A stretch of DNA of 64,000 nucleotides, from contig JAFQHN010000018.1 in NCBI GenBank assembly GCA_017397935.1, forward strand, positions 5,101 through 69,100. The letters are read 5' to 3'. The notes below the pieces were generated by a model. It was not told where the DNA came from. It did not search any database and saw only the letters and a list, made by a program, of their open reading frames with translations. Source of the DNA: Bacillota bacterium (lineage in GTDB: Bacteria > Bacillota > Dehalobacteriia > UBA4068 > UBA4997). The position numbers were made by a program, and so were the translations under genes. This document shows, in pieces, positions 1-64,000 of this stretch. Position 1 is the first letter of the stretch; every line of letters starts with the position of its first letter.

Positions 1-1135
1 CCACCACCGCCGCTGTGATCATCGCCGACCGCCGGTTTTTGATCGCATTGGGTACCTGCTCCGCAAAGTCAGCCGCAGGTGTGCCCGGCCGCCGTGAATA
101 CGGGAAAACATGGGCATCCGCAAAGGCCAACCGCTTGATCATCGCCAGAGAATCCGCAAAAATCTCCTCCGTCTCACCGGGGAAACCGGCGATAATATCG
201 GTGGTAACTGCGGCATCCGGCAGCGCCGTGCGGATCTTGCCCAGCAGACCGGCGTAAAATTCCATATCATAGCTGCGGCCCATCAACGCCAAAATGCGGT
301 CATCGGCGGCTTGCAGCGGCACATGAAAATGCGGACAGATAACCGGATTTTCCACCGCCAACGCCAGCAGCCTATCACTTACCTCATGCGGCTCCACCGA
401 GCCCATACGCAGCCGGTCCAACCCCGGTACCTGCGCCGCCTTGCCCACCAGCCGGGCAAAAGCGTCCTGCTCGCCAAAATCTGTGCCATAAGCACCGGTA
501 TGTATGCCCGTCAGCACCACCTCGCGGTAACCGTCAGCCACCAGCGCCGCAATCTCGGCCAGCACCGCATCCTCCGGGCGGCTGCGCACCGGCCCGCGCA
601 CGTGCGGCACAATGCAATAAGAGCAATACTGATTGCAGCCGTCCTCAATCTTCACAAAGGCACGGGTGCGCTCCGTTCTGCTGTTTATGTTGCCGATTTC
701 GCGGTAGATTTTGGCCAACTGCGCATCCTCCACCTGCACCAGCGGGGCAAAACCGCCTCTCATTTTGGCCGCCGCACCCTCCGCCGCCAGAGCAAACAGG
801 CGGTGCTTCTCATTGGCCCCCAGCAACAGATCCACACCCTCGATCCCTGCCGCCTCGGTCGGCTTCATCTGCACATAACAGCCGGTAGCCGCCACAAAGG
901 TGTCAGGGTTGGCCGCCACCGCGCGCCGCAGCATATTGCGGCTTTTCTTCTCGGCAATCTGTGTCACGGTGCAGGTGTTGATTATCGTAACCTCGGCCGC
1001 CTGCCCAAAAGGCACCTGCCGCCAGCCATGCTCAACAAAAACGTTGCCAATGGCCGCGCTCTCCTCCTGGTTAACCTTGCAGCCCAGCGTCATAATGGCA
1101 AACCGCTGCTCGCCCACCCTGTTTTCCATCAGCAT
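1..1135 (-). CDS. mtaB: tRNA t6A37 methylthiotransferase MtaB (radical SAM), C-terminally truncated by window edge
   Basis: The reverse-strand translation begins MLMENRVGEQRFAIMTLGCKVNQEES. It has the UPF0004 N-terminal domain and a radical-SAM CxxxCxxC (CNQYCSYC). There is an AGGAG Shine-Dalgarno sequence upstream of the ATG at 1135. The listed +strand ORF 110..1174 is its antisense shadow. Confidence 0.85.
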   Translation of the reverse strand, partial: MLMENRVGEQRFAIMTLGCKVNQEESAAIGNVFVEHGWRQVPFGQAAEVTIINTCTVTQIAEKKSRNMLRRAVAANPDTFVAATGCYVQMKPTEAAGIEGVDLLLGANEKHRLFALAAEGAAAKMRGGFAPLVQVEDAQLAKIYREIGNINSRTERTRAFVKIEDGCNQYCSYCIVPHVRGPVRSRPEDAVLAEIAALVADGYREVVLTGIHTGAYGTDFGEQDAFARLVGKAAQVPGLDRLRMGSVEPHEVSDRLLALAVENPVICPHFHVPLQAADDRILALMGRSYDMEFYAGLLGKIRTALPDAAVTTDIIAGFPGETEEIFADSLAMIKRLAFADAHVFPYSRRPGTPAADFAEQVPNAIKNRRSAMITAAVV

Positions 1136-1213
1136 TTCTCCTCAATATTTTACCGTACAACCTTCACCATATAAAAAACACGTTTACCGCAATTTCGGTG
1201 CTCAAACCACGCC

Positions 1214-1990
1214 TTAATTGTCAACCAAAGCACCATGCTCGCGTAAACCATTCAAATCTCCCCATTGATACATCACAATGGCAAGGGTGGCAATCGCGGC
1301 TGTTTCCGTCCGCAAAATGCGCCGTCCCAGCGTCACCAAATCCGCACCGGCAGCAGCCGCCATCTCAGCCTCAGCAGGCGTCAGACCACCCTCCGGCCCG
1401 ATGATAACCGCCGCACATCTGGGCACATCCGCCCTGCTAAGTGCCGTTTTCAGCGCCATACCCACGCCCTCGCCGTCGGCCTCCTCCCACGGCATCAACA
1501 CATGGCAATCCTCCGGCAGCGCAGACAGGGCCTGCCGCAAATTCTGCACCGGCGCAATCTCCACCAAGCGGGTGCGGCCGCATTGTTTGGCCGCCGAATC
1601 GGCAATTTTCTGCCAGCGCTCCTGTTTGGCGGCAGCTTTCCTGGCATCCAGCCGCACCACACTGCGCTCACAGGCAACGGGTATGATTTGGGAAACGCCC
1701 AGCTCAACGGCCTTTTGGATAACGATTTCCATGCGTTCTCCCTTAGCCAGACCTTGCAGCAAAATCAACTCCAACGGGGCCTCGGTATAGGCGGCCAGCT
1801 CATCATTCAGGCGCACACGCACCACATCACCCACCGTCAGCAGCTCGGCTGCAAAAACCCGGTTGGCACTTACCACAGTAATCTCATCACCCGGCACGCG
1901 CCGCAGCACCCGGCTTAAATGCCTGCTGTCACCGGCCGAGAGTTCAACTTCATCGCCCACCTCTGCCGCTTCTTCCAGAAAAAATCGCAT
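1214..1990 (-). CDS. rsmE: 16S rRNA (uracil1498-N3)-methyltransferase RsmE
   Basis: Translation MRFFLEEAAEVGDEV...LAKGERMEIVIQKAVELGV...IIGPEGGLT is the typical RsmE fold signature. Start moved to the internal ATG with a GGGAGG Shine-Dalgarno sequence. rsmE-mtaB adjacency is conserved in Firmicutes. Confidence 0.85.
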   Translation of the reverse strand: MRFFLEEAAEVGDEVELSAGDSRHLSRVLRRVPGDEITVVSANRVFAAELLTVGDVVRVRLNDELAAYTEAPLELILLQGLAKGERMEIVIQKAVELGVSQIIPVACERSVVRLDARKAAAKQERWQKIADSAAKQCGRTRLVEIAPVQNLRQALSALPEDCHVLMPWEEADGEGVGMALKTALSRADVPRCAAVIIGPEGGLTPAEAEMAAAAGADLVTLGRRILRTETAAIATLAIVMYQWGDLNGLREHGALVDN

Positions 1991-2417
1991 TTTGCCGCCT
2001 CCCATATCATCAAATTATCTGCTTAATTATTTTATTTTAACATGATTTGCCCCATGTGACAAGCCATTATCTGCACCAAACCAACCTGCATACAGACGCA
2101 ACAAGAGCTATCCTTGCGGATAGCTCTTGTTGCTGTGATAGTGTATAGTTGTGTGAGCTTTTCGATAATCAATATCCCCCAAAAGGGATGGCACCGAGAA
2201 TGGCTAAATTCACCACTTTTTAATCTGCGCATGGTTATTATAAACCTTTTTTCCACATTTAGCAAGACTTTTTTGCGGAAAATTACAGATATTTTGACAT
2301 TTTTTAATATTCAGTTAATATTTCACCGCCCCAAACCGGCAAAATACAACCTATATTATCAAAAATGTCGGCAGGAGGTCACATAATCTTCGGCCAGGTG
2401 TGAGCAAAAAGCCAAAT

Positions 2418-3104
2418 TTACTGCTCTTTCTGCTTGGCAGATGCAGCGGAATCAGCTTTCTTTTTCTTCTGCCCTTTATAGCTTATGTGCTGAGGCGCCG
2501 GTTTGCGACTCTTATTTTCAGCTTTTTTCTGCTTGCGGGTAGGGCCGTCAGACACAGTTTTAATACGCGCTTCCGGCTCATCATGCAGCATAAACTTCCA
2601 GTTGCGGCCCACGATAAGCAGACCCTGGAATGCCAGATACAGCGAAAGGATGATAGCGGATTTCTCCCACCAGCCTTCCAGAAAATCCAGATAACCGTAC
2701 AGACCGGCCAACCATGCCGAAATACCGATCACAGCGGCTATCGTACCGATGATAACACGCTTTTTGGCCACGGCTCTGGGCTTCCAATAAAGCTCACCGG
2801 TGATGATCTTCTGGTAAGTTGCCCGGATAAACAAACCCAAAACCAGCCATACGCAAATCATCAGCAGCAGCAGACAAACCTTCCACAGGCTGTGATTTTC
2901 AAAATCCTGCGCCACAAAATCAGGGTACAAGCCGGGCACCGCAAAAGTAGCCGGCACCAGCACCAGATAAGCCAGATAGGCAAATGCCGTCGGCCAATAT
3001 TCTTTGTCATAGCGGAAAAGGCCTATCAAGCTTTTGACGCCGACAATAAGGCTATAAGCCAATACCGCACCTACACCAAAAATAATTGCTTCCAAAAATA
3101 ACAC
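2418..3104 (-). CDS. hypothetical polytopic membrane protein with lysine-rich C-terminal tail
   Basis: Translation shows about 6 hydrophobic helices and a C-terminus KQKKAENKSRKPAPQHISYKGQKKKKADSAASAKQKEQ. AT-rich flanks on both sides. No family recognised. Confidence 0.5.
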   Translation of the reverse strand: MLFLEAIIFGVGAVLAYSLIVGVKSLIGLFRYDKEYWPTAFAYLAYLVLVPATFAVPGLYPDFVAQDFENHSLWKVCLLLLMICVWLVLGLFIRATYQKIITGELYWKPRAVAKKRVIIGTIAAVIGISAWLAGLYGYLDFLEGWWEKSAIILSLYLAFQGLLIVGRNWKFMLHDEPEARIKTVSDGPTRKQKKAENKSRKPAPQHISYKGQKKKKADSAASAKQKEQ

Positions 3105-3392
3105 CTCAACTAATTATAATTTTGCATAAACTTTACCTTAAAATAAGGGCAGTTTATATATATTCTTGAAGAAAGCGTTTTTTCCTCTAAATTTTTTCTA
3201 CAAAAAACCCTGTTTTAGCAAATAATTTGCTTTTTTCTTATTTTTTTTCATTTTTATTCGCGGCAACCTGTGCTATAATATATATGGTAAAAAAACCGTT
3301 TACTGTAATTTATAATCAGTTTAACCGATTATTGTAAACTGATATTTAAGTTTATGACTAAAAACGCTTGGCACAGGAAAAGAGGCTTTAAT

Positions 3393-4244
3393 ATGATAAA
3401 AATTATCACCGACAGCTGTTCTGATTTATCGCCGGAGATTTTGGCCACCCACAATATTGGAGTGGTGCCGCTGCATTTGCAGGTGGATGAGCAGAATTTT
3501 ACCCCCGGCATTGATATTTCCTATGAGGACGCACTCTGCAAAATTGCGGCCGCCAATGATATGCCCAAAACCTCGCAGCCTACGCCGCTGGCATACCGGC
3601 AGGCTTTTGATGACACCGATGCCGATGAAATTCTCTGCCTGACGCTGTCCTCGCAGCTTTCCGGCAGCTATAACTCGGCTAATCTGGCCGCACAGGACAG
3701 CAATAAAAATATTTTGGTGCATGATACGCTGCAAGGCTCCTTGGGGCAGGGGTTTCAGGTTCTGCTGGCAGCGCTGCTGGCCGAGAAAAACCGCACGCTG
3801 GCCGAAATCAAGCAGGCGCTGACCGAATATTACCAGAAAACTGCCATTGTGGTTATTTTGGAGAAGTATGACAACGCCATCAAGGGTGGCCGCATGAACA
3901 AATACGCCGGCAAAATCATTGAGAAGCTGAACATTCGCGGCATTATCGAGGTTATCGGCGGCAAAGTTATGGTGGTGGATAAGGCACGCGGTGCCGAAAA
4001 AACCTTCCACAAGATGATGGAGAGAATTTCCGGCAAGGCCGAGGATTTCTCCAAGGCGGTGGTGGGTATTGCCGATTTCCAAAACCCACAGCTGGCCGAT
4101 AAATACCACAGCGCGGTGGATAAGCTGCTGCATCCCGCCCAAATTTACCGGGCCTCCATCAACCCCACGCTGGGTGTTTACTGCGATAAGGGCGGCATTG
4201 TCATCAGCATCAGCCCCGACCCGATTGCTTTTGCCGAGAAATAA
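3393..4244 (+). CDS. DegV family fatty-acid-binding protein
   Basis: Translation MIKIITDSCSDLSPEIL..GVVPLHLQVDE... is the DegV/EDD-fold signature. Start taken at the internal ATG with an AAAGAGG Shine-Dalgarno sequence. Confidence 0.85.
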   Translation: MIKIITDSCSDLSPEILATHNIGVVPLHLQVDEQNFTPGIDISYEDALCKIAAANDMPKTSQPTPLAYRQAFDDTDADEILCLTLSSQLSGSYNSANLAAQDSNKNILVHDTLQGSLGQGFQVLLAALLAEKNRTLAEIKQALTEYYQKTAIVVILEKYDNAIKGGRMNKYAGKIIEKLNIRGIIEVIGGKVMVVDKARGAEKTFHKMMERISGKAEDFSKAVVGIADFQNPQLADKYHSAVDKLLHPAQIYRASINPTLGVYCDKGGIVISISPDPIAFAEK

Positions 4245-4274
4245 TTTAATAGAAATAATATAATTATACACAAC

Positions 4275-4310
4275 AAAAAACCCACAGCCATAAACTGTGG
4301 GTTTAAATTT
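4275..4310. terminator. bidirectional rho-independent terminator between degV and rpsR
   Basis: Hairpin aaacccacag-ccataa-actgtgggttt, flanked by an A-run and a T-run. Confidence 0.7.
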
Positions 4311-4329
4311 GCTTAAATTTAGTCAGCAA

Positions 4330-4599
4330 TTATTCAGCGGTGTAAGGCAGCAGAGCTACTACACGGCTGGTTTTGATTGCCTCAGTCAGCATACGCTGAT
4401 GTTTGGCGCAGTTGCCGGATACACGACGGGGCAAAATCTTGCCGCGCTCGGTGATGTAGTTGCGCAGACGGGCAGTATCCTTGTAATCGATGAACTGAGC
4501 CTTGTCAACGCAGAAACGGCAAACGCGACGACGGCTGCGACGGGTACGGTTGCCGCCGCGGAAAGGCCGACGCTCTTCTCTTGCTTTTTCTTCAGCCAT
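4330..4599 (-). CDS. rpsR: 30S ribosomal protein S18
   Basis: Translation ...[18 protein letters not shown]...[22 protein letters not shown] is the canonical S18. Confidence 0.95.
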
Positions 4600-4654
4600 T
4601 GTATTATCCTCCTTGTAGGATCAATCCGCAGGTTATGCGGTGAAAATTTCTAAA

Positions 4655-5086
4655 TTAAAAGGGCAAATCATCGCTGGTCATCGGCATATCATCCATAGCG
4701 GAGCCGAAGCTGCCGCCAAAGGACGGAGCAGAAGCATAACCACCGCCGGCAGGCATCCCGCCACCCTCTTTGGGGGAGAGGAAACGCACCGCATCAGCGA
4801 TAACCTCGGTAACATAACGGCGCTGGCCGTCATTACCATCATAAGAGCGAATCTGCAAGCGCCCGTCAACAGCCGCCAGGCGGCCCTTGGCCAGATACTG
4901 TGCGCAGTTTTCACCCTGCTTGTTCCAGACCACGATGTTGATAAAATCGGCCTCCCGATTGCCGTCCTGGTTGGCAAAGGGGCGATCAACCGCCAGAGTG
5001 AACGAGCAAACAGCCTTGCCGTTGGGGGTAAAGCGCAGCTCAGGGTCACGGGTCAATCTACCGATCAATACAATACGGTTCAACAT
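4655..5086 (-). CDS. ssb: single-stranded DNA-binding protein
   Basis: Translation [33 protein letters not shown] (OB fold), a glycine-rich linker and an acidic DDLPF tail. Confidence 0.95.
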
Positions 5087-5102
5087 AACTCAAAATCACC
5101 TC

Positions 5103-5390
5103 TTATTCAGGCAAACGAGTAACGATGTAGCGCATTACGCTGTCAGCAATACGGAAATTGCGTTCCAGCTCCTGCGGCAGCTCAGGCTGGGCCTTGAAGG
5201 TTACCAATACATAGTAGCCTTCGCGAAGCTTCTCGATCTCGTAAGCAAGCTTTCTCTTGCCCCAGATATCGGTCTTTACAACTTCGCCGCCATTTGCCTG
5301 AATCAGTGCGTTGAATTTCTCTACTGCTGCGGTGTATGCCTCCTCGGTCATATCAGGACGCAGGATGTACAGAGCTTCATAATCGCGCAT
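5103..5390 (-). CDS. rpsF: 30S ribosomal protein S6
   Basis: Translation MRDYEALYILRPDMTEEAY.... The track start is a GTG lying inside the Shine-Dalgarno sequence. Start placed at the ATG 9 nt downstream, which has an AGGGAGG Shine-Dalgarno sequence. rpsF-ssb-rpsR operon. Confidence 0.9.
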   Translation of the reverse strand: MRDYEALYILRPDMTEEAYTAAVEKFNALIQANGGEVVKTDIWGKRKLAYEIEKLREGYYVLVTFKAQPELPQELERNFRIADSVMRYIVTRLPE

Positions 5391-5590
5391 ATTCGGCACC
5401 TCCCTTCGGACTTCTGGCCACCGTCATCGAAAAATATTAAAAAATATCGCAACGGCAGCAGGGAATAATTTACAAAAATTTTGCAGGCATATAAAGCCAG
5501 CCTTAACATTATAGCAGAGAATTTCCACAAAAACAAGCCTAAATTCAGCTTTTTTGCAAAAACTCTCTGATATTTTTTAATAATATTTAA

Positions 5591-6457
5591 TTATTTACGG
5601 GACATACGCTGCCGCAGCGCCTCGCCCAGCATAATGCCGCAGCTTACGCTGACATTGAACGAGTTGATTTGCCCCTGCATCGGTATCTTCACGAAGAAAT
5701 CACAGCGGTCGGCCACCAGCGGCGGCAAGCCCTTGCCCTCGTTGCCCATCACAATGGCCAGCGGCACAGTAAGATCTGCCTGCCACAGAGTTTCGGCCTT
5801 CTCCATACGGGTGCCGCAAACCCAAACGCCCTTGCGCTTCAAATCCTCCAAGGTGTTGGCGATGCTGGAAACGCGCGCCACCGGTACATATTCCGCCGCA
5901 CCGGCCGCCACCTGCACCACCGTTTCGTTGACGGGGGCCGCACCGTGTTTGGCAATAATCACGCCATGCGCACCGATACCCTCCACCGTGCGCAGAATAG
6001 CGCCCACATTGTGCGGGTCCTCGACACCGGCCAGCACCACCAGCAGCGGCACCTCGCCTTTGGCCTCAGCCGCCGCCAGAATATCGTCCACCTCGGCGTA
6101 ATCAAAGGGGGCCGTCAGCGCCACCACCCCACGGTGATTAGGATATTCAGCATCCAGGCTGACACGCTCCACCTGCAAGAAGGGCACACCGGCCTCGCGG
6201 CACAAATCCCTCACCTGCCGCAGAAAGCCGGCCTCCTGACCGGCCGCCGCCAACACCTTGTTAATGGTCCGGCCGGAACGCAGCGCCTCGATAACCGGGT
6301 TTTTGCCGCAAATAACACCGTCTCTGGGCTTATCAAATTTCGGCTTATCATAAGCTTTTTCCGCCCGATTGCCCCGTCTGGGGTTATCGCCCTTACCGCT
6401 CTCACCGCCCTTGCCGCCGCGGTGCTTGTCATAAGCCTTATCTGTCGCTTTTTTCAT
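5591..6457 (-). CDS. rlmB: 23S rRNA (guanosine2251-2'-O)-methyltransferase RlmB (SpoU/TrmH family)
   Basis: SpoU motifs (VLAGVEDPHNVGAILRT, LAIVMGNEGKGL, NSFNVSVSCGI). Sits after cysS-mrnC as in Bacillus (yacO). Basic N-terminal extension present. Confidence 0.8.
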   Translation of the reverse strand: MKKATDKAYDKHRGGKGGESGKGDNPRRGNRAEKAYDKPKFDKPRDGVICGKNPVIEALRSGRTINKVLAAAGQEAGFLRQVRDLCREAGVPFLQVERVSLDAEYPNHRGVVALTAPFDYAEVDDILAAAEAKGEVPLLVVLAGVEDPHNVGAILRTVEGIGAHGVIIAKHGAAPVNETVVQVAAGAAEYVPVARVSSIANTLEDLKRKGVWVCGTRMEKAETLWQADLTVPLAIVMGNEGKGLPPLVADRCDFFVKIPMQGQINSFNVSVSCGIMLGEALRQRMSRK

Positions 6458-6497
6458 CGTCTTTTCCTTATTATAATATAAATTTTAACTACAAATT

Positions 6498-7181
6498 TCA
6501 GCGCGTCAACACATTTTGGCATTTGCCGCAGCACATATCGCCCTCAAAGCAGATGCCCATGCTGTCACAGGTTGCCCCCGCTTTGGCAAAAAGCAGCGGA
6601 GCAACTTTGCGTACCTCGGCCAGCATAGCATTGGCCAGCGCACGAATCTCCCATTGGGCACGGGTACAGCAGCGCAGCTCAAAAAAGTGCCACAGACTGC
6701 GCACATTCATCGTCACCACCAGGCTGGTGGACGCCGCATTGGGCAGCACAAAACGCGCATCCTCTGCCGGCACACCGGCCGCCAGCAATTTCTCATAAAC
6801 CGCCTGCATATCAGCCATGGCTTGGTCAAACTCGGCAGAAAGCTCCGGTTTAGCGGCAATTTTGGGCGGTGTCACATAATCAAACTGTTTTTCCTTCACA
6901 TATCTCTGCGATTTCTGCGAGAAGGAAACGCCGATGCGGTGCCGCACCAGCTGATGCGAGCAGGCACGGCTGATGCCGTCGATGGCGAAGGTAAAGCTGA
7001 CGTGCTCCATCGGGCTTTCATGCCCCAGGGACACCAGCTTGCGCACAAAGCTCTCCACCTTATCAGGCGTAAAATTTTCCAGCAGCTCATCGGCACTTTT
7101 GTCGGAATAACAAAGCCGCGCCGCCGCCGCCACCAAGCGCTCCGGCTCAGGGGTATGTTCCAGCAGAATAACTTTAAGCAT
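6498..7181 (-). CDS. thyX: flavin-dependent thymidylate synthase ThyX
   Basis: Translation MLKVILLEHTPEPERLVAAAARLCYS... and the RHRIGVSFSQKSQRY (ThyX RHR-SxxSxR) motif. Start at the ATG with an AGGAGGAGGA Shine-Dalgarno sequence. Confidence 0.85.
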   Translation of the reverse strand: MLKVILLEHTPEPERLVAAAARLCYSDKSADELLENFTPDKVESFVRKLVSLGHESPMEHVSFTFAIDGISRACSHQLVRHRIGVSFSQKSQRYVKEKQFDYVTPPKIAAKPELSAEFDQAMADMQAVYEKLLAAGVPAEDARFVLPNAASTSLVVTMNVRSLWHFFELRCCTRAQWEIRALANAMLAEVRKVAPLLFAKAGATCDSMGICFEGDMCCGKCQNVLTR

Positions 7182-7641
7182 TTTTATCCTCCTCCTGCTG
7201 CCACAGCACCTCAAAACAGCGGCTCAGGCGGTCATCCGCACCAACCAGGTACCAATAACCCACCAACGCCTCCAAGCCTGTTGCCGCGCGGTATTCGGCC
7301 ACCGTTGCGCCCTTGGGGATGTGCTGGCCCTTGGCGTTGCGCCCGCGGTGATACACGGCCAGCTCGAACTCGGTCAGCTCCGGCTCCAACTGATGTATCA
7401 ACCGGGCCTGTGCCGCCGCCCTAACCAAACCGATGGCCTGTTTGTGCAGATCATCCACCTTGCGCACGCCGGCCGCCAGCAGATGATTGCGCACCACCAG
7501 CTCATAAAAACCGTCACCGATGTAGGCCAGCGTCAGGCCGGAAAGCTGCTCCGGCTGTTTGATTGCTGCTTTCTCCACAAATTTTTCTGTAATGCTCCCA
7601 CAAAGTTCAGTAATATTTTCCGTCAAATTTTCCGTCATCAA
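7174..7641 (-). CDS. mrnC: Mini-ribonuclease 3 (MrnC/YazC)
   Basis: Translation ...LAYIGDGFYELVVRNHL... is an RNase III-like catalytic motif. Conserved position immediately downstream of cysS. Confidence 0.8.
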   Translation of the reverse strand: MMTENLTENITELCGSITEKFVEKAAIKQPEQLSGLTLAYIGDGFYELVVRNHLLAAGVRKVDDLHKQAIGLVRAAAQARLIHQLEPELTEFELAVYHRGRNAKGQHIPKGATVAEYRAATGLEALVGYWYLVGADDRLSRCFEVLWQQEEDKNA

Positions 7642-7696
7642 AACCTCAAAACCAACCTTAAAAATTTATAATTCAGCCGATTATTCTCCGATTATT

Positions 7697-9109
7697 TTAG
7701 TCAATCAGCTTCCAATGCACCGAATCAGCGCCGTCTTCCAGCACCACGCCGATTTTTTTCAGCTCATCACGGATATAGTCGGCAGTTGCCCATTCCTTTT
7801 TGCTGCGGGCCTGCTGGCGGATGGCAATAATCAGCTCCATCAGCTTGGGGGTCAGCTCATCGGTGCCCTCCTTGGCCTTGGTGCGGATGCAGGCAATAAC
7901 CTCATCAATGGCCTCAATGGCCTCAACCGCCGCCTGAACCGCCGCAATTTCCGCCTCTCGGGCATGGCTGTTCAGCGCCTTGGTGTAATCGAAAACGGCT
8001 GCGATAGCCAACGCGGTGTTAAAATCGTCATTCATCGCCGCGGCAAAAGCGTTACGCAGGGTTTCGGTGGCCGCTGCAAGCGCCGCAGTAGCCTCGGCAT
8101 TATGTCCGCCGCCGGCCGCCTCTGCCTCTTTCAGCACGGCATAAGCGTTGCGGATGCGGGCCAGACTCTTGGCCGCCACCCGCAGCTTCTCGTCATCAAA
8201 ATCAATGGGGCTGCGGTAATGGGTGTTCAGCAGGAAGAAACGCACCACATCGCCGGGGAAGTTTTCCAGAATATCACGCAGCAGGAAGAAGTTACCCACC
8301 GATTTGCTCATCTTCTCATCGTTTACGGTGATAAAACCGTTGTGCAGCCAATACCGCACAAAGCAGCAGCCGCTGGCTGCCTCAGACTGGGCAATCTCGT
8401 TCTCATGGTGAGGGAAAATCAAATCCGCACCGCCGCCGTGGATGTCAAAACCGTCACCCAGATATTTGCGGCTCATGGCCGAACATTCAATGTGCCAGCC
8501 GGGGCGTCCCTGTCCCCACGGGCTGTACCACGCAGGCTCGCCGGGCTTGGCAGCCTTCCACACCGCAAAATCCATCGGGTTGCGCTTTTGGTCGCCGATC
8601 TGCACACGGGCACCGGCCAGCATATCCTCCAAATCACGGCCGGAGAGCTTGCCGTACTCGTCAAACTTCTCCACCGCAAAGTAAACATCACCGTTTACCT
8701 CATAAGCCACGCCGTTATCAATCAGCTGCTGTACCAGCTCGATAATCTCGGCCATGTGTTCGGTCACACGGGGGTGAACATCGGCTTTCAGCACATTCAG
8801 CTGCTGCACATCCTCAAAATAGGCCGCAATATATTTATCGGCCACCGCAGCGGCAGAGATACCTTCCTCCTGTCCGCGGCGGATGATCTTATCATCAACA
8901 TCGGTAAAATTCTGCACATAGGTCACATCATAACCTGCGTACTTAAAATAACGGCGGATAGCGTCAAAAACCACAATCGGGCGTGCGTTGCCCAGGTGAA
9001 TGTAATTATAAACCGTGGGGCCGCAGGCATAAATGCCCACTTTGCCGGCATCCCTCGGCACAAACTCCACCTTGCGGCCTTCCATTGTGTTGTAAACCTG
9101 AATCGTCAT
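7697..9109 (-). CDS. cysS: cysteine--tRNA ligase
   Basis: HIGH motif ([16 protein letters not shown]), KMSKS motif, zinc-binding Cys residues, 470 aa. Confidence 0.95.
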
Positions 9110-9266
9110 CGGTTTCTCTCCTCATCATTTCAAATTTTTAGCTAATCTTACTTGATTTTATCCTTGATTTTATCTTAACAAACCGCAGGTTATCAGTGAA
9201 AACCCTGCGAATAAAAATCCATCATATTATTTTACCATAAAGGCGACCGTTTGCCAACAACTTAAT

Positions 9267-9321
9267 CAAAAAATCTGCGCCCCGGCCATCACATCAATAG
9301 ATTACAGCCACGGGCGCAGAT
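9267..9321 (-). terminator. rho-independent terminator after gluQ
   Basis: Long hairpin atctgcgccccggcc...ggccacgggcgcagat, followed on the minus strand by a U-run. Confidence 0.65.
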
Positions 9322-9330
9322 TATATTTAA

Positions 9331-10281
9331 TTACAGCCAGTTTGCGGGCAGTTTGGCCACAATATCCTGCTTGGCCACCCGCCGCCATTCAAAATCCGCC
9401 GCCAGCTCAGCCGCCGTTATCGGCACGGGCTCTGTCAGCAGGCCGGCCCACCAGGCCAGCAGACCGACAACCTCCGCCGCCGTATGCCGTGACGAGATCT
9501 CACCCAGATCCAGCGCCTTATCCCGCTTGGCCAGCCGCTTACCGTCCTCTGCCAGCAGCAGCGGCACATGGCAGTATTGCGGGGGATCGCCACCCAGCAG
9601 CCGGTGCAGCCAGATTTGCTGCGGTGTGGATGTCAGCAGGTCCTTGCCGCGCACCACACGGTTTACCCCCATGGCCATGTCATCCACCACCACCGCCAGC
9701 TGATAAGCAAACACCCCGTCAGACCGCCGCAGAATAAAATCACCGCAGTCGGCCGCCAAATTCTGGGCAAAATATCCCAAATTGCAGTCCGTCAGGCTTA
9801 TCACCTCATCCGGCGTTTGGATACGCCAGGCAGGTTTGCGCCCCTCAGCGGCCAGCCCGGCCTGCTCCTCGGCCGAGAGCTTGCGGCAGCGCCCGTCATA
9901 CACCACAGCGCCGTCCTCCCGGTGGGGTGCGTTGGCCGCCATACGCTCAGCCCGACTGCAAAAACAGGGATAAACCAAACCCTGCGCCGCCAGCTTATCA
10001 AAAGCCTGCTGATAATACTCCGTGCGCCTGCTCTGCATATAATCGCCGTTAAGCAAGCCACCCTCGTCCCAATCCAGCCCCAGCCAGCGCATATCCGCCA
10101 ACACCTGCGCCGCCTTCTCGGCTGAACAGCGGGTAGTGTCCAAATCCTCGATACGCAGTACCAGTCTGCCGCCGACACTCCGCACATCCAGCCACGCCAG
10201 CAGCGCCGCAAAAGCATTCCCCAGATGCATACGACCGCTGGGGGTGGGGGCAAACCGCCCGCATATCATTTGGTTATCCAT
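9331..10281 (-). CDS. gluQ: tRNA glutamyl-Q(34) synthetase GluQRS (truncated GluRS paralogue)
   Basis: About 310 aa, covering only the catalytic domain. HIGH-like RMHLGNAF and KLSKR-like KRLAKRDK motifs. Start choice is uncertain among M1, M9 and M13. Confidence 0.7.
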   Translation of the reverse strand: MDNQMICGRFAPTPSGRMHLGNAFAALLAWLDVRSVGGRLVLRIEDLDTTRCSAEKAAQVLADMRWLGLDWDEGGLLNGDYMQSRRTEYYQQAFDKLAAQGLVYPCFCSRAERMAANAPHREDGAVVYDGRCRKLSAEEQAGLAAEGRKPAWRIQTPDEVISLTDCNLGYFAQNLAADCGDFILRRSDGVFAYQLAVVVDDMAMGVNRVVRGKDLLTSTPQQIWLHRLLGGDPPQYCHVPLLLAEDGKRLAKRDKALDLGEISSRHTAAEVVGLLAWWAGLLTEPVPITAAELAADFEWRRVAKQDIVAKLPANWL

Positions 10282-10315
10282 GCGCTCACCCGCCTTACAA
10301 ATCAATTTTCGGCTG

Positions 10316-11977
10316 TTATTCCGCCGTTGTGATAGTCACGGTTTTGGTGGCGTTATCCCAGCCCACCTTGCAGCCCAGCGCCTCGGAAACAGCTCTCAGC
10401 GGCAGCAGAGTACGTCCGTTCAGCGCCTGCGCCGGCACATCCAACCGCTTGGTGGCATCATTTACCTGCATTTTATCCGAGCCTAATGTCAGCCGCACCA
10501 AGACATCCGCCTTCTCGGCTGTAATTTTACCGGCCTTATAATCCACAGTTGCCCCCAGCGCCTCAAAAATCGTGCGCATAGGCAGCATTACACGGCCGCT
10601 TTGCACAAAAGGCTGCTGGTCAAATTGCAGCTGCTCATCATCCACCCAAACCGTTACCGCACCGGGCACGGCAGGCGTCAACGGCTTATTTACCGGCTTT
10701 TCCGGCTGTACTACCGTATTATCATCGGCATTATCATCGGCATAAAAATCCGCAATCACCCGCTGCAAGGCAAGGCTGCTCTCAATCATGCCGAAGCGGA
10801 AGTGAATTGCCCCGTCAACCTCATCGGCAGCGGCACAGGCTGCCAACTGCCGCTTTATCTCCTGCCCGTCAAACCACGGACTGTCTGCCGCCTTGGCCTC
10901 CACGGTTTTGTAATCTGCCAAGCCGATATACAGCTTGACATCGGTACCCTCTACCACACCGCACCACCAATCAAGCAGGGCGGTAAAATCAGCAGTCTTA
11001 TGGCCGGCCTCCCAGTAAATCTGCGGCGCAATATAATCCAGCCAGCCTTCCTCCACCCAATGCCTGGTGTCAGCATACATATTAAAATAAGAAGAATATG
11101 TGCTGGTGGTGTCGCTGCCTTCGGGGTGCAGGGTCTTGCTGGCCCAAATGCCCGCCGGGCTGATGCCGAAGTCCAACTCAGGGGCATAATTTTCGATCAG
11201 CCGGTGCAGCTTCTCTACCAGCCGGTTTACATTATCACGCCGCCAATCGGCAATATTCGCAAAACCGTCGCCGTATTTGGCAAAGCTTTCGGCATCGTCA
11301 AAATCAACGCCGGGGTAAAAATAATCGTCCAGATGTATGCCGTCAACCTGGTAGTTATCAATCAGCTCGGCCACGCCGTCCGTCACCAGATTGCGCACCT
11401 CAGGGAGAGCCGGGTCAAAATAATAATTGTTTTTGTAATTTACCACCCACTCCGGGTGCTGTTTGGCCGGGGAATCTTCCGCCAGTTTATCCCACTCGGC
11501 AGCGGATTTGGTGATACGGTAAGGGTTGATCCAGGCGTGCAGCTCCATGCCCCTTTTATGCGCACCTTCCACCCAATAATCCAGCGGGTCAAAGCCATCC
11601 TCAGGCGGCGTACCCTGCTGCCCCGTCAGATAAATACTCCACGGGTAATAATCTGACCCATACAAAGCATCCGCACAGGGGCGAACCTGAAAAAACACGG
11701 CATTAAAGCCCAGCTCCGCCGCCTTATCCAAAATCTCATCCGCCTGCCGCTGCAATTCATCCTTATCCATGGTCGGCCCGTCCGGGTAATCCAGATTCAG
11801 CACCGATGACACCCAAACGCCGCGCATTTCCTCATCAGCAGGGGCAGCACTCACCGTTTTCTTCACATCAGCCGCCGCCAGCAAATCCGCATTACTCCAC
11901 GGCAGCAGGGGCAGCGCCAGATACACCAGCACCGGGCACAGCAGCACCAGCAAAAACAAATTCCGCCAAAACTTCAT
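10316..11977 (-). CDS. secreted glycoside-hydrolase-like GHL10 (DUF4015/YngK-like) protein with C-terminal copper-amine-oxidase N-domain ('stalk') repeats
   Basis: Signal peptide MKFWRNLFLLVLLCPVLVYLALP. The catalytic-like region GVWVSSVLNLDYP...GFNAVFFQVRP...ELHAWINPYR matches the GHL10 family. The C-terminal pair ...TVDYKAGKITAEKADVLVRLTLGSDKMQVNDATKRLDVPAQALNGRTLLPLRAVSEALG matches the Cu_amine_oxidN1-type peptidoglycan-associated repeats. Start set at M13 using the GAGGAGG Shine-Dalgarno sequence. Confidence 0.65.
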   Translation of the reverse strand: MKFWRNLFLLVLLCPVLVYLALPLLPWSNADLLAAADVKKTVSAAPADEEMRGVWVSSVLNLDYPDGPTMDKDELQRQADEILDKAAELGFNAVFFQVRPCADALYGSDYYPWSIYLTGQQGTPPEDGFDPLDYWVEGAHKRGMELHAWINPYRITKSAAEWDKLAEDSPAKQHPEWVVNYKNNYYFDPALPEVRNLVTDGVAELIDNYQVDGIHLDDYFYPGVDFDDAESFAKYGDGFANIADWRRDNVNRLVEKLHRLIENYAPELDFGISPAGIWASKTLHPEGSDTTSTYSSYFNMYADTRHWVEEGWLDYIAPQIYWEAGHKTADFTALLDWWCGVVEGTDVKLYIGLADYKTVEAKAADSPWFDGQEIKRQLAACAAADEVDGAIHFRFGMIESSLALQRVIADFYADDNADDNTVVQPEKPVNKPLTPAVPGAVTVWVDDEQLQFDQQPFVQSGRVMLPMRTIFEALGATVDYKAGKITAEKADVLVRLTLGSDKMQVNDATKRLDVPAQALNGRTLLPLRAVSEALGCKVGWDNATKTVTITTAE

Positions 11978-12313
11978 TTTCATCCTCCTCATCTTACAGC
12001 CATCACAAATCAACCGTCACACTTATCAGCACGGGCAAAGCCGATATATGGTTAATTATAACACAACTGCCCAGCTACTTCCATAGGCGGCAACATTATA
12101 CTCGGCACAATTACCGTATTTTTGGCTTTAATTTTTGCCGTAAGCGTAAATTTTTGGCAAAATACCGCAGCAATCGGCTAATCAGCGCAAAATTTGCTTG
12201 TTTTATCTTGCCAATTCCTTTATAATGAACATAATATGGTTGTCTGTGCGCAGCCCAAGTTTAACAGGCACTTCGGCATAGTTTACGGCCGTCCTGCCGA
12301 GAGGAGATTTAAT

Positions 12314-13690
12314 ATGGAACAACAAATGGAAAAACGCTACGGCCTGCCCACCGCGATATGCATGGTGGTCGGTATCGTTATCGGCTCGGGCATCTTCTTT
12401 AAGACCGAGGCCGTGTTGCAGGTGACGGGCGGCAATGCGCTGACGGGTGTACTCTCGCTGCTGATCATGGGTATCATCATGTTCTTCTGCGCTTACGCTT
12501 TCAGCGTACTGGCCCAAAAGTACAACAAGGTAAACGGTCTGGTGGACTATGCCGAGGCTACTTGCGGCCCCAAATACGCGTATTATCTGGGCTGGTACAT
12601 GACGATGATTTACACCCCGGCCATTACCTCGGTGCTGTGCTGGGTATCAGCCATGTATTTTATGGCCCTGTTCGGTTTCGGCTCCACCAGCGGCGAGACT
12701 ATGGTGCTGGCCGGCTTCTTCTTGATCGGTGATGCGCTGTTAAACGCCGTAGCCCCCAGGATTGCCGGCAAATTGCAGGTATCTACCACCGTCATCAAGA
12801 TGATTCCTCTGGTGCTGATGGCCGTTATCGGTATTGGCGCAGGCATGGCCAGCGGCCAGTTGGCGCACAACTTCCAGTTGGCTTCGATATCTGATGTTTC
12901 AACCATCGGCGGCCTGACTGCCTCGGTGGTATCTTTGGCCTTTGCGTTTGAGGGCTGGATTCTGGCCACCTCTATCAACGCTGAATTAAAGGACGCCAAG
13001 AAGAACCTGCCCCGTGCGCTGATTATCGGTGCCGTCATCATCGTAGCCGTATATGTGTTCTATTATCTGGGCATCTGCGGAGCCATCAGCGTGGAGGAAC
13101 TGATGCAGTCCGGCTCTACGCAGGCCTTCAAAAACATCTTCGGTGATTTCTTCGGCACTCTGCTTTCGGTATTCATCGTAATCTCCTGTCTGGGCACGGT
13201 AAACGGCCTGATGATGGCCAACGCCCGCAGTATGTACTCCATCGCCATGCGCGGCAACGGCCCCAAGCCGGCCCTGTTTGCCCGTGTGGATGAAACCACC
13301 AATATGCCCATCAACTCCACCTTCTTCGGTGCGTTTCTGGTGATGATTTGGCTGCTGTACTTCTTCGGCGCCAATTTAAGCTCCGGCTGGTTCGGCCTGT
13401 TCAACTTCGATTCCAGCGAGCTGGTAATCGTGGCGCTGTATGCCATGTATATTCCCATCTTCCTGAAAATGTATCAGGATAAAGAGTTAAGCGGCTTTAA
13501 GCGCACCATGGTGCCCACGCTGGCCATTTTCAGCTGTCTGTTCCTGGTTGGCTGTGCTGTTTACTCGCACGGCATCGTTAAATATCAGGCAGCGGCCGCC
13601 AACGGCGAATTTGCCTTCCCCGTGCTGTTCTTCTGCATTGTGACGGCGGTGGTGCTGTTCATCGGCAAGCTCTGCTACAACTCCAAATAA
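12314..13690 (+). CDS. amino acid permease (APC superfamily)
   Basis: Twelve-TM profile and GSGIFF motif. Start moved to MEQQMEKRYGLPTAICMVVGIVIGSGIFFK with a GAGAGGAG Shine-Dalgarno sequence. The track's N-terminal extension would read through the promoter. Confidence 0.8.
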   Translation: MEQQMEKRYGLPTAICMVVGIVIGSGIFFKTEAVLQVTGGNALTGVLSLLIMGIIMFFCAYAFSVLAQKYNKVNGLVDYAEATCGPKYAYYLGWYMTMIYTPAITSVLCWVSAMYFMALFGFGSTSGETMVLAGFFLIGDALLNAVAPRIAGKLQVSTTVIKMIPLVLMAVIGIGAGMASGQLAHNFQLASISDVSTIGGLTASVVSLAFAFEGWILATSINAELKDAKKNLPRALIIGAVIIVAVYVFYYLGICGAISVEELMQSGSTQAFKNIFGDFFGTLLSVFIVISCLGTVNGLMMANARSMYSIAMRGNGPKPALFARVDETTNMPINSTFFGAFLVMIWLLYFFGANLSSGWFGLFNFDSSELVIVALYAMYIPIFLKMYQDKELSGFKRTMVPTLAIFSCLFLVGCAVYSHGIVKYQAAAANGEFAFPVLFFCIVTAVVLFIGKLCYNSK

Positions 13691-13720
13691 GCAGTCTGCA
13701 ATCAACTAAATATCAATGCG

Positions 13721-13768
13721 AAACCCGGCCTGGATTTCTCCAAACCGGGTTTTGTTTATGTTTTTTTA
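13721..13768. terminator. bidirectional terminator
   Basis: Hairpin aaacccggcctgg...ccaaaccgggttt followed by a T-run. Confidence 0.7.
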
Positions 13769-14079
13769 TTCTTAATGGCCTTCTTGGCCTTCTCATGCAG
13801 GTCATGCAGCACAGCCAGCGTCTTTTGGTCATCAGGGAACAGCTTCTTCAACAGGGCAATCGCAATCGCCAGAGTAACCAGCTTCTCCGGCGAAAATGGC
13901 ACCCACAAAAATGCAACATAAGCGCCGGCCACCGCCGTCATCCAGCCGATGCCAAGGTAAGTCCCCACAGCCAGCAGAATATATGACCACCCGTTTGTAA
14001 TCAACCACGCCAAGGCAATACAAAACAACAGCTTGGGGTTGGTAACAAATTGCAGAAATTTCCTTATTTTCTCTTTCAT
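13756..14079 (-). CDS. hypothetical small membrane protein
   Basis: 107 aa with 3 predicted TM helices. Lower-GC gene beside the tmRNA locus. Confidence 0.45.
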   Translation of the reverse strand: MKEKIRKFLQFVTNPKLLFCIALAWLITNGWSYILLAVGTYLGIGWMTAVAGAYVAFLWVPFSPEKLVTLAIAIALLKKLFPDDQKTLAVLHDLHEKAKKAIKNKKT

Positions 14080-14233
14080 AGGCTTGTCTCATTCCCTCAT
14101 AAGCAGTTATCATAAGTTTACCGCCGGCTTTAATTATTGTCAACGGCAAATAAATACCGCACACCGTACAAAACAACGGTATGCGGCATTTTAATTTTGG
14201 CAGTTTGGATAACAACCTCTCCCGGAGATATAA

Positions 14234-14509
14234 TTATTTGTCGGAATCCTTCCATGCAGACAACGCCATCATCGCTTCACCAACACGCAAAACCTTGGCC
14301 AAATCCCGGCGCTGTTCCTCCTCAATTTTCATCTTGGCATTGTAATCATCATCAGCAATAGCCTTAATGCCCTGCTCGGTTGACCACTTGCAATAAATCC
14401 AAATCTCAGGGCGCACAAACCGAACCTGTTTACCCTTGTGCTCGGCAAGCACATCTTTTAACTCCCTCTTATATGCAGCCTTGTAATCTTCCAATGTCAC
14501 CAGTTTCAT
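14234..14509 (-). CDS. hypothetical cytoplasmic protein (91 aa)
   Basis: Clean ORF, MKLVTLEDYKAAYKRELKDV.... No family recognised. Confidence 0.45.
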   Translation of the reverse strand: MKLVTLEDYKAAYKRELKDVLAEHKGKQVRFVRPEIWIYCKWSTEQGIKAIADDDYNAKMKIEEEQRRDLAKVLRVGEAMMALSAWKDSDK

Positions 14510-14667
14510 AATATTACTCCTTTTTATACTTAATTAAGTTTAATCTAATCTGTCTCTTAATATATTATTGTATCACAGAATTGACTAAATTTCACTATAA
14601 AAAACTTATTTTTCAGCACATAAATATAATCTGCCGTTCATCTCTAATATACAACGCCGCATATAAC

Positions 14668-14710
14668 AAAAAAACTGCCGTCACCCAAACAAGTGACGGC
14701 AGTTTTGTTT
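14668..14710. terminator. rho-independent terminator downstream of ssrA
   Basis: Hairpin ctgccgtcacccaaacaagtgacggcag followed by a T-run. Confidence 0.75.
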
Positions 14711-14743
14711 ACACGCTTAACCAGATTTTAGTTAAGCTTATTA

Positions 14744-15100
14744 TGGTGGAGGTGGCGGGATTCGAACCCGCGTCCGAAAGAGAACCCATCACACTTTCTA
14801 CGAGCGTATTCTGTCGTTTGAATCTTGCGGGCAGCCGCACGGCAGACAAAGCAGCGGCACCGCCAGCCTTAAAAGTTTCCTCTCACTCCGTAAGGCGGCA
14901 GAGCGAAAGTAGCTTGCATGGTTTGACCTCATTGCCACAGCCGGCAAGCTGGGCCGTGGGCGAGGGTAGCATTAAGCTGCTACAGCGTAAGAAGTTTTGC
15001 CATTTAAGAAATGACGATTGCCATGGTTTTACGGGCTGATGACATCCCCGGCTCGCTTATATGACCAATCCTTCCCCCGTCGAATCCAAAAAACACCCCC
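14744..15100 (-). ncRNA. ssrA: transfer-messenger RNA (tmRNA, ssrA)
   Basis: The reverse complement reads 5' GGGGGUGUUUUUUGGAUUCGACGGGG...tag ORF...GCGGGUUCGAAUCCCGCCACCUCCACCA 3'. The acceptor stem pairs (GGGGGUG / CACCUCC). The T-arm GGUUCGAAUCC and the E. coli-like GGAUUCGACGGG 5' region are present. The tag reading frame ends ...UAC GCU GUA GCA GCU UAA (…YAVAA*). It sits directly downstream of smpB. Confidence 0.9.
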
Positions 15101-15142
15101 ATATCAATGATAAATACAGTTACAGTATGCCAAAACTTGCAC

Positions 15143-15604
15143 TTAATATTCGCGGCTGCGCTCCTTCATGGCGCGCTCAATCTGGCGTTTGGAATCTCGC
15201 TCGGCCATGGAATCACGCTTGTCGTACATCTTTTTGCCGCGGGCCAGAGCCAGCTCCACCTTGACCAGCGCGGCCGAGAAATACAGCCGTACCGGCACCA
15301 GCGTCAGGCCCTTCTCCCGCACGGCGGCGTGCAGGCGGGCAATTTCACCCTTATGAAGCAGTAGGCGGCGAGGCCGCTTTTCATCATGGTTATTGATGTT
15401 GCCAAATTCATAGTGGCTGATGTGCAGATTATACAGCCAAACCTGGCCGTTTTCGATGCGGGCAAAAGCGTCCACCAGACTGGCCTTGCCGGCCCTCAGC
15501 GACTTTACCTCGGTGCCGAAAAGCTCAATTCCGGCCTCGTATTTCTCCAAAAAGAGGTACTCATGGCGCGCTTTGCGGTTTTCGATAATCGTTTTTCCGG
15601 CCAT
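15143..15604 (-). CDS. smpB: SsrA-binding protein SmpB
   Basis: Translation MAGKTIIENRKARHEYLFLEKYEAGIELFGTEVKS... is canonical SmpB. Start at the ATG with an AAGGAGGGAG Shine-Dalgarno sequence. Confidence 0.9.
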   Translation of the reverse strand: MAGKTIIENRKARHEYLFLEKYEAGIELFGTEVKSLRAGKASLVDAFARIENGQVWLYNLHISHYEFGNINNHDEKRPRRLLLHKGEIARLHAAVREKGLTLVPVRLYFSAALVKVELALARGKKMYDKRDSMAERDSKRQIERAMKERSREY

Positions 15605-15629
15605 TTCGGCTCCCTCCTTTGATAACGCT

Positions 15630-17657
15630 TTAATCGCGGCTGGCCGCCGGTATCCGGTCGGCAGGTGCGGGCACAAAATCTATGCGTCTCTCCAACAAAT
15701 CAACCCGTGCCACCTGAATCCACAGCACATCACCCAGCGTAAAGCAATGAGCCTTACCCTGCATCAGCATCGTTTCAGCAATATAATTATACTCGTCCGG
15801 CGGCAAATCGTCAACACCCACACGGCCCTCAATTCCGTTTTCCAGCGCCACAAAAACACCGCCGGCCGTCATTCCTGCCACTTTTCCGGCAAAAATCTCA
15901 CCCAAATGCTCCTGCATATACAGACAGCACTTCATCTTCACCGCCTCGCGCTCAATTTCCTCAGCCAGCCGTTCCCTCACCGAGGACTGCTGCGCCGCTG
16001 CCGCCATGTAGGCCGACATTTTGCGCACCTTCAAGCTGTCATCGGGCTGCGCCAAATCGTGCTTGATAGCACGGTGCACCGCCAAATCAGCATAACGGCG
16101 GATGGGTGAGGTAAAATGGCAATAATACTTGGCCGCCAGACCAAAATGGCCGCTGCAATCAGGAGAATACTCCGCATGCGACATACTGCGCAGGGCCATA
16201 AGCTGCATAAACTCATCCTCCGGCCGCCCTGCCGCCTGTTTCAGCAGATTCTGCACTTCCCTGGGGCTGACATTACCTTCGGCATCGCCCAGCTCATTAT
16301 AGCCAAAAGCCAGCAGCGCCGCATTCAGATTAAACAGCTTCTCCTCCTTCGGCCCCTCATGCACACGGTAGACAAAAGGTATCTGCTTGCGGCGGAAGTG
16401 CTCGGCCACCGTTTCATTGGCGGCCAGCATGGCCTGCTCGATCATCTTCTCGGCCAAACGGGAATGACGCTTTACCACCTCGGCCACCCGCCCGTTTTCG
16501 GCCATCTTCACCTTAACCTCGGGGAAGTCAAAGTTCAGCGCACCGCGGCGTGTCCGCATCTTCTCCAAAATACGCTGCAAGGCAGCCAGCGGTTTCAGCA
16601 GCGGCAGCATATCACGGTTTTCGGCCGTCAGCTTGCGGTCATGGTCCAGCAAAATGGCATTCACAGTATCATAATCCAACCGCTTGGCCACATTGATAAC
16701 CGCAGGGTAAATGTCATAATCAACCAGCCTGCCGCGCGGCGTAAATTCCATATCACAGGCCAAAGTCAGGCGGTCAACACCGGCATTCAGGCTGCATATC
16801 CCGTTGGAAAGCTCCTTGGGCAGCATAGGCAGCACTCTGTCCGGCAAATAAACCGAGGTCGCACGGGCAAAGGCCTCCTGCTCCATCTCGCTGCCCATCT
16901 GCACATAATGCGCCACATCGGCAATATGCACACTCAAAAAGTAATTGCCGCTCTCCAACCGTGTACAAAAAACCGCATCGTCAAAATCACGGCTGTCCAC
17001 ACCGTCAATCGTCACCAACGGCAGGCTGCGGCAATCACGGCGGCCAAAAAGCTCCTCCTCGCTCACCGTTTGGGGCGCAGCCTTGGCCTCATCCAGCACC
17101 GCTTGGGGAAATTCCCCGGGAGCCCCCAGCTGCCACATCACCATCTGCATATCCGCGCCGTCCTGCGCCTGCAAATCCACCTCATCCACATGATGCAGCA
17201 CCTGCAAAATCGTGCCCTCCATGCGGGTTTCCTTGTCGATTTTGCGGCCGCGCTTCCGGTACTCCTCAATATCGGTGAACAGGCGCACCAGCACGTGGTC
17301 ATACTGTCGGGCGTCACCCACATTACGCTCAGCGATGAAAATATCCGGCCATTCGGCGTTGCGGGTGCGCACAAAACCAAAGCCCTTGCGGCTGGTCATA
17401 AAATAACCCTCCAACAACAGGCCGGGGTTGCGCCCATCCTTGGCAGCAGGATAAGCGCGGCGGCCCTGCGCGCCTTCATTATGCCGCCTGCCGTGCCGTT
17501 CATTATAGCTTTCGGTATGATTTCTTTTATGCTTGCCGTGCGCCTTGGGTTTGTGGCCGTGCTTCTTATCAGCCTGGCCTGTCTTGCCCTGCTGCTCTCG
17601 CTTAAAGAGCCCCTCCGGCTTGGTTTTGGGTGCCTGTGAGCGTTTTTTCCTCGTCAT
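15630..17657 (-). CDS. rnr: ribonuclease R
   Basis: Cold-shock domains (RKGFGFVRT), an RNB catalytic domain (HIADVAHYV..., DxxxxD motifs) and a C-terminal S1 domain. Unusual lysine/histidine-rich 86-aa N-terminal region. rnr-smpB-ssrA order is conserved in Firmicutes. Confidence 0.85.
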   Translation of the reverse strand: MTRKKRSQAPKTKPEGLFKREQQGKTGQADKKHGHKPKAHGKHKRNHTESYNERHGRRHNEGAQGRRAYPAAKDGRNPGLLLEGYFMTSRKGFGFVRTRNAEWPDIFIAERNVGDARQYDHVLVRLFTDIEEYRKRGRKIDKETRMEGTILQVLHHVDEVDLQAQDGADMQMVMWQLGAPGEFPQAVLDEAKAAPQTVSEEELFGRRDCRSLPLVTIDGVDSRDFDDAVFCTRLESGNYFLSVHIADVAHYVQMGSEMEQEAFARATSVYLPDRVLPMLPKELSNGICSLNAGVDRLTLACDMEFTPRGRLVDYDIYPAVINVAKRLDYDTVNAILLDHDRKLTAENRDMLPLLKPLAALQRILEKMRTRRGALNFDFPEVKVKMAENGRVAEVVKRHSRLAEKMIEQAMLAANETVAEHFRRKQIPFVYRVHEGPKEEKLFNLNAALLAFGYNELGDAEGNVSPREVQNLLKQAAGRPEDEFMQLMALRSMSHAEYSPDCSGHFGLAAKYYCHFTSPIRRYADLAVHRAIKHDLAQPDDSLKVRKMSAYMAAAAQQSSVRERLAEEIEREAVKMKCCLYMQEHLGEIFAGKVAGMTAGGVFVALENGIEGRVGVDDLPPDEYNYIAETMLMQGKAHCFTLGDVLWIQVARVDLLERRIDFVPAPADRIPAASRD

Positions 17658-17680
17658 AAATGGTTTTATATCCTCTATAT

Positions 17681-17720
17681 TATATATTATTCGTCTTAAT
17701 TATATATTATTCGTCTTACT
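17681..17720. repeat. 20-bp tandem direct repeat (2 copies, 19/20 identical) in rnr promoter region, second copy spanning thiI stop codon
   Basis: tatatattattcgtcttaat / tatatattattcgtcttact. Confidence 0.8.
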
Positions 17721-18966
17721 CATCGTCATCTTCGCCAAACTGCTTAATACCCTGCGGCGTCAGCACATAAGTCTTGGTTTTCTGCAAGGCCTCGGCAATC
17801 AGCTCATCAATGGCCAAATTCTGCTCCATCTCCACCGCCTCGGACAATCTGGGTTTGATTTTGGGATGGGCCGGCAAAAATACCGTACAGCAATCCTCAT
17901 ACGGGCGGATAGAAATATCAAAGGTGCCGATATGCTGGGCACGCTCCACAATTTCCTCCTTATCAAAACCGATAAGCGGACGCAGCACCGGCATATTGGT
18001 TACATTATTAATGGTATACATACTCTCCAAGGTCTGGCTGGCCACCTGCCCCACGCTCTCGCCGGTATAAATAGCCATGGCAGCGTTTTTGCGGGCAATC
18101 TGCTCGGCCAGGCGGAACATAAAGCGGCGCATAATGGTAATACCGTAATCCTCGGGGCAGTTGGCGTGGATGGCTTTCTGGATCTCGGTAAAATGCACAC
18201 AATGCACCTTGATGGGTTTGTTGTGCCATGCCGCCAGCACCTGCGCCAAATCCAGCACCTTCTCCTTGGCACGCTCGCTGGTAAAGGGGAAGCTCTCAAA
18301 ATGCACCGCCTCCACATTCACGCCGCGCTTCATCGCCATCCAGGTGGCCACGGGGCTGTCGATACCGCCGGATAACATAACCACCGCACGGCCGCCGGTA
18401 CCCACCGGCATACCCTTGGCGCCCGTGTAGCTGCCGCAGTACACATAAGCGGCCTCATCACGCACCTCCACATTGATGATGTGCTGGGGCTTCTTCATCC
18501 TGGCGGTGTACTTGTCCGCAGTCTGGGCAAAGATATAACCGCCCACCGCCTTGCTTATCTCCGGCGAAGCCATCGGAAAACGCTTGTCGGAACGGCGGCT
18601 CTCCACCTTAAACTCACCGCCGTTGGGCAGGCTCTCCTGCAACACCTGCAAGGCCGCCCGCTGAATAGCCGGCAGATTTTTCTCCACCGCCAGCACCGGG
18701 CACAGGGCATAAATGCCGAAAACCTTTTGCAGGCGGCTTACCACCTCGGGCATATCATCCAGCACCGGCACCGTAATGCGCCCCAGGCTGGTTGAAACCT
18801 TACGCTCGGGCAAATCGGCAATCGCACGCTCAATATTCTTCACCAGCCGGTTGATGAACTGATTTTTGTTCTTGCCCTTCAAGCCCAGCTCACCGTATTT
18901 AATCATCAACAGCTGTTTGATTTCTCTGCCATTGTTCTCATTATTTGTAATCTCATTTACTGCCAT
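17716..18966 (-). CDS. thiI: tRNA 4-thiouridine(8) synthase ThiI
   Basis: THUMP N-terminus (LMIKYGELGLKGKN) and PP-loop (VMLSGGIDSPVA). 416 aa. Start at MAVNEI with a GGAGAGAGG Shine-Dalgarno sequence. Confidence 0.85.
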   Translation of the reverse strand: MAVNEITNNENNGREIKQLLMIKYGELGLKGKNKNQFINRLVKNIERAIADLPERKVSTSLGRITVPVLDDMPEVVSRLQKVFGIYALCPVLAVEKNLPAIQRAALQVLQESLPNGGEFKVESRRSDKRFPMASPEISKAVGGYIFAQTADKYTARMKKPQHIINVEVRDEAAYVYCGSYTGAKGMPVGTGGRAVVMLSGGIDSPVATWMAMKRGVNVEAVHFESFPFTSERAKEKVLDLAQVLAAWHNKPIKVHCVHFTEIQKAIHANCPEDYGITIMRRFMFRLAEQIARKNAAMAIYTGESVGQVASQTLESMYTINNVTNMPVLRPLIGFDKEEIVERAQHIGTFDISIRPYEDCCTVFLPAHPKIKPRLSEAVEMEQNLAIDELIAEALQKTKTYVLTPQGIKQFGEDDDE

Positions 18967-19024
18967 CGGTAAAACCTCTCTCCCCAATTCCCAAATAAAT
19001 CCTTTTATCGCTTATTAACGCTTG

Positions 19025-20194
19025 TTACCGTTTAGAAGGAGCCAAAATCAGCCGCAGATCCTCCACCTGCCGGCAGACAATTTTCGCCGCGCGGTCAGCC
19101 TCCTCCACCGTGTTCAGGCACGAGAAGCTGAAACGGATAGCACCCTCAATACGGCGGCGGTCATAACCCATAGCCGTCAGGACATGGCTCAATTTATCCT
19201 TGCGGGCCGCGCAGGCCGAACCGCTGCTGACCATCAAGCCCTCCTCCTCCAACATATGCAGCAAAACCTCGCTCTTAATGCCGTCAAAGCTGATGTTCAG
19301 CACATTGGGCAGCGCACCCTCAGGTGTGTTCATTTGCCACCCAGGCAGCTTGGATAAGCCGTTAAGCAGGCGCTCTTTTACCTCGGCCACCTGCTCCACA
19401 CGCTCTTGCAGGTTATCATAAGCCAGCTTGGCCGCCAAACCCAGCGCGCAGATTCCCGGCATATTCTCGGTGCCGCTGCGTCTGGCCGCCTCCTGCCCGC
19501 CGCCGGTCATCTGCGGCACAAACCGCACTCCGTCCCGCACATACAAAAACCCGGTGCCCTTGGGTGCGTGCAGCTTATGCCCGCTGACGGATAACATATC
19601 CACGCCCCACTCCCTGGGGTTTATCACCATTTTGCCAAAAGCCTGCACCGCGTCCACGTGCAGCAGCGCCTCACTCTGTGCCTTTTTCAGCTCGTTGGCC
19701 AGCTCGGCAATCGGCTGCACCGCACCAACCTCATTGTTCACCAGCATCACGCTTACCAAAACGGTGTCGGGGCGCAGCCTGGCCGCCAAATCCTCGGGCC
19801 GCACCTGACAGTTTTCGTCCACCGGCAGCAAATCAATCTCAAAGCCCTCATCACTCAGGGCCTCCGCCGTCCGCAGCACCGCAGGATGTTCCACCGCCGA
19901 TACAATAATATGCCTGCCGCGGCGTTTAGCAGCCGCAGCCACCCCACGGATAGCCAGATTGTTGGCCTCTGTTCCGCCCGAAGTAAAAATAATCTCTCTG
20001 GGCAGCACATTCAGCGCCTTGGCAATACGGGTACGCGCCTGCGCCAACAGCTTTTCGGCCGCCAGTCCCCGGCCATACAACGCCGAAGGGTTGCCATAAT
20101 CCTCGCACATCACACGGTAAGCCAAATCCGCCACCTGCGGCAGCACCTTAGTGGTGGCCGAGTTATCAAAGTAAATTTCCTGCTTGTTCTGCAT
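19025..20194 (-). CDS. nifS: cysteine desulfurase (NifS/IscS class), sulfur donor for ThiI
   Basis: Translation FDNSATT..., PLP lysine motif SGHKLHAPKG, active-site loop SSGSAC. Directly upstream of thiI with only a 37-bp gap. Confidence 0.9.
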   Translation of the reverse strand: MQNKQEIYFDNSATTKVLPQVADLAYRVMCEDYGNPSALYGRGLAAEKLLAQARTRIAKALNVLPREIIFTSGGTEANNLAIRGVAAAAKRRGRHIIVSAVEHPAVLRTAEALSDEGFEIDLLPVDENCQVRPEDLAARLRPDTVLVSVMLVNNEVGAVQPIAELANELKKAQSEALLHVDAVQAFGKMVINPREWGVDMLSVSGHKLHAPKGTGFLYVRDGVRFVPQMTGGGQEAARRSGTENMPGICALGLAAKLAYDNLQERVEQVAEVKERLLNGLSKLPGWQMNTPEGALPNVLNISFDGIKSEVLLHMLEEEGLMVSSGSACAARKDKLSHVLTAMGYDRRRIEGAIRFSFSCLNTVEEADRAAKIVCRQVEDLRLILAPSKR

Positions 20195-20277
20195 ATCGCC
20201 TTCGCCCTCTTAAATTATATTTTTGTATAAAAACTTTACATAAAACTTTACATAAAACCTTCCATATAAACAGTAAA

Positions 20278-20316
20278 ACAGCTTGCCCGCCGGTAATTCG
20301 GCAGACGGCAAGCTGC
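20278..20316 (-). terminator. terminator after second degV
   Basis: Hairpin cagcttgccgtctgccgaattaccggcgggcaagctg followed by a U-rich tract on the minus strand. Confidence 0.6.
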
Positions 20317-20329
20317 AAATTTGCTTATT

Positions 20330-21172
20330 TTACGGCCGCAGATAAAACAAAGCCACGCACCCCGGCCCCAAATGCACGCCCACCGTGGGGCCCACCGGGC
20401 ACAAAATCACCTCGCCCAGCTGCATTTCCTGCTGCAGCTCGGCCAGCAGCTTCTCGGCGCTGTCCTTCTGCAAAATATAGCTGACAAACAGCGTGGTATT
20501 GCGGAAGTCGGTGCCATCCTCCTGCACGCGGTTCTTTATCCACGCCAGACCTTTGCCCATACCGCGCACTTTTTGCGCCACTTCCAGAGAACCGTCGGCG
20601 CACACATTGATGATCGGCTTAATATTCAGCGCCTTGGCCAATGTGGCCGCCGTGCCGCTTATTCTGCCGCCCTTGGCCAGATACTCCAAATTATTGATCG
20701 CCCCGTACCCGCGAGAACGCTCGATCAACCCCGGCAGGGCCTGCTGCAATTCCTCAAAAGTTGCGCCATCAGCCACCATACGGGCCGCTGCCAGCACAAT
20801 GGCACCCTGGCCCAGCGTCGCACTCTTGGAATCAAACAGCGCCACCTTATCCTTGGGGTAATCCTCCAACAGCACCTTCACGCTGGCATAACAGCCGGAA
20901 AGCGCCGACGCAATTGTAATCACAACCACCTGATTACCGGCAGCCAGCTCCTCATCCACCGCCATTTGATAAAGCCCCAACGAGGGATAAGAAGTGGTGG
21001 GGAATTCACCGCTGCTTACCAGGCGGTCATAAAAATCCTCGGTAGTAATAGTCTCCTGGTCGGCAAAGGTGTCGGCACCAAAGGTAATGTTCATCGGCAG
21101 CTGCCGCACTCCGTATCTGGCCGCCAACTCCGCCGGCAAATCACAAGCCGTATCAGTAATAATCTTAATCAT
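20330..21172 (-). CDS. DegV family protein (second paralogue)
   Basis: Translation MIKIITDTACDLPAELAARYGV... is the DegV signature. Confidence 0.85.
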   Translation of the reverse strand: MIKIITDTACDLPAELAARYGVRQLPMNITFGADTFADQETITTEDFYDRLVSSGEFPTTSYPSLGLYQMAVDEELAAGNQVVVITIASALSGCYASVKVLLEDYPKDKVALFDSKSATLGQGAIVLAAARMVADGATFEELQQALPGLIERSRGYGAINNLEYLAKGGRISGTAATLAKALNIKPIINVCADGSLEVAQKVRGMGKGLAWIKNRVQEDGTDFRNTTLFVSYILQKDSAEKLLAELQQEMQLGEVILCPVGPTVGVHLGPGCVALFYLRP

Positions 21173-21273
21173 TAGGTTCTCCCACTCTTCGTTAACTATA
21201 CATCAAATATATATCAACCAAACAAACCAATTTTTTATCCATTTTTAATTTCTGTTCAATCTTTATTTAATTT

Positions 21274-22095
21274 CTATTTAATCTCAGCCGCCATCTCGGC
21301 ACTGCGCGCTGCACAGGCCGCCGCTGCTGCCGTTACCGTCTGCGGCAATTCATCGGCAAACACGGCCAAAGCTGCCGCCGTGGTTCCGCCCTTGGATGTC
21401 ACCTGAACACGCAGTTCGGCAGGGGGTTCGGTGCGCGCTTCCAGCATTTTGCCGCTGCCAATGGCTGTCTGCCTGGCCAGGGCCGCCGCAGTTTCTGCCG
21501 ATAAGCCAAGCTGCTCGCCCGCCGCCGCCAAAAGCTCGGTAAAATAATAAAAATATGCAGGCCCGCTGCCGGAAACCGCCGTCAACGCATGAATATCCTT
21601 CTCCTCTATCCACAGCGTCTGCCCCACCGCCGCAAAAACCTGCTCGGCCAGCGTTTTATGCTCGTCCGCAGCCAGCTTACCGGCCATCAAACCGGTAATG
21701 GCCGCCAGCACCGCCGCCGATGTATTGGGCATAGCCCGCACCACCGGCACATCGGGCAAGCGCTCCTCATAAAAGGCCAACGGAATACCCGCCGCAATCG
21801 TCAGCACAGTTTGTCCGGCGTGCAGCATCGGCTGCAAATCAGCCAGCAGCTCACTCATCGACTGCGGTTTTACCGCCAACAGCAGCACATCTGCCACTGC
21901 CACCGCCGCCTGCATATCCGCATAGCTTTCCGCCGCCAGCTCCGCCGCCAAATCGGCCGCTTTTGCCGCATCAATATCATAAAACCCCAGCAACAGCGGT
22001 GATTTCTTGGCGGTCAGCCCCCGGCCGATCGCCGCAGCCATGTTGCCGCTGCCAAAAAACACCAGTCGTTTCAGGTTACGCTCTGTCTGCTCCAT
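21274..22095 (-). CDS. proC: pyrroline-5-carboxylate reductase
   Basis: Rossmann motif VFFGSGNMAAAIGRGL and a ProC C-terminal dimerisation domain. Start at MEQTERN with a GGAGG Shine-Dalgarno sequence. Confidence 0.85.
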   Translation of the reverse strand: MEQTERNLKRLVFFGSGNMAAAIGRGLTAKKSPLLLGFYDIDAAKAADLAAELAAESYADMQAAVAVADVLLLAVKPQSMSELLADLQPMLHAGQTVLTIAAGIPLAFYEERLPDVPVVRAMPNTSAAVLAAITGLMAGKLAADEHKTLAEQVFAAVGQTLWIEEKDIHALTAVSGSGPAYFYYFTELLAAAGEQLGLSAETAAALARQTAIGSGKMLEARTEPPAELRVQVTSKGGTTAAALAVFADELPQTVTAAAAACAARSAEMAAEIK

Positions 22096-22145
22096 TTTCC
22101 ACGCCTCCGTTTTCATCCGCATACACTTATCACAAATCAGCCATA

Positions 22146-23114
22146 TTACTGGCTTACCGTATTAAATGCAAAGCCGCCGTGCTGCACCGCAATTTCGCCG
22201 CTGATGTCGGTTCCGTGGGGCAGCATTTCGGCAGGCTGCCCGTCCAGCGTGATAACCAGCTTCTTAACCTGCTCCACACCGGCCAGGGTGGCCATCAGAC
22301 TGTCCAAAAACATACTCTCCTGCGCCGTACCGCCCATTTGCAGCAAGGCCTGGTTAAAGTCCAGCGTCAATTTGCCGTCAGCAAAGCTTACCGCCTGCAA
22401 TTTCACACCATCGGCCACCGCCGGGTACACGCCGCTGTTTGGGGGCGCATCCCCTGCCCAGGCCTGCATCAGCGCCTGCAAATATTTCTCAGTATCGGCG
22501 TATTTGGCCTCATTAACCGGCAGCGTCAGCGGCACCAAATACATCGCCTGCACATCCGCAAAATACACCACCGAACCGTCCTCTCCGCCGCCAAAATCAT
22601 TCAGCACCGCCGCATAATAAGGCTCCTCAGAGAGCGGCTGTTCATTATAATACATCATCAAACCGGCCGTGGTATCGTCCTGGTCCAGCAGCTCATCGTT
22701 AACGGTTGCCGCAAAGGCCGCCAAATTAACATCATCGGCCGTCAGCGCCGCATCACCCGTCAGGTTGATATGCACCAGGCCGTCGGCAAAATACAGCTCC
22801 TTCATCTTAACACCGGCGGGCAGCACGCCCTGGCAAAAACTGTCAGGCGGGCCGGCCAGCAGCTTTTCCAGCGCGATCCAAATGGTATCACGGCTGGAAT
22901 TGATACCGTAAACCAACGGCACCAGCGCCTCGCTGTCCATCGCCTGATAATAAACCTTCACCGAGCTTTCCGGCTGTTTGGATAACAGGTCCGGGCTAAG
23001 CTCCGACCTTCCCTCGGTATTCTCCACGGGTTTTTCACCGCAGCCGGCCAGCATAAGCAGCAGCAGGCAAAGCAGAGCCGCCAATAGTTTGCCCAAATTT
23101 CGGCTCTTTGTCAT
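22146..23114 (-). CDS. GerMN-domain lipoprotein (germination/sporulation GerM-like)
   Basis: Lipobox LLLLMLAGCGEKP. Two GerMN-like repeats. Confidence 0.6.
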   Translation of the reverse strand: MTKSRNLGKLLAALLCLLLLMLAGCGEKPVENTEGRSELSPDLLSKQPESSVKVYYQAMDSEALVPLVYGINSSRDTIWIALEKLLAGPPDSFCQGVLPAGVKMKELYFADGLVHINLTGDAALTADDVNLAAFAATVNDELLDQDDTTAGLMMYYNEQPLSEEPYYAAVLNDFGGGEDGSVVYFADVQAMYLVPLTLPVNEAKYADTEKYLQALMQAWAGDAPPNSGVYPAVADGVKLQAVSFADGKLTLDFNQALLQMGGTAQESMFLDSLMATLAGVEQVKKLVITLDGQPAEMLPHGTDISGEIAVQHGGFAFNTVSQ

Positions 23115-23368
23115 AAAAACTCCTCCAAAACTCCTCATTGGAACTCCTAATTGGAATCCTCGGCAGCAGGCATTGGCCCTCTGCCATCAAAATCAGCCGT
23201 TATATCACGGCCAATCATAATATCTTAACAGACTTTTTTTAATTAAATATCAACTGCATTGTCATCATCATTATCACACTGTAATATTATACCATAATTT
23301 GCCTGTCTGCGCAAGATGTGCGCCGCAGGGCCGTTTGCGAGCATTTTCGCCCATTTTCTCCCCTGATA

Positions 23369-23947
23369 TTACTTTTTCAGCTCATCCAGCGTCAGGCTGA
23401 AAGACGGCACAAAGTTGGCAAAGAAGTATTCCACCTCCGGGCGCTCGCGATAAGGCCGCAGTTTTTCCTCCGTCGCCGCAAAAGCCACCTGAAACTCCCT
23501 GTTGCCGCAGTTCAACTCCTCGGCGCACTTCAAGTACGCGCAAATTTTGTCGGCAATATGCACCAGCTCCTCCTCGGCGGATTTCTCCGGCAGCAGCACC
23601 TGCTTAAAATCCCCCTGCAATTCGGGCGGCAGCTTGGCGGTCAATTCCTCCACCGCCTCGGCCTCCAAAGCATGAAACACCCTCTCGATCTCGCCGTTGG
23701 CATATTTCACCGGCGTCGGCAAATCACCCGTCACCGTTTCGCTCACATCATGGTACAACGCCAGCACCGCCACACGGTTTTCGTCCAGCGCACCGCCGTA
23801 CAGCCTGTTCTTAATCACCGCCAGCGCGTGTGCCACCACGGCCACCTGCCAGCTATGCTCCTGCGTGTTCTCCTCATAAGTGTTCCGCATCAAGCCCCAC
23901 CGTTTGATCAACCGCAACCTGCTTATATATGCAAAAAAATGAAACAT
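23369..23947 (-). CDS. HD-domain phosphohydrolase (YfbR-like 5'-deoxynucleotidase family)
   Basis: HD motif ...EHSWQVAVVAHALA...LYHDVSETVTGDLPTP. Confidence 0.7.
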   Translation of the reverse strand: MFHFFAYISRLRLIKRWGLMRNTYEENTQEHSWQVAVVAHALAVIKNRLYGGALDENRVAVLALYHDVSETVTGDLPTPVKYANGEIERVFHALEAEAVEELTAKLPPELQGDFKQVLLPEKSAEEELVHIADKICAYLKCAEELNCGNREFQVAFAATEEKLRPYRERPEVEYFFANFVPSFSLTLDELKK

Positions 23948-24237
23948 TTTGTACCCTCCATACTATGGCAATTCGCCCCACAAATATAATATAAACTCGG
24001 CACCTCAATCCGCCCAAACTCCCGACGAATTTTATACTCCCCACTATGGCAATTCGCTCCTCATTTCGGTTTACGATAAGTCACCCAGTCCTCTTGCCGC
24101 CAATGATATTACCGTTCCTACCCACTCCGGCAAGCCATTCTGCCGCTATTATAGCAAATTTTTATTGTATTGGCAAACCCAATCCGCTATAATATAGCAG
24201 AGCAATCATCACAAAAACAGAAAGTGAAACTGATTAT

Positions 24238-25152
24238 ATGAATACAATGAAAAAAAACAAGAGAATTGCCACCCCCAGCGTTACCCGTGGTCTGATGCGT
24301 GATTTTGATGTGTCCGCCAAGAAAAGTCTGGGGCAAAATTTCATCATTGAACCGAAAATTATCGAGCGTATTGCCGCCGAGGCCGAATGTACCAAACAGG
24401 ATTTGGTGCTGGAAATCGGCCCGGGCCTTGGCAGCCTTACCCAGGCGCTGGCCGAAAACGCCGGTCAGGTGGTGGCCGTGGAGATTGACAAAACCCTGTT
24501 GCAGCCGCTGGCCCAAAGCTTCGCGGACTATGACAATATTGACATCATCAACGCCGACGCCCTGCAAACCGATTTGGCCGAGCTGCTCGCCCCCTATCTC
24601 AACAAACCCGGCTACAACCCCGGCTTTATGGCCGTGGCCAACCTGCCATATTACATCACCACGCCGCTTATCATGCGCTTTTTAGAGAGCAATACCCCGT
24701 GGCGGCGGCTGGTTTTTATGGTGCAGAAGGAAATGGCCGCCCGTATGCAGGCCGCACCCGGCACCAAGGATTACGGTGCGCTTTCGCTGGCGGTGCAATA
24801 CCGCGCACAGGCCAAAATCGCCTTTACGGTGCCGGCCGCCGTTTTTCTGCCCCGCCCCAAGGTTGATTCCGCCGTTATCGTGCTGGAACGCCTGACCGAA
24901 CCGCCCGTTGCCGTGCAGGATGAGGCGCTGCTGTTTGCCGTTATCCGTGCCGGCTTCAATCAACGCCGCAAAACCATCAACAATGCTTTAAGCCATGTTT
25001 TGCAGCTGGATAAGCCTCTGGTGGCCGCCGCTCTTGCCGCCGCCGGTGTAGACGGTGCCCGCCGTGCCGAAACGCTGACCATCACCGAATTTGCCGCATT
25101 AAGCGACGCCATCTCCGAGCTGAAACCCCAGCATATCAATACCGATATTTAA
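24238..25152 (+). CDS. rsmA: 16S rRNA (adenine1518/1519-N6)-dimethyltransferase RsmA/KsgA
   Basis: Translation KKSLGQNFIIEPKII...LEIGPGLGSLT...VANLPYYITTP is the canonical KsgA. Confidence 0.9.
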   Translation: MNTMKKNKRIATPSVTRGLMRDFDVSAKKSLGQNFIIEPKIIERIAAEAECTKQDLVLEIGPGLGSLTQALAENAGQVVAVEIDKTLLQPLAQSFADYDNIDIINADALQTDLAELLAPYLNKPGYNPGFMAVANLPYYITTPLIMRFLESNTPWRRLVFMVQKEMAARMQAAPGTKDYGALSLAVQYRAQAKIAFTVPAAVFLPRPKVDSAVIVLERLTEPPVAVQDEALLFAVIRAGFNQRRKTINNALSHVLQLDKPLVAAALAAAGVDGARRAETLTITEFAALSDAISELKPQHINTDI

Positions 25153-25179
25153 TTGGAATATAATTAAAAGGCCCAAATT

Positions 25180-26175
25180 ATGTTATATGATATTCTTTTA
25201 CCGGCGCTTATCGGTGCGGCTGTTATGGCCGTGCTGCTGGCCGCCGCCTACCTGCTGATGCGCCAACCACAGCAGCCCAATCCACCCGATACCCCTGCCC
25301 CCACGCCGCCGCCGGATAACAACGCTGAGGTCGCCGCCCGTCTGGCCCGTTTGGAAGCTCAGCTTTCTGCCGGCCAACAGGCAGGGCAGCAGGCCGCATA
25401 TAATCAAACCCTGCTGTTAAACCGCCAGCTCTCCTCATTGGAGGATAATGTCAACCAATTACAGCGGCTGTTCCGTAATGTCAAGCTGCGCGGCAGCTGG
25501 GGAGAAGTTCAACTGGCCGCTGTTTTAAGCGAATTTCTCTCCCCCACTCAGTATGAGGCCAATGTCGCCATCGACCCGGAGGCCGCCGAGCGTGTGGAGT
25601 TTGCCGTAAAGCTGCCCCTGCCGGACAACACCTTTATGTGGCTGCCGATAGACGCCAAATGCCCCATTGAGGATTTTGAGCGCCTGCAAGCCGCCGCTGA
25701 ACAAAATGATCGCGACGCCGCCGATAAGGCCGAGAAAGCCCTGTCCCGCCGTCTGCTGGCCGAGGCCGCCGATATTGCCGCCAAATACATCCGCCCGCCG
25801 TACAGCACCGATTTCGCCCTGCTTTTCCTGCCGATAGAGTCGATTTACCAGTGGCTGCTCACCCAGACGGATTTAATGCAGACTCTGCAAACCCGTCACC
25901 GCGTCATCCCCTGCGGGCCGTCCACCGTCAGCGCAGTGCTTAATCTGGTGCAGCTTTCGCACCAAACGCTTTCATTAAGCCAAAGCGAGGGCGAAGTCTG
26001 GCAGTATCTGGCCGGTGTCAAGCAGGAGCTGGCCAATTTTGAGGATGCACTGACCAAAACCCAGAAAAAAGCCGCCGAGCTGACCGCCCATCTGGAAACT
26101 CTCTCCCGCCGCCTGCGCGTTTTGCAGCGCCGCCTTAATCAGCTGGAAAATCCCGGCGAGACCAACCAAAACTAA
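25180..26175 (+). CDS. rmuC: DNA recombination protein RmuC
   Basis: N-terminal TM helix, then a coiled-coil, then an RmuC nuclease-like C-domain (FALLFLPIESIY). Confidence 0.7.
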   Translation: MLYDILLPALIGAAVMAVLLAAAYLLMRQPQQPNPPDTPAPTPPPDNNAEVAARLARLEAQLSAGQQAGQQAAYNQTLLLNRQLSSLEDNVNQLQRLFRNVKLRGSWGEVQLAAVLSEFLSPTQYEANVAIDPEAAERVEFAVKLPLPDNTFMWLPIDAKCPIEDFERLQAAAEQNDRDAADKAEKALSRRLLAEAADIAAKYIRPPYSTDFALLFLPIESIYQWLLTQTDLMQTLQTRHRVIPCGPSTVSAVLNLVQLSHQTLSLSQSEGEVWQYLAGVKQELANFEDALTKTQKKAAELTAHLETLSRRLRVLQRRLNQLENPGETNQN

Positions 26176-26444
26176 TCCCAAAATTCCCTTGACTAAACCG
26201 CCTGTTGGGGGTAATATATTAGGTAATATTAGTAAAAATGGGATATAATGTGAACTGTGCAGGTTGGCAACGATGAATTACCAAAGAGGCTCCCAATAGC
26301 ACAAAAACCGCTGATAACAGCAGCGGCCGCACCGCCAACCACCCAAAAAATTACTTTATGCGCTTGCCGGACAGTTTCACGGACAGTTTTTTTAACCGCG
26401 ATTAAGCGTGAAGCCCCGGCCCAAAACAAGGAGGTTAAAAACCT

Positions 26445-27284
26445 ATGGCAGACAAAAAAACTTGGCCCAAAATGCAGGAGATGAAAGACAACGGCGAGAA
26501 AATCGCAATGATTACCGCCTATGATTATTCCAGCGCGGGCATGGCAGAAAAAGCCGGTATCGACATCATTCTGGTGGGCGATTCCCTTGGCAACGTGGTA
26601 CAGGGCGGTGATAACACCCTGCCTGTAACCGTTGATGAGATGATTTACCACGCCAAAGCCGTAAAACGCGGCGCACCCAACACCTGTATCATCGTGGATA
26701 TGCCCTTCGGCTCTTACGAGATTTCCATTGAAGAAGGCGTGCGCAACGCAGTACGCATCATCAAGGAAACCGGCTGCGACGGCGTAAAGCTGGAAGGCGG
26801 CATTGAACGCGCCGAGCTGATTCGGGCCATCACCAACGCATCCGTGCCCGTAATGGCTCACATCGGCATGACCCCCCAGAAGATTGCCCAGATGGGCGGC
26901 TTCAAGGTACAGGGCAAGAGCATCGAGGATGCCCAGAAGCTGATTGACGCCGCCAAGGCTCTGGAAGCTGCCGGTGCCGTTCAGGTGCTGATGGAGTGCG
27001 TTCCCACTCCTCTGGCCACCAAAATCACCGAATCTCTTGAAGTTCCCACCATCGGTATCGGCGCCGGCAACGGCACCACCGGTCAGGTTCTGGTTTGGTA
27101 TGATATGGCCGGTATGTATGACAAATTCTGCCCCAAATTCGTTAAAAAGTACGCCGAGGCCGGCAAAATCATCACCGACGCCATGGCTGAATATGTTGCC
27201 GAGGTTAAGGGCGGTCAGTTCCCCGATGAGGCACACTCCTTTGCGCTGAAAAACGCCGATGAGATTCTGCCCCGTCTGTATTAA
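26445..27284 (+). CDS. panB: 3-methyl-2-oxobutanoate hydroxymethyltransferase
   Basis: Translation ITAYDYSSAGMAEKAGIDIILVGDSLGNVVQG...VDMPFGSY...VKLEGG is the canonical PanB. Confidence 0.9.
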   Translation: MADKKTWPKMQEMKDNGEKIAMITAYDYSSAGMAEKAGIDIILVGDSLGNVVQGGDNTLPVTVDEMIYHAKAVKRGAPNTCIIVDMPFGSYEISIEEGVRNAVRIIKETGCDGVKLEGGIERAELIRAITNASVPVMAHIGMTPQKIAQMGGFKVQGKSIEDAQKLIDAAKALEAAGAVQVLMECVPTPLATKITESLEVPTIGIGAGNGTTGQVLVWYDMAGMYDKFCPKFVKKYAEAGKIITDAMAEYVAEVKGGQFPDEAHSFALKNADEILPRLY

Positions 27285-27578
27285 AATCATTAAAATTTAA
27301 TTTAACCGACCAAAAGCGGTGTGCCCCCACGGGTATGCCGCTTTTACTTATTTTTTTATATTTCGGCCGTCTTTCTTCCCTTTTCTTCCTTATATTATCT
27401 TAGCCAAAATCTTTCGCTGTTTATATTGACAAATCGCCTTTTTTCAACTAACATTGATCATAGAAAAGTGTCGATGATTTACAGGCTGCTGCCCAAATCG
27501 GCGGTGCAGTCTGTTTTGGTGTTCACATTTCTTTCTTATTTTTAACACCGATTTTAATACTGAGAGGAGTCCTCCCCA

Positions 27579-28151
27579 ATGCAACTGATGGAAGAAAAAA
27601 TTATCGCCGAAGGACAAGTTCTGCCCGGAGGTATCCTCAAAGTGGGCAGCTTCCTTAACCAGATGATTGATACCGCCTTCTTAAAGGAGATGAGCGAAGA
27701 AATCGCCCGTCTTTATGCCGATTGCGGCGTCAGCAAGATCCTTACCATCGAGTCCTCCGGTATCTCCATCGCCACGGCGGTGGGTATGCAAATGGGCGTG
27801 CCGGTGGTTTTTGCCAAAAAGCACAAAACCAGCAACGTGGACGGCGCGGTTTATTCCACCTCTGTTCACTCCTTCACCCACAACACCGATTACACCGTGG
27901 TGGTCAGCAGCGATTACCTGCTGGCCGGGGATAATGTGCTGCTGGTGGATGATTTTCTGGCCAACGGCAAAGCGCTGCTCGGTCTGATTGATTTGGCAGA
28001 GCAGGCCGGCGCTTCGGTTTCCGGTGCGGCAGTTGCCATCGAGAAAGGCTTCCAGGGCGGCGGCGATAAGCTGCGGGCCCAGGGTGTGCGTGTCGAATCG
28101 CTGGCCATTATTGACAGCATGACCGATACCGATGTCACCTTCCGTCCTTAA
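27579..28151 (+). CDS. xpt: xanthine phosphoribosyltransferase
   Basis: Translation MQLMEEKIIAEGQVLPGGILKVGSFLNQMID... and the PRTase motif VLLVDDFLANGKA. 190 aa. Confidence 0.9.
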   Translation: MQLMEEKIIAEGQVLPGGILKVGSFLNQMIDTAFLKEMSEEIARLYADCGVSKILTIESSGISIATAVGMQMGVPVVFAKKHKTSNVDGAVYSTSVHSFTHNTDYTVVVSSDYLLAGDNVLLVDDFLANGKALLGLIDLAEQAGASVSGAAVAIEKGFQGGGDKLRAQGVRVESLAIIDSMTDTDVTFRP

Positions 28152-28215
28152 TTTTTGCTGAAAAAGTTGTTGTAATATATCACCAAAACACAAACAAAAA
28201 AAAGGAGACAAAAAA

Positions 28216-29436
28216 ATGAAAAAGCTGTTTTCCCTTGCTCTGGTTCTGTTGATGAGCCTGGGCCTGTTCGCTGCCTGCGGCGGCGACGACACCCCCGCCA
28301 ACAATGACGTTGACACCAAAGAGGCCGTAAAAGTCGGCTTCATCTTCCTGCACGATGAAAACTCCACCTATGACCTCAACTTTATGAACGGCGTTACCGA
28401 AGCCGCTGCTAATTTGGGTCTGGCCGAGGATCAGATCATTATGCGCACCAACATCCCCGAAGGTCAGGAATGTTATGATGCAGCCGCTGATTTGGCTGAC
28501 GCCGGCTGCGACATCATCTTTGCCGACAGCTTCGGCCATGAGGACTATATGATCCAGGCTGCCAAAGAGTTCCCCAATGTTCAGTTCTGCCATGCCACCG
28601 GCACCAAGGCACACACCGAAGGTCTGGATAACTTCCATAACGCCTTCGCTTCCATCTATGAGGGCCGTTATCTGGCCGGCGTTGCTGCCGGCATGAAGCT
28701 GAATGAGATGATCGCTGCCGGTGAGTTCACCGCCGAAGAAGCCAAAATGGGCTATGTAGGCGCTTTCACCTATGCCGAGGTAATCTCCGGCTACACCTCC
28801 TTCTATCTGGGCGCCAAGAGCGTTTGCCCCACCGTTACCATGGATGTAACCTTCACCGGCTCCTGGTATGATGAAACCGCCGAGAAGGAAGGCGCCAACA
28901 AGCTGATTGAAAACGGCTGCAAGCTTATCAGCCAGCACGCCGACTCCATGGGTGCTCCCACTGCCTGCGAGACCAAGGGTGTTCCCAATGTTTCTTACAA
29001 CGGCTCCACCATTGGTGCCTGCCCCAACACCTTCATCGTTTCCTCCCGCATCAACTGGGCTCCTTATTATGAGTACATTATTAACTGCGTAGAAAACGGC
29101 GAAGCTATTGCCACCGACTGGACCGGCACCATCGCCACCAACTCCGTGGTACTCACCGACATCAACGAAACCGTTGCTGCTGCCGGTACTGCCGATAAGC
29201 TGGCTGAGGTTAAGACCGGTTTGCTGGACGGCACCGTTCATGTATTCGACGCTGCTTCCTTCACCGTTGACGGCGCTGCTCTTACCGGTTACATGGCCGA
29301 TGTTGACACCGACGCTGCTTACACTCCCGATACCGAGGTTATCGCAGACGGCTACTTCCATGAGTCCGAGTTCCGTTCCGCACCTTACTTCGATTTGCAG
29401 ATCGACGGCATCAACCTGCTGGACACCCGTTTCTAA
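28216..29436 (+). CDS. BMP-family (PnrA/Med-like) nucleoside-binding ABC transporter substrate-binding lipoprotein
   Basis: Lipobox LGLFAACGG. BMP-fold motifs (VGFIFLHDENSTYDLNF, IFADSFGHEDY). Confidence 0.8.
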   Translation: MKKLFSLALVLLMSLGLFAACGGDDTPANNDVDTKEAVKVGFIFLHDENSTYDLNFMNGVTEAAANLGLAEDQIIMRTNIPEGQECYDAAADLADAGCDIIFADSFGHEDYMIQAAKEFPNVQFCHATGTKAHTEGLDNFHNAFASIYEGRYLAGVAAGMKLNEMIAAGEFTAEEAKMGYVGAFTYAEVISGYTSFYLGAKSVCPTVTMDVTFTGSWYDETAEKEGANKLIENGCKLISQHADSMGAPTACETKGVPNVSYNGSTIGACPNTFIVSSRINWAPYYEYIINCVENGEAIATDWTGTIATNSVVLTDINETVAAAGTADKLAEVKTGLLDGTVHVFDAASFTVDGAALTGYMADVDTDAAYTPDTEVIADGYFHESEFRSAPYFDLQIDGINLLDTRF

Positions 29437-29582
29437 TCAACAACAAACTTTACCCGGGCGGTTGTTTTACGGCCTCCCGGGTACTGCTGCAAAGGGCAGC
29501 GCCGTGTCATTCGCCGCGCTGCCTTTTGCAATAGTTTCAGCTTTTTACCCAACTCCATCCCACAATCAGAGGAGTGATTTTC

Positions 29583-31121
29583 TTGAATAACAAAACCGCC
29601 GCAGTCCAAATGCGCAATATCACCAAAACCTTTGGCTCCGTGGTGGCCAATGACAAGGTAAATCTGGATATTTACAAGGGCGAGGTATTGGCTCTGCTGG
29701 GCGAAAACGGCAGCGGCAAAACCACCATGATGAATATGCTCTCGGGCATTTACTTCCCCGATGAGGGTGAAATTTTCATCAACGGCCAACCCACCGTCAT
29801 CAGCTCCCCCAAAGACGCCTTCGACCACGGCATCGGTATGATTCATCAGCACTTTAAGCTGGTGGATGTACTGACCGCGGCCGAAAATATCGTGCTGGGC
29901 CTTAAAGAAGAAGGCCGCCTGAATATCGAGGCCGTGGCCGCCAAGGTCAAAAAAATCTGCGATGCCTATGGCTTTGAGGTTGACCCTTACCAGAAGATTT
30001 ACAATATGTCTGTTTCGCAAAAGCAGACGGTAGAAATCGTCAAGGTGCTGTACCGCGGCGCCGACATTTTGATTCTGGACGAGCCGACCGCTGTTCTTAC
30101 CCCGCAAGAGACCGACAAGCTGTTTGCCGTACTGCGTAATATGCGTAACGACGGCAAGGCCGTGGTCATCATCACCCATAAGCTGCACGAGGTTGAAGAC
30201 ATCTCCGACCGTGTGGTTATTCTTAATCACGGCAAATTTGTGGGCGATTTGATAACCGCCCAGACATCCGCCCAGGAAATGACCAATATGATGGTGGGCC
30301 GTGCGGTAGAGCTTAACATCAACCGGCCGGAGCCTGTTGACCCCCGTCCCCGTGTGGAGGTGCAGGGGCTGACTGTCCGCAGTTCTGACGGCATTTTGAA
30401 GCTGGACGATGTGACTTTTACGGCCAACAGCGGTGAGATTTTGGGTATCGCCGGTATCTCCGGCTGCGGCCAAAAAGAGCTGTTGGAGGCTATTGCCGGC
30501 TTGCAGCGCACCGAGTCCGGCACCATTCGTTATATCCGAGATGACGGTACCGCCGAAAATCTGGTGGGCAAGGACCCGCTGGAAATCGCCTCAATGGGCG
30601 TTGCACTCTCCTTTGTGCCCGAGGACAGACTGGGCATGGGTCTAGTCGGCAACATGGATTTGACCGATAACATGATGCTGCGCTCCTTCCGAGAAGGCCC
30701 CTCCTTCCTCATCAACCGCAAAAAACCGCGCCTGCTGGCCGAGAAGGTGGTAAAGGATTTGGAGGTAAACACCCCCGGCGTTTCCACCCCCATCCGTCGG
30801 CTCTCCGGCGGTAATGTGCAGAAAGTCCTGCTGGGCCGCGAGATTGCTTCCTCCCCCACCGTACTGCTGACGGCTTACGCAGTGCGCGGTTTAGACATCA
30901 ACTCATCCTACACCATTTATGATTTGCTGACCCGGCAAAAGCAGGCCGGTGTGGCCGTAATTTATGTGGGCGAGGATTTGGATGTGCTGCTGGAACTCTG
31001 TGACCGCATCCTGGTGCTGTGCGGCGGCAAGGTAAGCGGTCTGGTGGACGGCAAAACAGCCGAGAAGCACCAAATCGGCATGATGATGACCAAGCTGGGA
31101 GGTGAAGCCGCCAATGAGTAA
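29583..31121 (+). CDS. nucleoside ABC transporter ATP-binding protein (duplicated NBD)
   Basis: Two Walker A motifs (GENGSGKTT; second GISGCGQKE), two LSGG signatures and two Walker B motifs. The track start is a GTG inside the AGAGGAG Shine-Dalgarno sequence. Probable start is TTG 29583 or ATG 29613. Confidence 0.8.
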   Translation: MNNKTAAVQMRNITKTFGSVVANDKVNLDIYKGEVLALLGENGSGKTTMMNMLSGIYFPDEGEIFINGQPTVISSPKDAFDHGIGMIHQHFKLVDVLTAAENIVLGLKEEGRLNIEAVAAKVKKICDAYGFEVDPYQKIYNMSVSQKQTVEIVKVLYRGADILILDEPTAVLTPQETDKLFAVLRNMRNDGKAVVIITHKLHEVEDISDRVVILNHGKFVGDLITAQTSAQEMTNMMVGRAVELNINRPEPVDPRPRVEVQGLTVRSSDGILKLDDVTFTANSGEILGIAGISGCGQKELLEAIAGLQRTESGTIRYIRDDGTAENLVGKDPLEIASMGVALSFVPEDRLGMGLVGNMDLTDNMMLRSFREGPSFLINRKKPRLLAEKVVKDLEVNTPGVSTPIRRLSGGNVQKVLLGREIASSPTVLLTAYAVRGLDINSSYTIYDLLTRQKQAGVAVIYVGEDLDVLLELCDRILVLCGGKVSGLVDGKTAEKHQIGMMMTKLGGEAANE

Positions 31122-32253
31122 TAATTGTCAACCAAACGGCCACACTCGCGTAAACAATCAGCCACTATTTCACATCACCAAACGCAAGGCGCTCCCCTGG
31201 TATTACACCTGGGGCATCCGCGGGGCAGCCATTGTGGCGGCGCTGCTTACCTGTGCGGCCGTCACATCACTCCTCACCGGAGAAAACCCGCTGGAAGTGT
31301 TCCAAACCATTGGCTACGGGGCCTTCGGCACCACCCGCAAGACTTGGATCCTGCTGCAAAACTTAGCCATCCTGCTGTGTATCTCGCTGGCTGTTACCCC
31401 TGCCTTCAAAATGCGCTTCTGGAATATCGGCGCCGAGGGTCAGGTGCTTATCGGCGGCCTGGCCACCGCTGCCTGTATGATTTTGCTGGGTGATAAGGTG
31501 CCCAACGCCGTTCTCATCGCCACCATGGTGATAAGCAGTATTGCCGCCGGTGCGGTCTGGGGCGGTATTCCGGCTTTCTTCAAGGCCAAATGGAACACCA
31601 ATGAAACGCTGTTTACCCTGATGATGAACTATGTGGCCACGCAGCTGGTCGCCTTCTTCGTTATCGTCTGGGAGGTTCCCAAAGGCGCCGGCAAAATCGG
31701 TATCATCAATCAGGATACCATGGCCGGCTGGCTGCCGCAAATCGGGGATTACAAATATCTGCTGAACATTTTGATTGTGGCTATGCTGACGGTGGCCATG
31801 TATGTGTACCTCAATTATACCAAGCACGGCTATGAGATCACCGTGGTGGGCGAGAGCGAACGCACTGCCCGTTATGTCGGCATCAAGGTGGACAAGGTCA
31901 TCATCCGCACCATGCTGCTTTCCGGCGCTGTCTGCGGTATTGCCGGCCTGCTGCTGGTGGGCGGCACCGACCACACAATTACCACCACCATCGCCGGCGG
32001 CCGCGGTTTTACGGCGGTTATGGTGTCCTGGCTGGCGCAGTTTAACCCCATTGTTATGGTGCTTACCAGCTTTTTGCTGGTCTTTCTGGATAGGGGCGCC
32101 GGTGAGATTTCCACCGTATTCGCCCTCAACCACTCCTTCGGTGATATTTTGACGGGTATCATCCTGTTCTTCATCATCGGCAGCGAGTTTTTCGTTAACT
32201 ATCAGCTGAACTTCCGCAAAAACACCGGCAAGGAGGGCAAAGCAAATGTTTGA
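31102..32253 (+). CDS. ABC transporter permease (BMP-system, permease 1)
   Basis: Polytopic membrane protein. Overlaps the ATPase stop. Confidence 0.8.
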   Translation: MKPPMSNNCQPNGHTRVNNQPLFHITKRKALPWYYTWGIRGAAIVAALLTCAAVTSLLTGENPLEVFQTIGYGAFGTTRKTWILLQNLAILLCISLAVTPAFKMRFWNIGAEGQVLIGGLATAACMILLGDKVPNAVLIATMVISSIAAGAVWGGIPAFFKAKWNTNETLFTLMMNYVATQLVAFFVIVWEVPKGAGKIGIINQDTMAGWLPQIGDYKYLLNILIVAMLTVAMYVYLNYTKHGYEITVVGESERTARYVGIKVDKVIIRTMLLSGAVCGIAGLLLVGGTDHTITTTIAGGRGFTAVMVSWLAQFNPIVMVLTSFLLVFLDRGAGEISTVFALNHSFGDILTGIILFFIIGSEFFVNYQLNFRKNTGKEGKANV

Positions 32254-33238
32254 TTTAGTATCCTTTATCCCCCGTGCGGTGGCGCAGAGTATTCCTCTGC
32301 TTTACGGCGCAACCGGTGAGATTTTGACGGAGAAATCCGGCAACCTGAACTTAGGTATCCCCGGCATTATGTATGTGGGCGGCATTTGCGGCGTTATCGG
32401 TGCGTTTCTGCATGAGCAAGCCGTGCCTGCCGATGAAATGACCGCACTCTCGGCCATTGGCATCCCCATGCTGGCCTCGCTTATCGGCTCTCTGCTGATG
32501 GGCCTGCTGTATTGCTTCCTCACCGTAACCCTCCGTGCCAACCAGAATGTTACCGGCTTGGCGATAACGACTTTCGGCGTAGGCTTCGGCAATTTCTTCG
32601 GCGGCTCGCTGATCAAACTGACCGACAGCGATGTTCCCTCGATTGCCCTTTCGGCCACCAGCAATTATTTTCGGCAGGCGCTACCCTTTGCCGATGGCTT
32701 GGGCTGGTTCGGCCGGATTTTCCTCTCTTACGGTTTTCTGGCCTATCTGGCCATCATCATCGCGCTGGCCTCGGCTTATGTGCTGAAACATACGCGCGTG
32801 GGCCTGCATCTGCGTGCCGTGGGCGAGAATCCTGCCACCGCCGACGCTGCCGGTATCAATATTGCCAAGTACAAATATATGGCAACCTGTCTGGGCAGTA
32901 TGATTGCCGGTTTGGGCGGCCTGTATTATGTAATGGATTACGCCTGCGGTGTGTGGTCTAACGATGCTTTTGGTGACCGCGGCTGGCTGGCGATTGCGCT
33001 GGTTATCTTCACCATCTGGAAGCCCAACATGGCCATTCCGGCCTCCATTTTGTTCGGCGGCCTGTATATCCTGTACCTGTACCTGCCCACCGGCATGAAT
33101 CTCTCCATCAAAGAGCTTTATAAGATGCTGCCTTACATCGTTACCATCATTGTGCTGGTCATCACCAGTATGCGTAACAAGCGGGAAAATCAGCCGCCGG
33201 AGAGTCTGGGTCTGCCCTACTTCCGGGAAGAACGCTGA
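32246..33238 (+). CDS. ABC transporter permease (BMP-system, permease 2)
   Basis: Polytopic membrane protein. 8-nt overlap with the upstream permease. Confidence 0.8.
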   Translation: MFDLVSFIPRAVAQSIPLLYGATGEILTEKSGNLNLGIPGIMYVGGICGVIGAFLHEQAVPADEMTALSAIGIPMLASLIGSLLMGLLYCFLTVTLRANQNVTGLAITTFGVGFGNFFGGSLIKLTDSDVPSIALSATSNYFRQALPFADGLGWFGRIFLSYGFLAYLAIIIALASAYVLKHTRVGLHLRAVGENPATADAAGINIAKYKYMATCLGSMIAGLGGLYYVMDYACGVWSNDAFGDRGWLAIALVIFTIWKPNMAIPASILFGGLYILYLYLPTGMNLSIKELYKMLPYIVTIIVLVITSMRNKRENQPPESLGLPYFREER

Positions 33239-33257
33239 TCATGCGTATCCAAAACAA

Positions 33258-33306
33258 CAAAAAATCCGAGACTCCCCATACGGAGTTTCGGATTTCCTTT
33301 TTTGGT
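33258..33306. terminator. bidirectional terminator between ABC operon and crcB
   Basis: Hairpin atccgagactccccatacggagtttcggat, flanked by an A-run and a T-run. Confidence 0.7.
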
Positions 33307-33314
33307 TATAATAT

Positions 33315-36119
<2,805 letters not shown>

Positions 36120-36140
36120 GCAAGGAGGAGCAAGCAAACC

Positions 36141-38747
36141 ATGAGTGAGATTTACAACGAAGGTAACATCAAACGCAGCGAAATCAGCAAAGAAATGCGC
36201 TCCGCCTATCTGCGTTACTCGATGAGTGTTATTGTGGGCCGCGCGCTCCCCGATGTGCGTGACGGCTTGAAGCCGGTACACCGCCGCATCCTTTACGGTA
36301 TGTATGAGATGGGCGTAACCCCCGACAAACCTTATAAAAAATCCGCGCGCTCCGTCGGTGATATTATGGGTAAATATCACCCCCACGGTGACAGCGCCAT
36401 TTATGACTCCTTAGTCCGTCTGGCGCAGGATTTCTCCATGCGCTACCCGATGATCGACGGCCATGGCAACTTTGGCTCCATCGACGGCGACAGCGCGGCC
36501 GCCATGCGTTACACCGAGGCACGCCTGCAAAAGTTTGCCCTGGAAATGATGCGTGACATCGACAAGGAAACCGTTGATTTTGTACCCAACTATGACGGCG
36601 AGGAAACCGAGCCTTCCGTTTTGCCGGCGGTGGTGCCCAATCTGCTGCTTAACGGCTCGTCCGGTATTGCGGTTGGTATGGCCACCAATATTCCGCCCCA
36701 CAATCTTACCGAGGTTGTTGACGGCATTAACGCCATGATCGACAACCCCGAAATTGAGATTGATGAGCTGATGCATTACATCAAAGGGCCGGATTTCCCC
36801 ACCCACGGCTTGATTTTGGGCATGGACGGCATTAAGGATGCTTACCGCACCGGCCGCGGCGCCATTAAGATGCGTGCCAAAACCCATATCGAGGTAACCA
36901 CCCGCGGCAAGCAGCGCATTGTTATCACCGAGCTGCCTTATCAGGTAAACAAGGCCCGTTTGATTGATAAAATCGCCCAGTTGGCCCGCGAGAAGCAAAT
37001 TGAAGGCATTACCGAACTGCGTGATGAGAGTAACCGTGACGGCATTCGTGTGGTTATCGAGCTGAAAGCCGATGCGATTGCCCAAGTGGTGCTTAACCGC
37101 CTGTATAAGCACACCCAGATGCAGGACACCTTTGGTGCAATTATGATTGCGCTGGTGGACGGTGTGCCCAAGCTGCTGAATTTGAAGGAAATTCTGCAAT
37201 GTTACATCAACCACCAGAAGGAGGTTGTTACCCGCCGCAGCCGCTATGAGCTGGCCAAGGCGCAGGAGCGTGCTCATATTCTGGAAGGCTTGAAGATTGC
37301 CATTGACTTTATTGATGAGGTTGTGGCCACCATCCGCAACGCCGCCAACCCCGAAGAAGCCCGCACCCGCCTGATGGAGCGCTTTGGTCTTTCCTTTAAG
37401 CAGGCCAGCGCTATTCTGGAAATGCGTCTGCGCGCGTTGACCGGTTTGGAGCATAACAAAATTGATGCCGAGTATGCCGAGCTTATCAAAACCATCGCCT
37501 ATTTGGAGCAGGTTTTGGCCAGCGAGCGTATGGTATTGGGCATTATCAAAGAACAGCTGATCACGCTGAAAAATAAATTCGGCGATGAACGCCGCACCAC
37601 CATTGTGGGCGATGACGGCGAGATGAATGACGAGGATTTGATTGCCCAGGAAGATATGGTTATCACCATTTCTCACGCCGGCTACATCAAACGCCTTAAC
37701 CTTAACACTTACCGTCAGCAGCGCCGTGGCGGCCGGGGCGTAACCGGCATGACCACCCGTGATGAGGATTTTGTGGAGCAGATGTTTATTGCCTCCACCC
37801 ACGATTATCTGCTGATTTTCACCGACCGTGGCCGCTGCTTCCGCTTAAAGGTACATGAGATTCCCGAGGTAAGCCGTACTGCCCGCGGTTCGGCGCTGGT
37901 TAATCTGCTGGCGCTGGATGCCAACGAAAAACTGCGTACCGTTATCCCCATCAAGAGCTTTGAGCAGGGCGGTTATCTGGTGATGGCCACCCGTGCCGGT
38001 ATCGTGAAGAAAACCGCGCTGGACCAGTATAACAGCCGCAACAACGGCATTATCGCTCTCACCATGGACGATGACGACGATTTGATTGCTGTTATGCTCA
38101 CCGACGGCAACTCCGATTTGATGCTCTCCACCGCGCAAGGTCTGGTTATCCGTTTCAGCGAGACTGATGTACGCCCGATGGGCCGTGTGGCCCGCGGCCT
38201 TAAAGGTATCTCCTTAAATGACGGTGACCAGCTGGTAGCCATGACCCGTGCCGAGGAGCAAAGCTTCCTGCTGGTGGTATCGGAGAAAGGCTTTGGCAAG
38301 CGCACTCAGCTTTCCACCGAGAATTACCGCCGCATTACCCGTGGCGGCAAGGGCGTGCATACCCTGCGCTGCAACGATAAAACCGGCCCGTTGGTGGCAG
38401 CCATGAATGTAAAAGAGGGCGATGAGCTGATGCTGATTACCAAGAACGGTATTATCATCCGCATCAACAGCAGCGATGTCTCGGAGCAGGGCCGTATGAC
38501 ACAGGGCGTAACCCTCATCAACCTGGAAGATAACGACCGCGTAATGGATGTGGCCCGTGTGATGATTAAGGATGAGGAGCAGGGCCCGGGCAGCAAAAAA
38601 ACCAAAAACCCAACCAAGGTTGCCGATGACGAAATACCTGCCAAATTGCAGTTTGCCCCGCAGGCTGACGCCACGGCCGATGAGGAAGCCCGTCAAATCT
38701 CCATGCTGTTAGAGCGTGCCGAGACTGACGCCAAAGACCGTGAATAA
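36141..38747 (+). CDS. gyrA: DNA gyrase subunit A
   Basis: Catalytic motif [10 protein letters not shown] (active-site Tyr), QRDR-like region, GyrA-box and beta-pinwheel C-terminal domain, acidic tail. Confidence 0.95.
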
Positions 38748-38770
38748 CCGACTGATCGTAACCCCAAATA

Positions 38771-38816
38771 ACAAAAGCAGGCATAACCCCCAAAGTTATG
38801 CCTGCTTTTTTGTTTT
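38771..38816. terminator. bidirectional terminator between gyrA and sodC-like gene
   Basis: Hairpin aaagcaggcataacccccaaagttatgcctgcttt followed by a T-run. Confidence 0.75.
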
Positions 38817-38826
38817 TACCCTTTTT

Positions 38827-39309
38827 TTATACCCCACGGATAACTCCGCAGGCAATTTTCTGCCCGGCGTTGCCGGCCGGCTGTGTGGTAAAATCATCAA
38901 TCCCCCGGTGAATGATAACCGTGCGGCCAATCACCTCCTCCGGGTCAAACCTCTCGGTCTGCACCAGCATAAACGCCCGCCCCTGATACGCAAACAACGG
39001 CGGCAAATCTCCGGCATGGTATGGGTGCGGCGCCCCGCTTGGGTTAAAATGCGAGCCGCTGTCGGCAAAATCCCGTCCGGTGCAGGCTCCGCCCTCATGG
39101 ATATGCAGGGCAAAAACTCCGCTGCCGTCATAGTCCGATGGCAAGCCGCAAACCGCAATCTCCACCAATGTGCCGCGGTTTAACTGATCATCCTGCACCA
39201 CGGCCTGCGGATTGCTTTGGTACAGTTTCAGCGTGCCGCAAATCTGCGGATAATCCACGCCGCCTGTAATTTGGGCCGCTGCCACCAAGCGGCCGGTTGG
39301 AATAAACAT
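38827..39309 (-). CDS. Cu/Zn superoxide dismutase family protein (SodC-like, no signal peptide)
   Basis: Cu/Zn-SOD metal-site motifs in order: HIHEGG, GSHFNP, PHPYHAGDLP, IIHRGIDDF...GNAGQKIACGVI. Confidence 0.7.
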   Translation of the reverse strand: MFIPTGRLVAAAQITGGVDYPQICGTLKLYQSNPQAVVQDDQLNRGTLVEIAVCGLPSDYDGSGVFALHIHEGGACTGRDFADSGSHFNPSGAPHPYHAGDLPPLFAYQGRAFMLVQTERFDPEEVIGRTVIIHRGIDDFTTQPAGNAGQKIACGVIRGV

Positions 39310-39442
39310 AGCATCACCTCGGTAAATTATATGCAGCGGCAACAAAGAATTGCCGGGTATTGCAAAATTTCCGCAAAAATAGTAAAATAAACATACTGAT
39401 TTACGGCATATTTCAAGATTAACGATTTACGGAGGACATAAG

Positions 39443-40132
39443 ATGATTGCAGTTTTGGCCGCGATGACAGAAGAAATGGCGCCTCTCCGCGGCGCTTTGC
39501 AGGTGGAGGAAGTTTACCGCAACAAGGTGGTGCGCATCCAGCAAACCGTGGGGGATAACCCCATGCTGTTGGTGCAGACGGGCATCGGCAAGGCCAACGC
39601 TGCGGCCGCTGCCGCCATTGTTATCGCCCGCTTTGCGCCTGAGGCGCTGGTCAGCATTGGCTCGGCCGGCGGTTTTGCGCCCCATGTGCGCGTGGGTGAT
39701 ATTGTGGTGGGGACAGAGGTTCTTTACAGCGACGCCGATGCCACCTGTTTTGGCTACCGGCTGGGCCAGGTACCGCAAATGCCCGCCGTCTACCCTGCTG
39801 ATGAAGCTTTGCTGGCCAAGGCACAACAGTTAACGGCCGCCGAGGAATTTGCCGGCCATGTTCGCTTCGGCCGGATGCTGACCTCCGATTCCTTTATGAG
39901 CGACCCTGTGCGCGTAGCCGGCCTGGCGGCACAGTTCCCGCAGGCTTTTGCTTCGGATATGGAGGGCGCGGCGATTGCCCAGGCGGCTTATCAATGCGGT
40001 GTACCCTTCCTCAACCTGCGCTCCATCTCGGATATTGCCGGTGATGATGCGGCCAAAAGCTTCGATGACAACATTGACCTGGCAGCAGAACGCGCGGCCC
40101 ACTTCTTTGTGCGGCTGGCGGCGGCCATTTAA
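39443..40132 (+). CDS. mtnN: 5'-methylthioadenosine/S-adenosylhomocysteine nucleosidase
   Basis: Translation MIAVLAAMTEEMAPL..., GIGKANAAAAAA, SDMEGAAIAQAA. These are canonical Pfs motifs. Confidence 0.85.
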   Translation: MIAVLAAMTEEMAPLRGALQVEEVYRNKVVRIQQTVGDNPMLLVQTGIGKANAAAAAAIVIARFAPEALVSIGSAGGFAPHVRVGDIVVGTEVLYSDADATCFGYRLGQVPQMPAVYPADEALLAKAQQLTAAEEFAGHVRFGRMLTSDSFMSDPVRVAGLAAQFPQAFASDMEGAAIAQAAYQCGVPFLNLRSISDIAGDDAAKSFDDNIDLAAERAAHFFVRLAAAI

Positions 40133-40139
40133 GCAGGGG

Positions 40140-40168
40140 TTGACACTTTTACCTGCGGATAGTATAAT
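40140..40168 (+). promoter_or_regulatory. consensus sigma-A promoter for rib leader
   Basis: TTGACA, a 17-nt spacer, then TATAAT. Confidence 0.7.
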
Positions 40169-40185
40169 AAATTAACTTTACAAAA

Positions 40186-40390
40186 CTTAATACCGTCTTC
40201 GGGGCAGGGTGAAAATCCCGACCGGTGGTACAGCCCACGAGCCGCAAGGCATGACACGGTGCAATTCCGTGGCCGACAGTACAGTCTGGATGAGAGAAGA
40301 TGTTATTGCAGATGGCAGGTTACCTGCCACCGCTTATTTGTGTTTGTTGCAGCTCCCAGACGGTTCTTCCGCCTGCGGAGCTGTTTTTTT
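40186..40390 (+). promoter_or_regulatory. FMN riboswitch (RFN element) with terminator expression platform
   Basis: Aptamer ...cgtcttcGGGGCAGGGTGAAAATCCCGACCGGTGGTACAGCCCACGAGCCGCAAGGC...GGTGCAATTCCGTGGCCGACAGTACAGTCTGGATGAGAGAAGatg, with P1 closing as cgtcttc/gagagaag. Followed by the hairpin gcagctcc...ggagctg plus T7 (40349-40390). Confidence 0.9.
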
Positions 40391-40409
40391 GATATATGAG
40401 GTTATTTTT

Positions 40410-41546
40410 ATGAGCAATTTTATGTGCAATATAATGCGTGATGAAGATTATATGCGCCTGGCGCTGAAAGAAGCCGCCAAAGGTGCCGGCCATGTCTCGC
40501 CCAACCCGATGGTGGGTGCGGTTATTGTCAAGGGCGGTCAGATTATCGGCAAGGGTTATCATCAACGCTGCGGTGAGGCGCACGCCGAGGTTAACGCGCT
40601 GAAAAACTGCACCGCCAGCCCCAACGGCGCCACCGCTTATGTTACGCTGGAACCCTGCTGTCACTTCGGCAAGCAGCCGCCCTGTACGCAGGCCCTGCTA
40701 AACGCCGGTATCGCCAGGGTGGTGGTGGGATGCCTTGACCCCAACCCCCTCGTTGCCGGGCAGGGCAGCCAAATCCTCCGCTCACACGGCGTTGAAGTTA
40801 TTGAGGGCGTGTTGGAGGCGGAATGTAAGGCGCTGAACAGGGTTTTCTTCCATTATATCACGCACCGGCGGCCGTATGTTACGCTGAAATACGCCATGAC
40901 TTTGGACGGCAAAATCGCCGCCTACACGGGGGAGTCCAAATGGATTACCGGGGAAGCGGCACGCGCACAGGTACAGCAGCTGCGCGCCCAAAACAAGGCC
41001 ATTATGGTGGGGGTGGGTACGGTGCTGGCCGATGACCCTGCGCTGACCTGCCGCCTGCCCAACCTGCCCACACCGCTTCGGGTGATTTGCGACACCGGCC
41101 TTCGCACGCCGCTTAACGCACAGGTGGTGCAAACCGCCGCCCAAGTGCCCACGCTCATCGCCACCTGCTGTGCTGATGAGCAGAAACAGGCGCCGTACCT
41201 GGCCGCAGGCTGCCGCATAATGCAGCTGCCAGCGGACGCTGACGGCCACCCCGATTTACCGCTGCTGCTGCAAAATCTGGCGGCGGAGGGCATTGATTCT
41301 CTGCTGTTGGAGGGGGGCGCAGAACTGGCCTGGTCGATGTTAAACGCAGGTTTGGTGCAGCGAGTACAGGCTTATATTGCGCCGCTGCTGCTGGCCGGCC
41401 GCACCGCCAAAGGGCCGCTGGGGGGCATCGGTTTTGCCAACCCCAACGCAGGAATACACCTGCTAAACCCCACAATTCGCCAAATCGGGGAGGACTTTTT
41501 AATCGAAGCTGATGTTGAGGAGGTGCTGCCATGTTCACCGGCATAA
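40410..41546 (+). CDS. ribD: bifunctional riboflavin biosynthesis protein RibD (deaminase/reductase)
   Basis: CMP/dCMP deaminase zinc motif (HAEVNAL...PCCHFGKQPPC) and a reductase domain. Start chosen downstream of the riboswitch terminator. The track ORF start would lie inside the riboswitch. Confidence 0.85.
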   Translation: MSNFMCNIMRDEDYMRLALKEAAKGAGHVSPNPMVGAVIVKGGQIIGKGYHQRCGEAHAEVNALKNCTASPNGATAYVTLEPCCHFGKQPPCTQALLNAGIARVVVGCLDPNPLVAGQGSQILRSHGVEVIEGVLEAECKALNRVFFHYITHRRPYVTLKYAMTLDGKIAAYTGESKWITGEAARAQVQQLRAQNKAIMVGVGTVLADDPALTCRLPNLPTPLRVICDTGLRTPLNAQVVQTAAQVPTLIATCCADEQKQAPYLAAGCRIMQLPADADGHPDLPLLLQNLAAEGIDSLLLEGGAELAWSMLNAGLVQRVQAYIAPLLLAGRTAKGPLGGIGFANPNAGIHLLNPTIRQIGEDFLIEADVEEVLPCSPA

Positions 41547-42181
41547 TTGAGGAGATTGGCACTCTAAAAAGTGTCCACCGAGGCGCCAAATCCGCCGCCC
41601 TCATCATCAACGCGCAGGTGATAACCGACGGTTTGCGGTTGGGTGACAGCGTGGCCGTAAACGGCGTCTGCCTGACGGTGACCGAGCTTTTACCCCACGC
41701 CTTCGCCGCCGATGTGATGCCCGAAACCCTATCCCGCACAGGGTTGGGCAAGCTTGCGGCCGGCAGCCGTGTCAATTTGGAGCGTGCCGTGGCCGTGGGT
41801 GGCCGTTTGGGTGGCCATATCGTATCCGGCCACATTGACGGCACCGGGCAAATCACGCAGATCCGCCGTGACGACAACGCCGTTTGGTATCACATCGCCG
41901 CCGCTGAGAATTTGCTGCGCTATGTGGTGGAGAAAGGCTCCATCGCCATCGACGGCATCAGCCTGACCGTGGCGCAGGTGCAGCCGCAGGGCTTTGCCGT
42001 TTCCGTCATCCCCCACACCGCCGCCAACACCACGCTGACTGACCGCAAGGTGGGCGACACCGTGAATTTGGAGGCCGACATCGTGGGCAAATATATCGAG
42101 AAGCTGTTGCAGCCGACACAGACCGGCACCAACCGCAGCGGCGGCATCACCCTTGATTTTTTAAGCAGGCACGGCTTTTAA
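41531..42181 (+). CDS. ribE: riboflavin synthase alpha subunit
   Basis: Translation MFTGIIEEIGTL... with two lumazine-binding repeats. Confidence 0.9.
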   Translation: MFTGIIEEIGTLKSVHRGAKSAALIINAQVITDGLRLGDSVAVNGVCLTVTELLPHAFAADVMPETLSRTGLGKLAAGSRVNLERAVAVGGRLGGHIVSGHIDGTGQITQIRRDDNAVWYHIAAAENLLRYVVEKGSIAIDGISLTVAQVQPQGFAVSVIPHTAANTTLTDRKVGDTVNLEADIVGKYIEKLLQPTQTGTNRSGGITLDFLSRHGF

Positions 42182-42227
42182 TATTAGACTTTGATAATGT
42201 ATAGAAAAAGAAACAAGAGGTTGCAAT

Positions 42228-43436
42228 ATGACAAATAATTTTAACTATAACACCGTGGACGAGGCGCTGACCGCCCTCCGCAGCGGCGAGTTGATTCTGG
42301 TGACAGATGACCCCGACCGTGAGAACGAGGGCGACCTGATATGCTCCGCCGCCGCTGCCACCACCGAGAATTTGAATTTTATGGCGGTGCAGGGGCGCGG
42401 CCTGATTTGTATGCCCATGTCGGCGGCGCTGGCGGCCAGGTTGCAGCTGCCGCAAATGGTGCACCACAACACCGATAACCACGAAACCGCCTTCACCGTT
42501 TCCATTGACCATGTGGAGACTACCACCGGTATTTCCGCCGTGGAGCGAGGCCTGACCGCCCGCAAATGTGTGGACCCTACCAGCCGTCCGGAGGATTTTC
42601 GGCGGCCGGGCCATATGTTTCCGCTGGTGGCACGCCCCGGCGGTGTGTTGGAGCGTGCCGGACATACCGAGGCAACCGTTGATTTGATGCGTCTGGCCGG
42701 TTTGGCGGAGTGCGGCCTCTGCTGCGAGGTGATGAGCGACGACGGCACCATGATGCAGACGAGCGAGCTTATCCAAATGAGCCAAAAATACGGCCTCAAA
42801 TTTATCACCATCAAGGACCTGCAAAATTACCGCAAGCGGCACGAACAGCTGGTAAACTGCGTGGCCAAGGCCCAGATGCCCACCAAGTACGGCGATTTTG
42901 TGGCCTACGGCTATATAAACCGCCTGAACGGCGAGCACCACATCGCACTGGTCAAAGGCGAAATCGGCGACGGCCAAAACCTGCTCTGCCGCGTACACTC
43001 CGAGTGCATGACCGGCGACACCTTCGGCTCTCTGCGCTGCGATTGCGGGCAGCAGTTTGCGTCCGCCATGCGCCAAATCGAGCAGGAAGGCCGCGGCGTG
43101 CTGCTGTATATGCGGCAGGAGGGGCGCGGGATCGGCCTCATCAACAAGCTTAAAGCCTATGAGCTGCAAGAGCAGGGGCTGGATACGCTGGAAGCCAACC
43201 TGGCGCTGGGGTTTGCCGCCGACCAACGGGAATATTACATCGGCGCCCAGATTTTGCGTGATTTGGGAGCCAAAACGCTGCGGCTGCTCACCAACAACCC
43301 CGATAAGCTTTACCAGCTGAGCGATTTTGGCATGGAGATCATCGAGCGCGTGCCGATACAGATGACCGCCAACGACCACGACCTCTGTTATCTGCGCACC
43401 AAGCAGCATAAGATGGGGCACCTGCTGGATTATTAA
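42228..43436 (+). CDS. ribBA: bifunctional 3,4-dihydroxy-2-butanone-4-phosphate synthase / GTP cyclohydrolase II
   Basis: DHBP synthase N-domain (RENEGDLI) and GCHII zinc motif ([21 protein letters not shown]). Confidence 0.9.
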
Positions 43437-43482
43437 AGATACATATATTACACATAAAAATACAACCAAAGGAGATATTACC

Positions 43483-43953
43483 ATGAAAACTTACTCTGCC
43501 AAAGTGGTGGCCGAACAACCGATGAAGGTGGGCATTGTGGCCGCCCGTTTCAACGAATTTATCACCTCCAAGCTGCTGGGCGGCGCGGTAGACGGCCTGG
43601 TTCGCCACAATGTCAGCGAGGATAACATTGAGGTTGCCTGGGTTCCCGGCGCGTTTGAAATCCCACTGATCGCTGCCAAAATGGCCAAATCCGGCAAATA
43701 TGATGCAATCATCTGCGTGGGTGCGGTCATCCGCGGCACCACCAGCCATTATGATTACGTTTGCAGCGAGGTTTCCAAGGGTATCGCCGCCGTTTCGCTG
43801 GGTGCTGAGATCCCCGTGATGTTCGGCGTGCTGACCTGTGATACCATCGAGCAGGCCATTGAACGCGCAGGCACCAAGGCCGGCAACAAGGGCTATGACT
43901 GCGCTCTGGGTGCGGTAGAGATGGTAAACCTGCTGCGTGATATTGAGGCGTAA
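43483..43953 (+). CDS. ribH: 6,7-dimethyl-8-ribityllumazine synthase
   Basis: Translation [21 protein letters not shown] is the canonical RibH. Confidence 0.9.
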
Positions 43954-43967
43954 TATCGGAGAATACG

Positions 43968-44627
43968 ATGAATTTACTCTTTGACTATGACGGAACCCTG
44001 CACGATTGTCTGCATATTTATGCACCGGCGCTGCGTCATGCCTGTGCGGTGTTGACGGCCGAAGGCTGGCTGCCGCCGCTAAACTCCACCGATGAGGAAA
44101 TCGGCAGTTGGCTGGGTTTGCCCTCGCAGGAGATGTGGGATAATTTTGCCCCCAACCTGCCGCAAGAGCAGAAAATGCGGGCCAGCGCTCTCGTTGGCGA
44201 TTATATGCGGCAGGAAATTGCGGCCGGCCGTGCACGCCTGTACCCCCAGGCCCGCCAGGTTTTGCAGCAGCTAAAAGCGGCAGGGCACACGCTGCTCTTC
44301 CTCAGCAACTGCAAGAGCGCCTATTTGCAGGCACATCGGCAGGCCTTTAAGCTGGATAATTACTTTGCCGGCCTGTACTGTGCCGAGGATTGCGGCTGGC
44401 TGCCCAAGGAGCAGGTTTTTCCGCAAATTCAGGCGGCCCACCCCGGCGATTTTGTGATGATTGGCGACCGGCGGCACGATATGGCGGTGGCGGTGGCGCA
44501 TAATCTGCCGGCCATTGGCTGCGCTTACGGCTACGGCACAGCAGATGAGCTGCAAAACACACCCTACATCGCCCACGATGTGCAGGAAATTCCGGCGTTG
44601 GTGGCCAAAATTGCCGCCCAAAAATAA
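43968..44627 (+). CDS. HAD-superfamily hydrolase, terminal gene of rib operon (candidate 5-amino-6-(5-phosphoribitylamino)uracil phosphatase)
   Basis: HAD motif I at the N-terminus (LLFDYDGTL). Motif IV GDRRHD. 15-bp gap after ribH. Confidence 0.6.
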   Translation: MNLLFDYDGTLHDCLHIYAPALRHACAVLTAEGWLPPLNSTDEEIGSWLGLPSQEMWDNFAPNLPQEQKMRASALVGDYMRQEIAAGRARLYPQARQVLQQLKAAGHTLLFLSNCKSAYLQAHRQAFKLDNYFAGLYCAEDCGWLPKEQVFPQIQAAHPGDFVMIGDRRHDMAVAVAHNLPAIGCAYGYGTADELQNTPYIAHDVQEIPALVAKIAAQK

Positions 44628-44824
44628 ATTTCAGCATAACAACAACATCTCATAAAAGTCTGCCCCCAACGGGGGTAACACCAATATGAAAAAAGACATC
44701 CACAACACAAGGAAGGTTTGTAGATGTCTTTTTTGCTTTTTTAATACTTTGTCCTGCGCCATCGGGCAGCAAATATAGGCAGACTGCGGCCAAAAACAGC
44801 GTCTTCTGCACTTAACATTAAGCG

Positions 44825-46282
44825 TTATTTTGCTTCGCTTGCATTCCACCTGCCGACAAGAGCGGCAAGCTCCATCCGACTGTGCACTCCCATCTTGGGA
44901 TAAATCCTCTTTGTGTGATCTTTGACAGTATGCTCTGAGATAACTAATATCTTTGCTATGTCCCTATTGCTGTAACCGCTGCAAATCAGCTCGGCCACCT
45001 CGCGTTCCTTTTTGGTAAGCAGCATAAGAGGGTCGTCCATTAGCTTCGGTGCAGCCACAGTCTGTTCCGCAGACAATTCCGTTTCAGGCACAGCCGTATT
45101 CTCCCGGGCAGCAACAATAGCACTGTCGGCAATTCTGCGGCGCAGGGTAAAAAGAAAGAACGGCTCGATTTGTGTATAGATGAATACAAGAACCGCCATG
45201 ACCACCGCATAAACAAGATACAGCATCGAAGGTGCGGCACGGAATACCTCAACCATACCGCCATGCACCAAAACCGCAGCAAGCGCCAAACCGATAATGA
45301 CAGGTGATATGTACCTGGACGGATAAGACTTCATCATCACCGCACCGTAAAGCGGCAGCATCTGACACGAAACCAAACTGATGCCGATAAGTGCACAGGC
45401 CGCATAAGAAACAGCAGGGACATAAGTAGAAGCATACATCAGCAGAAAACCGATACCGCCCAACCCCACCAGCACAGGAATCACGCGGAACGGATGAAAA
45501 TTCGCCTTCCGGTAAAGCAAATACAGCCCCAGGCTGGCCATAGCATCAATCAAATAAGTAATAAATATACCGTGCCGCACCTCGCCAAAAATTGCAGGGC
45601 CGGAAACTCCCATCAGCGCCGCAACAAACACCAGAACACCGGTTCCAAACAGCAGCCGTTTGGGAGCGGTCAAGCCGTCGCTCTTTTTCACATAGCGTGG
45701 CTGCACCTCACGTCCCACCGGCATACGAAGGAAGAATATCAGCAGCATAGCAAGCGCGGCCACCATGATAAAACGGAAGGTCGGGAAGGTAATGGGTAAA
45801 AACTCGTTCTGCAATACGGCCATCATCAAATACGCAACTGCGTATGCTGCCGTCAGGTGTTTAATGATGCTTCGTTCGGAAAGATAGTTAACAATAACAA
45901 AGGTCTCAAACCCAATCATCAAGCAGCAGCAGAAAATCTGCACATAAATAAGCAGACGCAGGGCATCATCCGATAATGGCAGAAACAGCCCCACCGCCGT
46001 GGCCAGAGCAACACCCGTGGCAATTCTCTGCGCCCACACCACCGCAAACGGCAAGAAAATCATCCAAAGAATAGACAGCACATAGCAAACCGCAATCAGA
46101 GAAGTGGCATTGTCCATGTCGATAGGCAGCGGCGTTTTGCCGTCAATAGTCAGGGACGGCCCCACAAAATAGATAAATCCCATCTGCCAAAAAGCAAACA
46201 TGGCAAAGCAAATCAGCATCCATAGCGGCTGGTCAATTCTCTTTTTTTGATTTTCAGCAATAATCGGGTGTTCCATAATCAT
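44825..46282 (-). CDS. membrane-embedded LuxR-family transcriptional regulator (polytopic N-domain + C-terminal HTH)
   Basis: About 10 predicted TM helices, followed by a LuxR HTH (REVAELICSGYSNRDIAKILVISEHTVKDHTKRIYPKMGV). Lower GC than the flanking regions. Confidence 0.7.
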   Translation of the reverse strand: MIMEHPIIAENQKKRIDQPLWMLICFAMFAFWQMGFIYFVGPSLTIDGKTPLPIDMDNATSLIAVCYVLSILWMIFLPFAVVWAQRIATGVALATAVGLFLPLSDDALRLLIYVQIFCCCLMIGFETFVIVNYLSERSIIKHLTAAYAVAYLMMAVLQNEFLPITFPTFRFIMVAALAMLLIFFLRMPVGREVQPRYVKKSDGLTAPKRLLFGTGVLVFVAALMGVSGPAIFGEVRHGIFITYLIDAMASLGLYLLYRKANFHPFRVIPVLVGLGGIGFLLMYASTYVPAVSYAACALIGISLVSCQMLPLYGAVMMKSYPSRYISPVIIGLALAAVLVHGGMVEVFRAAPSMLYLVYAVVMAVLVFIYTQIEPFFLFTLRRRIADSAIVAARENTAVPETELSAEQTVAAPKLMDDPLMLLTKKEREVAELICSGYSNRDIAKILVISEHTVKDHTKRIYPKMGVHSRMELAALVGRWNASEAK

Positions 46283-46572
46283 GCCTTTCTTTTTACAAAA
46301 TTTCGGTCTGATAATGCCATACCACTCACATTCTCAGCAAAAATACCCGTTTTTTGGGGTGTATACCCCAAAATCCCACCAACGTGGGATATGAAAATGG
46401 CAAAAAATACTGTAAAATGATACTATAAAATGATAATAACACAGACATAAACCGAATTTTATTATACTGATAATAATGACATTATATCACAAATGTCAAA
46501 TTATTCAAAAAAATTTATTCAAAAAAACATATAAACTTATCTAAAACAATAACTTAAAGGAGGTAAATTGTT

Positions 46573-47556
46573 ATGGCATTTTGTATGAATTGTGGTAATC
46601 AACTCCCCGACGGCAGCCGCTTCTGCGGCAACTGTGGCGCACAGCAGGGCACACCTGCCGCTGCTATGGTACAGCAGGCCGGTCAGTCCGTTCCTGCTTC
46701 CAATCAGATGCAGAAGGACGGTATCGTTTTCACCCGCGCCGATGTCATTGATTATGAGATTTTCGGTGATGATATGCAGTTGGTGGAGATCGAACTGGAC
46801 CCCGGCGAGAGCGTACTGGCCGAGGCAGGTGCTATGAACTATATGGATGCCCGCATCAAAATGGAGACGATTTTCGGTGACGGCAGCGGTGCCGATGCCA
46901 ACAAGGGTTTGGGCGGCAAGCTGCTCTCCGCAGGCAAGCGCGCGCTGACCGGCGAGGGCCTGTTTATGACCGTTTTCCAGAACACCGACCCTGTGAGCAA
47001 AGTCAAGGTGGCCTTTGCCTCCCCTTATCCCGGTAAAATTATCCCCGTGGATCTCGACTCCTTCAACCGGACGATGATTTGCCAAAAGTCTGCCTTCCTC
47101 TGCGCAGCCAAAGGCGTGAATGTAGGCGTCCATTTCCAGAAGAAGCTGGGCGCAGGATTGTTTGGCGGCGAGGGCTTTATTATGCAGCGTCTCACCGGCG
47201 ATGGCATTGTGTTCCTGAACGCCGGCGGCACCATCATCAAAAAGACGCTGCAAGCAGGTGAAATGCTGAAAATCGACACCGGCTGCCTGGTGGCCATGAG
47301 TGAAACCGTAGATTACGATGTAGCCTTCCAGAGCGACATCAAGAGCGGTTTCCTGGGCGGCGAAGGTTTGTTCCTGGCCACCTTAACCGGCCCCGGTGAG
47401 GTCTGGCTACAATCCCTGCCTTTCAGCCGTATGGCTGATGAGATCATTAAAGCCAGCCGCAGCAACAACAAAGAAGAAAATAAGGGCATCAACAATCCGC
47501 TGAACGAAGTGACCGGCAGCCTGAACAATGCATTGGGCGGACTCTTCAAGTTCTAA
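46573..47556 (+). CDS. TIGR00266/AIM24-family (DUF124) protein with N-terminal zinc-ribbon
   Basis: N-terminus MAFCMNCGNQLPDGSRFCGNCGAQ (CxxC...CxxC). The body matches the AIM24-like beta-rich family (FMTVFQNTD..., GGEGFIMQRLTGDGIVFLNAGGTI). Confidence 0.6.
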   Translation: MAFCMNCGNQLPDGSRFCGNCGAQQGTPAAAMVQQAGQSVPASNQMQKDGIVFTRADVIDYEIFGDDMQLVEIELDPGESVLAEAGAMNYMDARIKMETIFGDGSGADANKGLGGKLLSAGKRALTGEGLFMTVFQNTDPVSKVKVAFASPYPGKIIPVDLDSFNRTMICQKSAFLCAAKGVNVGVHFQKKLGAGLFGGEGFIMQRLTGDGIVFLNAGGTIIKKTLQAGEMLKIDTGCLVAMSETVDYDVAFQSDIKSGFLGGEGLFLATLTGPGEVWLQSLPFSRMADEIIKASRSNNKEENKGINNPLNEVTGSLNNALGGLFKF

Positions 47557-47610
47557 ATCTGCCAGGCTGCAATAACTGTAAATACCAGGAAACGAAAGGA
47601 GAAAACGACT

Positions 47611-48789
47611 ATGAAAAAACGCACTTTTTCTTTCCTTTTGGCGCTTGTGATGTGCCTGTCCCTCCTGCCTATGACAGCGCTGGCGGCACTCCCCGACAAG
47701 ATAGACGCACCCCAAAATCCAAAAGCGGCGCTGGATGACAATGTGCCAGGGGCATTTATCGATTACACTGACGAAATCATCATTTCTTTTGGCCTTACCG
47801 ATGCACACAGAGCGCTGCTGGCAGGTGATGCGGCGGCTATGATTTTGCAGGTAGACTGGTCGATCAATTCCGAAACTGACTGGAAGTGTTCCGGACAGGA
47901 CACTTGGATCGATTCCCTCAGACCGGAGTATGGAAAAGATGCCGTGACGCTAACCAATGGAGATATCGTTGATCAGATCGCCATACTGCGCTCTAATTAC
48001 AATATGCCCGCAGATAATGGATACGCTCATATTTGCCATGGTATTGACGACAGCGGAAATGGATGGCTTGACTTAGAGAACAACACCCTCTATTTCAAAC
48101 TCCGTTTTGTAATGCGTGACTACGATGATAACAAGGTCTATTCCGATTGGACGGATGTATTCACCATCGGCAAGGAAGTGGACAAGGAAGAGTTTGAAGC
48201 ATCCGAATGGGCGCAGGAAGAACTTGCGAGGGCAGACGAGTTTGGTCTGATCCCCGACTGCCTTGACGGTGCAGACCTGACCGCCGACATTACAAGAGCC
48301 GAGTTTGCCGCTGTTGCGGTAAAAGTTTATGAGGCTCTGTCCGGCACTGCGGCGATCCCCATCGTCAATAACCCGTTCACCGATACGGGCGATGTGGAGG
48401 TGCTGAAAGCCTACAACATCGGCGCAGTAAACGGCACAAGCGCAACCACCTATGAGCCCAATGCGCTTTTGAACAGAGAACAGGCGGCAACGATGCTGAC
48501 ACGGGTATTCAAGAAGGTCACCATGGCAGGCTGGACGCTTGCCACAGACAGCCAATTCACCCTGCCTTATACCAAGCCTGCCGCCTTTGCCGATGACAAG
48601 GACATCTCCGACTGGGCAAAGGACAGCGTGTACTTTATGTCGGCCAACGGTATCGTGGGCGGTGTGGGCAACGGCAAATTTGCCCCAAAGAATATAACCA
48701 CCGAGGAACAGGCAACCGGTTATGCCAACGCCACCCGTGAACAGGCGCTTCTTATCGCCGTCCGTATGGTCGAGAACCTCGGCAAGTAA
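47611..48789 (+). CDS. secreted SLH-domain protein (unknown N-domain + three S-layer-homology repeats)
   Basis: Signal peptide MKKRTFSFLLALVMCLSLLPMTALA. SLH motifs (FTDTGD...REQAATMLTRVF, FADDKDISDWAKDSVYFMSANGIVGGVGNGKFAP...REQALLIAVRM). About 50% GC. Confidence 0.7.
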   Translation: MKKRTFSFLLALVMCLSLLPMTALAALPDKIDAPQNPKAALDDNVPGAFIDYTDEIIISFGLTDAHRALLAGDAAAMILQVDWSINSETDWKCSGQDTWIDSLRPEYGKDAVTLTNGDIVDQIAILRSNYNMPADNGYAHICHGIDDSGNGWLDLENNTLYFKLRFVMRDYDDNKVYSDWTDVFTIGKEVDKEEFEASEWAQEELARADEFGLIPDCLDGADLTADITRAEFAAVAVKVYEALSGTAAIPIVNNPFTDTGDVEVLKAYNIGAVNGTSATTYEPNALLNREQAATMLTRVFKKVTMAGWTLATDSQFTLPYTKPAAFADDKDISDWAKDSVYFMSANGIVGGVGNGKFAPKNITTEEQATGYANATREQALLIAVRMVENLGK

Positions 48790-48895
48790 ACAGAGACACA
48801 ATAAGGCGGTCGGTATTTCCGCCGGCCGCCCATATTTAACACATAACGGATATTCTATACAATAAAATATTCTATATAATAAAAAGGAGGTTTAC

Positions 48896-49570
48896 ATGAT
48901 GAAGAAGCTTCTTGCGCTTTTACTAGCGCTGGTAATGACATTCTCTCTTGCTGCTTGCGGTGGCGATGACAGCAAATCCCCTGACAACAGCGGGCAGCAG
49001 CAGAGTGAAATTTCCAACACAGAGACAGACGATACAGTTGATCTGAGCGGCTTCCTGGCCACCAAAACAGGTAAATTCTACAATCAGTTTGCTGATGGCA
49101 GGATGTATATGGAGTATGAAACAGAAATAGATGGCCAGAAGATGACCGTAATATCCGCAACCGACGGTAACAAGACTTATTCCGAGAGCAAGCTTGACGG
49201 CGTCAGCATGGGTGTCAGCATCATCGACGGCGAGGATATGTATACCATTGACCACGCCGGCAAAATGGTTATCAAAATGTCGCTCGGCACAACCACGCAG
49301 ACCATCGCCGGTGCAGTACTGGATGAAGCTGATGTGGATATGGGCGACTACAAAACCGGCACCCGTGAGATTGCCGGCCAAACTTATGATACCGAAGAAT
49401 GGATCATTGAAGGGGCAGCTTCCATTATGTGCTTCGATGGCGATGAGCTTGCCTATATAATCGGCGCTTTTGAGGGCGAAGAAATAATTATGAAAATCAT
49501 CAAGGCATCCGATAGCGTGGACGCAGGTCTGTTTGAAATTCCTGCCGATTATGCGGTAATGGAAATGTAG
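48896..49570 (+). CDS. hypothetical lipoprotein
   Basis: Lipobox LALVMTFSLAACGGDD. No recognised family. Confidence 0.5.
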   Translation: MMKKLLALLLALVMTFSLAACGGDDSKSPDNSGQQQSEISNTETDDTVDLSGFLATKTGKFYNQFADGRMYMEYETEIDGQKMTVISATDGNKTYSESKLDGVSMGVSIIDGEDMYTIDHAGKMVIKMSLGTTTQTIAGAVLDEADVDMGDYKTGTREIAGQTYDTEEWIIEGAASIMCFDGDELAYIIGAFEGEEIIMKIIKASDSVDAGLFEIPADYAVMEM

Positions 49571-49825
49571 CAAGCCGCCTTGTGGGCACATAGCCGCCTT
49601 CCTCGCCTGATTACAACAAAACTACTATTACACATATATCACCTCACCGGGCAGCTTCTGCTGTCCGGTTTTTTGTTGCAAAGCCGGAATATTTAAGCAT
49701 CAAATACCGCACAAAAAACAGGACGACTGTATGGTAACACAGCCGCCCCGCAACAAAACAACATTAACTTTTATGATGCTCCCAATTATGTATCTGATAA
49801 AGCACCTGATATCCGCACCGTTTCT

Positions 49826-50197
49826 TTAAGGCCAAACCGGAAACGGCACATAATTGGCCAGCACGGCATTAACCGCCGCCCGCTCGTCGTCCGACAAGCT
49901 GAAACTCTGCTGTGAACCGTTGAAAGTACCGCAATCCGCATGATAATTCAGCTTCTCGCCGTCCACCAGCAAAACGCAATCGTGCAGGCAATCGGTGTTC
50001 TCCTCCAACCACACGGCGTCAGCCAGCGCAGCCTCAATCACCGCCGCATCCTCAGCAGACATCGGCATAAAATCCTCGCCACCAAACTGCTTTATGCGCA
50101 CAGCCGCCTCATCACCACCGCAGGCAGCCAGCGCAGGCAGCAAAATCAGCAGGCACAGGCTAAAAATCCTCCTCATGGTCACACCCCGTTTATACAT
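49826..50197 (-). CDS. hypothetical small lipoprotein
   Basis: Lipobox LLPALAACGG. 4 Cys in the mature part. Confidence 0.5.
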   Translation of the reverse strand: MYKRGVTMRRIFSLCLLILLPALAACGGDEAAVRIKQFGGEDFMPMSAEDAAVIEAALADAVWLEENTDCLHDCVLLVDGEKLNYHADCGTFNGSQQSFSLSDDERAAVNAVLANYVPFPVWP

Positions 50198-50223
50198 TTT
50201 TTATGCAAAATTTATCGGGGTTT

Positions 50224-51228
50224 TTATTCGGCCCAGCTCGGTTTAAAAGAGCCCTTAACCTGGCCGCAAGTCAGCGCCAACAGCGCCATGCGCACAAACA
50301 AACCGTTGCCGGCCTGGCGGAAATATGCCGCGCCCGGGTAATCGTCCACACCCAGTGCGATCTCGTTTACACGCGGCAGGGCGTGCATGATGATCGCACC
50401 CGGCTTAAAGTGCTGCACGGTTTCCTCGGTCATCAAATACATATCCTTAACCGCCTCGTACTCGGCCAGGTCATAAAAACGCTCCTTCTGTACGCGGGTC
50501 ATGTAGATAATGTCGGCATCGGCCACCGCCTCATCAATACCGTGGCGGAACTCAACCTCAATGCCGTTTTCCTGCATTTTATGCACAATTTCCTCAGGCA
50601 TACGCAGCTGGTCAGGGCTGGCCAAAATCAGCTTGCACTTGTAATACTTCAAAAATTCCACCAGAGAATGAACGGTGCGGCCATACTTCAAGTCGCCGAT
50701 CATCGCCACCGTCAGACCCTCAGGGTTGCCTTTCTCCTTCACGATGGTATACATATCCAGCAGCGCCTGGCTGGGATGCTGACCAAAACCGTCACCGGCA
50801 TTGACCACCGGGCAATCGGCGGCAGCAGCGGCAATCTGGGCATCACCCGTGCGGGGGCTGCGGATAACGATAACATCCGCATAATTATTCACCATTTTAA
50901 TGGTATCATGCACCGTTTCACCCTTGGATGTTGAGCTGATCTGGTTATCGGGCGATTCCGCCAGAGTGATAACACGGCCGCCCAAACGATGCATGGCTGT
51001 TTCAAACGAGAGTCTGGTGCGGGTAGAGGGCTCAAAGAACAGCGCAGCCATCACCTTGCCGTCCATATCCCACAAACGCTTGCCCTCGGCCAGCGCTTTC
51101 TCATAAAAAGCAGCAACTCCCAGCACCGCCTCCAATTCCTCCTTAGAGAACTGGGGCGCACCCAAAATATCCTTGCCCACAAATGATTTCAGCATGGTTT
51201 CGTCAGGAAAAGCAAAATCAGTCAACAT
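50224..51228 (-). CDS. pyrB: aspartate carbamoyltransferase catalytic subunit
   Basis: Translation FFEPSTRTRLSFETAMHRLGG, HPSQALLDMYTI, MHALPRVNEI...YFRQAGNGLFVRMALLAL is nearly identical in pattern to E. coli PyrB motifs. Start moved to M7. The track's first ATG lies inside the GGAGGAGG Shine-Dalgarno sequence. Confidence 0.85.
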   Translation of the reverse strand: MLTDFAFPDETMLKSFVGKDILGAPQFSKEELEAVLGVAAFYEKALAEGKRLWDMDGKVMAALFFEPSTRTRLSFETAMHRLGGRVITLAESPDNQISSTSKGETVHDTIKMVNNYADVIVIRSPRTGDAQIAAAAADCPVVNAGDGFGQHPSQALLDMYTIVKEKGNPEGLTVAMIGDLKYGRTVHSLVEFLKYYKCKLILASPDQLRMPEEIVHKMQENGIEVEFRHGIDEAVADADIIYMTRVQKERFYDLAEYEAVKDMYLMTEETVQHFKPGAIIMHALPRVNEIALGVDDYPGAAYFRQAGNGLFVRMALLALTCGQVKGSFKPSWAE

Positions 51229-51296
51229 TACAAAAGCCTCCTCCAAAATTCAGCAAATCAACTTACACCAATCTATCTCCAAAATTTTTTCAGCAA

Positions 51297-54044
51297 TTAT
51301 TCCTCGGGCAGCTCAGGCAGCTCGGCCATCACAGCGGCACAACGCGGGCACAGACCGTTCTCGTCGGTTTCTTCGCTGTAAATCCAGCAGCGAACACACT
51401 TGTGGCCCTTGGCAGCCTCAACAGCCACCTTAATGCCGTCAGCAGCCTCGCCTTCCACCACCGCACACTGGGATACGATGAACAGGCCGGCCAACTCAGC
51501 CTCAGCAGCCTTCAACAGCGCATAATCCTCGCCCTCGGCGGTAATAACCACACCGGCGTCCAGAGAATGACCGATCTGCTTGGCCTTGCGAGCCAGCTCC
51601 AACTGACCGGCCACAGCTTCCTTGTAAGCCGCCAGCTTCTGCCATTTCTCGTCCAGAGCCTCATCAACCCAATCAGCATTTACCTCCGGCATCGAGAGCA
51701 GCTGAACGCTGACCGGAGCCTCGGCAGTTTTGGGCATATAACGGTAAATTTCCTCCGATGTAAAGGCCAGAATCGGGGTGATCAGACGCAGCATAGCGTC
51801 CAGAATATGATACATCACTGTCTGTACCGAGCGGCGGGCAGCAGCGTCCGGCAGCTCAGAATACAGGGTGTCCTTGGTAATATCCAGATACAGGTTGCTC
51901 ATCTCCACCACGCAGAAGTGATGAATGGCATGGTAAACAGAATGGAACTCATAGGCATCATAAGCCGCACGCACACGCTTGATCAGCATTTGCAGGCGGT
52001 GCAGCATCCAGCGGTCAACCTCACGCAGCTCAGCATAAGGCAGCAAATCAGCCTCCAAATCAAAACCGTTCAGGTTAGAAAGCAGGAAACGCGCGGTGTT
52101 GCGGATTTTGCGGTAAGTTTCGCTCACCTGCTTCAAAATGCCGTTGCTGATAGCCAAGTCGGAGCGATAATCGGCAGAGCTTACCCACAGACGCAGCACA
52201 TCGGCGCCCATTTTGTTGATGATCTCCAACGGGTCAACCACGTTGCCCAGAGATTTACTCATCTTGCGGCCCTTTTCATCCACCAGGAAGCCGTGCGTCA
52301 ATACGGCCTTGTACGGTGCTTTGCCGCGGCAGGCCACCGCAATATTCAGCGAGGAGTTAAACCAGCCACGGTGCTGGTCAGAGCCTTCCAGGTACAAATC
52401 AACAGGCCAGCCCAGCTCATCACGCTTATCGGCCACGGCCAGATGGCTGCTGCCGCTGTCAAACCAAACGTCCATAATGTCGGTTTCCTTGCGGAACTCA
52501 TGGCAGCCACATTCACAGGTCAGGCCCTCGGGGATCAGCTCGGCAGCGTCCCTGGCAAACCAGATGTTGGAGCCATGCTCGGCAAACAACTGCTGGATGT
52601 GCGCAATCGTTTCATCATTAACAATTTCCTTGCCGCATTCCTTGCAGTAGAAAATCGGGATCGGTACACCCCAGGTACGCTGACGGGAGATGCACCAGTC
52701 GCTGCGGTCTTTCACCATATTATAGATGCGGTCATGGCCCCAGGCCGGGATCCACTGCACATTGTCAATTTCCTGCAAGGCCTGCTCACGGAAGCCGTCA
52801 ATCGAGCAGAACCACTGTTCGGTGGCGCGGAAGATAATGGGGTTTTTGCAGCGCCAACAATGCGGATAAGCGTGGGTGATCCACTGTAATTTCAGCAGCG
52901 CACCGCACTCGTCCAAATCCTTAACCACCTGCTTGCCGCCCTCATTGATATGCAGGCCCTGATATTTGCCGGCCTCGGCGGTAAAGTGGCCGGTGTTGTC
53001 CACGGGAGAGAGAATTTCCAGACCGTAGCGCTGGCCAACCTCAAAGTCATCAACACCGTGACCCGGTGCAGTATGAACACAACCGCAGCCGGCATCCAAA
53101 GTTACATGGTCGCCCAAAATAATCTTAGATACCCGGTCGATCAGCGGATGGCGGCACTCAATGCCCTCCAACTCGCTGCCCTTATATTCAGCCAGAATTT
53201 CCACACTCTCGGCCCCGATTTCCTTGGCTACGCCGTCCAGCAGCTCCTTGGCCATAACCAGCTTGGCACCGTCCACCAGCGCCACCACATAAGTATAATC
53301 TGCGTGGATACAGATGGCCACGTTGGCAGGAATAGTCCACGGGGTGGTTGTCCAAATCACAAAAGAAACATCATCGGCCAACACACCCTTGCCGTCCTGC
53401 ACCGCAAATTTCACATAGATAGCAGGGCTTTTTACATCGGCGTATTCAACCTCGGCCTCGGCCAGGGCGGTTTCGCAATCGGCACACCAATAAACAGGCT
53501 TCTTGCCCTTATAGATGTAGCCCTTCTTCACCATCTCGCCAAAAGCACCGATCTGGGTAGCCTCAAACTCTTTTTGCAGGGTAATGTAAGGATGCTCCCA
53601 ATCACCGCGCACACCCAGGCGCTTGAACTGCTCCCGCTGAATATCCACAAAGGAGAGGGCAAATTCCTCACACTTCTCACGGAAGGCAGCCTTGTCCTCG
53701 CTGTGGTGGTTGATACCCAGCTCTTTAATGGCACGCTGCTCAATCGGCAGGCCGTGGGTATCCCAACCGGGCACATAGGGCGAATCAAAGCCGCTCATGC
53801 TCTTATATTTAACAATAATATCTTTCAGCACCTTGTTCAGCACATGGCCGGTGTGGATGTTACCGTTGGCGTAGGGCGGGCCGTCGTGCAGAATAAACTT
53901 CGGCTTGCCGGCATTTTGCTCCGCCACCAAATTGTAAATGTCCTGCTCCTGCCAGAATTTCAGGGTTTCCGGCTCACGCTCGGGCAGATTGCCGCGCATG
54001 GGGAAATCGGTGCTGGGCAGATTAAGAGTCTTACCGTAATCCAT
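51297..54044 (-). CDS. ileS: isoleucine--tRNA ligase
   Basis: Translation MDYGKTLNLPSTDFPMRGNLPEREPE..., HIGH (PYANGNIHTGH), KMSKS, CP1 editing domain, C-terminal zinc finger (CVRCW...CPRC). Confidence 0.95.
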   Translation of the reverse strand: MDYGKTLNLPSTDFPMRGNLPEREPETLKFWQEQDIYNLVAEQNAGKPKFILHDGPPYANGNIHTGHVLNKVLKDIIVKYKSMSGFDSPYVPGWDTHGLPIEQRAIKELGINHHSEDKAAFREKCEEFALSFVDIQREQFKRLGVRGDWEHPYITLQKEFEATQIGAFGEMVKKGYIYKGKKPVYWCADCETALAEAEVEYADVKSPAIYVKFAVQDGKGVLADDVSFVIWTTTPWTIPANVAICIHADYTYVVALVDGAKLVMAKELLDGVAKEIGAESVEILAEYKGSELEGIECRHPLIDRVSKIILGDHVTLDAGCGCVHTAPGHGVDDFEVGQRYGLEILSPVDNTGHFTAEAGKYQGLHINEGGKQVVKDLDECGALLKLQWITHAYPHCWRCKNPIIFRATEQWFCSIDGFREQALQEIDNVQWIPAWGHDRIYNMVKDRSDWCISRQRTWGVPIPIFYCKECGKEIVNDETIAHIQQLFAEHGSNIWFARDAAELIPEGLTCECGCHEFRKETDIMDVWFDSGSSHLAVADKRDELGWPVDLYLEGSDQHRGWFNSSLNIAVACRGKAPYKAVLTHGFLVDEKGRKMSKSLGNVVDPLEIINKMGADVLRLWVSSADYRSDLAISNGILKQVSETYRKIRNTARFLLSNLNGFDLEADLLPYAELREVDRWMLHRLQMLIKRVRAAYDAYEFHSVYHAIHHFCVVEMSNLYLDITKDTLYSELPDAAARRSVQTVMYHILDAMLRLITPILAFTSEEIYRYMPKTAEAPVSVQLLSMPEVNADWVDEALDEKWQKLAAYKEAVAGQLELARKAKQIGHSLDAGVVITAEGEDYALLKAAEAELAGLFIVSQCAVVEGEAADGIKVAVEAAKGHKCVRCWIYSEETDENGLCPRCAAVMAELPELPEE

Positions 54045-54161
54045 AATCAAACCTTCTCCTTATTTATCAAAACATCATAAAAAAACTTATACTTCTATAA
54101 CTTATACTTCTATTATATTGAATATATTGAATAATGCCTAAGGCCGGCATCAAATACCGGC

Positions 54162-54434
54162 CTAAAACAATATTGCCAAGATACGATACGCCAATCCCTC
54201 CAACATATACAGGCAGAAGATGCCCAAAATGGGCGAAAAATCCACCGGGAAGCGTGGGCTGGGCGGCAAAATGCGGCGGAAGAAACGCAAAAACGGCTCG
54301 GTCATCTCATAGATAAAAAGCGTAATGGCGTTACCCCGCGACAGCGGAAACCACGACAGCAAAATGTTGGCAATCAGCAGAAAATAATAAACCTCAAAGG
54401 CAAAATGCACAAACAAATAAATATATGATTGCAT
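54162..54434 (-). CDS. YggT-family membrane protein (cell-division cluster)
   Basis: 90 aa, 2 TM helices. YGGT motif ILLSWFP. Confidence 0.7.
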   Translation of the reverse strand: MQSYIYLFVHFAFEVYYFLLIANILLSWFPLSRGNAITLFIYEMTEPFLRFFRRILPPSPRFPVDFSPILGIFCLYMLEGLAYRILAILF

Positions 54435-54447
54435 AACCTACCCTCTG

Positions 54448-54942
54448 TTAACGCTGCCAGGGATAACTGTTGGCCTCAACCGAGCTGAACGCCTGCACCT
54501 CTGGGTCCATAATCTGGCCGTTGACATCCACCTGGCTGGAACCAAACAGGAAGGTAGAACCGCTGACCTTTTTAGACTCGCCGCTTAAAGCAAAAACCGC
54601 ACCGGAGAGAAAATCCACCATGCGCTGGGCAGTTTCCTTGTCCAACTCCTCAAAGTTTACGATAACCACCTTTTGCTCCTTAATGCTCTGGGCGATGTGC
54701 TGCAAATCATCATAAGCCTTGGCCTTAACCAGCACCATCTCACAGGCTTTTTTGCCGCCGCCTGCGGTATTGCCGCCGGGAATCGCCATAACCTGATTAC
54801 GGCGGGCCTTTTTGGCGTCCTGTTCCTGCCAGATGTCCTTCTCGGCAGTAGCCGCGATTTTATCCATTTCCTCCGGCTTCAAAGCCTCTTCTTCCTCCTC
54901 CTGGAAGAAAACACTGGTAACTTTATCCCATACTCCGGACAT
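54448..54942 (-). CDS. sepF: cell division protein SepF
   Basis: Acidic linker, then the conserved C-domain VVIVNFEELDKETAQRMVDFLSGAVFALSG. Start at MSGVWDK with a GGGAGG Shine-Dalgarno sequence. Confidence 0.85.
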   Translation of the reverse strand: MSGVWDKVTSVFFQEEEEEALKPEEMDKIAATAEKDIWQEQDAKKARRNQVMAIPGGNTAGGGKKACEMVLVKAKAYDDLQHIAQSIKEQKVVIVNFEELDKETAQRMVDFLSGAVFALSGESKKVSGSTFLFGSSQVDVNGQIMDPEVQAFSSVEANSYPWQR

Positions 54943-55035
54943 TGAAAATACCTCCCTGAAAAAACTATTGTTCCAAACCGAATACACTCTTTATATATTA
55001 CATTTATATATTACATCATAAAAATCAACTGATAA

Positions 55036-55782
55036 TCAACGGTACACACGGCCGCCAAAAATACGGCTGCCCACACGCACCATGGTTGCCCCTTCCTCGA
55101 CGGCAACCTTATAATCATTAGACATCCCCATAGAAAGTTCCTGCAAAACAACCTGCAAATCGGCAATTTTTTCGGCTTGGCGGTTAATTTCATCACGCAG
55201 CTCACGCAGCTCGGCAAACACGGGGCGCACCTCCTCGGCCGGGGCATTGGGGGCCACCGTCATCAGTCCGTCCAGCCTGAGATGAGGCAGCCTGGCCGCC
55301 GCCTGCACAAAATCCCAGACCTCCGCCGGTGCCAAACCGAATTTACTGTCCTCGGCCGCCACATTAACCTCCAACAGGCAAGGCACAATAATGTTCTGCG
55401 CCGCCGCCCGCTTTTCAATCTCCTCGGCCAGCCGCCAGCTTTCCAGCGAGTGTATCATCTGCACCCGCCCGATTATCTGCCGCACCTTGTTGGTCTGCAA
55501 ATGACCAATCAAATGCCACTTGGCGTCAGCGGGCAGCTCCTCCTGCTTCATCAGCAGCTCCTGCACACGGTTTTCGGCCAGGCCGTCAACCCCTAAGCGC
55601 CAACAGGCCGCCACCACATCAGCCGGCACGGTTTTGCTCACCGCCAGCAGCTTAACATTGGCTGCCGCGTGTGTGCCTTCCGCTTTGGCCTTGGCAATAT
55701 CCGCCTTAACCTCAGCCAGATTTTCTGCCAGATAGGCAAATTCCGTCAACAACCTCACCCCCAGAAAGGCAAACATCATCAC
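55036..55782 (-). CDS. YggS-family pyridoxal-phosphate homeostasis protein
   Basis: Alanine-racemase-N-like fold. PLP lysine in LLAVSKTVPA. C-terminus IGHLQTNK...GMSNDY. Conserved yggS-sepF-yggT order. Confidence 0.85.
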   Translation of the reverse strand: MMMFAFLGVRLLTEFAYLAENLAEVKADIAKAKAEGTHAAANVKLLAVSKTVPADVVAACWRLGVDGLAENRVQELLMKQEELPADAKWHLIGHLQTNKVRQIIGRVQMIHSLESWRLAEEIEKRAAAQNIIVPCLLEVNVAAEDSKFGLAPAEVWDFVQAAARLPHLRLDGLMTVAPNAPAEEVRPVFAELRELRDEINRQAEKIADLQVVLQELSMGMSNDYKVAVEEGATMVRVGSRIFGGRVYR

Positions 55783-56057
55783 ACAATTATTCTATTATAC
55801 TATATTGCTATACTTTTGATATTATATTTTACCATATACAAAGCCCGTTTGCAAAGGCTTTTGCCCCACTTTTACATAAATTTATTAACACATCTCATTA
55901 ACATTTCTCAGCACTTTTGGCAAATCCTGCCAAAAACTTTCACGCCAAAATTTTGACAAAAAATTATTTATTTTGCCCAAAACTATTGACAAATACAAAA
56001 GCCCTGTACCACGGCTTGGTATTTGATAAAGTACAAAATATAGTGCGCTTTTTTTGC

Positions 56058-56086
56058 TTGACTTACCACATTTTGTATGCCATAAT
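56058..56086 (+). promoter_or_regulatory. putative sigma-A promoter of nrdD
   Basis: TTGACT, a 17-nt spacer, then CATAAT. Confidence 0.5.
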
Positions 56087-56096
56087 AATAAAGCAC

Positions 56097-56114
56097 CATA
56101 TAGAGTACTATATG
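56097..56114 (+). promoter_or_regulatory. candidate NrdR operator (inverted repeat at nrdD transcription start)
   Basis: Inverted repeat catatagAGTActatatg (7-bp arms). ATATA/TATAT half-sites resemble the NrdR-box core. nrdR is encoded 1 kb away. Confidence 0.4.
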
Positions 56115-56192
56115 TAACATACATTACAATTAACCACGCCGGCCCGTTTTGCGGCGTGATTTTATCACTCATCAGGAGGTTTTTAGCACATC

Positions 56193-58526
56193 ATGTTCAG
56201 CAACATCATCAAACGCGATGGCCGTCTGGCACCTTATGACATCAGCAAAATCGCCAACGCCATCAACAAAGCCATGGAGGCCTGCGGCCGCAGCACCGCT
56301 GCCGAGGAATGTGACCGTCTGGCACAGCTGGTAGAGCAAAAGTTAGAGGCTGTCTTTAAGAGTGAGGCCCCCGGCATTGAGGACATCCAGGATACCGTGG
56401 AAACCGTACTGATGGAAAACGGCTACGCCTTTGTGGCCCGCAAATACATCATTTACCGCACCGAGCGTACCCGCAGCCGCGAGATGAACACCCGCTTGAT
56501 GCGCATTTACGATGAATTGACCAACACCGATTCTCTGCTCTCCGACATGAAGCGTGACAATGCCAACATCGACGGCGACACCGCCATGGGCACCATGCTG
56601 AAATACGGCAGCGAGGGCGCCAAGGATTATTATGAGAAGTATGTTCTCTCCCCCGCGCAGAGCAAGGCGCACGGCGACGGCGACATTCACATCCATGACT
56701 TTGATTTTTACACTCTTACCACCACCTGCTGCCAGATCAACCTGTTAGAGCTGTTCAAGGGCGGCTTCTCCACCGGCCACGGCTTTTTAAGAGAGCCCAA
56801 CGATATTTCCAGCTATGCAGCATTGGCCTGCATCGCCATTCAGTCCAACCAGAATGATCAGCACGGCGGCCAGAGTGTTCCCAACTTTGATTTCTGCATG
56901 GCTCCCGGCGTTGCCAAAACCTTCAAAAAGCTGTATATCAGCAATTTCCACAAGGCTGCCGGCCTGCTCTGCCCCACTTATCCGCAGCAGTCGGCCGATA
57001 CCAAAGAGATTTTTACCGCCATCGAAGCGGCAGGTCACGGCACCCCCACCATCACCATGAGTAAGGATTTTACCGCCGCCCTGGATGCTGCCATGGCTGA
57101 TAAGCTGCCCGCCGAGGTTTATGCCCGCGCCAAGGATTTTGCCTATAACACCGCGCTGGCTGAGACGGACAAGCATACCTTCCAGGCCATGGAGGCGCTG
57201 GTACATAACCTGAACACCATGCACAGCCGTGCCGGTGCGCAGACGCCTTTTTCGTCCATCAATTACGGCACCGATACCTCCCCCGAAGGCCGGATCGCCA
57301 TTAAAAACATTCTGCTGGCCACCGAGGCCGGCCTGGGCCAGGGTGAAACGCCCATTTTCCCCATCCACATCTTCAAGGTGAAGGAGGGCGTAAACTATAA
57401 CCCCGAGGACCCCAACTATGATTTGTTCAAGCTGGCCTGCCGCGTCAGCGCCAAGCGTCTGTTCCCCAATTTCTCGTTTATTGATGCGCCGTTTAACCTG
57501 CAATATTACAAGCCGGGCCACCCGGAGACCGAGGTTTCTTACATGGGCTGCCGCACCCGCGTTTTGGGCAATCATTATGACCCCACGCACGAGATAACTT
57601 ACGGCCGCGGCAATTTAAGCTTCACCTCCATCAACCTGCCCCGCATCGGCATCAAGGCCAACCATAATCTGGAACTGTTCTTTGATGATTTGGAGCGCAA
57701 GATGGATCTGGTGGCCAATCAGCTGCTGGACCGCTTTAAGATTCAGGCACACAAAAAAGTCCGCAACTTCCCCTTCCTGATGGGACAGGGTGTGTGGCTG
57801 GGCTCCCAAAATCTGGATATTGATGATGAGGTAGGCGAGGTTCTGAAAAACGGCACCCTCTCCATCGGCTTCATCGGTCTGGCCGAAACGCTGGTGGCAC
57901 TTACCGGTCATCATCACGGCGAAAGTCCCGAATCCCGCAACTTGGGTCTGGAAATCGTCAGCTTTATGCGTGATTACTGCGACCGCAAAAGCCGGCAGAC
58001 CGGCCTTAACTTCACCCTGCTGGCCACCCCGGCCGAGGGCTTGTCCGGTCGCTTTGTCCGCATTGATAAGAAGAAATTCGGTATCATCCCCGGCGTGACT
58101 GACCGTGAATATTACACCAACAGCTTCCACGTACCGGTTTATTACAATATCAGCGCTTATGATAAAATGCATATCGAGGCGCCCTACCATGCGCTGACCA
58201 ACGCCGGCCACATCTCTTATGTAGAGCTGGACGGCGACACCGCCAAGAATTTGGAGGCCTTTGAGAGCGTGGTGCGCTTTATGAAGGAGGTCGGCATCGG
58301 CTACGGCTCCATCAACCACCCGGTAGACCGCGACCCCGTCTGCGGTTACAGCGGCATCATCAATGAGGTTTGCCCCCGCTGCGGCCGCCGCGAAGGCGAG
58401 GGTGTCAGCGCCGAGAAGCTGCGCCTTATCAAAGCCACCAACCGCGGCAACGCCGAAACCTGCGGCTACTGCGGTGATATTTCCGAGGAGAAAGAACGCG
58501 AACAGCATCCCAACAAGCTGTGTTAA
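56193..58526 (+). CDS. nrdD: anaerobic ribonucleoside-triphosphate reductase large subunit (NrdD) lacking the glycyl-radical tail
   Basis: ATP-cone N-terminus (MFSNIIKRDGRLAPYDISKIANAI), class III RNR core, C-terminal zinc ribbon CPRCG...CGYCG. The ORF stops 47 nt before a separate glycyl-radical mini-ORF. Confidence 0.85.
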   Translation: MFSNIIKRDGRLAPYDISKIANAINKAMEACGRSTAAEECDRLAQLVEQKLEAVFKSEAPGIEDIQDTVETVLMENGYAFVARKYIIYRTERTRSREMNTRLMRIYDELTNTDSLLSDMKRDNANIDGDTAMGTMLKYGSEGAKDYYEKYVLSPAQSKAHGDGDIHIHDFDFYTLTTTCCQINLLELFKGGFSTGHGFLREPNDISSYAALACIAIQSNQNDQHGGQSVPNFDFCMAPGVAKTFKKLYISNFHKAAGLLCPTYPQQSADTKEIFTAIEAAGHGTPTITMSKDFTAALDAAMADKLPAEVYARAKDFAYNTALAETDKHTFQAMEALVHNLNTMHSRAGAQTPFSSINYGTDTSPEGRIAIKNILLATEAGLGQGETPIFPIHIFKVKEGVNYNPEDPNYDLFKLACRVSAKRLFPNFSFIDAPFNLQYYKPGHPETEVSYMGCRTRVLGNHYDPTHEITYGRGNLSFTSINLPRIGIKANHNLELFFDDLERKMDLVANQLLDRFKIQAHKKVRNFPFLMGQGVWLGSQNLDIDDEVGEVLKNGTLSIGFIGLAETLVALTGHHHGESPESRNLGLEIVSFMRDYCDRKSRQTGLNFTLLATPAEGLSGRFVRIDKKKFGIIPGVTDREYYTNSFHVPVYYNISAYDKMHIEAPYHALTNAGHISYVELDGDTAKNLEAFESVVRFMKEVGIGYGSINHPVDRDPVCGYSGIINEVCPRCGRREGEGVSAEKLRLIKATNRGNAETCGYCGDISEEKEREQHPNKLC

Positions 58527-58571
58527 TATCAACCCCGTACATTATCAGCATTAAAAAGGAGATTGATAATC

Positions 58572-58739
58572 ATGACTACCGAAAAAGATAAGAAAACTCA
58601 GGCTGCCGAAGTTTTGGTCGGCGAGGGTGTGGGCTTTGAGAGAATCCGCCGCATCACCGGCTATCTCGTAGGCACTCTGGACCGTTTTAATGACGCCAAG
58701 CGTGCCGAAGAACAGGACCGTGTAAAGCATGGCCTGTAA
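58572..58739 (+). CDS. stand-alone NrdD glycyl-radical domain mini-protein (55 aa)
   Basis: Not in the ORF track (under 60 aa). Translation MTTEKDKKTQAAEVLVGEGVGFERIRRITGYLVGTLDRFNDAKRAEEQDRVKHGL. It matches the NrdD C-terminal glycyl-radical signature R(V/I)xGYL...xNxxKxxExxxRVKH. Own Shine-Dalgarno sequence AAAAAGGAG 8 nt upstream. Its stop overlaps the nrdG ATG (ATGGCCTGTAA). Confidence 0.65.
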   Translation: MTTEKDKKTQAAEVLVGEGVGFERIRRITGYLVGTLDRFNDAKRAEEQDRVKHGL

Positions 58740-59250
58740 TCCCCCCATTATGCTGGCCGGCATCGTCAACGATTCCATCACCGACGGGCCGGGTATCCGC
58801 CTTACGCTGTTTACGCAGGGCTGCCCGCACCATTGTCCCGGCTGCCACAATCCGCAGACCTGGGCTTTTGAGGGCGGCACAGCCGTCAGCGTTGATGAGA
58901 TTTTGCAGCAGATTCGGCGCAACCCCCTGTTAAAGGGCGTAACTTTCAGCGGCGGAGAACCCCTTGCCCAGGCCGAGGCGCTGCTTCCTCTGGCCGGGCA
59001 GATCCGTCAGCTTGGCTTAGAGCTGGCCATCTACACCGGCTACACCTTTGAGCAGCTTCTGGATGAGCAAAATCCGGCAGTAATGCAGCTGCTCTCGCTG
59101 GCCGATACCCTGATTGACGGGCCGTTTATCCTGGCTCAGCGCAATTTAGAGCTTAACTTCCGCGGCTCAGCCAACCAACGCATCATCAACCTGCCCAAAT
59201 CTCTGGCCGCAGGTCAGGCGGTTATCGAAACCAACGAGCGCTGGTATTAA
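58729..59250 (+). CDS. nrdG: anaerobic ribonucleoside-triphosphate reductase activating protein (radical SAM)
   Basis: Translation MACNPP...GCPHHCPGCHNP (CxxxCxxC variant), GVTFSGGEP. Confidence 0.9.
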   Translation: MACNPPIMLAGIVNDSITDGPGIRLTLFTQGCPHHCPGCHNPQTWAFEGGTAVSVDEILQQIRRNPLLKGVTFSGGEPLAQAEALLPLAGQIRQLGLELAIYTGYTFEQLLDEQNPAVMQLLSLADTLIDGPFILAQRNLELNFRGSANQRIINLPKSLAAGQAVIETNERWY

Positions 59251-59323
59251 AAACATAAGCTATTAAAAAAGTCATTCTCCGTTTGTGTTGAGAATGACTT
59301 TTTTGCTGTCTTAATAAAATTTT

Positions 59324-59782
59324 TTACTGCTTTTCCGAGAGCATATTGTGGATTTCCTTCATAAAGGTTTCAATATCCTCAAATTTACGGTAAACCGAGG
59401 CAAACCGCACATAGGCCACATCGTCCAGCTGCCGCAGGCGCACCATCACCATGTCGCCGATCTGCTTGGCCGAAATTTCCTTCTCCATCGAGTTCCGCAG
59501 CTCTTTCTCAATATCGTTAACCATGTCGTCCAGCACACTCACCGCCACGGGGCGTTTATCACAGGCGCGCACCAGCCCGGCCAAAATCTTGTTCTTATCA
59601 AAAATCTCACGGCTGCCGTCACGCTTCACCACCAACAGGCTTACTTCCTCCACCCGTTCGTATGTCGTAAACCGCTTGCCGCACTTCTGGCACTCACGCC
59701 GACGGCGGATGCTTCGTCCATCCTCCACCTGCCGAGAATCCAGCACCTTAGAATCCTCAAAACCGCAAAATGAACAGCGCAT
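59324..59782 (-). CDS. nrdR: transcriptional repressor NrdR
   Basis: Translation MRCSFCGFEDSKVLDSRQVEDGRSIRRRRECQKCGKRFTTYERVE (zinc ribbon) and an ATP-cone. Start at M37 of the track ORF, using an AAGGAGG Shine-Dalgarno sequence. Confidence 0.9.
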   Translation of the reverse strand: MRCSFCGFEDSKVLDSRQVEDGRSIRRRRECQKCGKRFTTYERVEEVSLLVVKRDGSREIFDKNKILAGLVRACDKRPVAVSVLDDMVNDIEKELRNSMEKEISAKQIGDMVMVRLRQLDDVAYVRFASVYRKFEDIETFMKEIHNMLSEKQ

Positions 59783-59918
59783 GGTCCATTCCTCCTTAAA
59801 AACTCTGCCGCGGCAGAATTGTCTGCAATTATTTGAGGATATTATTCGACGCCAAACGCACAATTCCTGCCTGAACTTTGCCTTCTTCACTCACCCTCGC
59901 CGCCACAACTCATCATCT

Positions 59919-60200
59919 TCACTCATCATCCTCAATAGATAAGCCACGACGCTTAACACCCTGCACCTGGGCCGCATACTCCACCAGCACCACATCACGG
60001 CCAATCTTCTTAATCTGCGTCCACGGTATAATTATGTCCTCTCCGCGCGTAAAAACGCCCAGAAACCGGCTGCTGCCCGGCAAAATCAGCGCCACCATGC
60101 GCCCGGCCCCCAGGTCCACCTCCACATCACGCACCGGCCCCAGCCGCCGCCCGTCCGCCAGGCTGATAATATCCTTGTTGCGCAAGTCCGAAATCTTAAA
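59919..60200 (-). CDS. YlmC/YmxH-family PRC-barrel sporulation protein
   Basis: Translation [41 protein letters not shown] is the YlmC signature. Confidence 0.75.
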
Positions 60201-60279
60201 CATCAACACCACCTCAAACCAAAATATGCGGACAATCATCCCAAAATGACTGTCCGCCCATTTTATCTTCGCCCCATAT

Positions 60280-60972
60280 TTACAGTTGATTAAAAATCTC
60301 GCACATTTTCAGGCGCACCACCCGGTCGCCATAGATAAGCGACTCATCAGCGGCCTGTTCTCCTGCGCTCACCTCGCCGCACTCATCCACAAAACACAGC
60401 GGCGGAAACAGCACACACCACCAGTTATGCCCCTCGGCCGCCCCCAAATTCAGCCGCAGCGCCCGATACTTCCCCGCCGGCAGCATAACGCGCCCGTACC
60501 GTTTGGGCGGGAAATCAAACTCGCCCACCTCGCCCACGGCCGCATAACCAAAATCTCCGCAGATACCGTTCGCCAGCATCTCCAACTGCGGCAGCTCGCC
60601 CAGCACAATCTGCTCGGCCTGCTCACGGGTTTCGGCCTCGGCCAGCAGCGGCGTCAGATATTCCACCACCGCGTCACGCACTTGCAGCTTTATTGTCTGG
60701 TCGTGTGCGCTGTCGCTGTTGGCCACGATATGCAGGCGAAAGGGCAGGCCCGCATCAACTGCCCCCGCCAAATCGGGCTGTGCCCCCAGCACCCCCAGCA
60801 GCAGGCCCATCAACAGCAGCGGCAGCAGTGCCAACCCCAGTTTATACGCACTTTCAGGCGTCTCCGGCGGCATCTGGCGCGCTTTTCGATAATCACACGG
60901 CAGCCCCGGCAAAACCTCCTGCTCGGGGTATTTTTCAGGCTTATCATAATCAATATCGGCAAATTCTTTCAT
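60280..60972 (-). CDS. spoIIR: stage II sporulation protein R
   Basis: Translation ...[23 protein letters not shown]...[12 protein letters not shown] are conserved SpoIIR motifs. N-terminal TM/signal segment. Confidence 0.8.
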
Positions 60973-61094
60973 GGCATAATCTCCTTTTCAACCACAATCA
61001 CAACCACAATTATGTTTACTGCCGTTATGCCACGCCGCACCCGGTTTTATACCCCCAGCCGCCAATTTTTTCACATATTTATTTGCTCATATTT

Positions 61095-61292
61095 TTACAC
61101 ATAATCCTCCTGCTCTCCCCGCCGCCAGGTCAGCCACGCATCCAGCACCCAACAGGCCGGCACCGCCCACAGCAGCAGCGATAACACACCCACCGCCGCC
61201 ACAGGCCCGCCCACCGCACAGCAGATAAGCGAGGGCAGCAGCCAGATCACCCCCAATATCAGTACAGCCAGCAACCGCAGCACCGCCAACAT
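61095..61292 (-). CDS. possible small membrane protein (65 aa)
   Basis: Hydrophobic ORF MLAVLRLLAVLILGVIWLLPSLICCAVGG.... The track version overlaps the desulfurase start by 26 nt, so an internal Met is used. No family recognised. Confidence 0.3.
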   Translation of the reverse strand: MLAVLRLLAVLILGVIWLLPSLICCAVGGPVAAVGVLSLLLWAVPACWVLDAWLTWRRGEQEDYV

Positions 61293-61305
61293 ACCGCCGC
61301 CCCCT

Positions 61306-62469
61306 TTATTCCGCCCCATCATCCGCCGCATTTTCCGCCTGCCGCAGCCACTTCACCTGCTCGGCCACAATCTGCGCCGCCCGTTTGGCCTCCTGCACCG
61401 TGTTCTCCCAGCCAAAAGTCAGCCGCAGGGCACTCCTCAGCCGCCAATCCTCCGCCTGCATGGCCTGCAAAACATGAGATGGCTCTGTCCGTCCGCTGCT
61501 GCACGCCGAGGCCGCGCTGGCCGCCACCCCTGCCATATCCAACAGCAGCAGCAGCGCCGCCCCGTCCACCCCACGGAAGCTTAAATGCAGATTCCCCGGC
61601 AGCCGCGCCTGGTCATCCCACGCCCCGTTGATGACCCAGCCGTCCAGCAGCCTGCCAAGCTCAGCCACAAAGCAATCCCGTGCCCGTTTGGCCTCATCCG
61701 CCTGCCGCCGCCAACGCTTGCGTGTCAGCTCCGCCGCCTGCCCCAGCCCGATGATTCCCGGCATATTTTCGGTGCCGCTGCGCAGGCCTCTCTCCTGGCC
61801 GCCGCCCAAAATTATCGGTTCAATATCCACGCCGTGCCGCACATACAGCGCCCCCACGCCCTTGGGCCCATTTATCTTATGGCCGGATACGGTCAGCATA
61901 TCAACCCCCAGCGCCGCCACATCCACCGCAATTTTGCCCACCGTCTGCACCGCGTCGGTATGCAGCAGCACCCCACGGCCGGCCAGCATTTTCCCAATCT
62001 CGGCCACCGGCATGATGGTGCCCACCTCATTGTTGGCGTGCATAACACTTACCAGCAAGGTATCAGGGCGCAGCGCCTCGGCCACCTGCCCCACCGTTAT
62101 CCTGCCCTCCCCATCCGGCGGCAGATAAGTTACGGCAAAGCCCCTCTCCTGCAAACGGCGGCAGCAATTCAACACCGCTGCGTGCTCAACGGCCGTGGTA
62201 ATAATGTGCCCCCGCGCAAACCGCCCGGCTACCCCCATAATCGCCAGATTATCCGCCTCGGTCCCGCCACCGGTAAAATATATCTCATCGGCACGGGCAT
62301 TTATCAGCGCACCCACCTGCTCCCGTGCCTCGTTCATCGCCGCATAGGCGTCGCGCCCAAAGCTGTGGATACCGCCGGGGTTGCCCCAATTATCCCGCAT
62401 ACAGGCCGCCATCGCCGCCCCCACCTCGGCATAAGGCCTGGTGGTTGCGCTGTTGTCCAAGTAAATCCG
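61306..62469 (-). CDS. cysteine desulfurase (second NifS/IscS paralogue)
   Basis: Translation MRIYLDNSATT..., PLP lysine SGHKINGPKG, active-site SSGRTEPS variant. Start with a CAGGGAGG Shine-Dalgarno sequence. Confidence 0.85.
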   Translation of the reverse strand, partial: RIYLDNSATTRPYAEVGAAMAACMRDNWGNPGGIHSFGRDAYAAMNEAREQVGALINARADEIYFTGGGTEADNLAIMGVAGRFARGHIITTAVEHAAVLNCCRRLQERGFAVTYLPPDGEGRITVGQVAEALRPDTLLVSVMHANNEVGTIMPVAEIGKMLAGRGVLLHTDAVQTVGKIAVDVAALGVDMLTVSGHKINGPKGVGALYVRHGVDIEPIILGGGQERGLRSGTENMPGIIGLGQAAELTRKRWRRQADEAKRARDCFVAELGRLLDGWVINGAWDDQARLPGNLHLSFRGVDGAALLLLLDMAGVAASAASACSSGRTEPSHVLQAMQAEDWRLRSALRLTFGWENTVQEAKRAAQIVAEQVKWLRQAENAADDGAE

Positions 62470-62623
62470 CATGACGCACCTCCCTGTTTTATCGCCCAAA
62501 ATCAGCCTTTATTGCAGGTTATGCGACGGCGGCAGGGTTGGTTAAAATAAACATAAAAAACCGCCCTGGCAGCCGTTGCGGTCTCCAAGACGGTTTTTAT
62601 ATGCAGTTTTGCCGGCCCTCAGA

Positions 62624-63004
62624 TTATCTGATGTCGCCGTGTTTTTCCGAGAAAGTCTCGGTAACTTTGTTCTCGCCATCTACCATAACCACAGTAGGCT
62701 GGAAGGTTTTAGCTTCCTCGTCAGACATATTGGCGTAAGTAATAATAATGGCAATATCGCCGGGCTGCACCAATCTGGCGGCAGAACCGTTAAGGCAAAT
62801 CACGCCGCTGCCGGCCGGGCCGGGAATGGCATAAGTTACCAGACGGGAACCATTATTGTTATCCACAACATGCACCTGCTCATTGGGCAGAATATTTGCT
62901 GCCGCCATCAAATCAGAGTCAATGGTGATGCTGCCAACATAGTTCAGGTTGGCCTGAGTGATGGTTACACGATGCAGCTTGGATTTCATCATGGTAAGAA
63001 TCAT
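62624..63004 (-). CDS. panD: aspartate 1-decarboxylase
   Basis: Translation [25 protein letters not shown] (Gly-Ser self-cleavage site), [15 protein letters not shown]. Confidence 0.9.
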
Positions 63005-63159
63005 AAAAATTTAGACCTCCGTGCATTACGCTTGTGCGCTGAAAAACCGGCTGAGTTACAGAATTCATCAGCCGTACACTTTACAATACATAATAGTATA
63101 CACTTTTTTGCAGGAATTGCAAGGTTTTTTTGATGATTTCGGCAATTTATTTCTCAAAT

Positions 63160-63684
63160 TTATTTGTTAATTACGCTGACCTGCAAGCCGCCCAGCACCG
63201 AGAGTGTCTGTTCGTGCAGCAGCGGGTCAAAAGAAGCGGTGGCTTTGGCGTCCACAATAATTTCGGCCTCCGGCTGGGCAGTTTTGGCCAATATCGCGTT
63301 AGAAAGCACACAGATATTGCTCACCAAACCGCACAGCTCAATCTGCTGATAATTACACCCGCGCAGATAATCAAACAACTGCGCCGAGCCAAAAACCGGC
63401 TTTTCAAAGGCACGGCAGTCTTCCAGCAGGCGTCCGGTCTGCCCGTACACCCGCCAGCCCTCGCTCTCTCGCAGACAATGCGGCACCGGCAGGTTTTTAC
63501 CCTCCTGCGTTTGCAGATAATCCTCGCCGTGAGTGTCCAGCGTCAGCATAACATCATCACCCGCCGCCAGATACGCCTGTACCTTGGCCGCAATCACATC
63601 GTCCAACAGCTCGGCACCGGCAAAACCCAGCGCACCGTCCACAAAATCCTTCTGGTAATCCACCACTACCAACAGTTTCTTCAT
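63160..63684 (-). CDS. isochorismatase-family cysteine hydrolase
   Basis: Translation MKKLLVVVDYQKDF (Asp), ...K..., LCGLVSNICV (catalytic Cys). The track's first ATG is inside the GGAGGA Shine-Dalgarno sequence. Confidence 0.75.
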   Translation of the reverse strand: MKKLLVVVDYQKDFVDGALGFAGAELLDDVIAAKVQAYLAAGDDVMLTLDTHGEDYLQTQEGKNLPVPHCLRESEGWRVYGQTGRLLEDCRAFEKPVFGSAQLFDYLRGCNYQQIELCGLVSNICVLSNAILAKTAQPEAEIIVDAKATASFDPLLHEQTLSVLGGLQVSVINK

Positions 63685-63709
63685 ATTATCCTCCACTTTC
63701 GGCTTAAAT

Positions 63710-64000
63710 TCACGCTTCTCCGCCCAGCAAAATATTGTCGATCAGACGGGTTGTCTTAAAGCGCACCGCCAATGCCAGCATAACCTCATCTTCCAGCTTG
63801 CCAACCGGCTGCATAGTCAATGCGTCCACGATCTCCACATATTCAATTTCGGCCAGGGGTGCCGTTTCGATATGCGCACGCACCGCCGCCTTGATCATGC
63901 TGGCATCACGCTGCCCCTCATCATACAGGCGTTTGGCCACCTGCAAACTCTGGCTCAGCACCAGGGCCTGCTTGCGGCATTCCTCGTCCAAATACACATT
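63710..64000 (-). CDS. panC: pantoate--beta-alanine ligase, C-terminal part (N-terminus beyond window)
   Basis: PanC C-terminus ...IEYVEIVDALTMQPV...LALAVRFKTTRLIDN. Confidence 0.8.
   Translation of the reverse strand, partial: NVYLDEECRKQALVLSQSLQVAKRLYDEGQRDASMIKAAVRAHIETAPLAEIEYVEIVDALTMQPVGKLEDEVMLALAVRFKTTRLIDNILLGGEA

Follow-up and report, generated by a model that had tools for sequence, protein, structure and literature searches.

The window (the whole 64-kb stretch of DNA analysed here) contains, at positions 44640-50220, a segment bounded by the stop codons of a HAD hydrolase gene (44627) and pyrB (50224). Both these edges and the gene content given in an earlier note on this DNA agreed with our gene calls, family profile matches and lipobox sequences. 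The gene at 44825..46282 (reverse strand), present as one copy in the window, encodes a 485-aa LuxR-type one-component regulator (GerE Pfam match, 64.9 bits) and is divergent from an operon for a ZnR-AIM24 protein, an SLH protein and a LolA-fold lipoprotein, the orientation relative to the AIM24 gene being that previously described. In its product, a disordered linker (383-414) joins an MFS-fold membrane part (~20-380) to a GerE/LuxR helix-turn-helix (HTH; 421-475); the protein is thus the expected polytopic membrane protein with a C-terminal HTH, but with 12 transmembrane (TM) helices in the AF2 model (pLDDT 85) rather than roughly 10. Every top match in a Foldseek search of the PDB was an MFS transporter, a Pfam search returned no MFS match, and the best 120 of 419 homologues were 58-75% identical over the full length. 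An inverted repeat where the HAD hydrolase and LuxR genes converge (44689..44734, unstranded; 17-nt arms, 94% complementary, A/T runs on either side) is likely a bidirectional terminator that forms the left edge of the module.

The ZnR-AIM24 protein (46573..47556, forward strand; 327 aa) matched the Zn_Ribbon_1, PF01987 (250 bits) and TIGR00266 (116 bits; cut-off 96.6) profiles, which upheld its description as a TIGR00266/AIM24 protein fused to an N-terminal CxxC-CxxC zinc ribbon. It consists of a CxxC-x10-CxxC ribbon, a core 60% identical to PA3696 (PDB 1YOX) and a C-terminal ...ALGGLFKF tail (a possible amphipathic membrane anchor), and the best 120 of its more than 8000 homologues share 79-100% identity. 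The gene for a secreted, wall-anchored SLH protein (47611..48789, forward strand; 392 aa; PF00395, 40.5 bits) is probably co-transcribed with it, because the gap is 54 nt and holds no terminator. A signal peptide precedes a beta-rich N-domain ending in ...YSDWTDVFT and an SLH region at ~193-392; the SLH assignment stood, whereas the N-domain spans ~165 aa rather than the 230 claimed and the proposed three-repeat layout is weakly supported. This N-domain is rare (18 clusters matched out of 1.84 billion) and 30% identical to domain 1 of a homologue at related locus L086, itself 40% identical to a TM-anchored homologue at L087.

Both lipoproteins listed earlier carry a lipobox (LAAC). In lipoprotein 1 (48896..49570, forward strand; 224 aa), the lipobox is followed by a low-complexity linker and a LolA/LolB/LprG/RseB-like half-barrel (~50-224; AF2 core pLDDT ~90), for which Foldseek matched LolA, LprG, LppX and RseB (E values of 3e-6 to 1e-3, TM 0.4-0.6) at 6-14% sequence identity; it has 184 homologues and a sub-threshold DUF4412 match (16.6 versus 21.6 bits). 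Directly 5' of its gene, and preceded by a GC hairpin without a strong T run, a promoter-like TTAACA-16-TACAAT with a tandem 17-nt repeat, ATATTCTATACAATAAA / ATATTCTATATAATAAA (48836..48883, forward strand), is possibly an internal promoter; that is, lipoprotein 1 may be driven by a promoter of its own. An intrinsic terminator (49646..49669, forward strand; 10-bp stem, T run) closes the AIM24-SLH-lipoprotein 1 transcription unit. Lipoprotein 2 (49826..50197, reverse strand; 123 aa) is encoded 26 nt 3' of pyrB in the same orientation, with a terminator (49751-49718) after it; it had no family match in domain profile searches and no homologue in any related locus compared. It is probably the last gene of an ileS-pyrB unit and outside the conserved module, so that of the five genes previously grouped as one module, four are coherent and recurring.

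Base composition

The segment has a GC content of 49.4%, against 54.0% in the remaining window, and no other 5.6-kb interval of the 64 kb is lower (windowed GC; ~2.3 SD under the mean). The reported drop in GC is real but was overstated, the supposed flanking value of ~60% being true of the rib side alone (56-61% per gene, versus 53.6-54.7% for pyrB and ileS). Intergenic DNA and two genes chiefly account for the dip, with the deepest trough (38-40%) in the 290-bp divergent intergenic region (46283-46572). By gene, values were 49.5% GC and GC3 0.56 for the LuxR regulator, 48.3% and 0.56 for lipoprotein 1, and 52.2% and 0.60 for the SLH gene, while AIM24 (55.0%, 0.68) and lipoprotein 2 (55.9%, 0.65) are typical for the window (46 other ORFs: 55.6 +/- 3.4% GC, GC3 0.67 +/- 0.055). 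Equal or deeper short dips occur elsewhere (2001-4000, 44%; 54001-56000, 48%). The claimed codon shift towards AAA and GAT is absent: AAA/(AAA+AAG) was 0.33-0.54 in segment genes versus 0.46 +/- 0.14 in reference genes, and GAT/(GAT+GAC) was 0.31-0.61 versus 0.63 +/- 0.15.

The divergent intergenic region

Between the divergent genes lies an 18-bp palindrome, ATCCCACCAACGTGGGAT (Box A; 46373..46390, unstranded), of the form ATCCCAC-N4-GTGGGAT, which is a putative LuxR operator. The pattern ATCCC-N8-GGGAT matches once in the 64 kb, at Box A (0.03 expected), and Box A precedes the LuxR gene in 10 of the 10 lineages examined (the window locus and, with zero or one mismatch, L082, L084, L085, L087, L090, L172, L177, L179 and L181), its outer ATCCC/GGGAT near-invariant across loci. 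Immediately downstream, a promoter scan listed a site that we predict to be an activator-dependent promoter of the AIM24 operon (46391..46418, forward strand), with a weak -35-like ATGAAA (46391-46396), a 16-nt spacer and a -10 TAAAAT (46413-46418), which places the centre of Box A at ~ -43 relative to the start predicted near 46425. In a six-locus alignment the T-A-n-n-n-T hexamer after Box A is invariant and its spacing fixed; all 10 loci share the geometry box + 6 + 15-17 nt + TAnnnT, always facing away from LuxR, and the -35 hexamers next to the box are weak in all loci compared. In LuxR/TraR class II activation, the lux-box palindrome is centred near -42.5. The likeness here (an 18-20-bp palindrome that abuts or overlaps a weak -35, a good -10 downstream and, as the geometry suggests, a GerE-type HTH dimer) is, at the level of sequence, class II activator geometry, which supports the proposed LuxR control of the divergent operon, with the conserved palindrome and operon-facing promoter found at every one of these loci. 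Unlike LuxR and TraR, the window regulator has no acyl-homoserine-lactone-binding domain, its sensor being a membrane MFS-like domain. Overlap with the -35 would suit a repressor site just as well.

Promoter-like sites for the LuxR gene (46461..46508, reverse strand; TTGAAT-16-TATAAT with TG, and TTGACA-18-TATTAT) would give a ~190-nt leader holding Box A. The folding of this leader has z = -4.35 versus shuffles, the palindrome is its sole conserved part, and at all loci the palindrome is followed, read in the LuxR direction, by T4-6; transcribed toward the LuxR gene, it could form an RNA hairpin ahead of this run. Short direct repeats, of which the spacers were said to be full, do exist but in small numbers, sharing bases with promoter-like -10 elements (14 nt, three copies at 46413/46426/46463; 14 nt, two copies at 46498/46512; 17 nt, two copies at 48850/48867).

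Recurrence, mechanism and competing explanations

Homologues of AIM24 and lipoprotein 1 occur together in seven other lineages (L086, L087, L090, L091, L093, L172 and L174), in 4 of the 7 with an adjoining 12-TM LuxR. This regulator is divergent from a ZnR-AIM24 and lipoprotein 1 operon at L087-89, L090, L093 and L171-173, and at L086, L091 and L174 the pair, with or without an SLH/SDW protein, is under another GerE regulator. Homologues of the exported N-domain are found at L086, L087 and L177, and the domain reappears in other cassettes on a different anchor. A small GerE protein and a box B, companions of the regulator in most other loci, are absent from the window. Because other gut Clostridia share the window's combination of genes together with a conserved operator-promoter, we regard it as a genuine regulatory module: on these sequence comparisons, the 12-TM LuxR, ZnR-AIM24, SLH protein and lipoprotein 1 are a real recurring unit. 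The closest LuxR homologues (62-72%) do not adjoin AIM24 and face other genes instead, so the LuxR-AIM24 pairing could be recent and functionally unintegrated.

We consider it fairly probable that a one-component regulatory module, in which LuxR activates the divergent envelope operon, makes up the segment together with one unrelated gene. A regulator dimer would bind the palindrome at 46373-46390 via its cytoplasmic GerE HTH, and binding or transport of a small or lipophilic molecule by the membrane domain would switch the operon on. The operon would supply three products: ZnR-AIM24, cytoplasmic and probably membrane-peripheral; the SLH protein, attached to the wall and carrying the rare beta-rich domain; and lipoprotein 1, placed at the surface and built on a lipid-binding fold of the LolA/LprG type. 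These products suggest an output aimed at the cell envelope (the SLH anchor, lipobox and LolA fold fit the earlier suggestion of envelope-directed products), most likely the handling of, or response to, a hydrophobic or lipid cue. Because no bacterial function for AIM24 family members was found in the literature, the envelope or lipid role is argued from fold analogy alone.

The earlier note proposed that the segment was horizontally acquired. A single-block genomic island, with all five genes arriving jointly by recent transfer and low GC as the donor signature, would fit the segment's windowed GC minimum, its absence from the pyrB-HAD/rib site of eight related species (L001-L008) and a related cassette (L174/L175) that has a serine recombinase and tyrosine integrase on its borders. 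However, that site is rearranged in all eight relatives, so absence is no proof of insertion; no integrase, transposase, tRNA or flanking direct repeat was found at the segment, nor any mobility gene within the window; and nucleotide identity to other cassettes reaches 84% at best. AIM24 and lipoprotein 2 are typical in GC and GC3, codon usage is unshifted, promoter DNA between genes and the gene for a hydrophobic membrane protein make up much of the dip, and lipoprotein 2 accompanies the module nowhere else. Horizontal acquisition as such is plausible, but the evidence for a foreign island is weak and a one-block arrival seems to us doubtful. It is also at odds with the differing closest relatives of LuxR and cargo: nucleotide similarity of the LuxR-box unit stops near 46392 and that to other cassettes begins at the AIM24 RBS (46555); the window LuxR clade elsewhere faces other surface-protein cargo, and the AIM24, SLH and lipoprotein genes are nearest cassettes whose regulator is a LuxR of another clade or another GerE protein. 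This difference gives the arrangement a mosaic look and suggests that recombination probably placed the cargo in an already resident regulator-promoter slot, located at a rearrangement breakpoint of this lineage.

Were the palindrome instead an RNA hairpin with a U-run in the LuxR leader (a terminator or attenuator, the divergent operon being controlled independently), the T4-6 run, the predicted LuxR promoters upstream of it, the leader's folding score and two stem positions changed on both sides would be accounted for; the ~22-nt spacing to the opposite-strand -10 hexamer, kept in 10 of 10 loci, would be left unexplained. The five outermost bases of both arms keep their identity beyond what pairing requires, as expected of protein half-sites, and with a short U-run, an unconserved remainder of the leader and no Rfam match, we judge such an element improbable. 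That the genes are chance neighbours at a synteny breakpoint, with LuxR controlling itself or distant genes, would agree with the different genes faced by the nearest LuxR homologues and with AIM24 being very widespread, highly conserved and found in many contexts, but seven other lineages keep AIM24, lipoprotein 1 and a GerE regulator together between differing flanks, the N-domain protein recurs and the box-promoter is directed into cargo at every locus, making coincidence highly improbable.

Relation to known systems

The window AIM24 protein scores above both curated cut-offs of its family (AIM24/TIGR00266; for example, 1YOX PA3696, 1PG6 SpyM3_0169 and yeast Aim24), to which it adds the N-terminal zinc ribbon and C-terminal GGLFKF tail. 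AIM24 genes occur in ter clusters (cited in PMC5822837), whereas here the gene stands beside those for a GerE regulator and a LolA-like lipoprotein instead of TerD. The predicted half-barrel of lipoprotein 1 resembles LolA, LolB, LprG, LppX and RseB, of which LprG and LppX are also lipoproteins, but the presumed host, a Gram-positive-type Clostridium, would have no Lol pathway. MFS-derived sensors ('transceptors') include yeast Snf3/Rgt2 and E. coli UhpC; the LuxR regulator is predicted to share the 6+6 TM fold and central cytoplasmic loop of MFS proteins, used in signalling, but has its membrane domain fused directly to a DNA-binding domain.

In architecture (an N-terminal 12-TM domain and C-terminal LuxR/GerE HTH in a one-component membrane sensor with adjoining cargo), the regulator resembles DadR, HcdR and CadR of Eggerthella lenta, 12-TM LuxR-type proteins shown genetically to activate adjacent genes (PMC9734109). 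Those regulators, found in Coriobacteriia with dozens of paralogues per genome and TM domains <20% mutually identical (PMC9734109), regulate redox enzymes, catechol dehydroxylases among them (PMC9734109; Dong et al. 2022), whereas the window LuxR belongs to a Clostridial clade whose TM domains are strongly conserved (58-75% among the best 120 homologues), its cargo consists of envelope and zinc-ribbon proteins rather than enzymes, and it has a conserved putative operator, a feature of which we found no description for 12-TM LuxRs in PMC9734109. The module is a Clostridial variant of the Eggerthella-type 12-TM LuxR activators, carrying envelope cargo.

The membrane regulator and its predicted operator

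The regulator gene at 44825-46282 (reverse strand) encodes a protein ending in a LuxR-type HTH (GerE, PF00196, 64.9 bits at residues 421-475). Hydropathy analysis gave 11 peaks, and the AlphaFold model (pLDDT 85, pTM 0.81) placed 12 transmembrane (TM) helices, six on either side of a cytoplasmic loop at residues 187-207, ahead of a disordered linker and the HTH; an earlier note on this DNA was therefore right about the polytopic membrane domain and C-terminal HTH, but its count of roughly ten TM helices gives way to the 12 of the model. All of the top 50 Foldseek matches in the PDB were MFS transporters (E values of 3e-5 to 6e-4, TM(target) up to 0.63; matches included SLC19A1/3, NorA, GLUT3 and MdfA). 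No MFS Pfam model matched the protein at E<=0.01; at the structure level, the modelled membrane domain is an MFS fold.

LuxR activators with 12 TM helices have been defined genetically in Eggerthella lenta, and such regulators were established in 2022, in the Coriobacteriia, as sensors for xenobiotic-metabolising enzymes (PMC9734109). The regulator described here fits the E. lenta family in its 12 N-terminal TM helices and C-terminal GerE HTH. In 10 of 10 loci the LuxR gene is divergent from the adjoining cargo, its putative target, and a box-promoter faces that cargo. Its cargo, however, consists of non-enzymatic envelope proteins, and whereas the TM domains of the E. lenta paralogues are <20% identical to one another (PMC9734109), the best 120 of the 419 homologues of this LuxR are 58-75% identical to it from end to end, and many polar residues of the membrane domain never vary within the clade, a degree of conservation that suggests a common signal. 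The system is best read as a Clostridial version of the 12-TM LuxR one-component activators already described, with AIM24, LolA-like and SLH cargo.

Upstream of the LuxR gene lies an 18-bp palindrome, ATCCCACCAACGTGGGAT (box A, 46373-46390), which is the sole match to ATCCC-N8-GGGAT in the window (0.03 expected; no second box A site was found there) and which recurs with 0-1 mismatch in nine further loci, in each case 5' of the gene for a LuxR homologue and irrespective of the cargo type. Reading away from LuxR, box A is always followed by a poor -35-like hexamer, 16 nt (15 nt in locus L084 and 17 nt in locus L181) and a TAnnnT hexamer, the T, A and T of which are invariant across the alignment; in the window this -10 hexamer is TAAAAT (46413-46418). 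The centre of box A thus falls ~43 bp upstream of the predicted transcription start, a position that, for a palindrome, corresponds to class II LuxR-type activation geometry. By sequence comparison, this conserved geometry, facing the cargo in all ten loci, supports control of the divergent operon by the LuxR protein via box A as predicted operator, as the earlier note had proposed for the membrane regulator.

Box A might instead act in RNA: toward the LuxR gene the palindrome is followed by a run of four to six T, a hairpin could form, and the LuxR leader of the window folds unusually well (z = -4.35). Yet across six loci this leader is conserved in the palindrome alone, the outer five positions of the palindrome are kept in sequence and not merely in pairing, and the spacing to the -10 hexamer of the opposite strand is fixed, for which an RNA element offers no explanation; these features argue for a putative protein site over an RNA hairpin. 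A riboswitch in the structured leader is likewise not proposed, given that conservation is limited to the palindrome. Rfam models gave no match at E<=1 within the segment (44640-50220), and the gathering-level matches in the window were a tmRNA and an FMN riboswitch alone, both outside it. The riboswitch (40191-40305, forward strand; RF00050, 112 bits) lies directly 5' of ribD, which indicates that the GTG-started open reading frame at 40209-41546 overcalls ribD and that the true start is near 40410.

In most of the other loci, the first cargo gene encodes a small GerE protein (84-103 aa) and a second palindrome is present (CTACC-N6-GGTAG, box B; L082:6772-6787 and 6925-6940, L177:5965-5980, L179:5897-5912). 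Box B is limited to loci encoding the small GerE protein, and lies ~100 nt beyond box A; shortly after it come another promoter-like site and the gene for that protein. This pairing points to a LuxR/GerE cascade in two tiers; the window, where neither the small GerE gene nor box B was found, would have a reduced form of it.

Envelope cargo and its recurrence

All five gene types of the segment had been identified correctly. The product of the gene opposite LuxR (46573-47556, forward strand) is a CxxC-CxxC zinc ribbon fused to an AIM24/TIGR00266 domain, exceeding the cut-offs of both models (PF01987, 250.3 bits, cut-off 25.7; TIGR00266, 116.4 bits, cut-off 96.6), and has no signal peptide. AIM24 is conserved in mitochondria as well as in bacteria, and we know of no role for it in prokaryotes; the literature on bacterial AIM24/TIGR00266 offered a link to ter clusters and incidental detections, with no assigned function. 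The protein ends in ...ALGGLFKF (47530-47556), possibly an amphipathic membrane anchor, and an unrelated zinc-ribbon partner encoded at L090:5680-6555, in another AIM24 locus, has a similar tail (GLKDLFKF). Partner proteins also start with MGFLDR.... Judged from these sequences, the short amphipathic termini common to AIM24 and its partners may be membrane-targeting or docking peptides.

The SLH gene (47611-48789, forward strand) follows 54 nt after the AIM24 gene, with no terminator between them, and encodes a protein with a signal peptide and an SLH region (PF00395, 40.5 bits, cut-off 20.8), for which Pfam reports two stretches and a three-segment self-alignment gave z = 0.4, 2.8 and 2.1. 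The gene for lipoprotein 1 (48896-49570, forward strand) is preceded by a hairpin of weak type and by a tandem repeat resembling a promoter, and a strong terminator follows it. Its product, which like that of lipoprotein 2 (49826-50197, reverse strand) has a lipobox, is in the model (core pLDDT ~90) an unclosed beta-barrel with a helical plug, the half-barrel fold of LolA/LolB/LprG/LppX/RseB (Foldseek matches to LolA, LprG, LppX and RseB, prob 1.00). In known members this half-barrel binds acyl chains or lipids; for lipoprotein 1 the likeness lies in the predicted fold, and lipid binding would follow by analogy. The DUF4412 (PF14371) match, at 16.6 bits, falls under the 21.6 gathering threshold.

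The zinc-ribbon AIM24 protein belongs to a very conserved family: it has >8000 homologues, the best 120 of which are 79-100% identical, and its AIM24 core is 60% identical to Pseudomonas PA3696. Among homologue contexts read from distinct lineages, a homologue of lipoprotein 1 is present wherever AIM24 identity reaches 83% or more, and in L093 (76%) too (33-69% identity; L086, L087-89, L090, L091, L093, L171-173 and L174/175). A 12-TM LuxR homologue (47-51%) is divergent from the operon in L087-89, L090, L093 and L171-173, whereas L086, L091 and L174 have instead a different GerE regulator, of 555-558 aa, along with a solute-binding protein. Few sequences resemble the N-domain of the window's SLH protein (18 clusters matched among 1.84 billion representatives), but it recurs in these cassettes: it shares 30% identity with domain 1 of the SLH protein in L086, the SLH region of which is 61% identical to that of the window protein and which is itself 40% identical to an L087 protein anchored not by SLH but by a C-terminal TM helix and zinc ribbon; this TM-anchored protein is in turn 72% identical to an L177 protein. 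Because of this co-occurrence in AIM24 cassettes and the recurring N-domain, four genes out of the five can be assigned to a gene set that recurs, and the idea of an envelope-directed module is supported in both module and envelope orientation. Only one of the two lipoproteins belongs to it, however: lipoprotein 1 recurs with AIM24, but no lipoprotein 2 homologue was found in the related loci, and its gene, which shares the strand of pyrB, follows it after 26 nt and has its own terminator, is assigned to the ileS-pyrB unit.

An enlarged, 13-gene version of the operon is found at L087:7273-16146, in a common gut species (133 blocks of the contig collection list its AIM24 protein). Its genes encode a small GerE protein, three kinds of zinc-ribbon protein, AIM24, a DUF4870-like membrane protein, five lipoproteins with a common low-complexity linker, and an 'SDW' protein whose anchor is a TM helix plus a cytoplasmic zinc ribbon, all of them uncharacterised. 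Pfam searches at E<=1 with 16 accessory proteins of related operons returned just zinc ribbons, GerE and a sub-threshold DUF4870.

Composition, synteny and origin of the segment

At 49.4% GC, against 54.0% in the remaining window, the segment is the lowest of all 5.6-kb windows (~2.3 SD under the mean), but the flanking value of about 60% claimed earlier is approached on the rib operon side alone (56-61% per gene; pyrB and ileS, 53.6-54.7%). Relative to the 46 other ORFs of the window (55.6 +/- 3.4%), LuxR (49.5%) and lipoprotein 1 (48.3%) are ~2 SD low and the SLH gene is intermediate (52.2%), but AIM24 (55.0%) and lipoprotein 2 (55.9%) are typical; GC3 is likewise ~2 SD low in two of the five genes and typical in two. 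The GC trough of the segment (38-40%) is the 290-bp divergent intergenic region. The proposed shift toward AAA and GAT codons was absent from the segment genes, and the spacers, described as full of short direct repeats, do contain them, but few, coinciding with -10-like elements. Another low-GC stretch of the window coincides with the tmRNA gene (14744-15100, reverse strand; RF00023, 167 bits; tag peptide GKTSYAVAA), and the deepest trough near the segment (55500-56250, 36-44% GC) is a ~400-bp divergent region between an Ala_racemase_N-family (PF01168) gene and nrdD, in which no Rfam family reached its gathering threshold. By itself, a dip in GC of this modest size, located where synteny breaks, is no evidence for a foreign island.

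The source organism is related to gut metagenome-assembled genomes labelled Peptococcaceae or Candidatus Avidehalobacter (PyrB 84-91% identical), the contexts of which were covered as 21-kb loci with the collection's own gene calls. The ileS-pyrB side is collinear in 8 of 8 related species, and beyond pyrB the DNA differs in each of them: in the two closest (L002 and L007), the SodCu-mtnN-ribDEBAH-HAD block (38827-44627 in the window; L002:11626-17223; L007:11768-17371) is inverted relative to pyrB and abuts it, in L006 crcB-gyrB-gyrA lies between pyrB and HAD (gyrB-gyrA relocated), and L003, L004, L005 and L008 have yet other arrangements. Contigs of the same species share the gene order of the window. 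Inversions in this lineage have repeatedly broken the chromosome 3' of pyrB, and the site is a rearrangement breakpoint rather than a clean insertion point. Next to pyrB, where the window has lipoprotein 2 instead, relatives carry an XRE-type HTH gene (L002:11073-11411, L004:11318-11653, L003:9198-9560) encoding a conserved protein of 111-120 aa (MSQ..K.LGERLR.LR.AAGLTQE.LAE...).

None of the five segment genes was found within 10 kb of pyrB in these eight species (L001-L008), all rearranged at the site, and the segment is thus lineage-specific there, as horizontal acquisition would have it; but no tRNA, recombinase or mobility gene, or flanking direct repeat was found in or beside the segment, nor any long flanking repeat, and the framing as an AT-rich foreign island is supported more weakly than first claimed. 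No paralogues of the five genes were found elsewhere in the window. Defence, phage or viral origin was rejected, as PADLOC and PHROG families gave only generic HTH, SLH and signal-peptide matches and no relatives were found on viral contigs. Recent transfer from a sampled donor was also rejected: the best nucleotide identity of the window cassette to other cassettes is 84%, which identifies no recent donor.

Regulator and cargo have different closest relatives. The LuxR sequences form two clades, and that of the window groups with those of L082, L084, L085, L177, L179 and L181 (62-72% identity), for which the facing cargo is either zinc-ribbon proteins or large secreted proteins (dockerin, Flg_new or others); the AIM24-linked LuxRs of L087, L090 and L172 form the other clade, 45-51% identical to the first. 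The window AIM24 and lipoprotein 1 are closest to those of L086, L174 and L087 (89-93% and 65-69%, respectively). Nucleotide similarity to other cassettes starts at the ribosome-binding site of AIM24 (46555), whereas the LuxR-box unit ceases to be similar near 46392, and a non-conserved AT-rich spacer separates the two. These relationships and limits suggest that the cargo recombined into a resident regulator-promoter slot. Mobility of the cassette is plausible, as a related one in L174/L175 lies between genes for a serine recombinase and a tyrosine integrase. In L174 (918-2687 and 13950-15425; also in L175 and L091), the large serine recombinase and the integrase, with sigma and HTH genes beside them, bracket an AIM24 cassette (AIM24 92-93% identical; 555-aa GerE regulator and solute-binding protein); the bracketed region may be an integrative element carrying it.

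A possible regulatory slot in gut Clostridia

A fuller reading, which we offer tentatively as possible rather than probable, is that the window holds one instance of an undescribed regulatory slot widespread in gut Clostridia. The slot would combine a strongly conserved MFS-fold LuxR transceptor and its fixed operator-promoter (box A), a second tier, in most loci, of small GerE protein and box B, and interchangeable envelope cargo from a common gene pool (zinc-ribbon AIM24, LolA-like lipoprotein, SDW wall/membrane protein and MGFLDR zinc-ribbon proteins). The analysis brings out a strongly conserved Clostridial clade of 12-TM LuxRs with an MFS fold and non-enzymatic envelope cargo, for which an 18-bp operator is predicted at the distance typical of class II activators; having a single box, promoter and regulator, the system lends itself to direct tests. 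For the uncharacterised bacterial AIM24 family, the tie to a membrane sensor and a LolA-like lipoprotein offers a concrete starting point in the search for a function, and the slot, if real, would provide the first regulatory and functional context for bacterial AIM24, one pointing to membrane-lipid or envelope homeostasis.

Follow-up and report, generated by a model that had tools for sequence, protein, structure and literature searches.

A conserved mini-gene downstream of nrdD encodes the predicted glycyl-radical loop of an apparently split class III ribonucleotide reductase

The window analysed here, a stretch of 64,000 nucleotides from a Bacillota bacterium, contains a locus for an anaerobic (class III) ribonucleotide reductase (RNR) at which the predicted glycyl-radical loop is encoded apart from the rest of NrdD. 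The following features were assigned (+, forward strand; -, reverse strand):

56031..56078, no strand: two candidate NrdR boxes, GTACAAAATATAGTGC (56031-56046) and TTACCACATTTTGTAT (56063-56078), found by pattern match
56058..56086, +: promoter-like site, TTGACT, 17 nt, (TG)CATAAT, with 10/12 matches, from consensus only
56193..58526, +: nrdD core, 777 aa, ending in TAA, from profile searches and alignments
58326..58385, +: zinc-ribbon segment DRD714PVC717GYSGIINEVC727PRC730G, from alignment to P. copri CLDCGY...CPKCG
58395..58523, +: core tail, aa 735-777, GEGVSAEKLRLIKATNRGNAETCGYCGDISEEKEREQHPNKLC, from profile comparison with the radical domains of fused relatives
58527..58571, +: intercistronic spacer of 45 nt with the Shine-Dalgarno sequence AAAGGAG at 58555-58561, from sequence
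58572..58739, +: glycyl-radical mini-gene, 55 aa plus stop, from profile, PDB and comparative evidence
58729..59250, +: nrdG activase gene (radical SAM), 173 aa, from TIGR02491 (E = 1.4e-42, 145 bits versus a cut-off of 126)
59265..59304, no strand: hairpin, AGTCATTCTC, 10-nt loop, GAGAATGACT, with flanking A and T runs, read from sequence
59324..59785, -: nrdR repressor gene, from Zn_ribbon_NrdR (E = 2.3e-21) and ATP-cone (E = 1.8e-24)

The nrdR gene is convergent with the nrdD-mini-gene-nrdG operon, and the same synteny was observed at two related loci (L003 and L004). Of 86 loci retrieved from genome and assembly collections, fused loci included, 69 have nrdG as an adjoining gene. The candidate NrdR boxes lie 32 bp apart upstream of nrdD with 3 mismatches each to ACACNANATNTNGTGT, and the promoter-like site overlaps the second of them. 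The number of matches to the NrdR-box pattern over the whole window was not above chance, and solely the tandem position of these two boxes directly upstream of nrdD, with nrdR nearby, is suggestive. The hairpin was read directly from the sequence and not reported by the scan; it is likely a bidirectional terminator that closes the nrdD-mini-gene-nrdG unit. An Rfam scan of 55800-59400 returned no intron or other RNA family at E <= 1 and no relevant riboswitch.

The nrdD core carries an N-terminal ATP-cone (aa 4-93, Pfam), reaches 1098 bits against NCBIfam NF005497 (cut-off 764) and covers positions 1-531 of the 562 positions of Pfam NRDD (PF13597, E = 1.3e-189). Its landmarks are the NxN flap (N123/N125), the beta-A cysteine Cys179, the thiyl-radical loop YMGC453R and ATPAE615G. 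In the alignment, YMGC453R and C179 pair with Cys416 and Cys171 of P. copri NrdD, and E615 is the equivalent of its Glu581; the roles of the NxN flap, the Cys pair, Glu581, Tyr712 and Arg719 have been described for the P. copri enzyme (PMC11226230). N123/N125, C179, C453 and E615 are invariant among the 46 fused and split relatives compared, and the core retains those residues of the P. copri study that were compared (the NxN flap, E615 and the C179/C453 pair). D714, C717, C727 and C730, which form the canonical zinc ribbon (D714-x-x-C717 ... C727-P-R-C730), are likewise invariant in this set, and the Asp that replaces the first Cys of the canonical CxxC...CxxC is found in one-piece relatives as well; the ribbon is predicted, without metal-binding data. 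The first-pass annotation of this DNA had read the zinc ribbon as CPRCG...CGYCG, of which the CPRC part can be kept, but CGYCG (757-761) is not its second half and lies in a lineage-specific tail.

Neither profiles nor alignment revealed the glycyl-radical loop R-x-x-G-Y ... R-V-x-H in the 777-aa core, and profile and tail comparison found no conserved radical motif of its own. The core match to T4 NrdD (1h78) ends at residue 566 of 605, beyond which would fall Gly580, presumably the position of the T4 radical glycine. The original description of a 777-aa nrdD ORF without radical tail is borne out by this end point and by the restriction of the NRDD match to positions 1-531.

The mini-gene starts at ATG 58572, with AAAGGAG 10 nt ahead, and its product (MTTEKDKK...RRITGYLVGTLDRFNDAKRAEEQDRVKHGL) consists of a variable leader (aa 1-16) and a conserved block (G17-H53) with the loop RRITG30Y...RVKH. 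G30 (codon 58659-58661) is the predicted radical glycine, and the counterparts of Y31 and R38 in P. copri are Tyr712 and Arg719. The mini-protein matches NRDD positions 533-562 with 31.5 bits (cut-off 26.2), so that core and mini-protein give complementary coverage of the domain. The NCBIfam and PDB comparisons concur: the mini-protein aligns with the last ~34 positions of two NCBIfam NrdD models and with residues 707-738 of P. copri NrdD chain 8p23_A (E = 9e-6), in which RITGYLVGT is identical. It matched NRDD profiles only, with no match to Pfam Gly_radical at E <= 1. These matches confirm the suggestion that the mini-ORF encodes a class III glycyl-radical signature, and the alignments of the core with T4 1h78 and P. 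copri and of the mini-protein with the P. copri tail support the proposed domain boundary. The Shine-Dalgarno sequence reported before the mini-ORF is present, and so is the overlap of its stop (58737-58739) with the start of nrdG (ATG 58729), which amounts to 11 nt; the spacer, given earlier as 47 nt, measures 45 nt, since the mini-gene ATG is at 58572 and not at 58573. It had also been thought that default annotation would miss the mini-ORF. However, gene callers do find it, since an identical mini-protein in an NCBI metagenome-assembled genome is entered as 'hypothetical protein IJE29_03000'; functional annotation alone is missing, and no Pfam, NCBIfam or PHROG family is devoted to the mini-gene.

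Core and mini-gene are separate genes in many lineages. A search of relatives for the same split recovered 66 non-redundant loci. Relative to the core, the mini-gene is in frame 0 at 23 of them, in frame 1 at 24 and in frame 2 at 19, and it has a Shine-Dalgarno-like site and an ATG at 65. Core-to-mini-gene distances vary widely in this set, down to 59 nt from core stop to radical motif, and leaders are ~10-25 residues long across split loci. The spacer is 365 nt at L001, where surE sits between mini-gene and nrdG, 104 nt at L003 and 32 nt at L005, and at none of these three is the mini-gene in frame, the core frame containing stops. The window and 13 other loci have an in-frame arrangement without further stop. 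The split was found in Clostridia, Bacilli, Muribaculaceae, Desulfovibrio, Fibrobacter, Treponemataceae and Succinatimonas. Acutalibacter caecimuris M00118 (locus L076) and Bacterium 1XD42-1 (L011) are possible cultivable carriers of the mini-gene. With E <= 1e-10, 733 matches to the mini-protein were obtained; the best 120 database matches are all 47-76 aa long, and the best 150 matches among 50%-identity cluster representatives all 54-196 aa. Species-representative genomes contain at least 553 confirmed stretches, and ~73 of the best 80 are split. Over 153 distinct DNA versions of a 37-codon block, identity at codon positions 1/2/3 was 0.82/0.90/0.38, and G14, Y15 and 13 other columns were invariant (nine columns of the block had been fixed beforehand by the search motif). 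Thus, as judged from the codon positions, the mini-gene is under strong purifying selection.

The 43-residue core tail (735-777), inside which CGYCG sits, is specific to one sub-lineage, and the tails of split cores range from 18 to 51 residues in length. Tails of the type found in the window (type B) are colinear over 44 columns with the radical domains of fused relatives (P = 0.0026); the commonest tails (type A, ...ELRKKYPxMPxF...) gave no signal against the radical domain in the profile comparison. The window tail reads KAT where the aligned radical domain has TGY, and some relatives retain xGY at this position. On the strength of these alignments, the core tail of the window is probably a decayed duplicate of a glycyl-radical domain. 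The 3' end of a one-piece gene would have been duplicated in tandem, whereupon the upstream copy would have decayed into the core tail and the downstream copy would have gained its own start to become the mini-gene. Such an origin of the split is inferred, and how many splits and fusions took place, and in which direction, is unresolved, because one-piece and split forms are intermixed in a neighbour-joining tree of 70 cores and, beyond its own clade, the nearest homologues of the window core are one-piece enzymes (69-77% identity). The tree fits one split followed by re-fusions or transfers as well as several independent splits, without deciding between them.

An 11-nt direct repeat, GGCGAGGGTGT, is present at 58395-58405 and 58620-58630, and recombination between its copies would restore a one-piece nrdD in frame. 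It was rejected as a meaningful trace, because comparable codon identity at other loci is roughly what the shared amino acids give. In an AlphaFold2 model of the core (46-sequence alignment), the tail (739-777) remained below pLDDT 50, and so did the genuine radical domain of a one-piece homologue (P0165) modelled as a control with the same alignment. Since the radical domain of the control is equally poor, neither model informs on docking or on a role of the tail as a 'plug'. The zinc-ribbon and ATPAEG segments scored slightly higher in the one-piece control, an observation that carries no weight.

The mini-gene also occurs without its operon. At 75 of 80 phage-contig loci, no nrdD or nrdG homologue was found within 4 kb of it. 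Phage mini-genes adjoin terminase, endolysin, holin and replication genes, and no conserved neighbour of the orphan copies was found, the largest non-self cluster being endolysin (11 of 75 loci). That the mini-gene travels alone on phage contigs is consistent with its working in trans. Phages may bring the lone gene to sustain host dNTP synthesis; this phage-supply and repair rationale is inference only.

The nrdD and mini-gene ORFs of the window share a frame, with 15 sense codons and no second stop after the TAA at 58524-58526, so that a single substitution would fuse them. The in-frame stop, the Shine-Dalgarno sequence and the spacer, which the first-pass annotation had offered as proof against an artefact, are therefore insufficient, as they exclude neither a nonsense mutation nor readthrough; comparison with relatives alone excludes an artefact. 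A sequencing error or fresh nonsense mutation in a one-piece nrdD is practically ruled out, since the fusion product would hold a ~80-residue insertion between zinc ribbon and radical loop that is absent in one-piece relatives, the identical mini-protein occurs on 11 contigs, 34 close core homologues terminate at the same place, the spacers of relatives are out of frame with multiple stops, and the mini-ORF comes with a Shine-Dalgarno sequence and ATG of its own. The earlier conclusion that nrdD(core), mini-gene and nrdG form a deliberate unit and not a frameshift artefact thus stands, on the grounds of its recurrence in dozens of species from several phyla, the varied spacer length and frame, the own ribosome-binding sites and the purifying selection in relatives. 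We consider it extremely unlikely that the pieces are rejoined by stop readthrough, ribosomal bypass, a self-splicing intron like that of T4 nrdD or a split intein, even though the window and 13 other loci are in frame without further stop and introns and inteins interrupt known phage nrdD genes (PMC3653736). Indeed, relative frames are distributed at random over the loci (23/24/19), the core frame is interrupted by stops in most spacers, and the Rfam scan of 55800-59400 detected neither an intron nor another RNA family at E <= 1. Tails of 18-51 and leaders of ~10-25 residues have neither the length nor the constancy expected of intein halves, and the orphan copies on phage contigs have no core as splice partner. 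Low-level readthrough yielding some fused protein in this organism is not excluded, as only one TAA separates the two in-frame ORFs.

Two further explanations accept the mini-protein as a separate product and assign it another role. It could be a spare part only, rescuing oxygen-damaged enzyme in the manner of GrcA, with TCGYCG (756-761) of the core tail as the functional radical site; the derivation of the tail from a radical domain, the xGY at the aligned position in some relatives and the NCBIfam PRK14704 alignment of the core, which reaches model position 615 of 618, would fit such a role. It is nevertheless very unlikely, because the window has K-A-T and not T-G-Y at the aligned radical position, most split cores lack CGYCG or have an altered form of it (LGYHG, LGQCG, types A and C), the tail is without the flanking RR-I and without the LDRFN-AK segment that includes the Arg719 equivalent, and tails vary (18-51 residues) next to a nearly invariant mini-protein. 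Little credence can be given, too, to the small protein as a regulator or competitor, for instance a decoy substrate of NrdG, an inhibitor of the core or a phage tool for shutting down host dNTPs. The orphan phage copies without a partner gene nearby and the absence of direct functional data leave room for it, but the core could obtain a glycyl radical from nowhere else, so that the enzyme in the bacterial operon would be dead if the mini-protein were not catalytic, and the invariant G, Y and R are the radical-chemistry and flap-contact residues of P. copri NrdD. Moreover, as a matter of general reasoning, phages usually benefit from more, not fewer, dNTPs.

We thus favour, as the likely explanation, a naturally split class III (anaerobic) RNR made up of the core, the 55-aa radical-loop protein and NrdG as the likely activase. 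The two-subunit enzyme is real, conserved and apparently undescribed, and its function in trans is inferred, not shown. In this enzyme, ATP-cone, catalytic barrel, thiyl-radical cysteine and zinc ribbon would come from the core, and the G30 radical loop, with a short helix and tail at the C-terminus, from the 55-aa protein. NrdG, whose cistron follows and overlaps the mini-gene, would generate the radical on the small protein, whose loop would then insert into the core barrel beside C453, like the attached domain in one-piece enzymes. That the pieces assemble in trans, that NrdG activates the mini-protein and that the enzyme is catalytically competent are all inferences, without biochemical evidence of association or of a radical. 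The mini-protein appears to be the only radical site in the bacterial operon and not a spare; a one-piece nrdD elsewhere in the genome is not excluded.

Oxygen cleaves glycyl-radical enzymes at the radical glycine, and the split enzyme would therefore lose only a replaceable 6-kDa part; we infer that this cheap loss is the benefit of the split. More tentatively, and as a possibility that we do not favour at present, the 6-kDa protein could be a consumable, exchangeable radical cofactor: NrdG would activate it, it would dock reversibly into the core, and after oxidant damage it would be given up for a new copy, with gut phages encoding copies that keep the host reductase charged. The decayed radical domain on the core may be a placeholder that the active mini-protein displaces. 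Cyanophages carry psbA for the short-lived D1 protein of photosystem II, and a phage mini-gene for an exchangeable cofactor would resemble it as a resupply of a short-lived part.

If the split-enzyme explanation is correct, many gut- and rumen-associated bacteria make DNA precursors anaerobically with an essential enzyme in two pieces, of which a 6-kDa protein bears the radical. This would provide a natural system in which radical installation, docking and exchange are separated from catalysis, suggest a strategy for transient-oxygen tolerance in gut anaerobes and reveal a widespread unannotated phage auxiliary gene. It would also correct annotation, because split cores resemble truncated NrdD and mini-genes are labelled 'hypothetical'.

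Among RNRs of other classes, NrdJa/NrdJb and the NrdA pieces of Aeromonas phage Aeh1 assemble into active enzyme. These splits concern class I or II proteins and cut them elsewhere, and we know of no NrdJ or NrdA split that separates the radical-storing element from the barrel or that is found as a phage orphan gene. NrdJa/NrdJb (Pseudomonas aeruginosa and some phages) and Aeh1 nrdA-a/-b are catalytic subunits in two neighbouring ORFs, and the 'genes-in-pieces' NrdA of Aeh1 is split by an inserted element, termed an intein in PMC3653736. The sunY group I intron of T4 and others interrupt phage nrdD (PMC3653736). Such intron- or intein-split nrdD genes likewise lie in pieces in the genome but are rejoined by RNA or protein splicing, whereas the pieces in the window have independent translation signals, no intron was detected and frames are random across loci.

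With the one-piece NrdD/NrdG systems of T4, E. coli and P. copri (1h78, 8p23), the split enzyme shares the fold family, catalytic residues, ATP-cone and predicted zinc ribbon (with Asp as its first residue) as well as the adjacent nrdG and putative NrdR control, and the mini-protein is 1:1 homologous to the last ~35 residues of one-piece NrdD. Unlike in these systems, the radical loop belongs to a separate polypeptide, for which a ribosome-binding site of its own is present, and the core tail is non-canonical. We found no published description of a split nrdD radical domain, most subscription-journal papers being outside the literature searched; in that literature, glycyl-radical enzymes carry the radical on the catalytic polypeptide, and the only free modules are GrcA/YfiD and T4 Y06I.

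GrcA/YfiD of E. coli and Y06I of phage T4 are autonomous glycyl-radical spare parts for pyruvate formate-lyase (PMC8683613, PMC13450708). A June 2026 review knows spare-part proteins for formate lyases only (PMC13450708), and Andorfer et al. (2021) left spare parts for other glycyl-radical enzymes as an open possibility (PMC8683613). The mini-protein resembles GrcA/YfiD and Y06I in being a small stand-alone loop protein with a variable, probably disordered, N-terminal leader that would act in trans, and in having phage-encoded copies. The parallel with GrcA/YfiD drawn by the first-pass annotation is therefore sound as an analogy, but the mini-protein does not belong to that group: GrcA/YfiD is homologous to the pyruvate formate-lyase tail (Gly_radical) and the mini-protein to the NrdD tail, and it has 55 aa compared to the 14.3 kDa of YfiD (PMC8683613). 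Moreover, the partner of GrcA has its own radical glycine, whereas the core next to the mini-gene has no conserved radical motif, so that the mini-protein would apparently serve as the sole radical site of its enzyme and not as a spare.

Three closely packed ORFs on the + strand occupy positions 56193-59250 of the window. The first encodes the 777-aa core of the class III ribonucleotide reductase (RNR) NrdD, whose match to the Pfam NRDD profile was restricted to positions 1-531 of 562. It is followed by:

ATG 58572 to stop 58739, + strand: ORF 2, the mini-gene (55 aa), with a match to NRDD positions 533-562 that passes the Pfam cut-off
58729-59250, + strand: ORF 3, NrdG, scoring over the TIGR02491 cut-off, with its first 11 nt lying within ORF 2
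59265-59304: a hairpin and then a T-run, likely closing the nrdD-mini-nrdG unit
59324-59785, convergent to this unit: nrdR

The product of the mini-gene also matched two NCBIfam NrdD models over their final ~34 positions and aligned with residues 707-738 of Prevotella copri NrdD (chain 8p23_A), RITGYLVGT being identical. The first-pass annotation had described a separate radical-bearing mini-gene between an nrdD core and nrdG. Profile matches, the alignment to the NrdD C terminus and the recurrence of the same split in many relatives confirmed this observation and supported its interpretation, with minor corrections; among them, the spacer measures 45 nt and not 47 nt. No further R-x-x-G-Y motif of this kind was found elsewhere in the 64-kb window. 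Just upstream of nrdD, at 56031-56086, two NrdR-box-like palindromes 32 bp apart overlap a promoter-like site; the matches are weak (3 mismatches each), and nrdR itself lies convergent downstream of the operon bearing them. The gene order at 55036-61000 (yggS-like PLP protein, nrdD, mini-gene, nrdG, nrdR, PRC-barrel protein, spoIIR) is that of loci L003/L004 from Candidatus Avidehalobacter gallistercoris, so a related lineage of spore-forming Clostridia is the probable source of the window.

An artefact had initially been considered excluded by the window itself. This argument did not hold, since the mini-ORF lies in the nrdD frame with 15 stop-free codons in between, so that a nonsense mutation or readthrough cannot be excluded from the window alone. 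In L003/L004, a 777-aa core is followed by a 104-nt spacer, a mini-gene overlapping nrdG and, as in the window, nrdR downstream; the spacer measures 32 nt in locus L005 and 365 nt in locus L001. None of these spacers keeps the mini-gene in frame with the core, and each has stops in the core's frame. Among 66 non-redundant split loci, the mini-gene shared the core's frame (frame 0) in 23 and lay in frame 1 in 24 and in frame 2 in 19, and a Shine-Dalgarno-like site followed by ATG was present in all but one (65/66); core stop and RRITGY codons were 59 to 440 nt apart. Across 153 distinct DNA versions of a 37-codon block, nine columns of which were fixed by the search motif, pairwise identity averaged 0.82, 0.90 and 0.38 at the first, second and third codon positions, the mark of a sequence that is translated and under constraint. 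The family is also large: the 55-aa protein gave 7993 database matches, the best 120 all of 47-76 aa, including an identical one from an NCBI metagenome-assembled genome annotated as "hypothetical protein." An E-value threshold of 1e-3 was met by 2053 proteins among 50%-identity cluster representatives and one of 1e-10 by 733; all of the best 150 are 54-196 aa long. A scan of species-representative genomes yielded at least 553 confirmed stretches, and the best 80 loci comprised ~73 split and six or seven one-piece arrangements. Finally, an Rfam scan of the operon region detected no intron. Given the varied frames, the own start signals, the codon constraint, the family size and the absence of an Rfam intron, it appears from these sequences very unlikely that an artefact, readthrough or splicing accounts for the split.

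In mini-protein homologues, the N-terminal 10-25 residues vary and the block (V/I)GEGVGFERIRRITGYLVGTLDRFN(D/N)AKRAEExDRVKH is nearly constant. Several free-standing homologues of 120-196 aa (P0298, P0357, P0382, P0258, P0283) have additional N- or C-terminal sequence, one with a transmembrane-like start and one with an acetyltransferase-like N terminus; wrong start calls or true fusions could account for them. In L001 (4180-4929), surE, encoding a 5'/3'-nucleotidase, lies between mini-gene and nrdG, as it does in L026, L061 and L076 of the same Acutalibacter-like clade, so the mini-nrdG overlap of the window is not universal.

In P. copri NrdD, according to a cryo-EM study, Cys416 and Cys171 are the radical cysteines, and Tyr712, the neighbour of the radical Gly711, bonds Glu581, while Arg719 bonds the flap (PMC11226230). 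In the alignment to 8p23_A, G30 (the predicted radical glycine), Y31 and R38 of the mini-protein correspond to Gly711, Tyr712 and Arg719; neither G30 nor Y31 varies within the family, and 152 of 153 sequences have Arg or Lys at the R38 position. In the core, N123/N125 (the NxN flap), C179, C453 in YMGCR and E615 in ATPAEG are invariant across 46 split and one-piece relatives; their roles are those described in the P. copri study. The mini-protein is thus predicted to keep the residues for holding the radical and contacting the flap, and the core the checked partners. AlphaFold2 models were uninformative.

The motif CGYCG, previously taken for the second half of the zinc ribbon, sits in a 43-residue tail (735-777) that is absent from one-piece enzymes; the homologous ribbon is D714-P-V-C717...C727-P-R-C730, aligned to P. 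copri CLDCGY...CPKCG. Here D714 (window 58332-58334) replaces the first ribbon cysteine (DPVCGY...CPRC), and this Asp is invariant in the 46 split and one-piece relatives; C-P-x-C is kept in a few relatives, such as L034 (Anaerobiospirillum) and an Eggerthella phage. The site would be either a three-Cys-plus-Asp metal site or one that has lost its metal. A cysteine pair (CC, CxC or CGC) closes many split cores, notably those of uncultured Bacilli and Muribaculaceae (L022, L027, L048, L053, L055, L069, L078, L079; also L017, L023, L041, L064, L072); it recalls the C-terminal redox pairs of class I/II reductases, or could provide a missing zinc ligand.

The tails bear on the origin of the split. 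One-piece relatives read ...CP(R/K)CGR-x-E-x-EG-x-GFERIRRITGY..., and split cores read ...CPRCGR-x-EGEG(V/I)(S/P)-x-E(K/R)(L/I)-x-x-(L/I)..., beyond which tails are of type A (...ELRKKYPxMPxFxG...), of type B, the window's own (...IKATNRGNAETCGYCGDxxEExER...), or short, ending in CC or CxC. The GEGV of split cores also opens the conserved part of the mini-protein. In a profile comparison, type-B tails were colinear with one-piece radical domains over 44 columns (P = 0.0026), EKLRLI pairing with ERIRRI and EExER with EErDR. The aligned radical position still shows xGY in several tails (LNGYR in P0151, LNGYK in L016, LKGYS in L033) and KAT in the window's core. The simplest reading of these alignments would be a tandem duplication of the nrdD 3' end, whose upstream copy decayed and whose downstream copy gained a start. 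An 11-nt direct repeat, GGCGAGGGTGT (58395-58405 and 58620-58630; 225 nt apart, in frame), encodes GEGV in both core tail and mini-protein; a deletion between its copies would restore a canonical one-piece nrdD, and the repeat alone is not statistically remarkable. The 34 nearest homologues of the window core, at 72-96% identity, have the split form and a type-B tail, and the following 86 (69-77%), including Maliibacterium massiliense and Acidaminobacterium chupaoyuni, are one-piece. Split and one-piece forms are intermixed in a neighbour-joining tree, and the duplication reading leaves open the number and direction of split and fusion events.

By record title, carriers include Oscillospiraceae, Lachnospiraceae, Acutalibacteraceae, Peptococcaceae, uncultured Bacilli, "Tenericutes," Muribaculaceae, Desulfovibrio/Mailhella, Fibrobacter, Treponemataceae, Succinatimonas and Anaerobiospirillum. 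Most are metagenome-assembled genomes from gut, rumen or faeces; Acutalibacter caecimuris M00118 and Bacterium 1XD42-1 are isolates. Horizontal transfer is inferred from this cross-phylum spread, set against the ~85% identity that the small protein retains.

The same query gave 560 confirmed stretches in IMG/VR. In the best 80 loci (L087-L166), where the mini-gene usually lies at ~4001-4170, 74 were short free-standing ORFs, and for 75 tblastn (E < 1e-5) showed neither an nrdD-core nor an nrdG homologue in the 4 kb flanking each side. Neighbours included terminase large and small subunits, endolysins, a holin, a replication initiator and a Mu-type transposition protein; a single conserved neighbour was not found among them. 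On these contigs, the mini-gene resembles a phage auxiliary gene that has so far gone unrecognised. Eight bacterial loci (L021, L024, L029, L060, L067, L070, L074, L084; among them Desulfovibrio, Succinatimonas and Ca. Crickella) are likewise orphans without core or nrdG nearby. The Succinatimonas copy (L070) is probably prophage-borne, since its mini-protein is identical to that of viral contigs in the group L123-L133 (e.g., L123, L124, L128). A split core together with a similar mini-protein occurs in genomes that bear the names of related taxa, Anaerobiospirillum (L034) and Desulfovibrio (L043). Such travel without partner genes fits a product acting in trans on a host-encoded core. On one viral contig (L087), a 436-aa radical-SAM protein (375-1685; phrog_1802, weak Pfam Radical_SAM/Fer4_12 matches) is encoded beside the lysis cassette, 2.3 kb upstream of the orphan mini-gene; it was not NrdG-like by tblastn.

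The cultured Eggerthella phage EL753P1 (OP172808.1, 1688-5119) encodes a split-type core of 952 aa whose ribbon is complete (C-x-x-C...C-x-x-C); a 102-aa ORF without a Pfam match comes next, and the mini-gene lies downstream of it. In the deposited record, the mini-gene has a frameshift precisely at RRI|TGYL and is annotated over its first 42 codons only, which could be sequencing error, pseudogene or programmed frameshifting.

The analysis established separate genes, a strongly constrained small gene, complementary domains, conserved core partners, an adjacent nrdG and phage orphans; function in trans is inferred and still requires biochemistry. We propose that NrdG would install the radical at G30 while the 6-kDa protein is free or loosely bound. 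The loop of this protein would then enter the barrel beside C453, and catalysis would presumably follow that of one-piece enzymes of the formate type, the MGCR motif having its methionine. Glycyl-radical enzymes are cut by oxygen at the radical glycine (review); oxygen would cost the split enzyme just a small replaceable part, and phages would profit from supplying it. dATP renders the whole radical domain of P. copri NrdD mobile (PMC11226230) and, by analogy, could release the mini-protein, which is speculation.

No published description of a split nrdD radical domain was found, most subscription-journal papers being outside the literature search, and Pfam, NCBIfam and PHROGs hold no dedicated family for the mini-protein. 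According to a review of June 2026, formate lyases alone are known to have spare-part proteins; Andorfer et al. (2021) raised the possibility of such parts for other glycyl-radical enzymes. The parallel drawn earlier with GrcA/YfiD, and likewise one with Y06I, is apt for the inferred mode of working; the mini-protein is nonetheless no member of that family, as its homology differs and it is apparently the sole radical site here. Other RNR classes include split enzymes (NrdJa/Jb, Aeh1 nrdA-a/-b fragments), and introns or inteins can interrupt phage nrdD genes (PMC3653736); none of these is known to separate the radical-storing element, unlike the split enzyme of the window. The latter belongs to class III RNR by its tested features, apart from a radical loop that is not on the catalytic chain and a zinc ribbon with Asp at its first ligand position, and is a widespread, unannotated and apparently undescribed architectural variant of a well-known enzyme, with an unexpected phage dimension.
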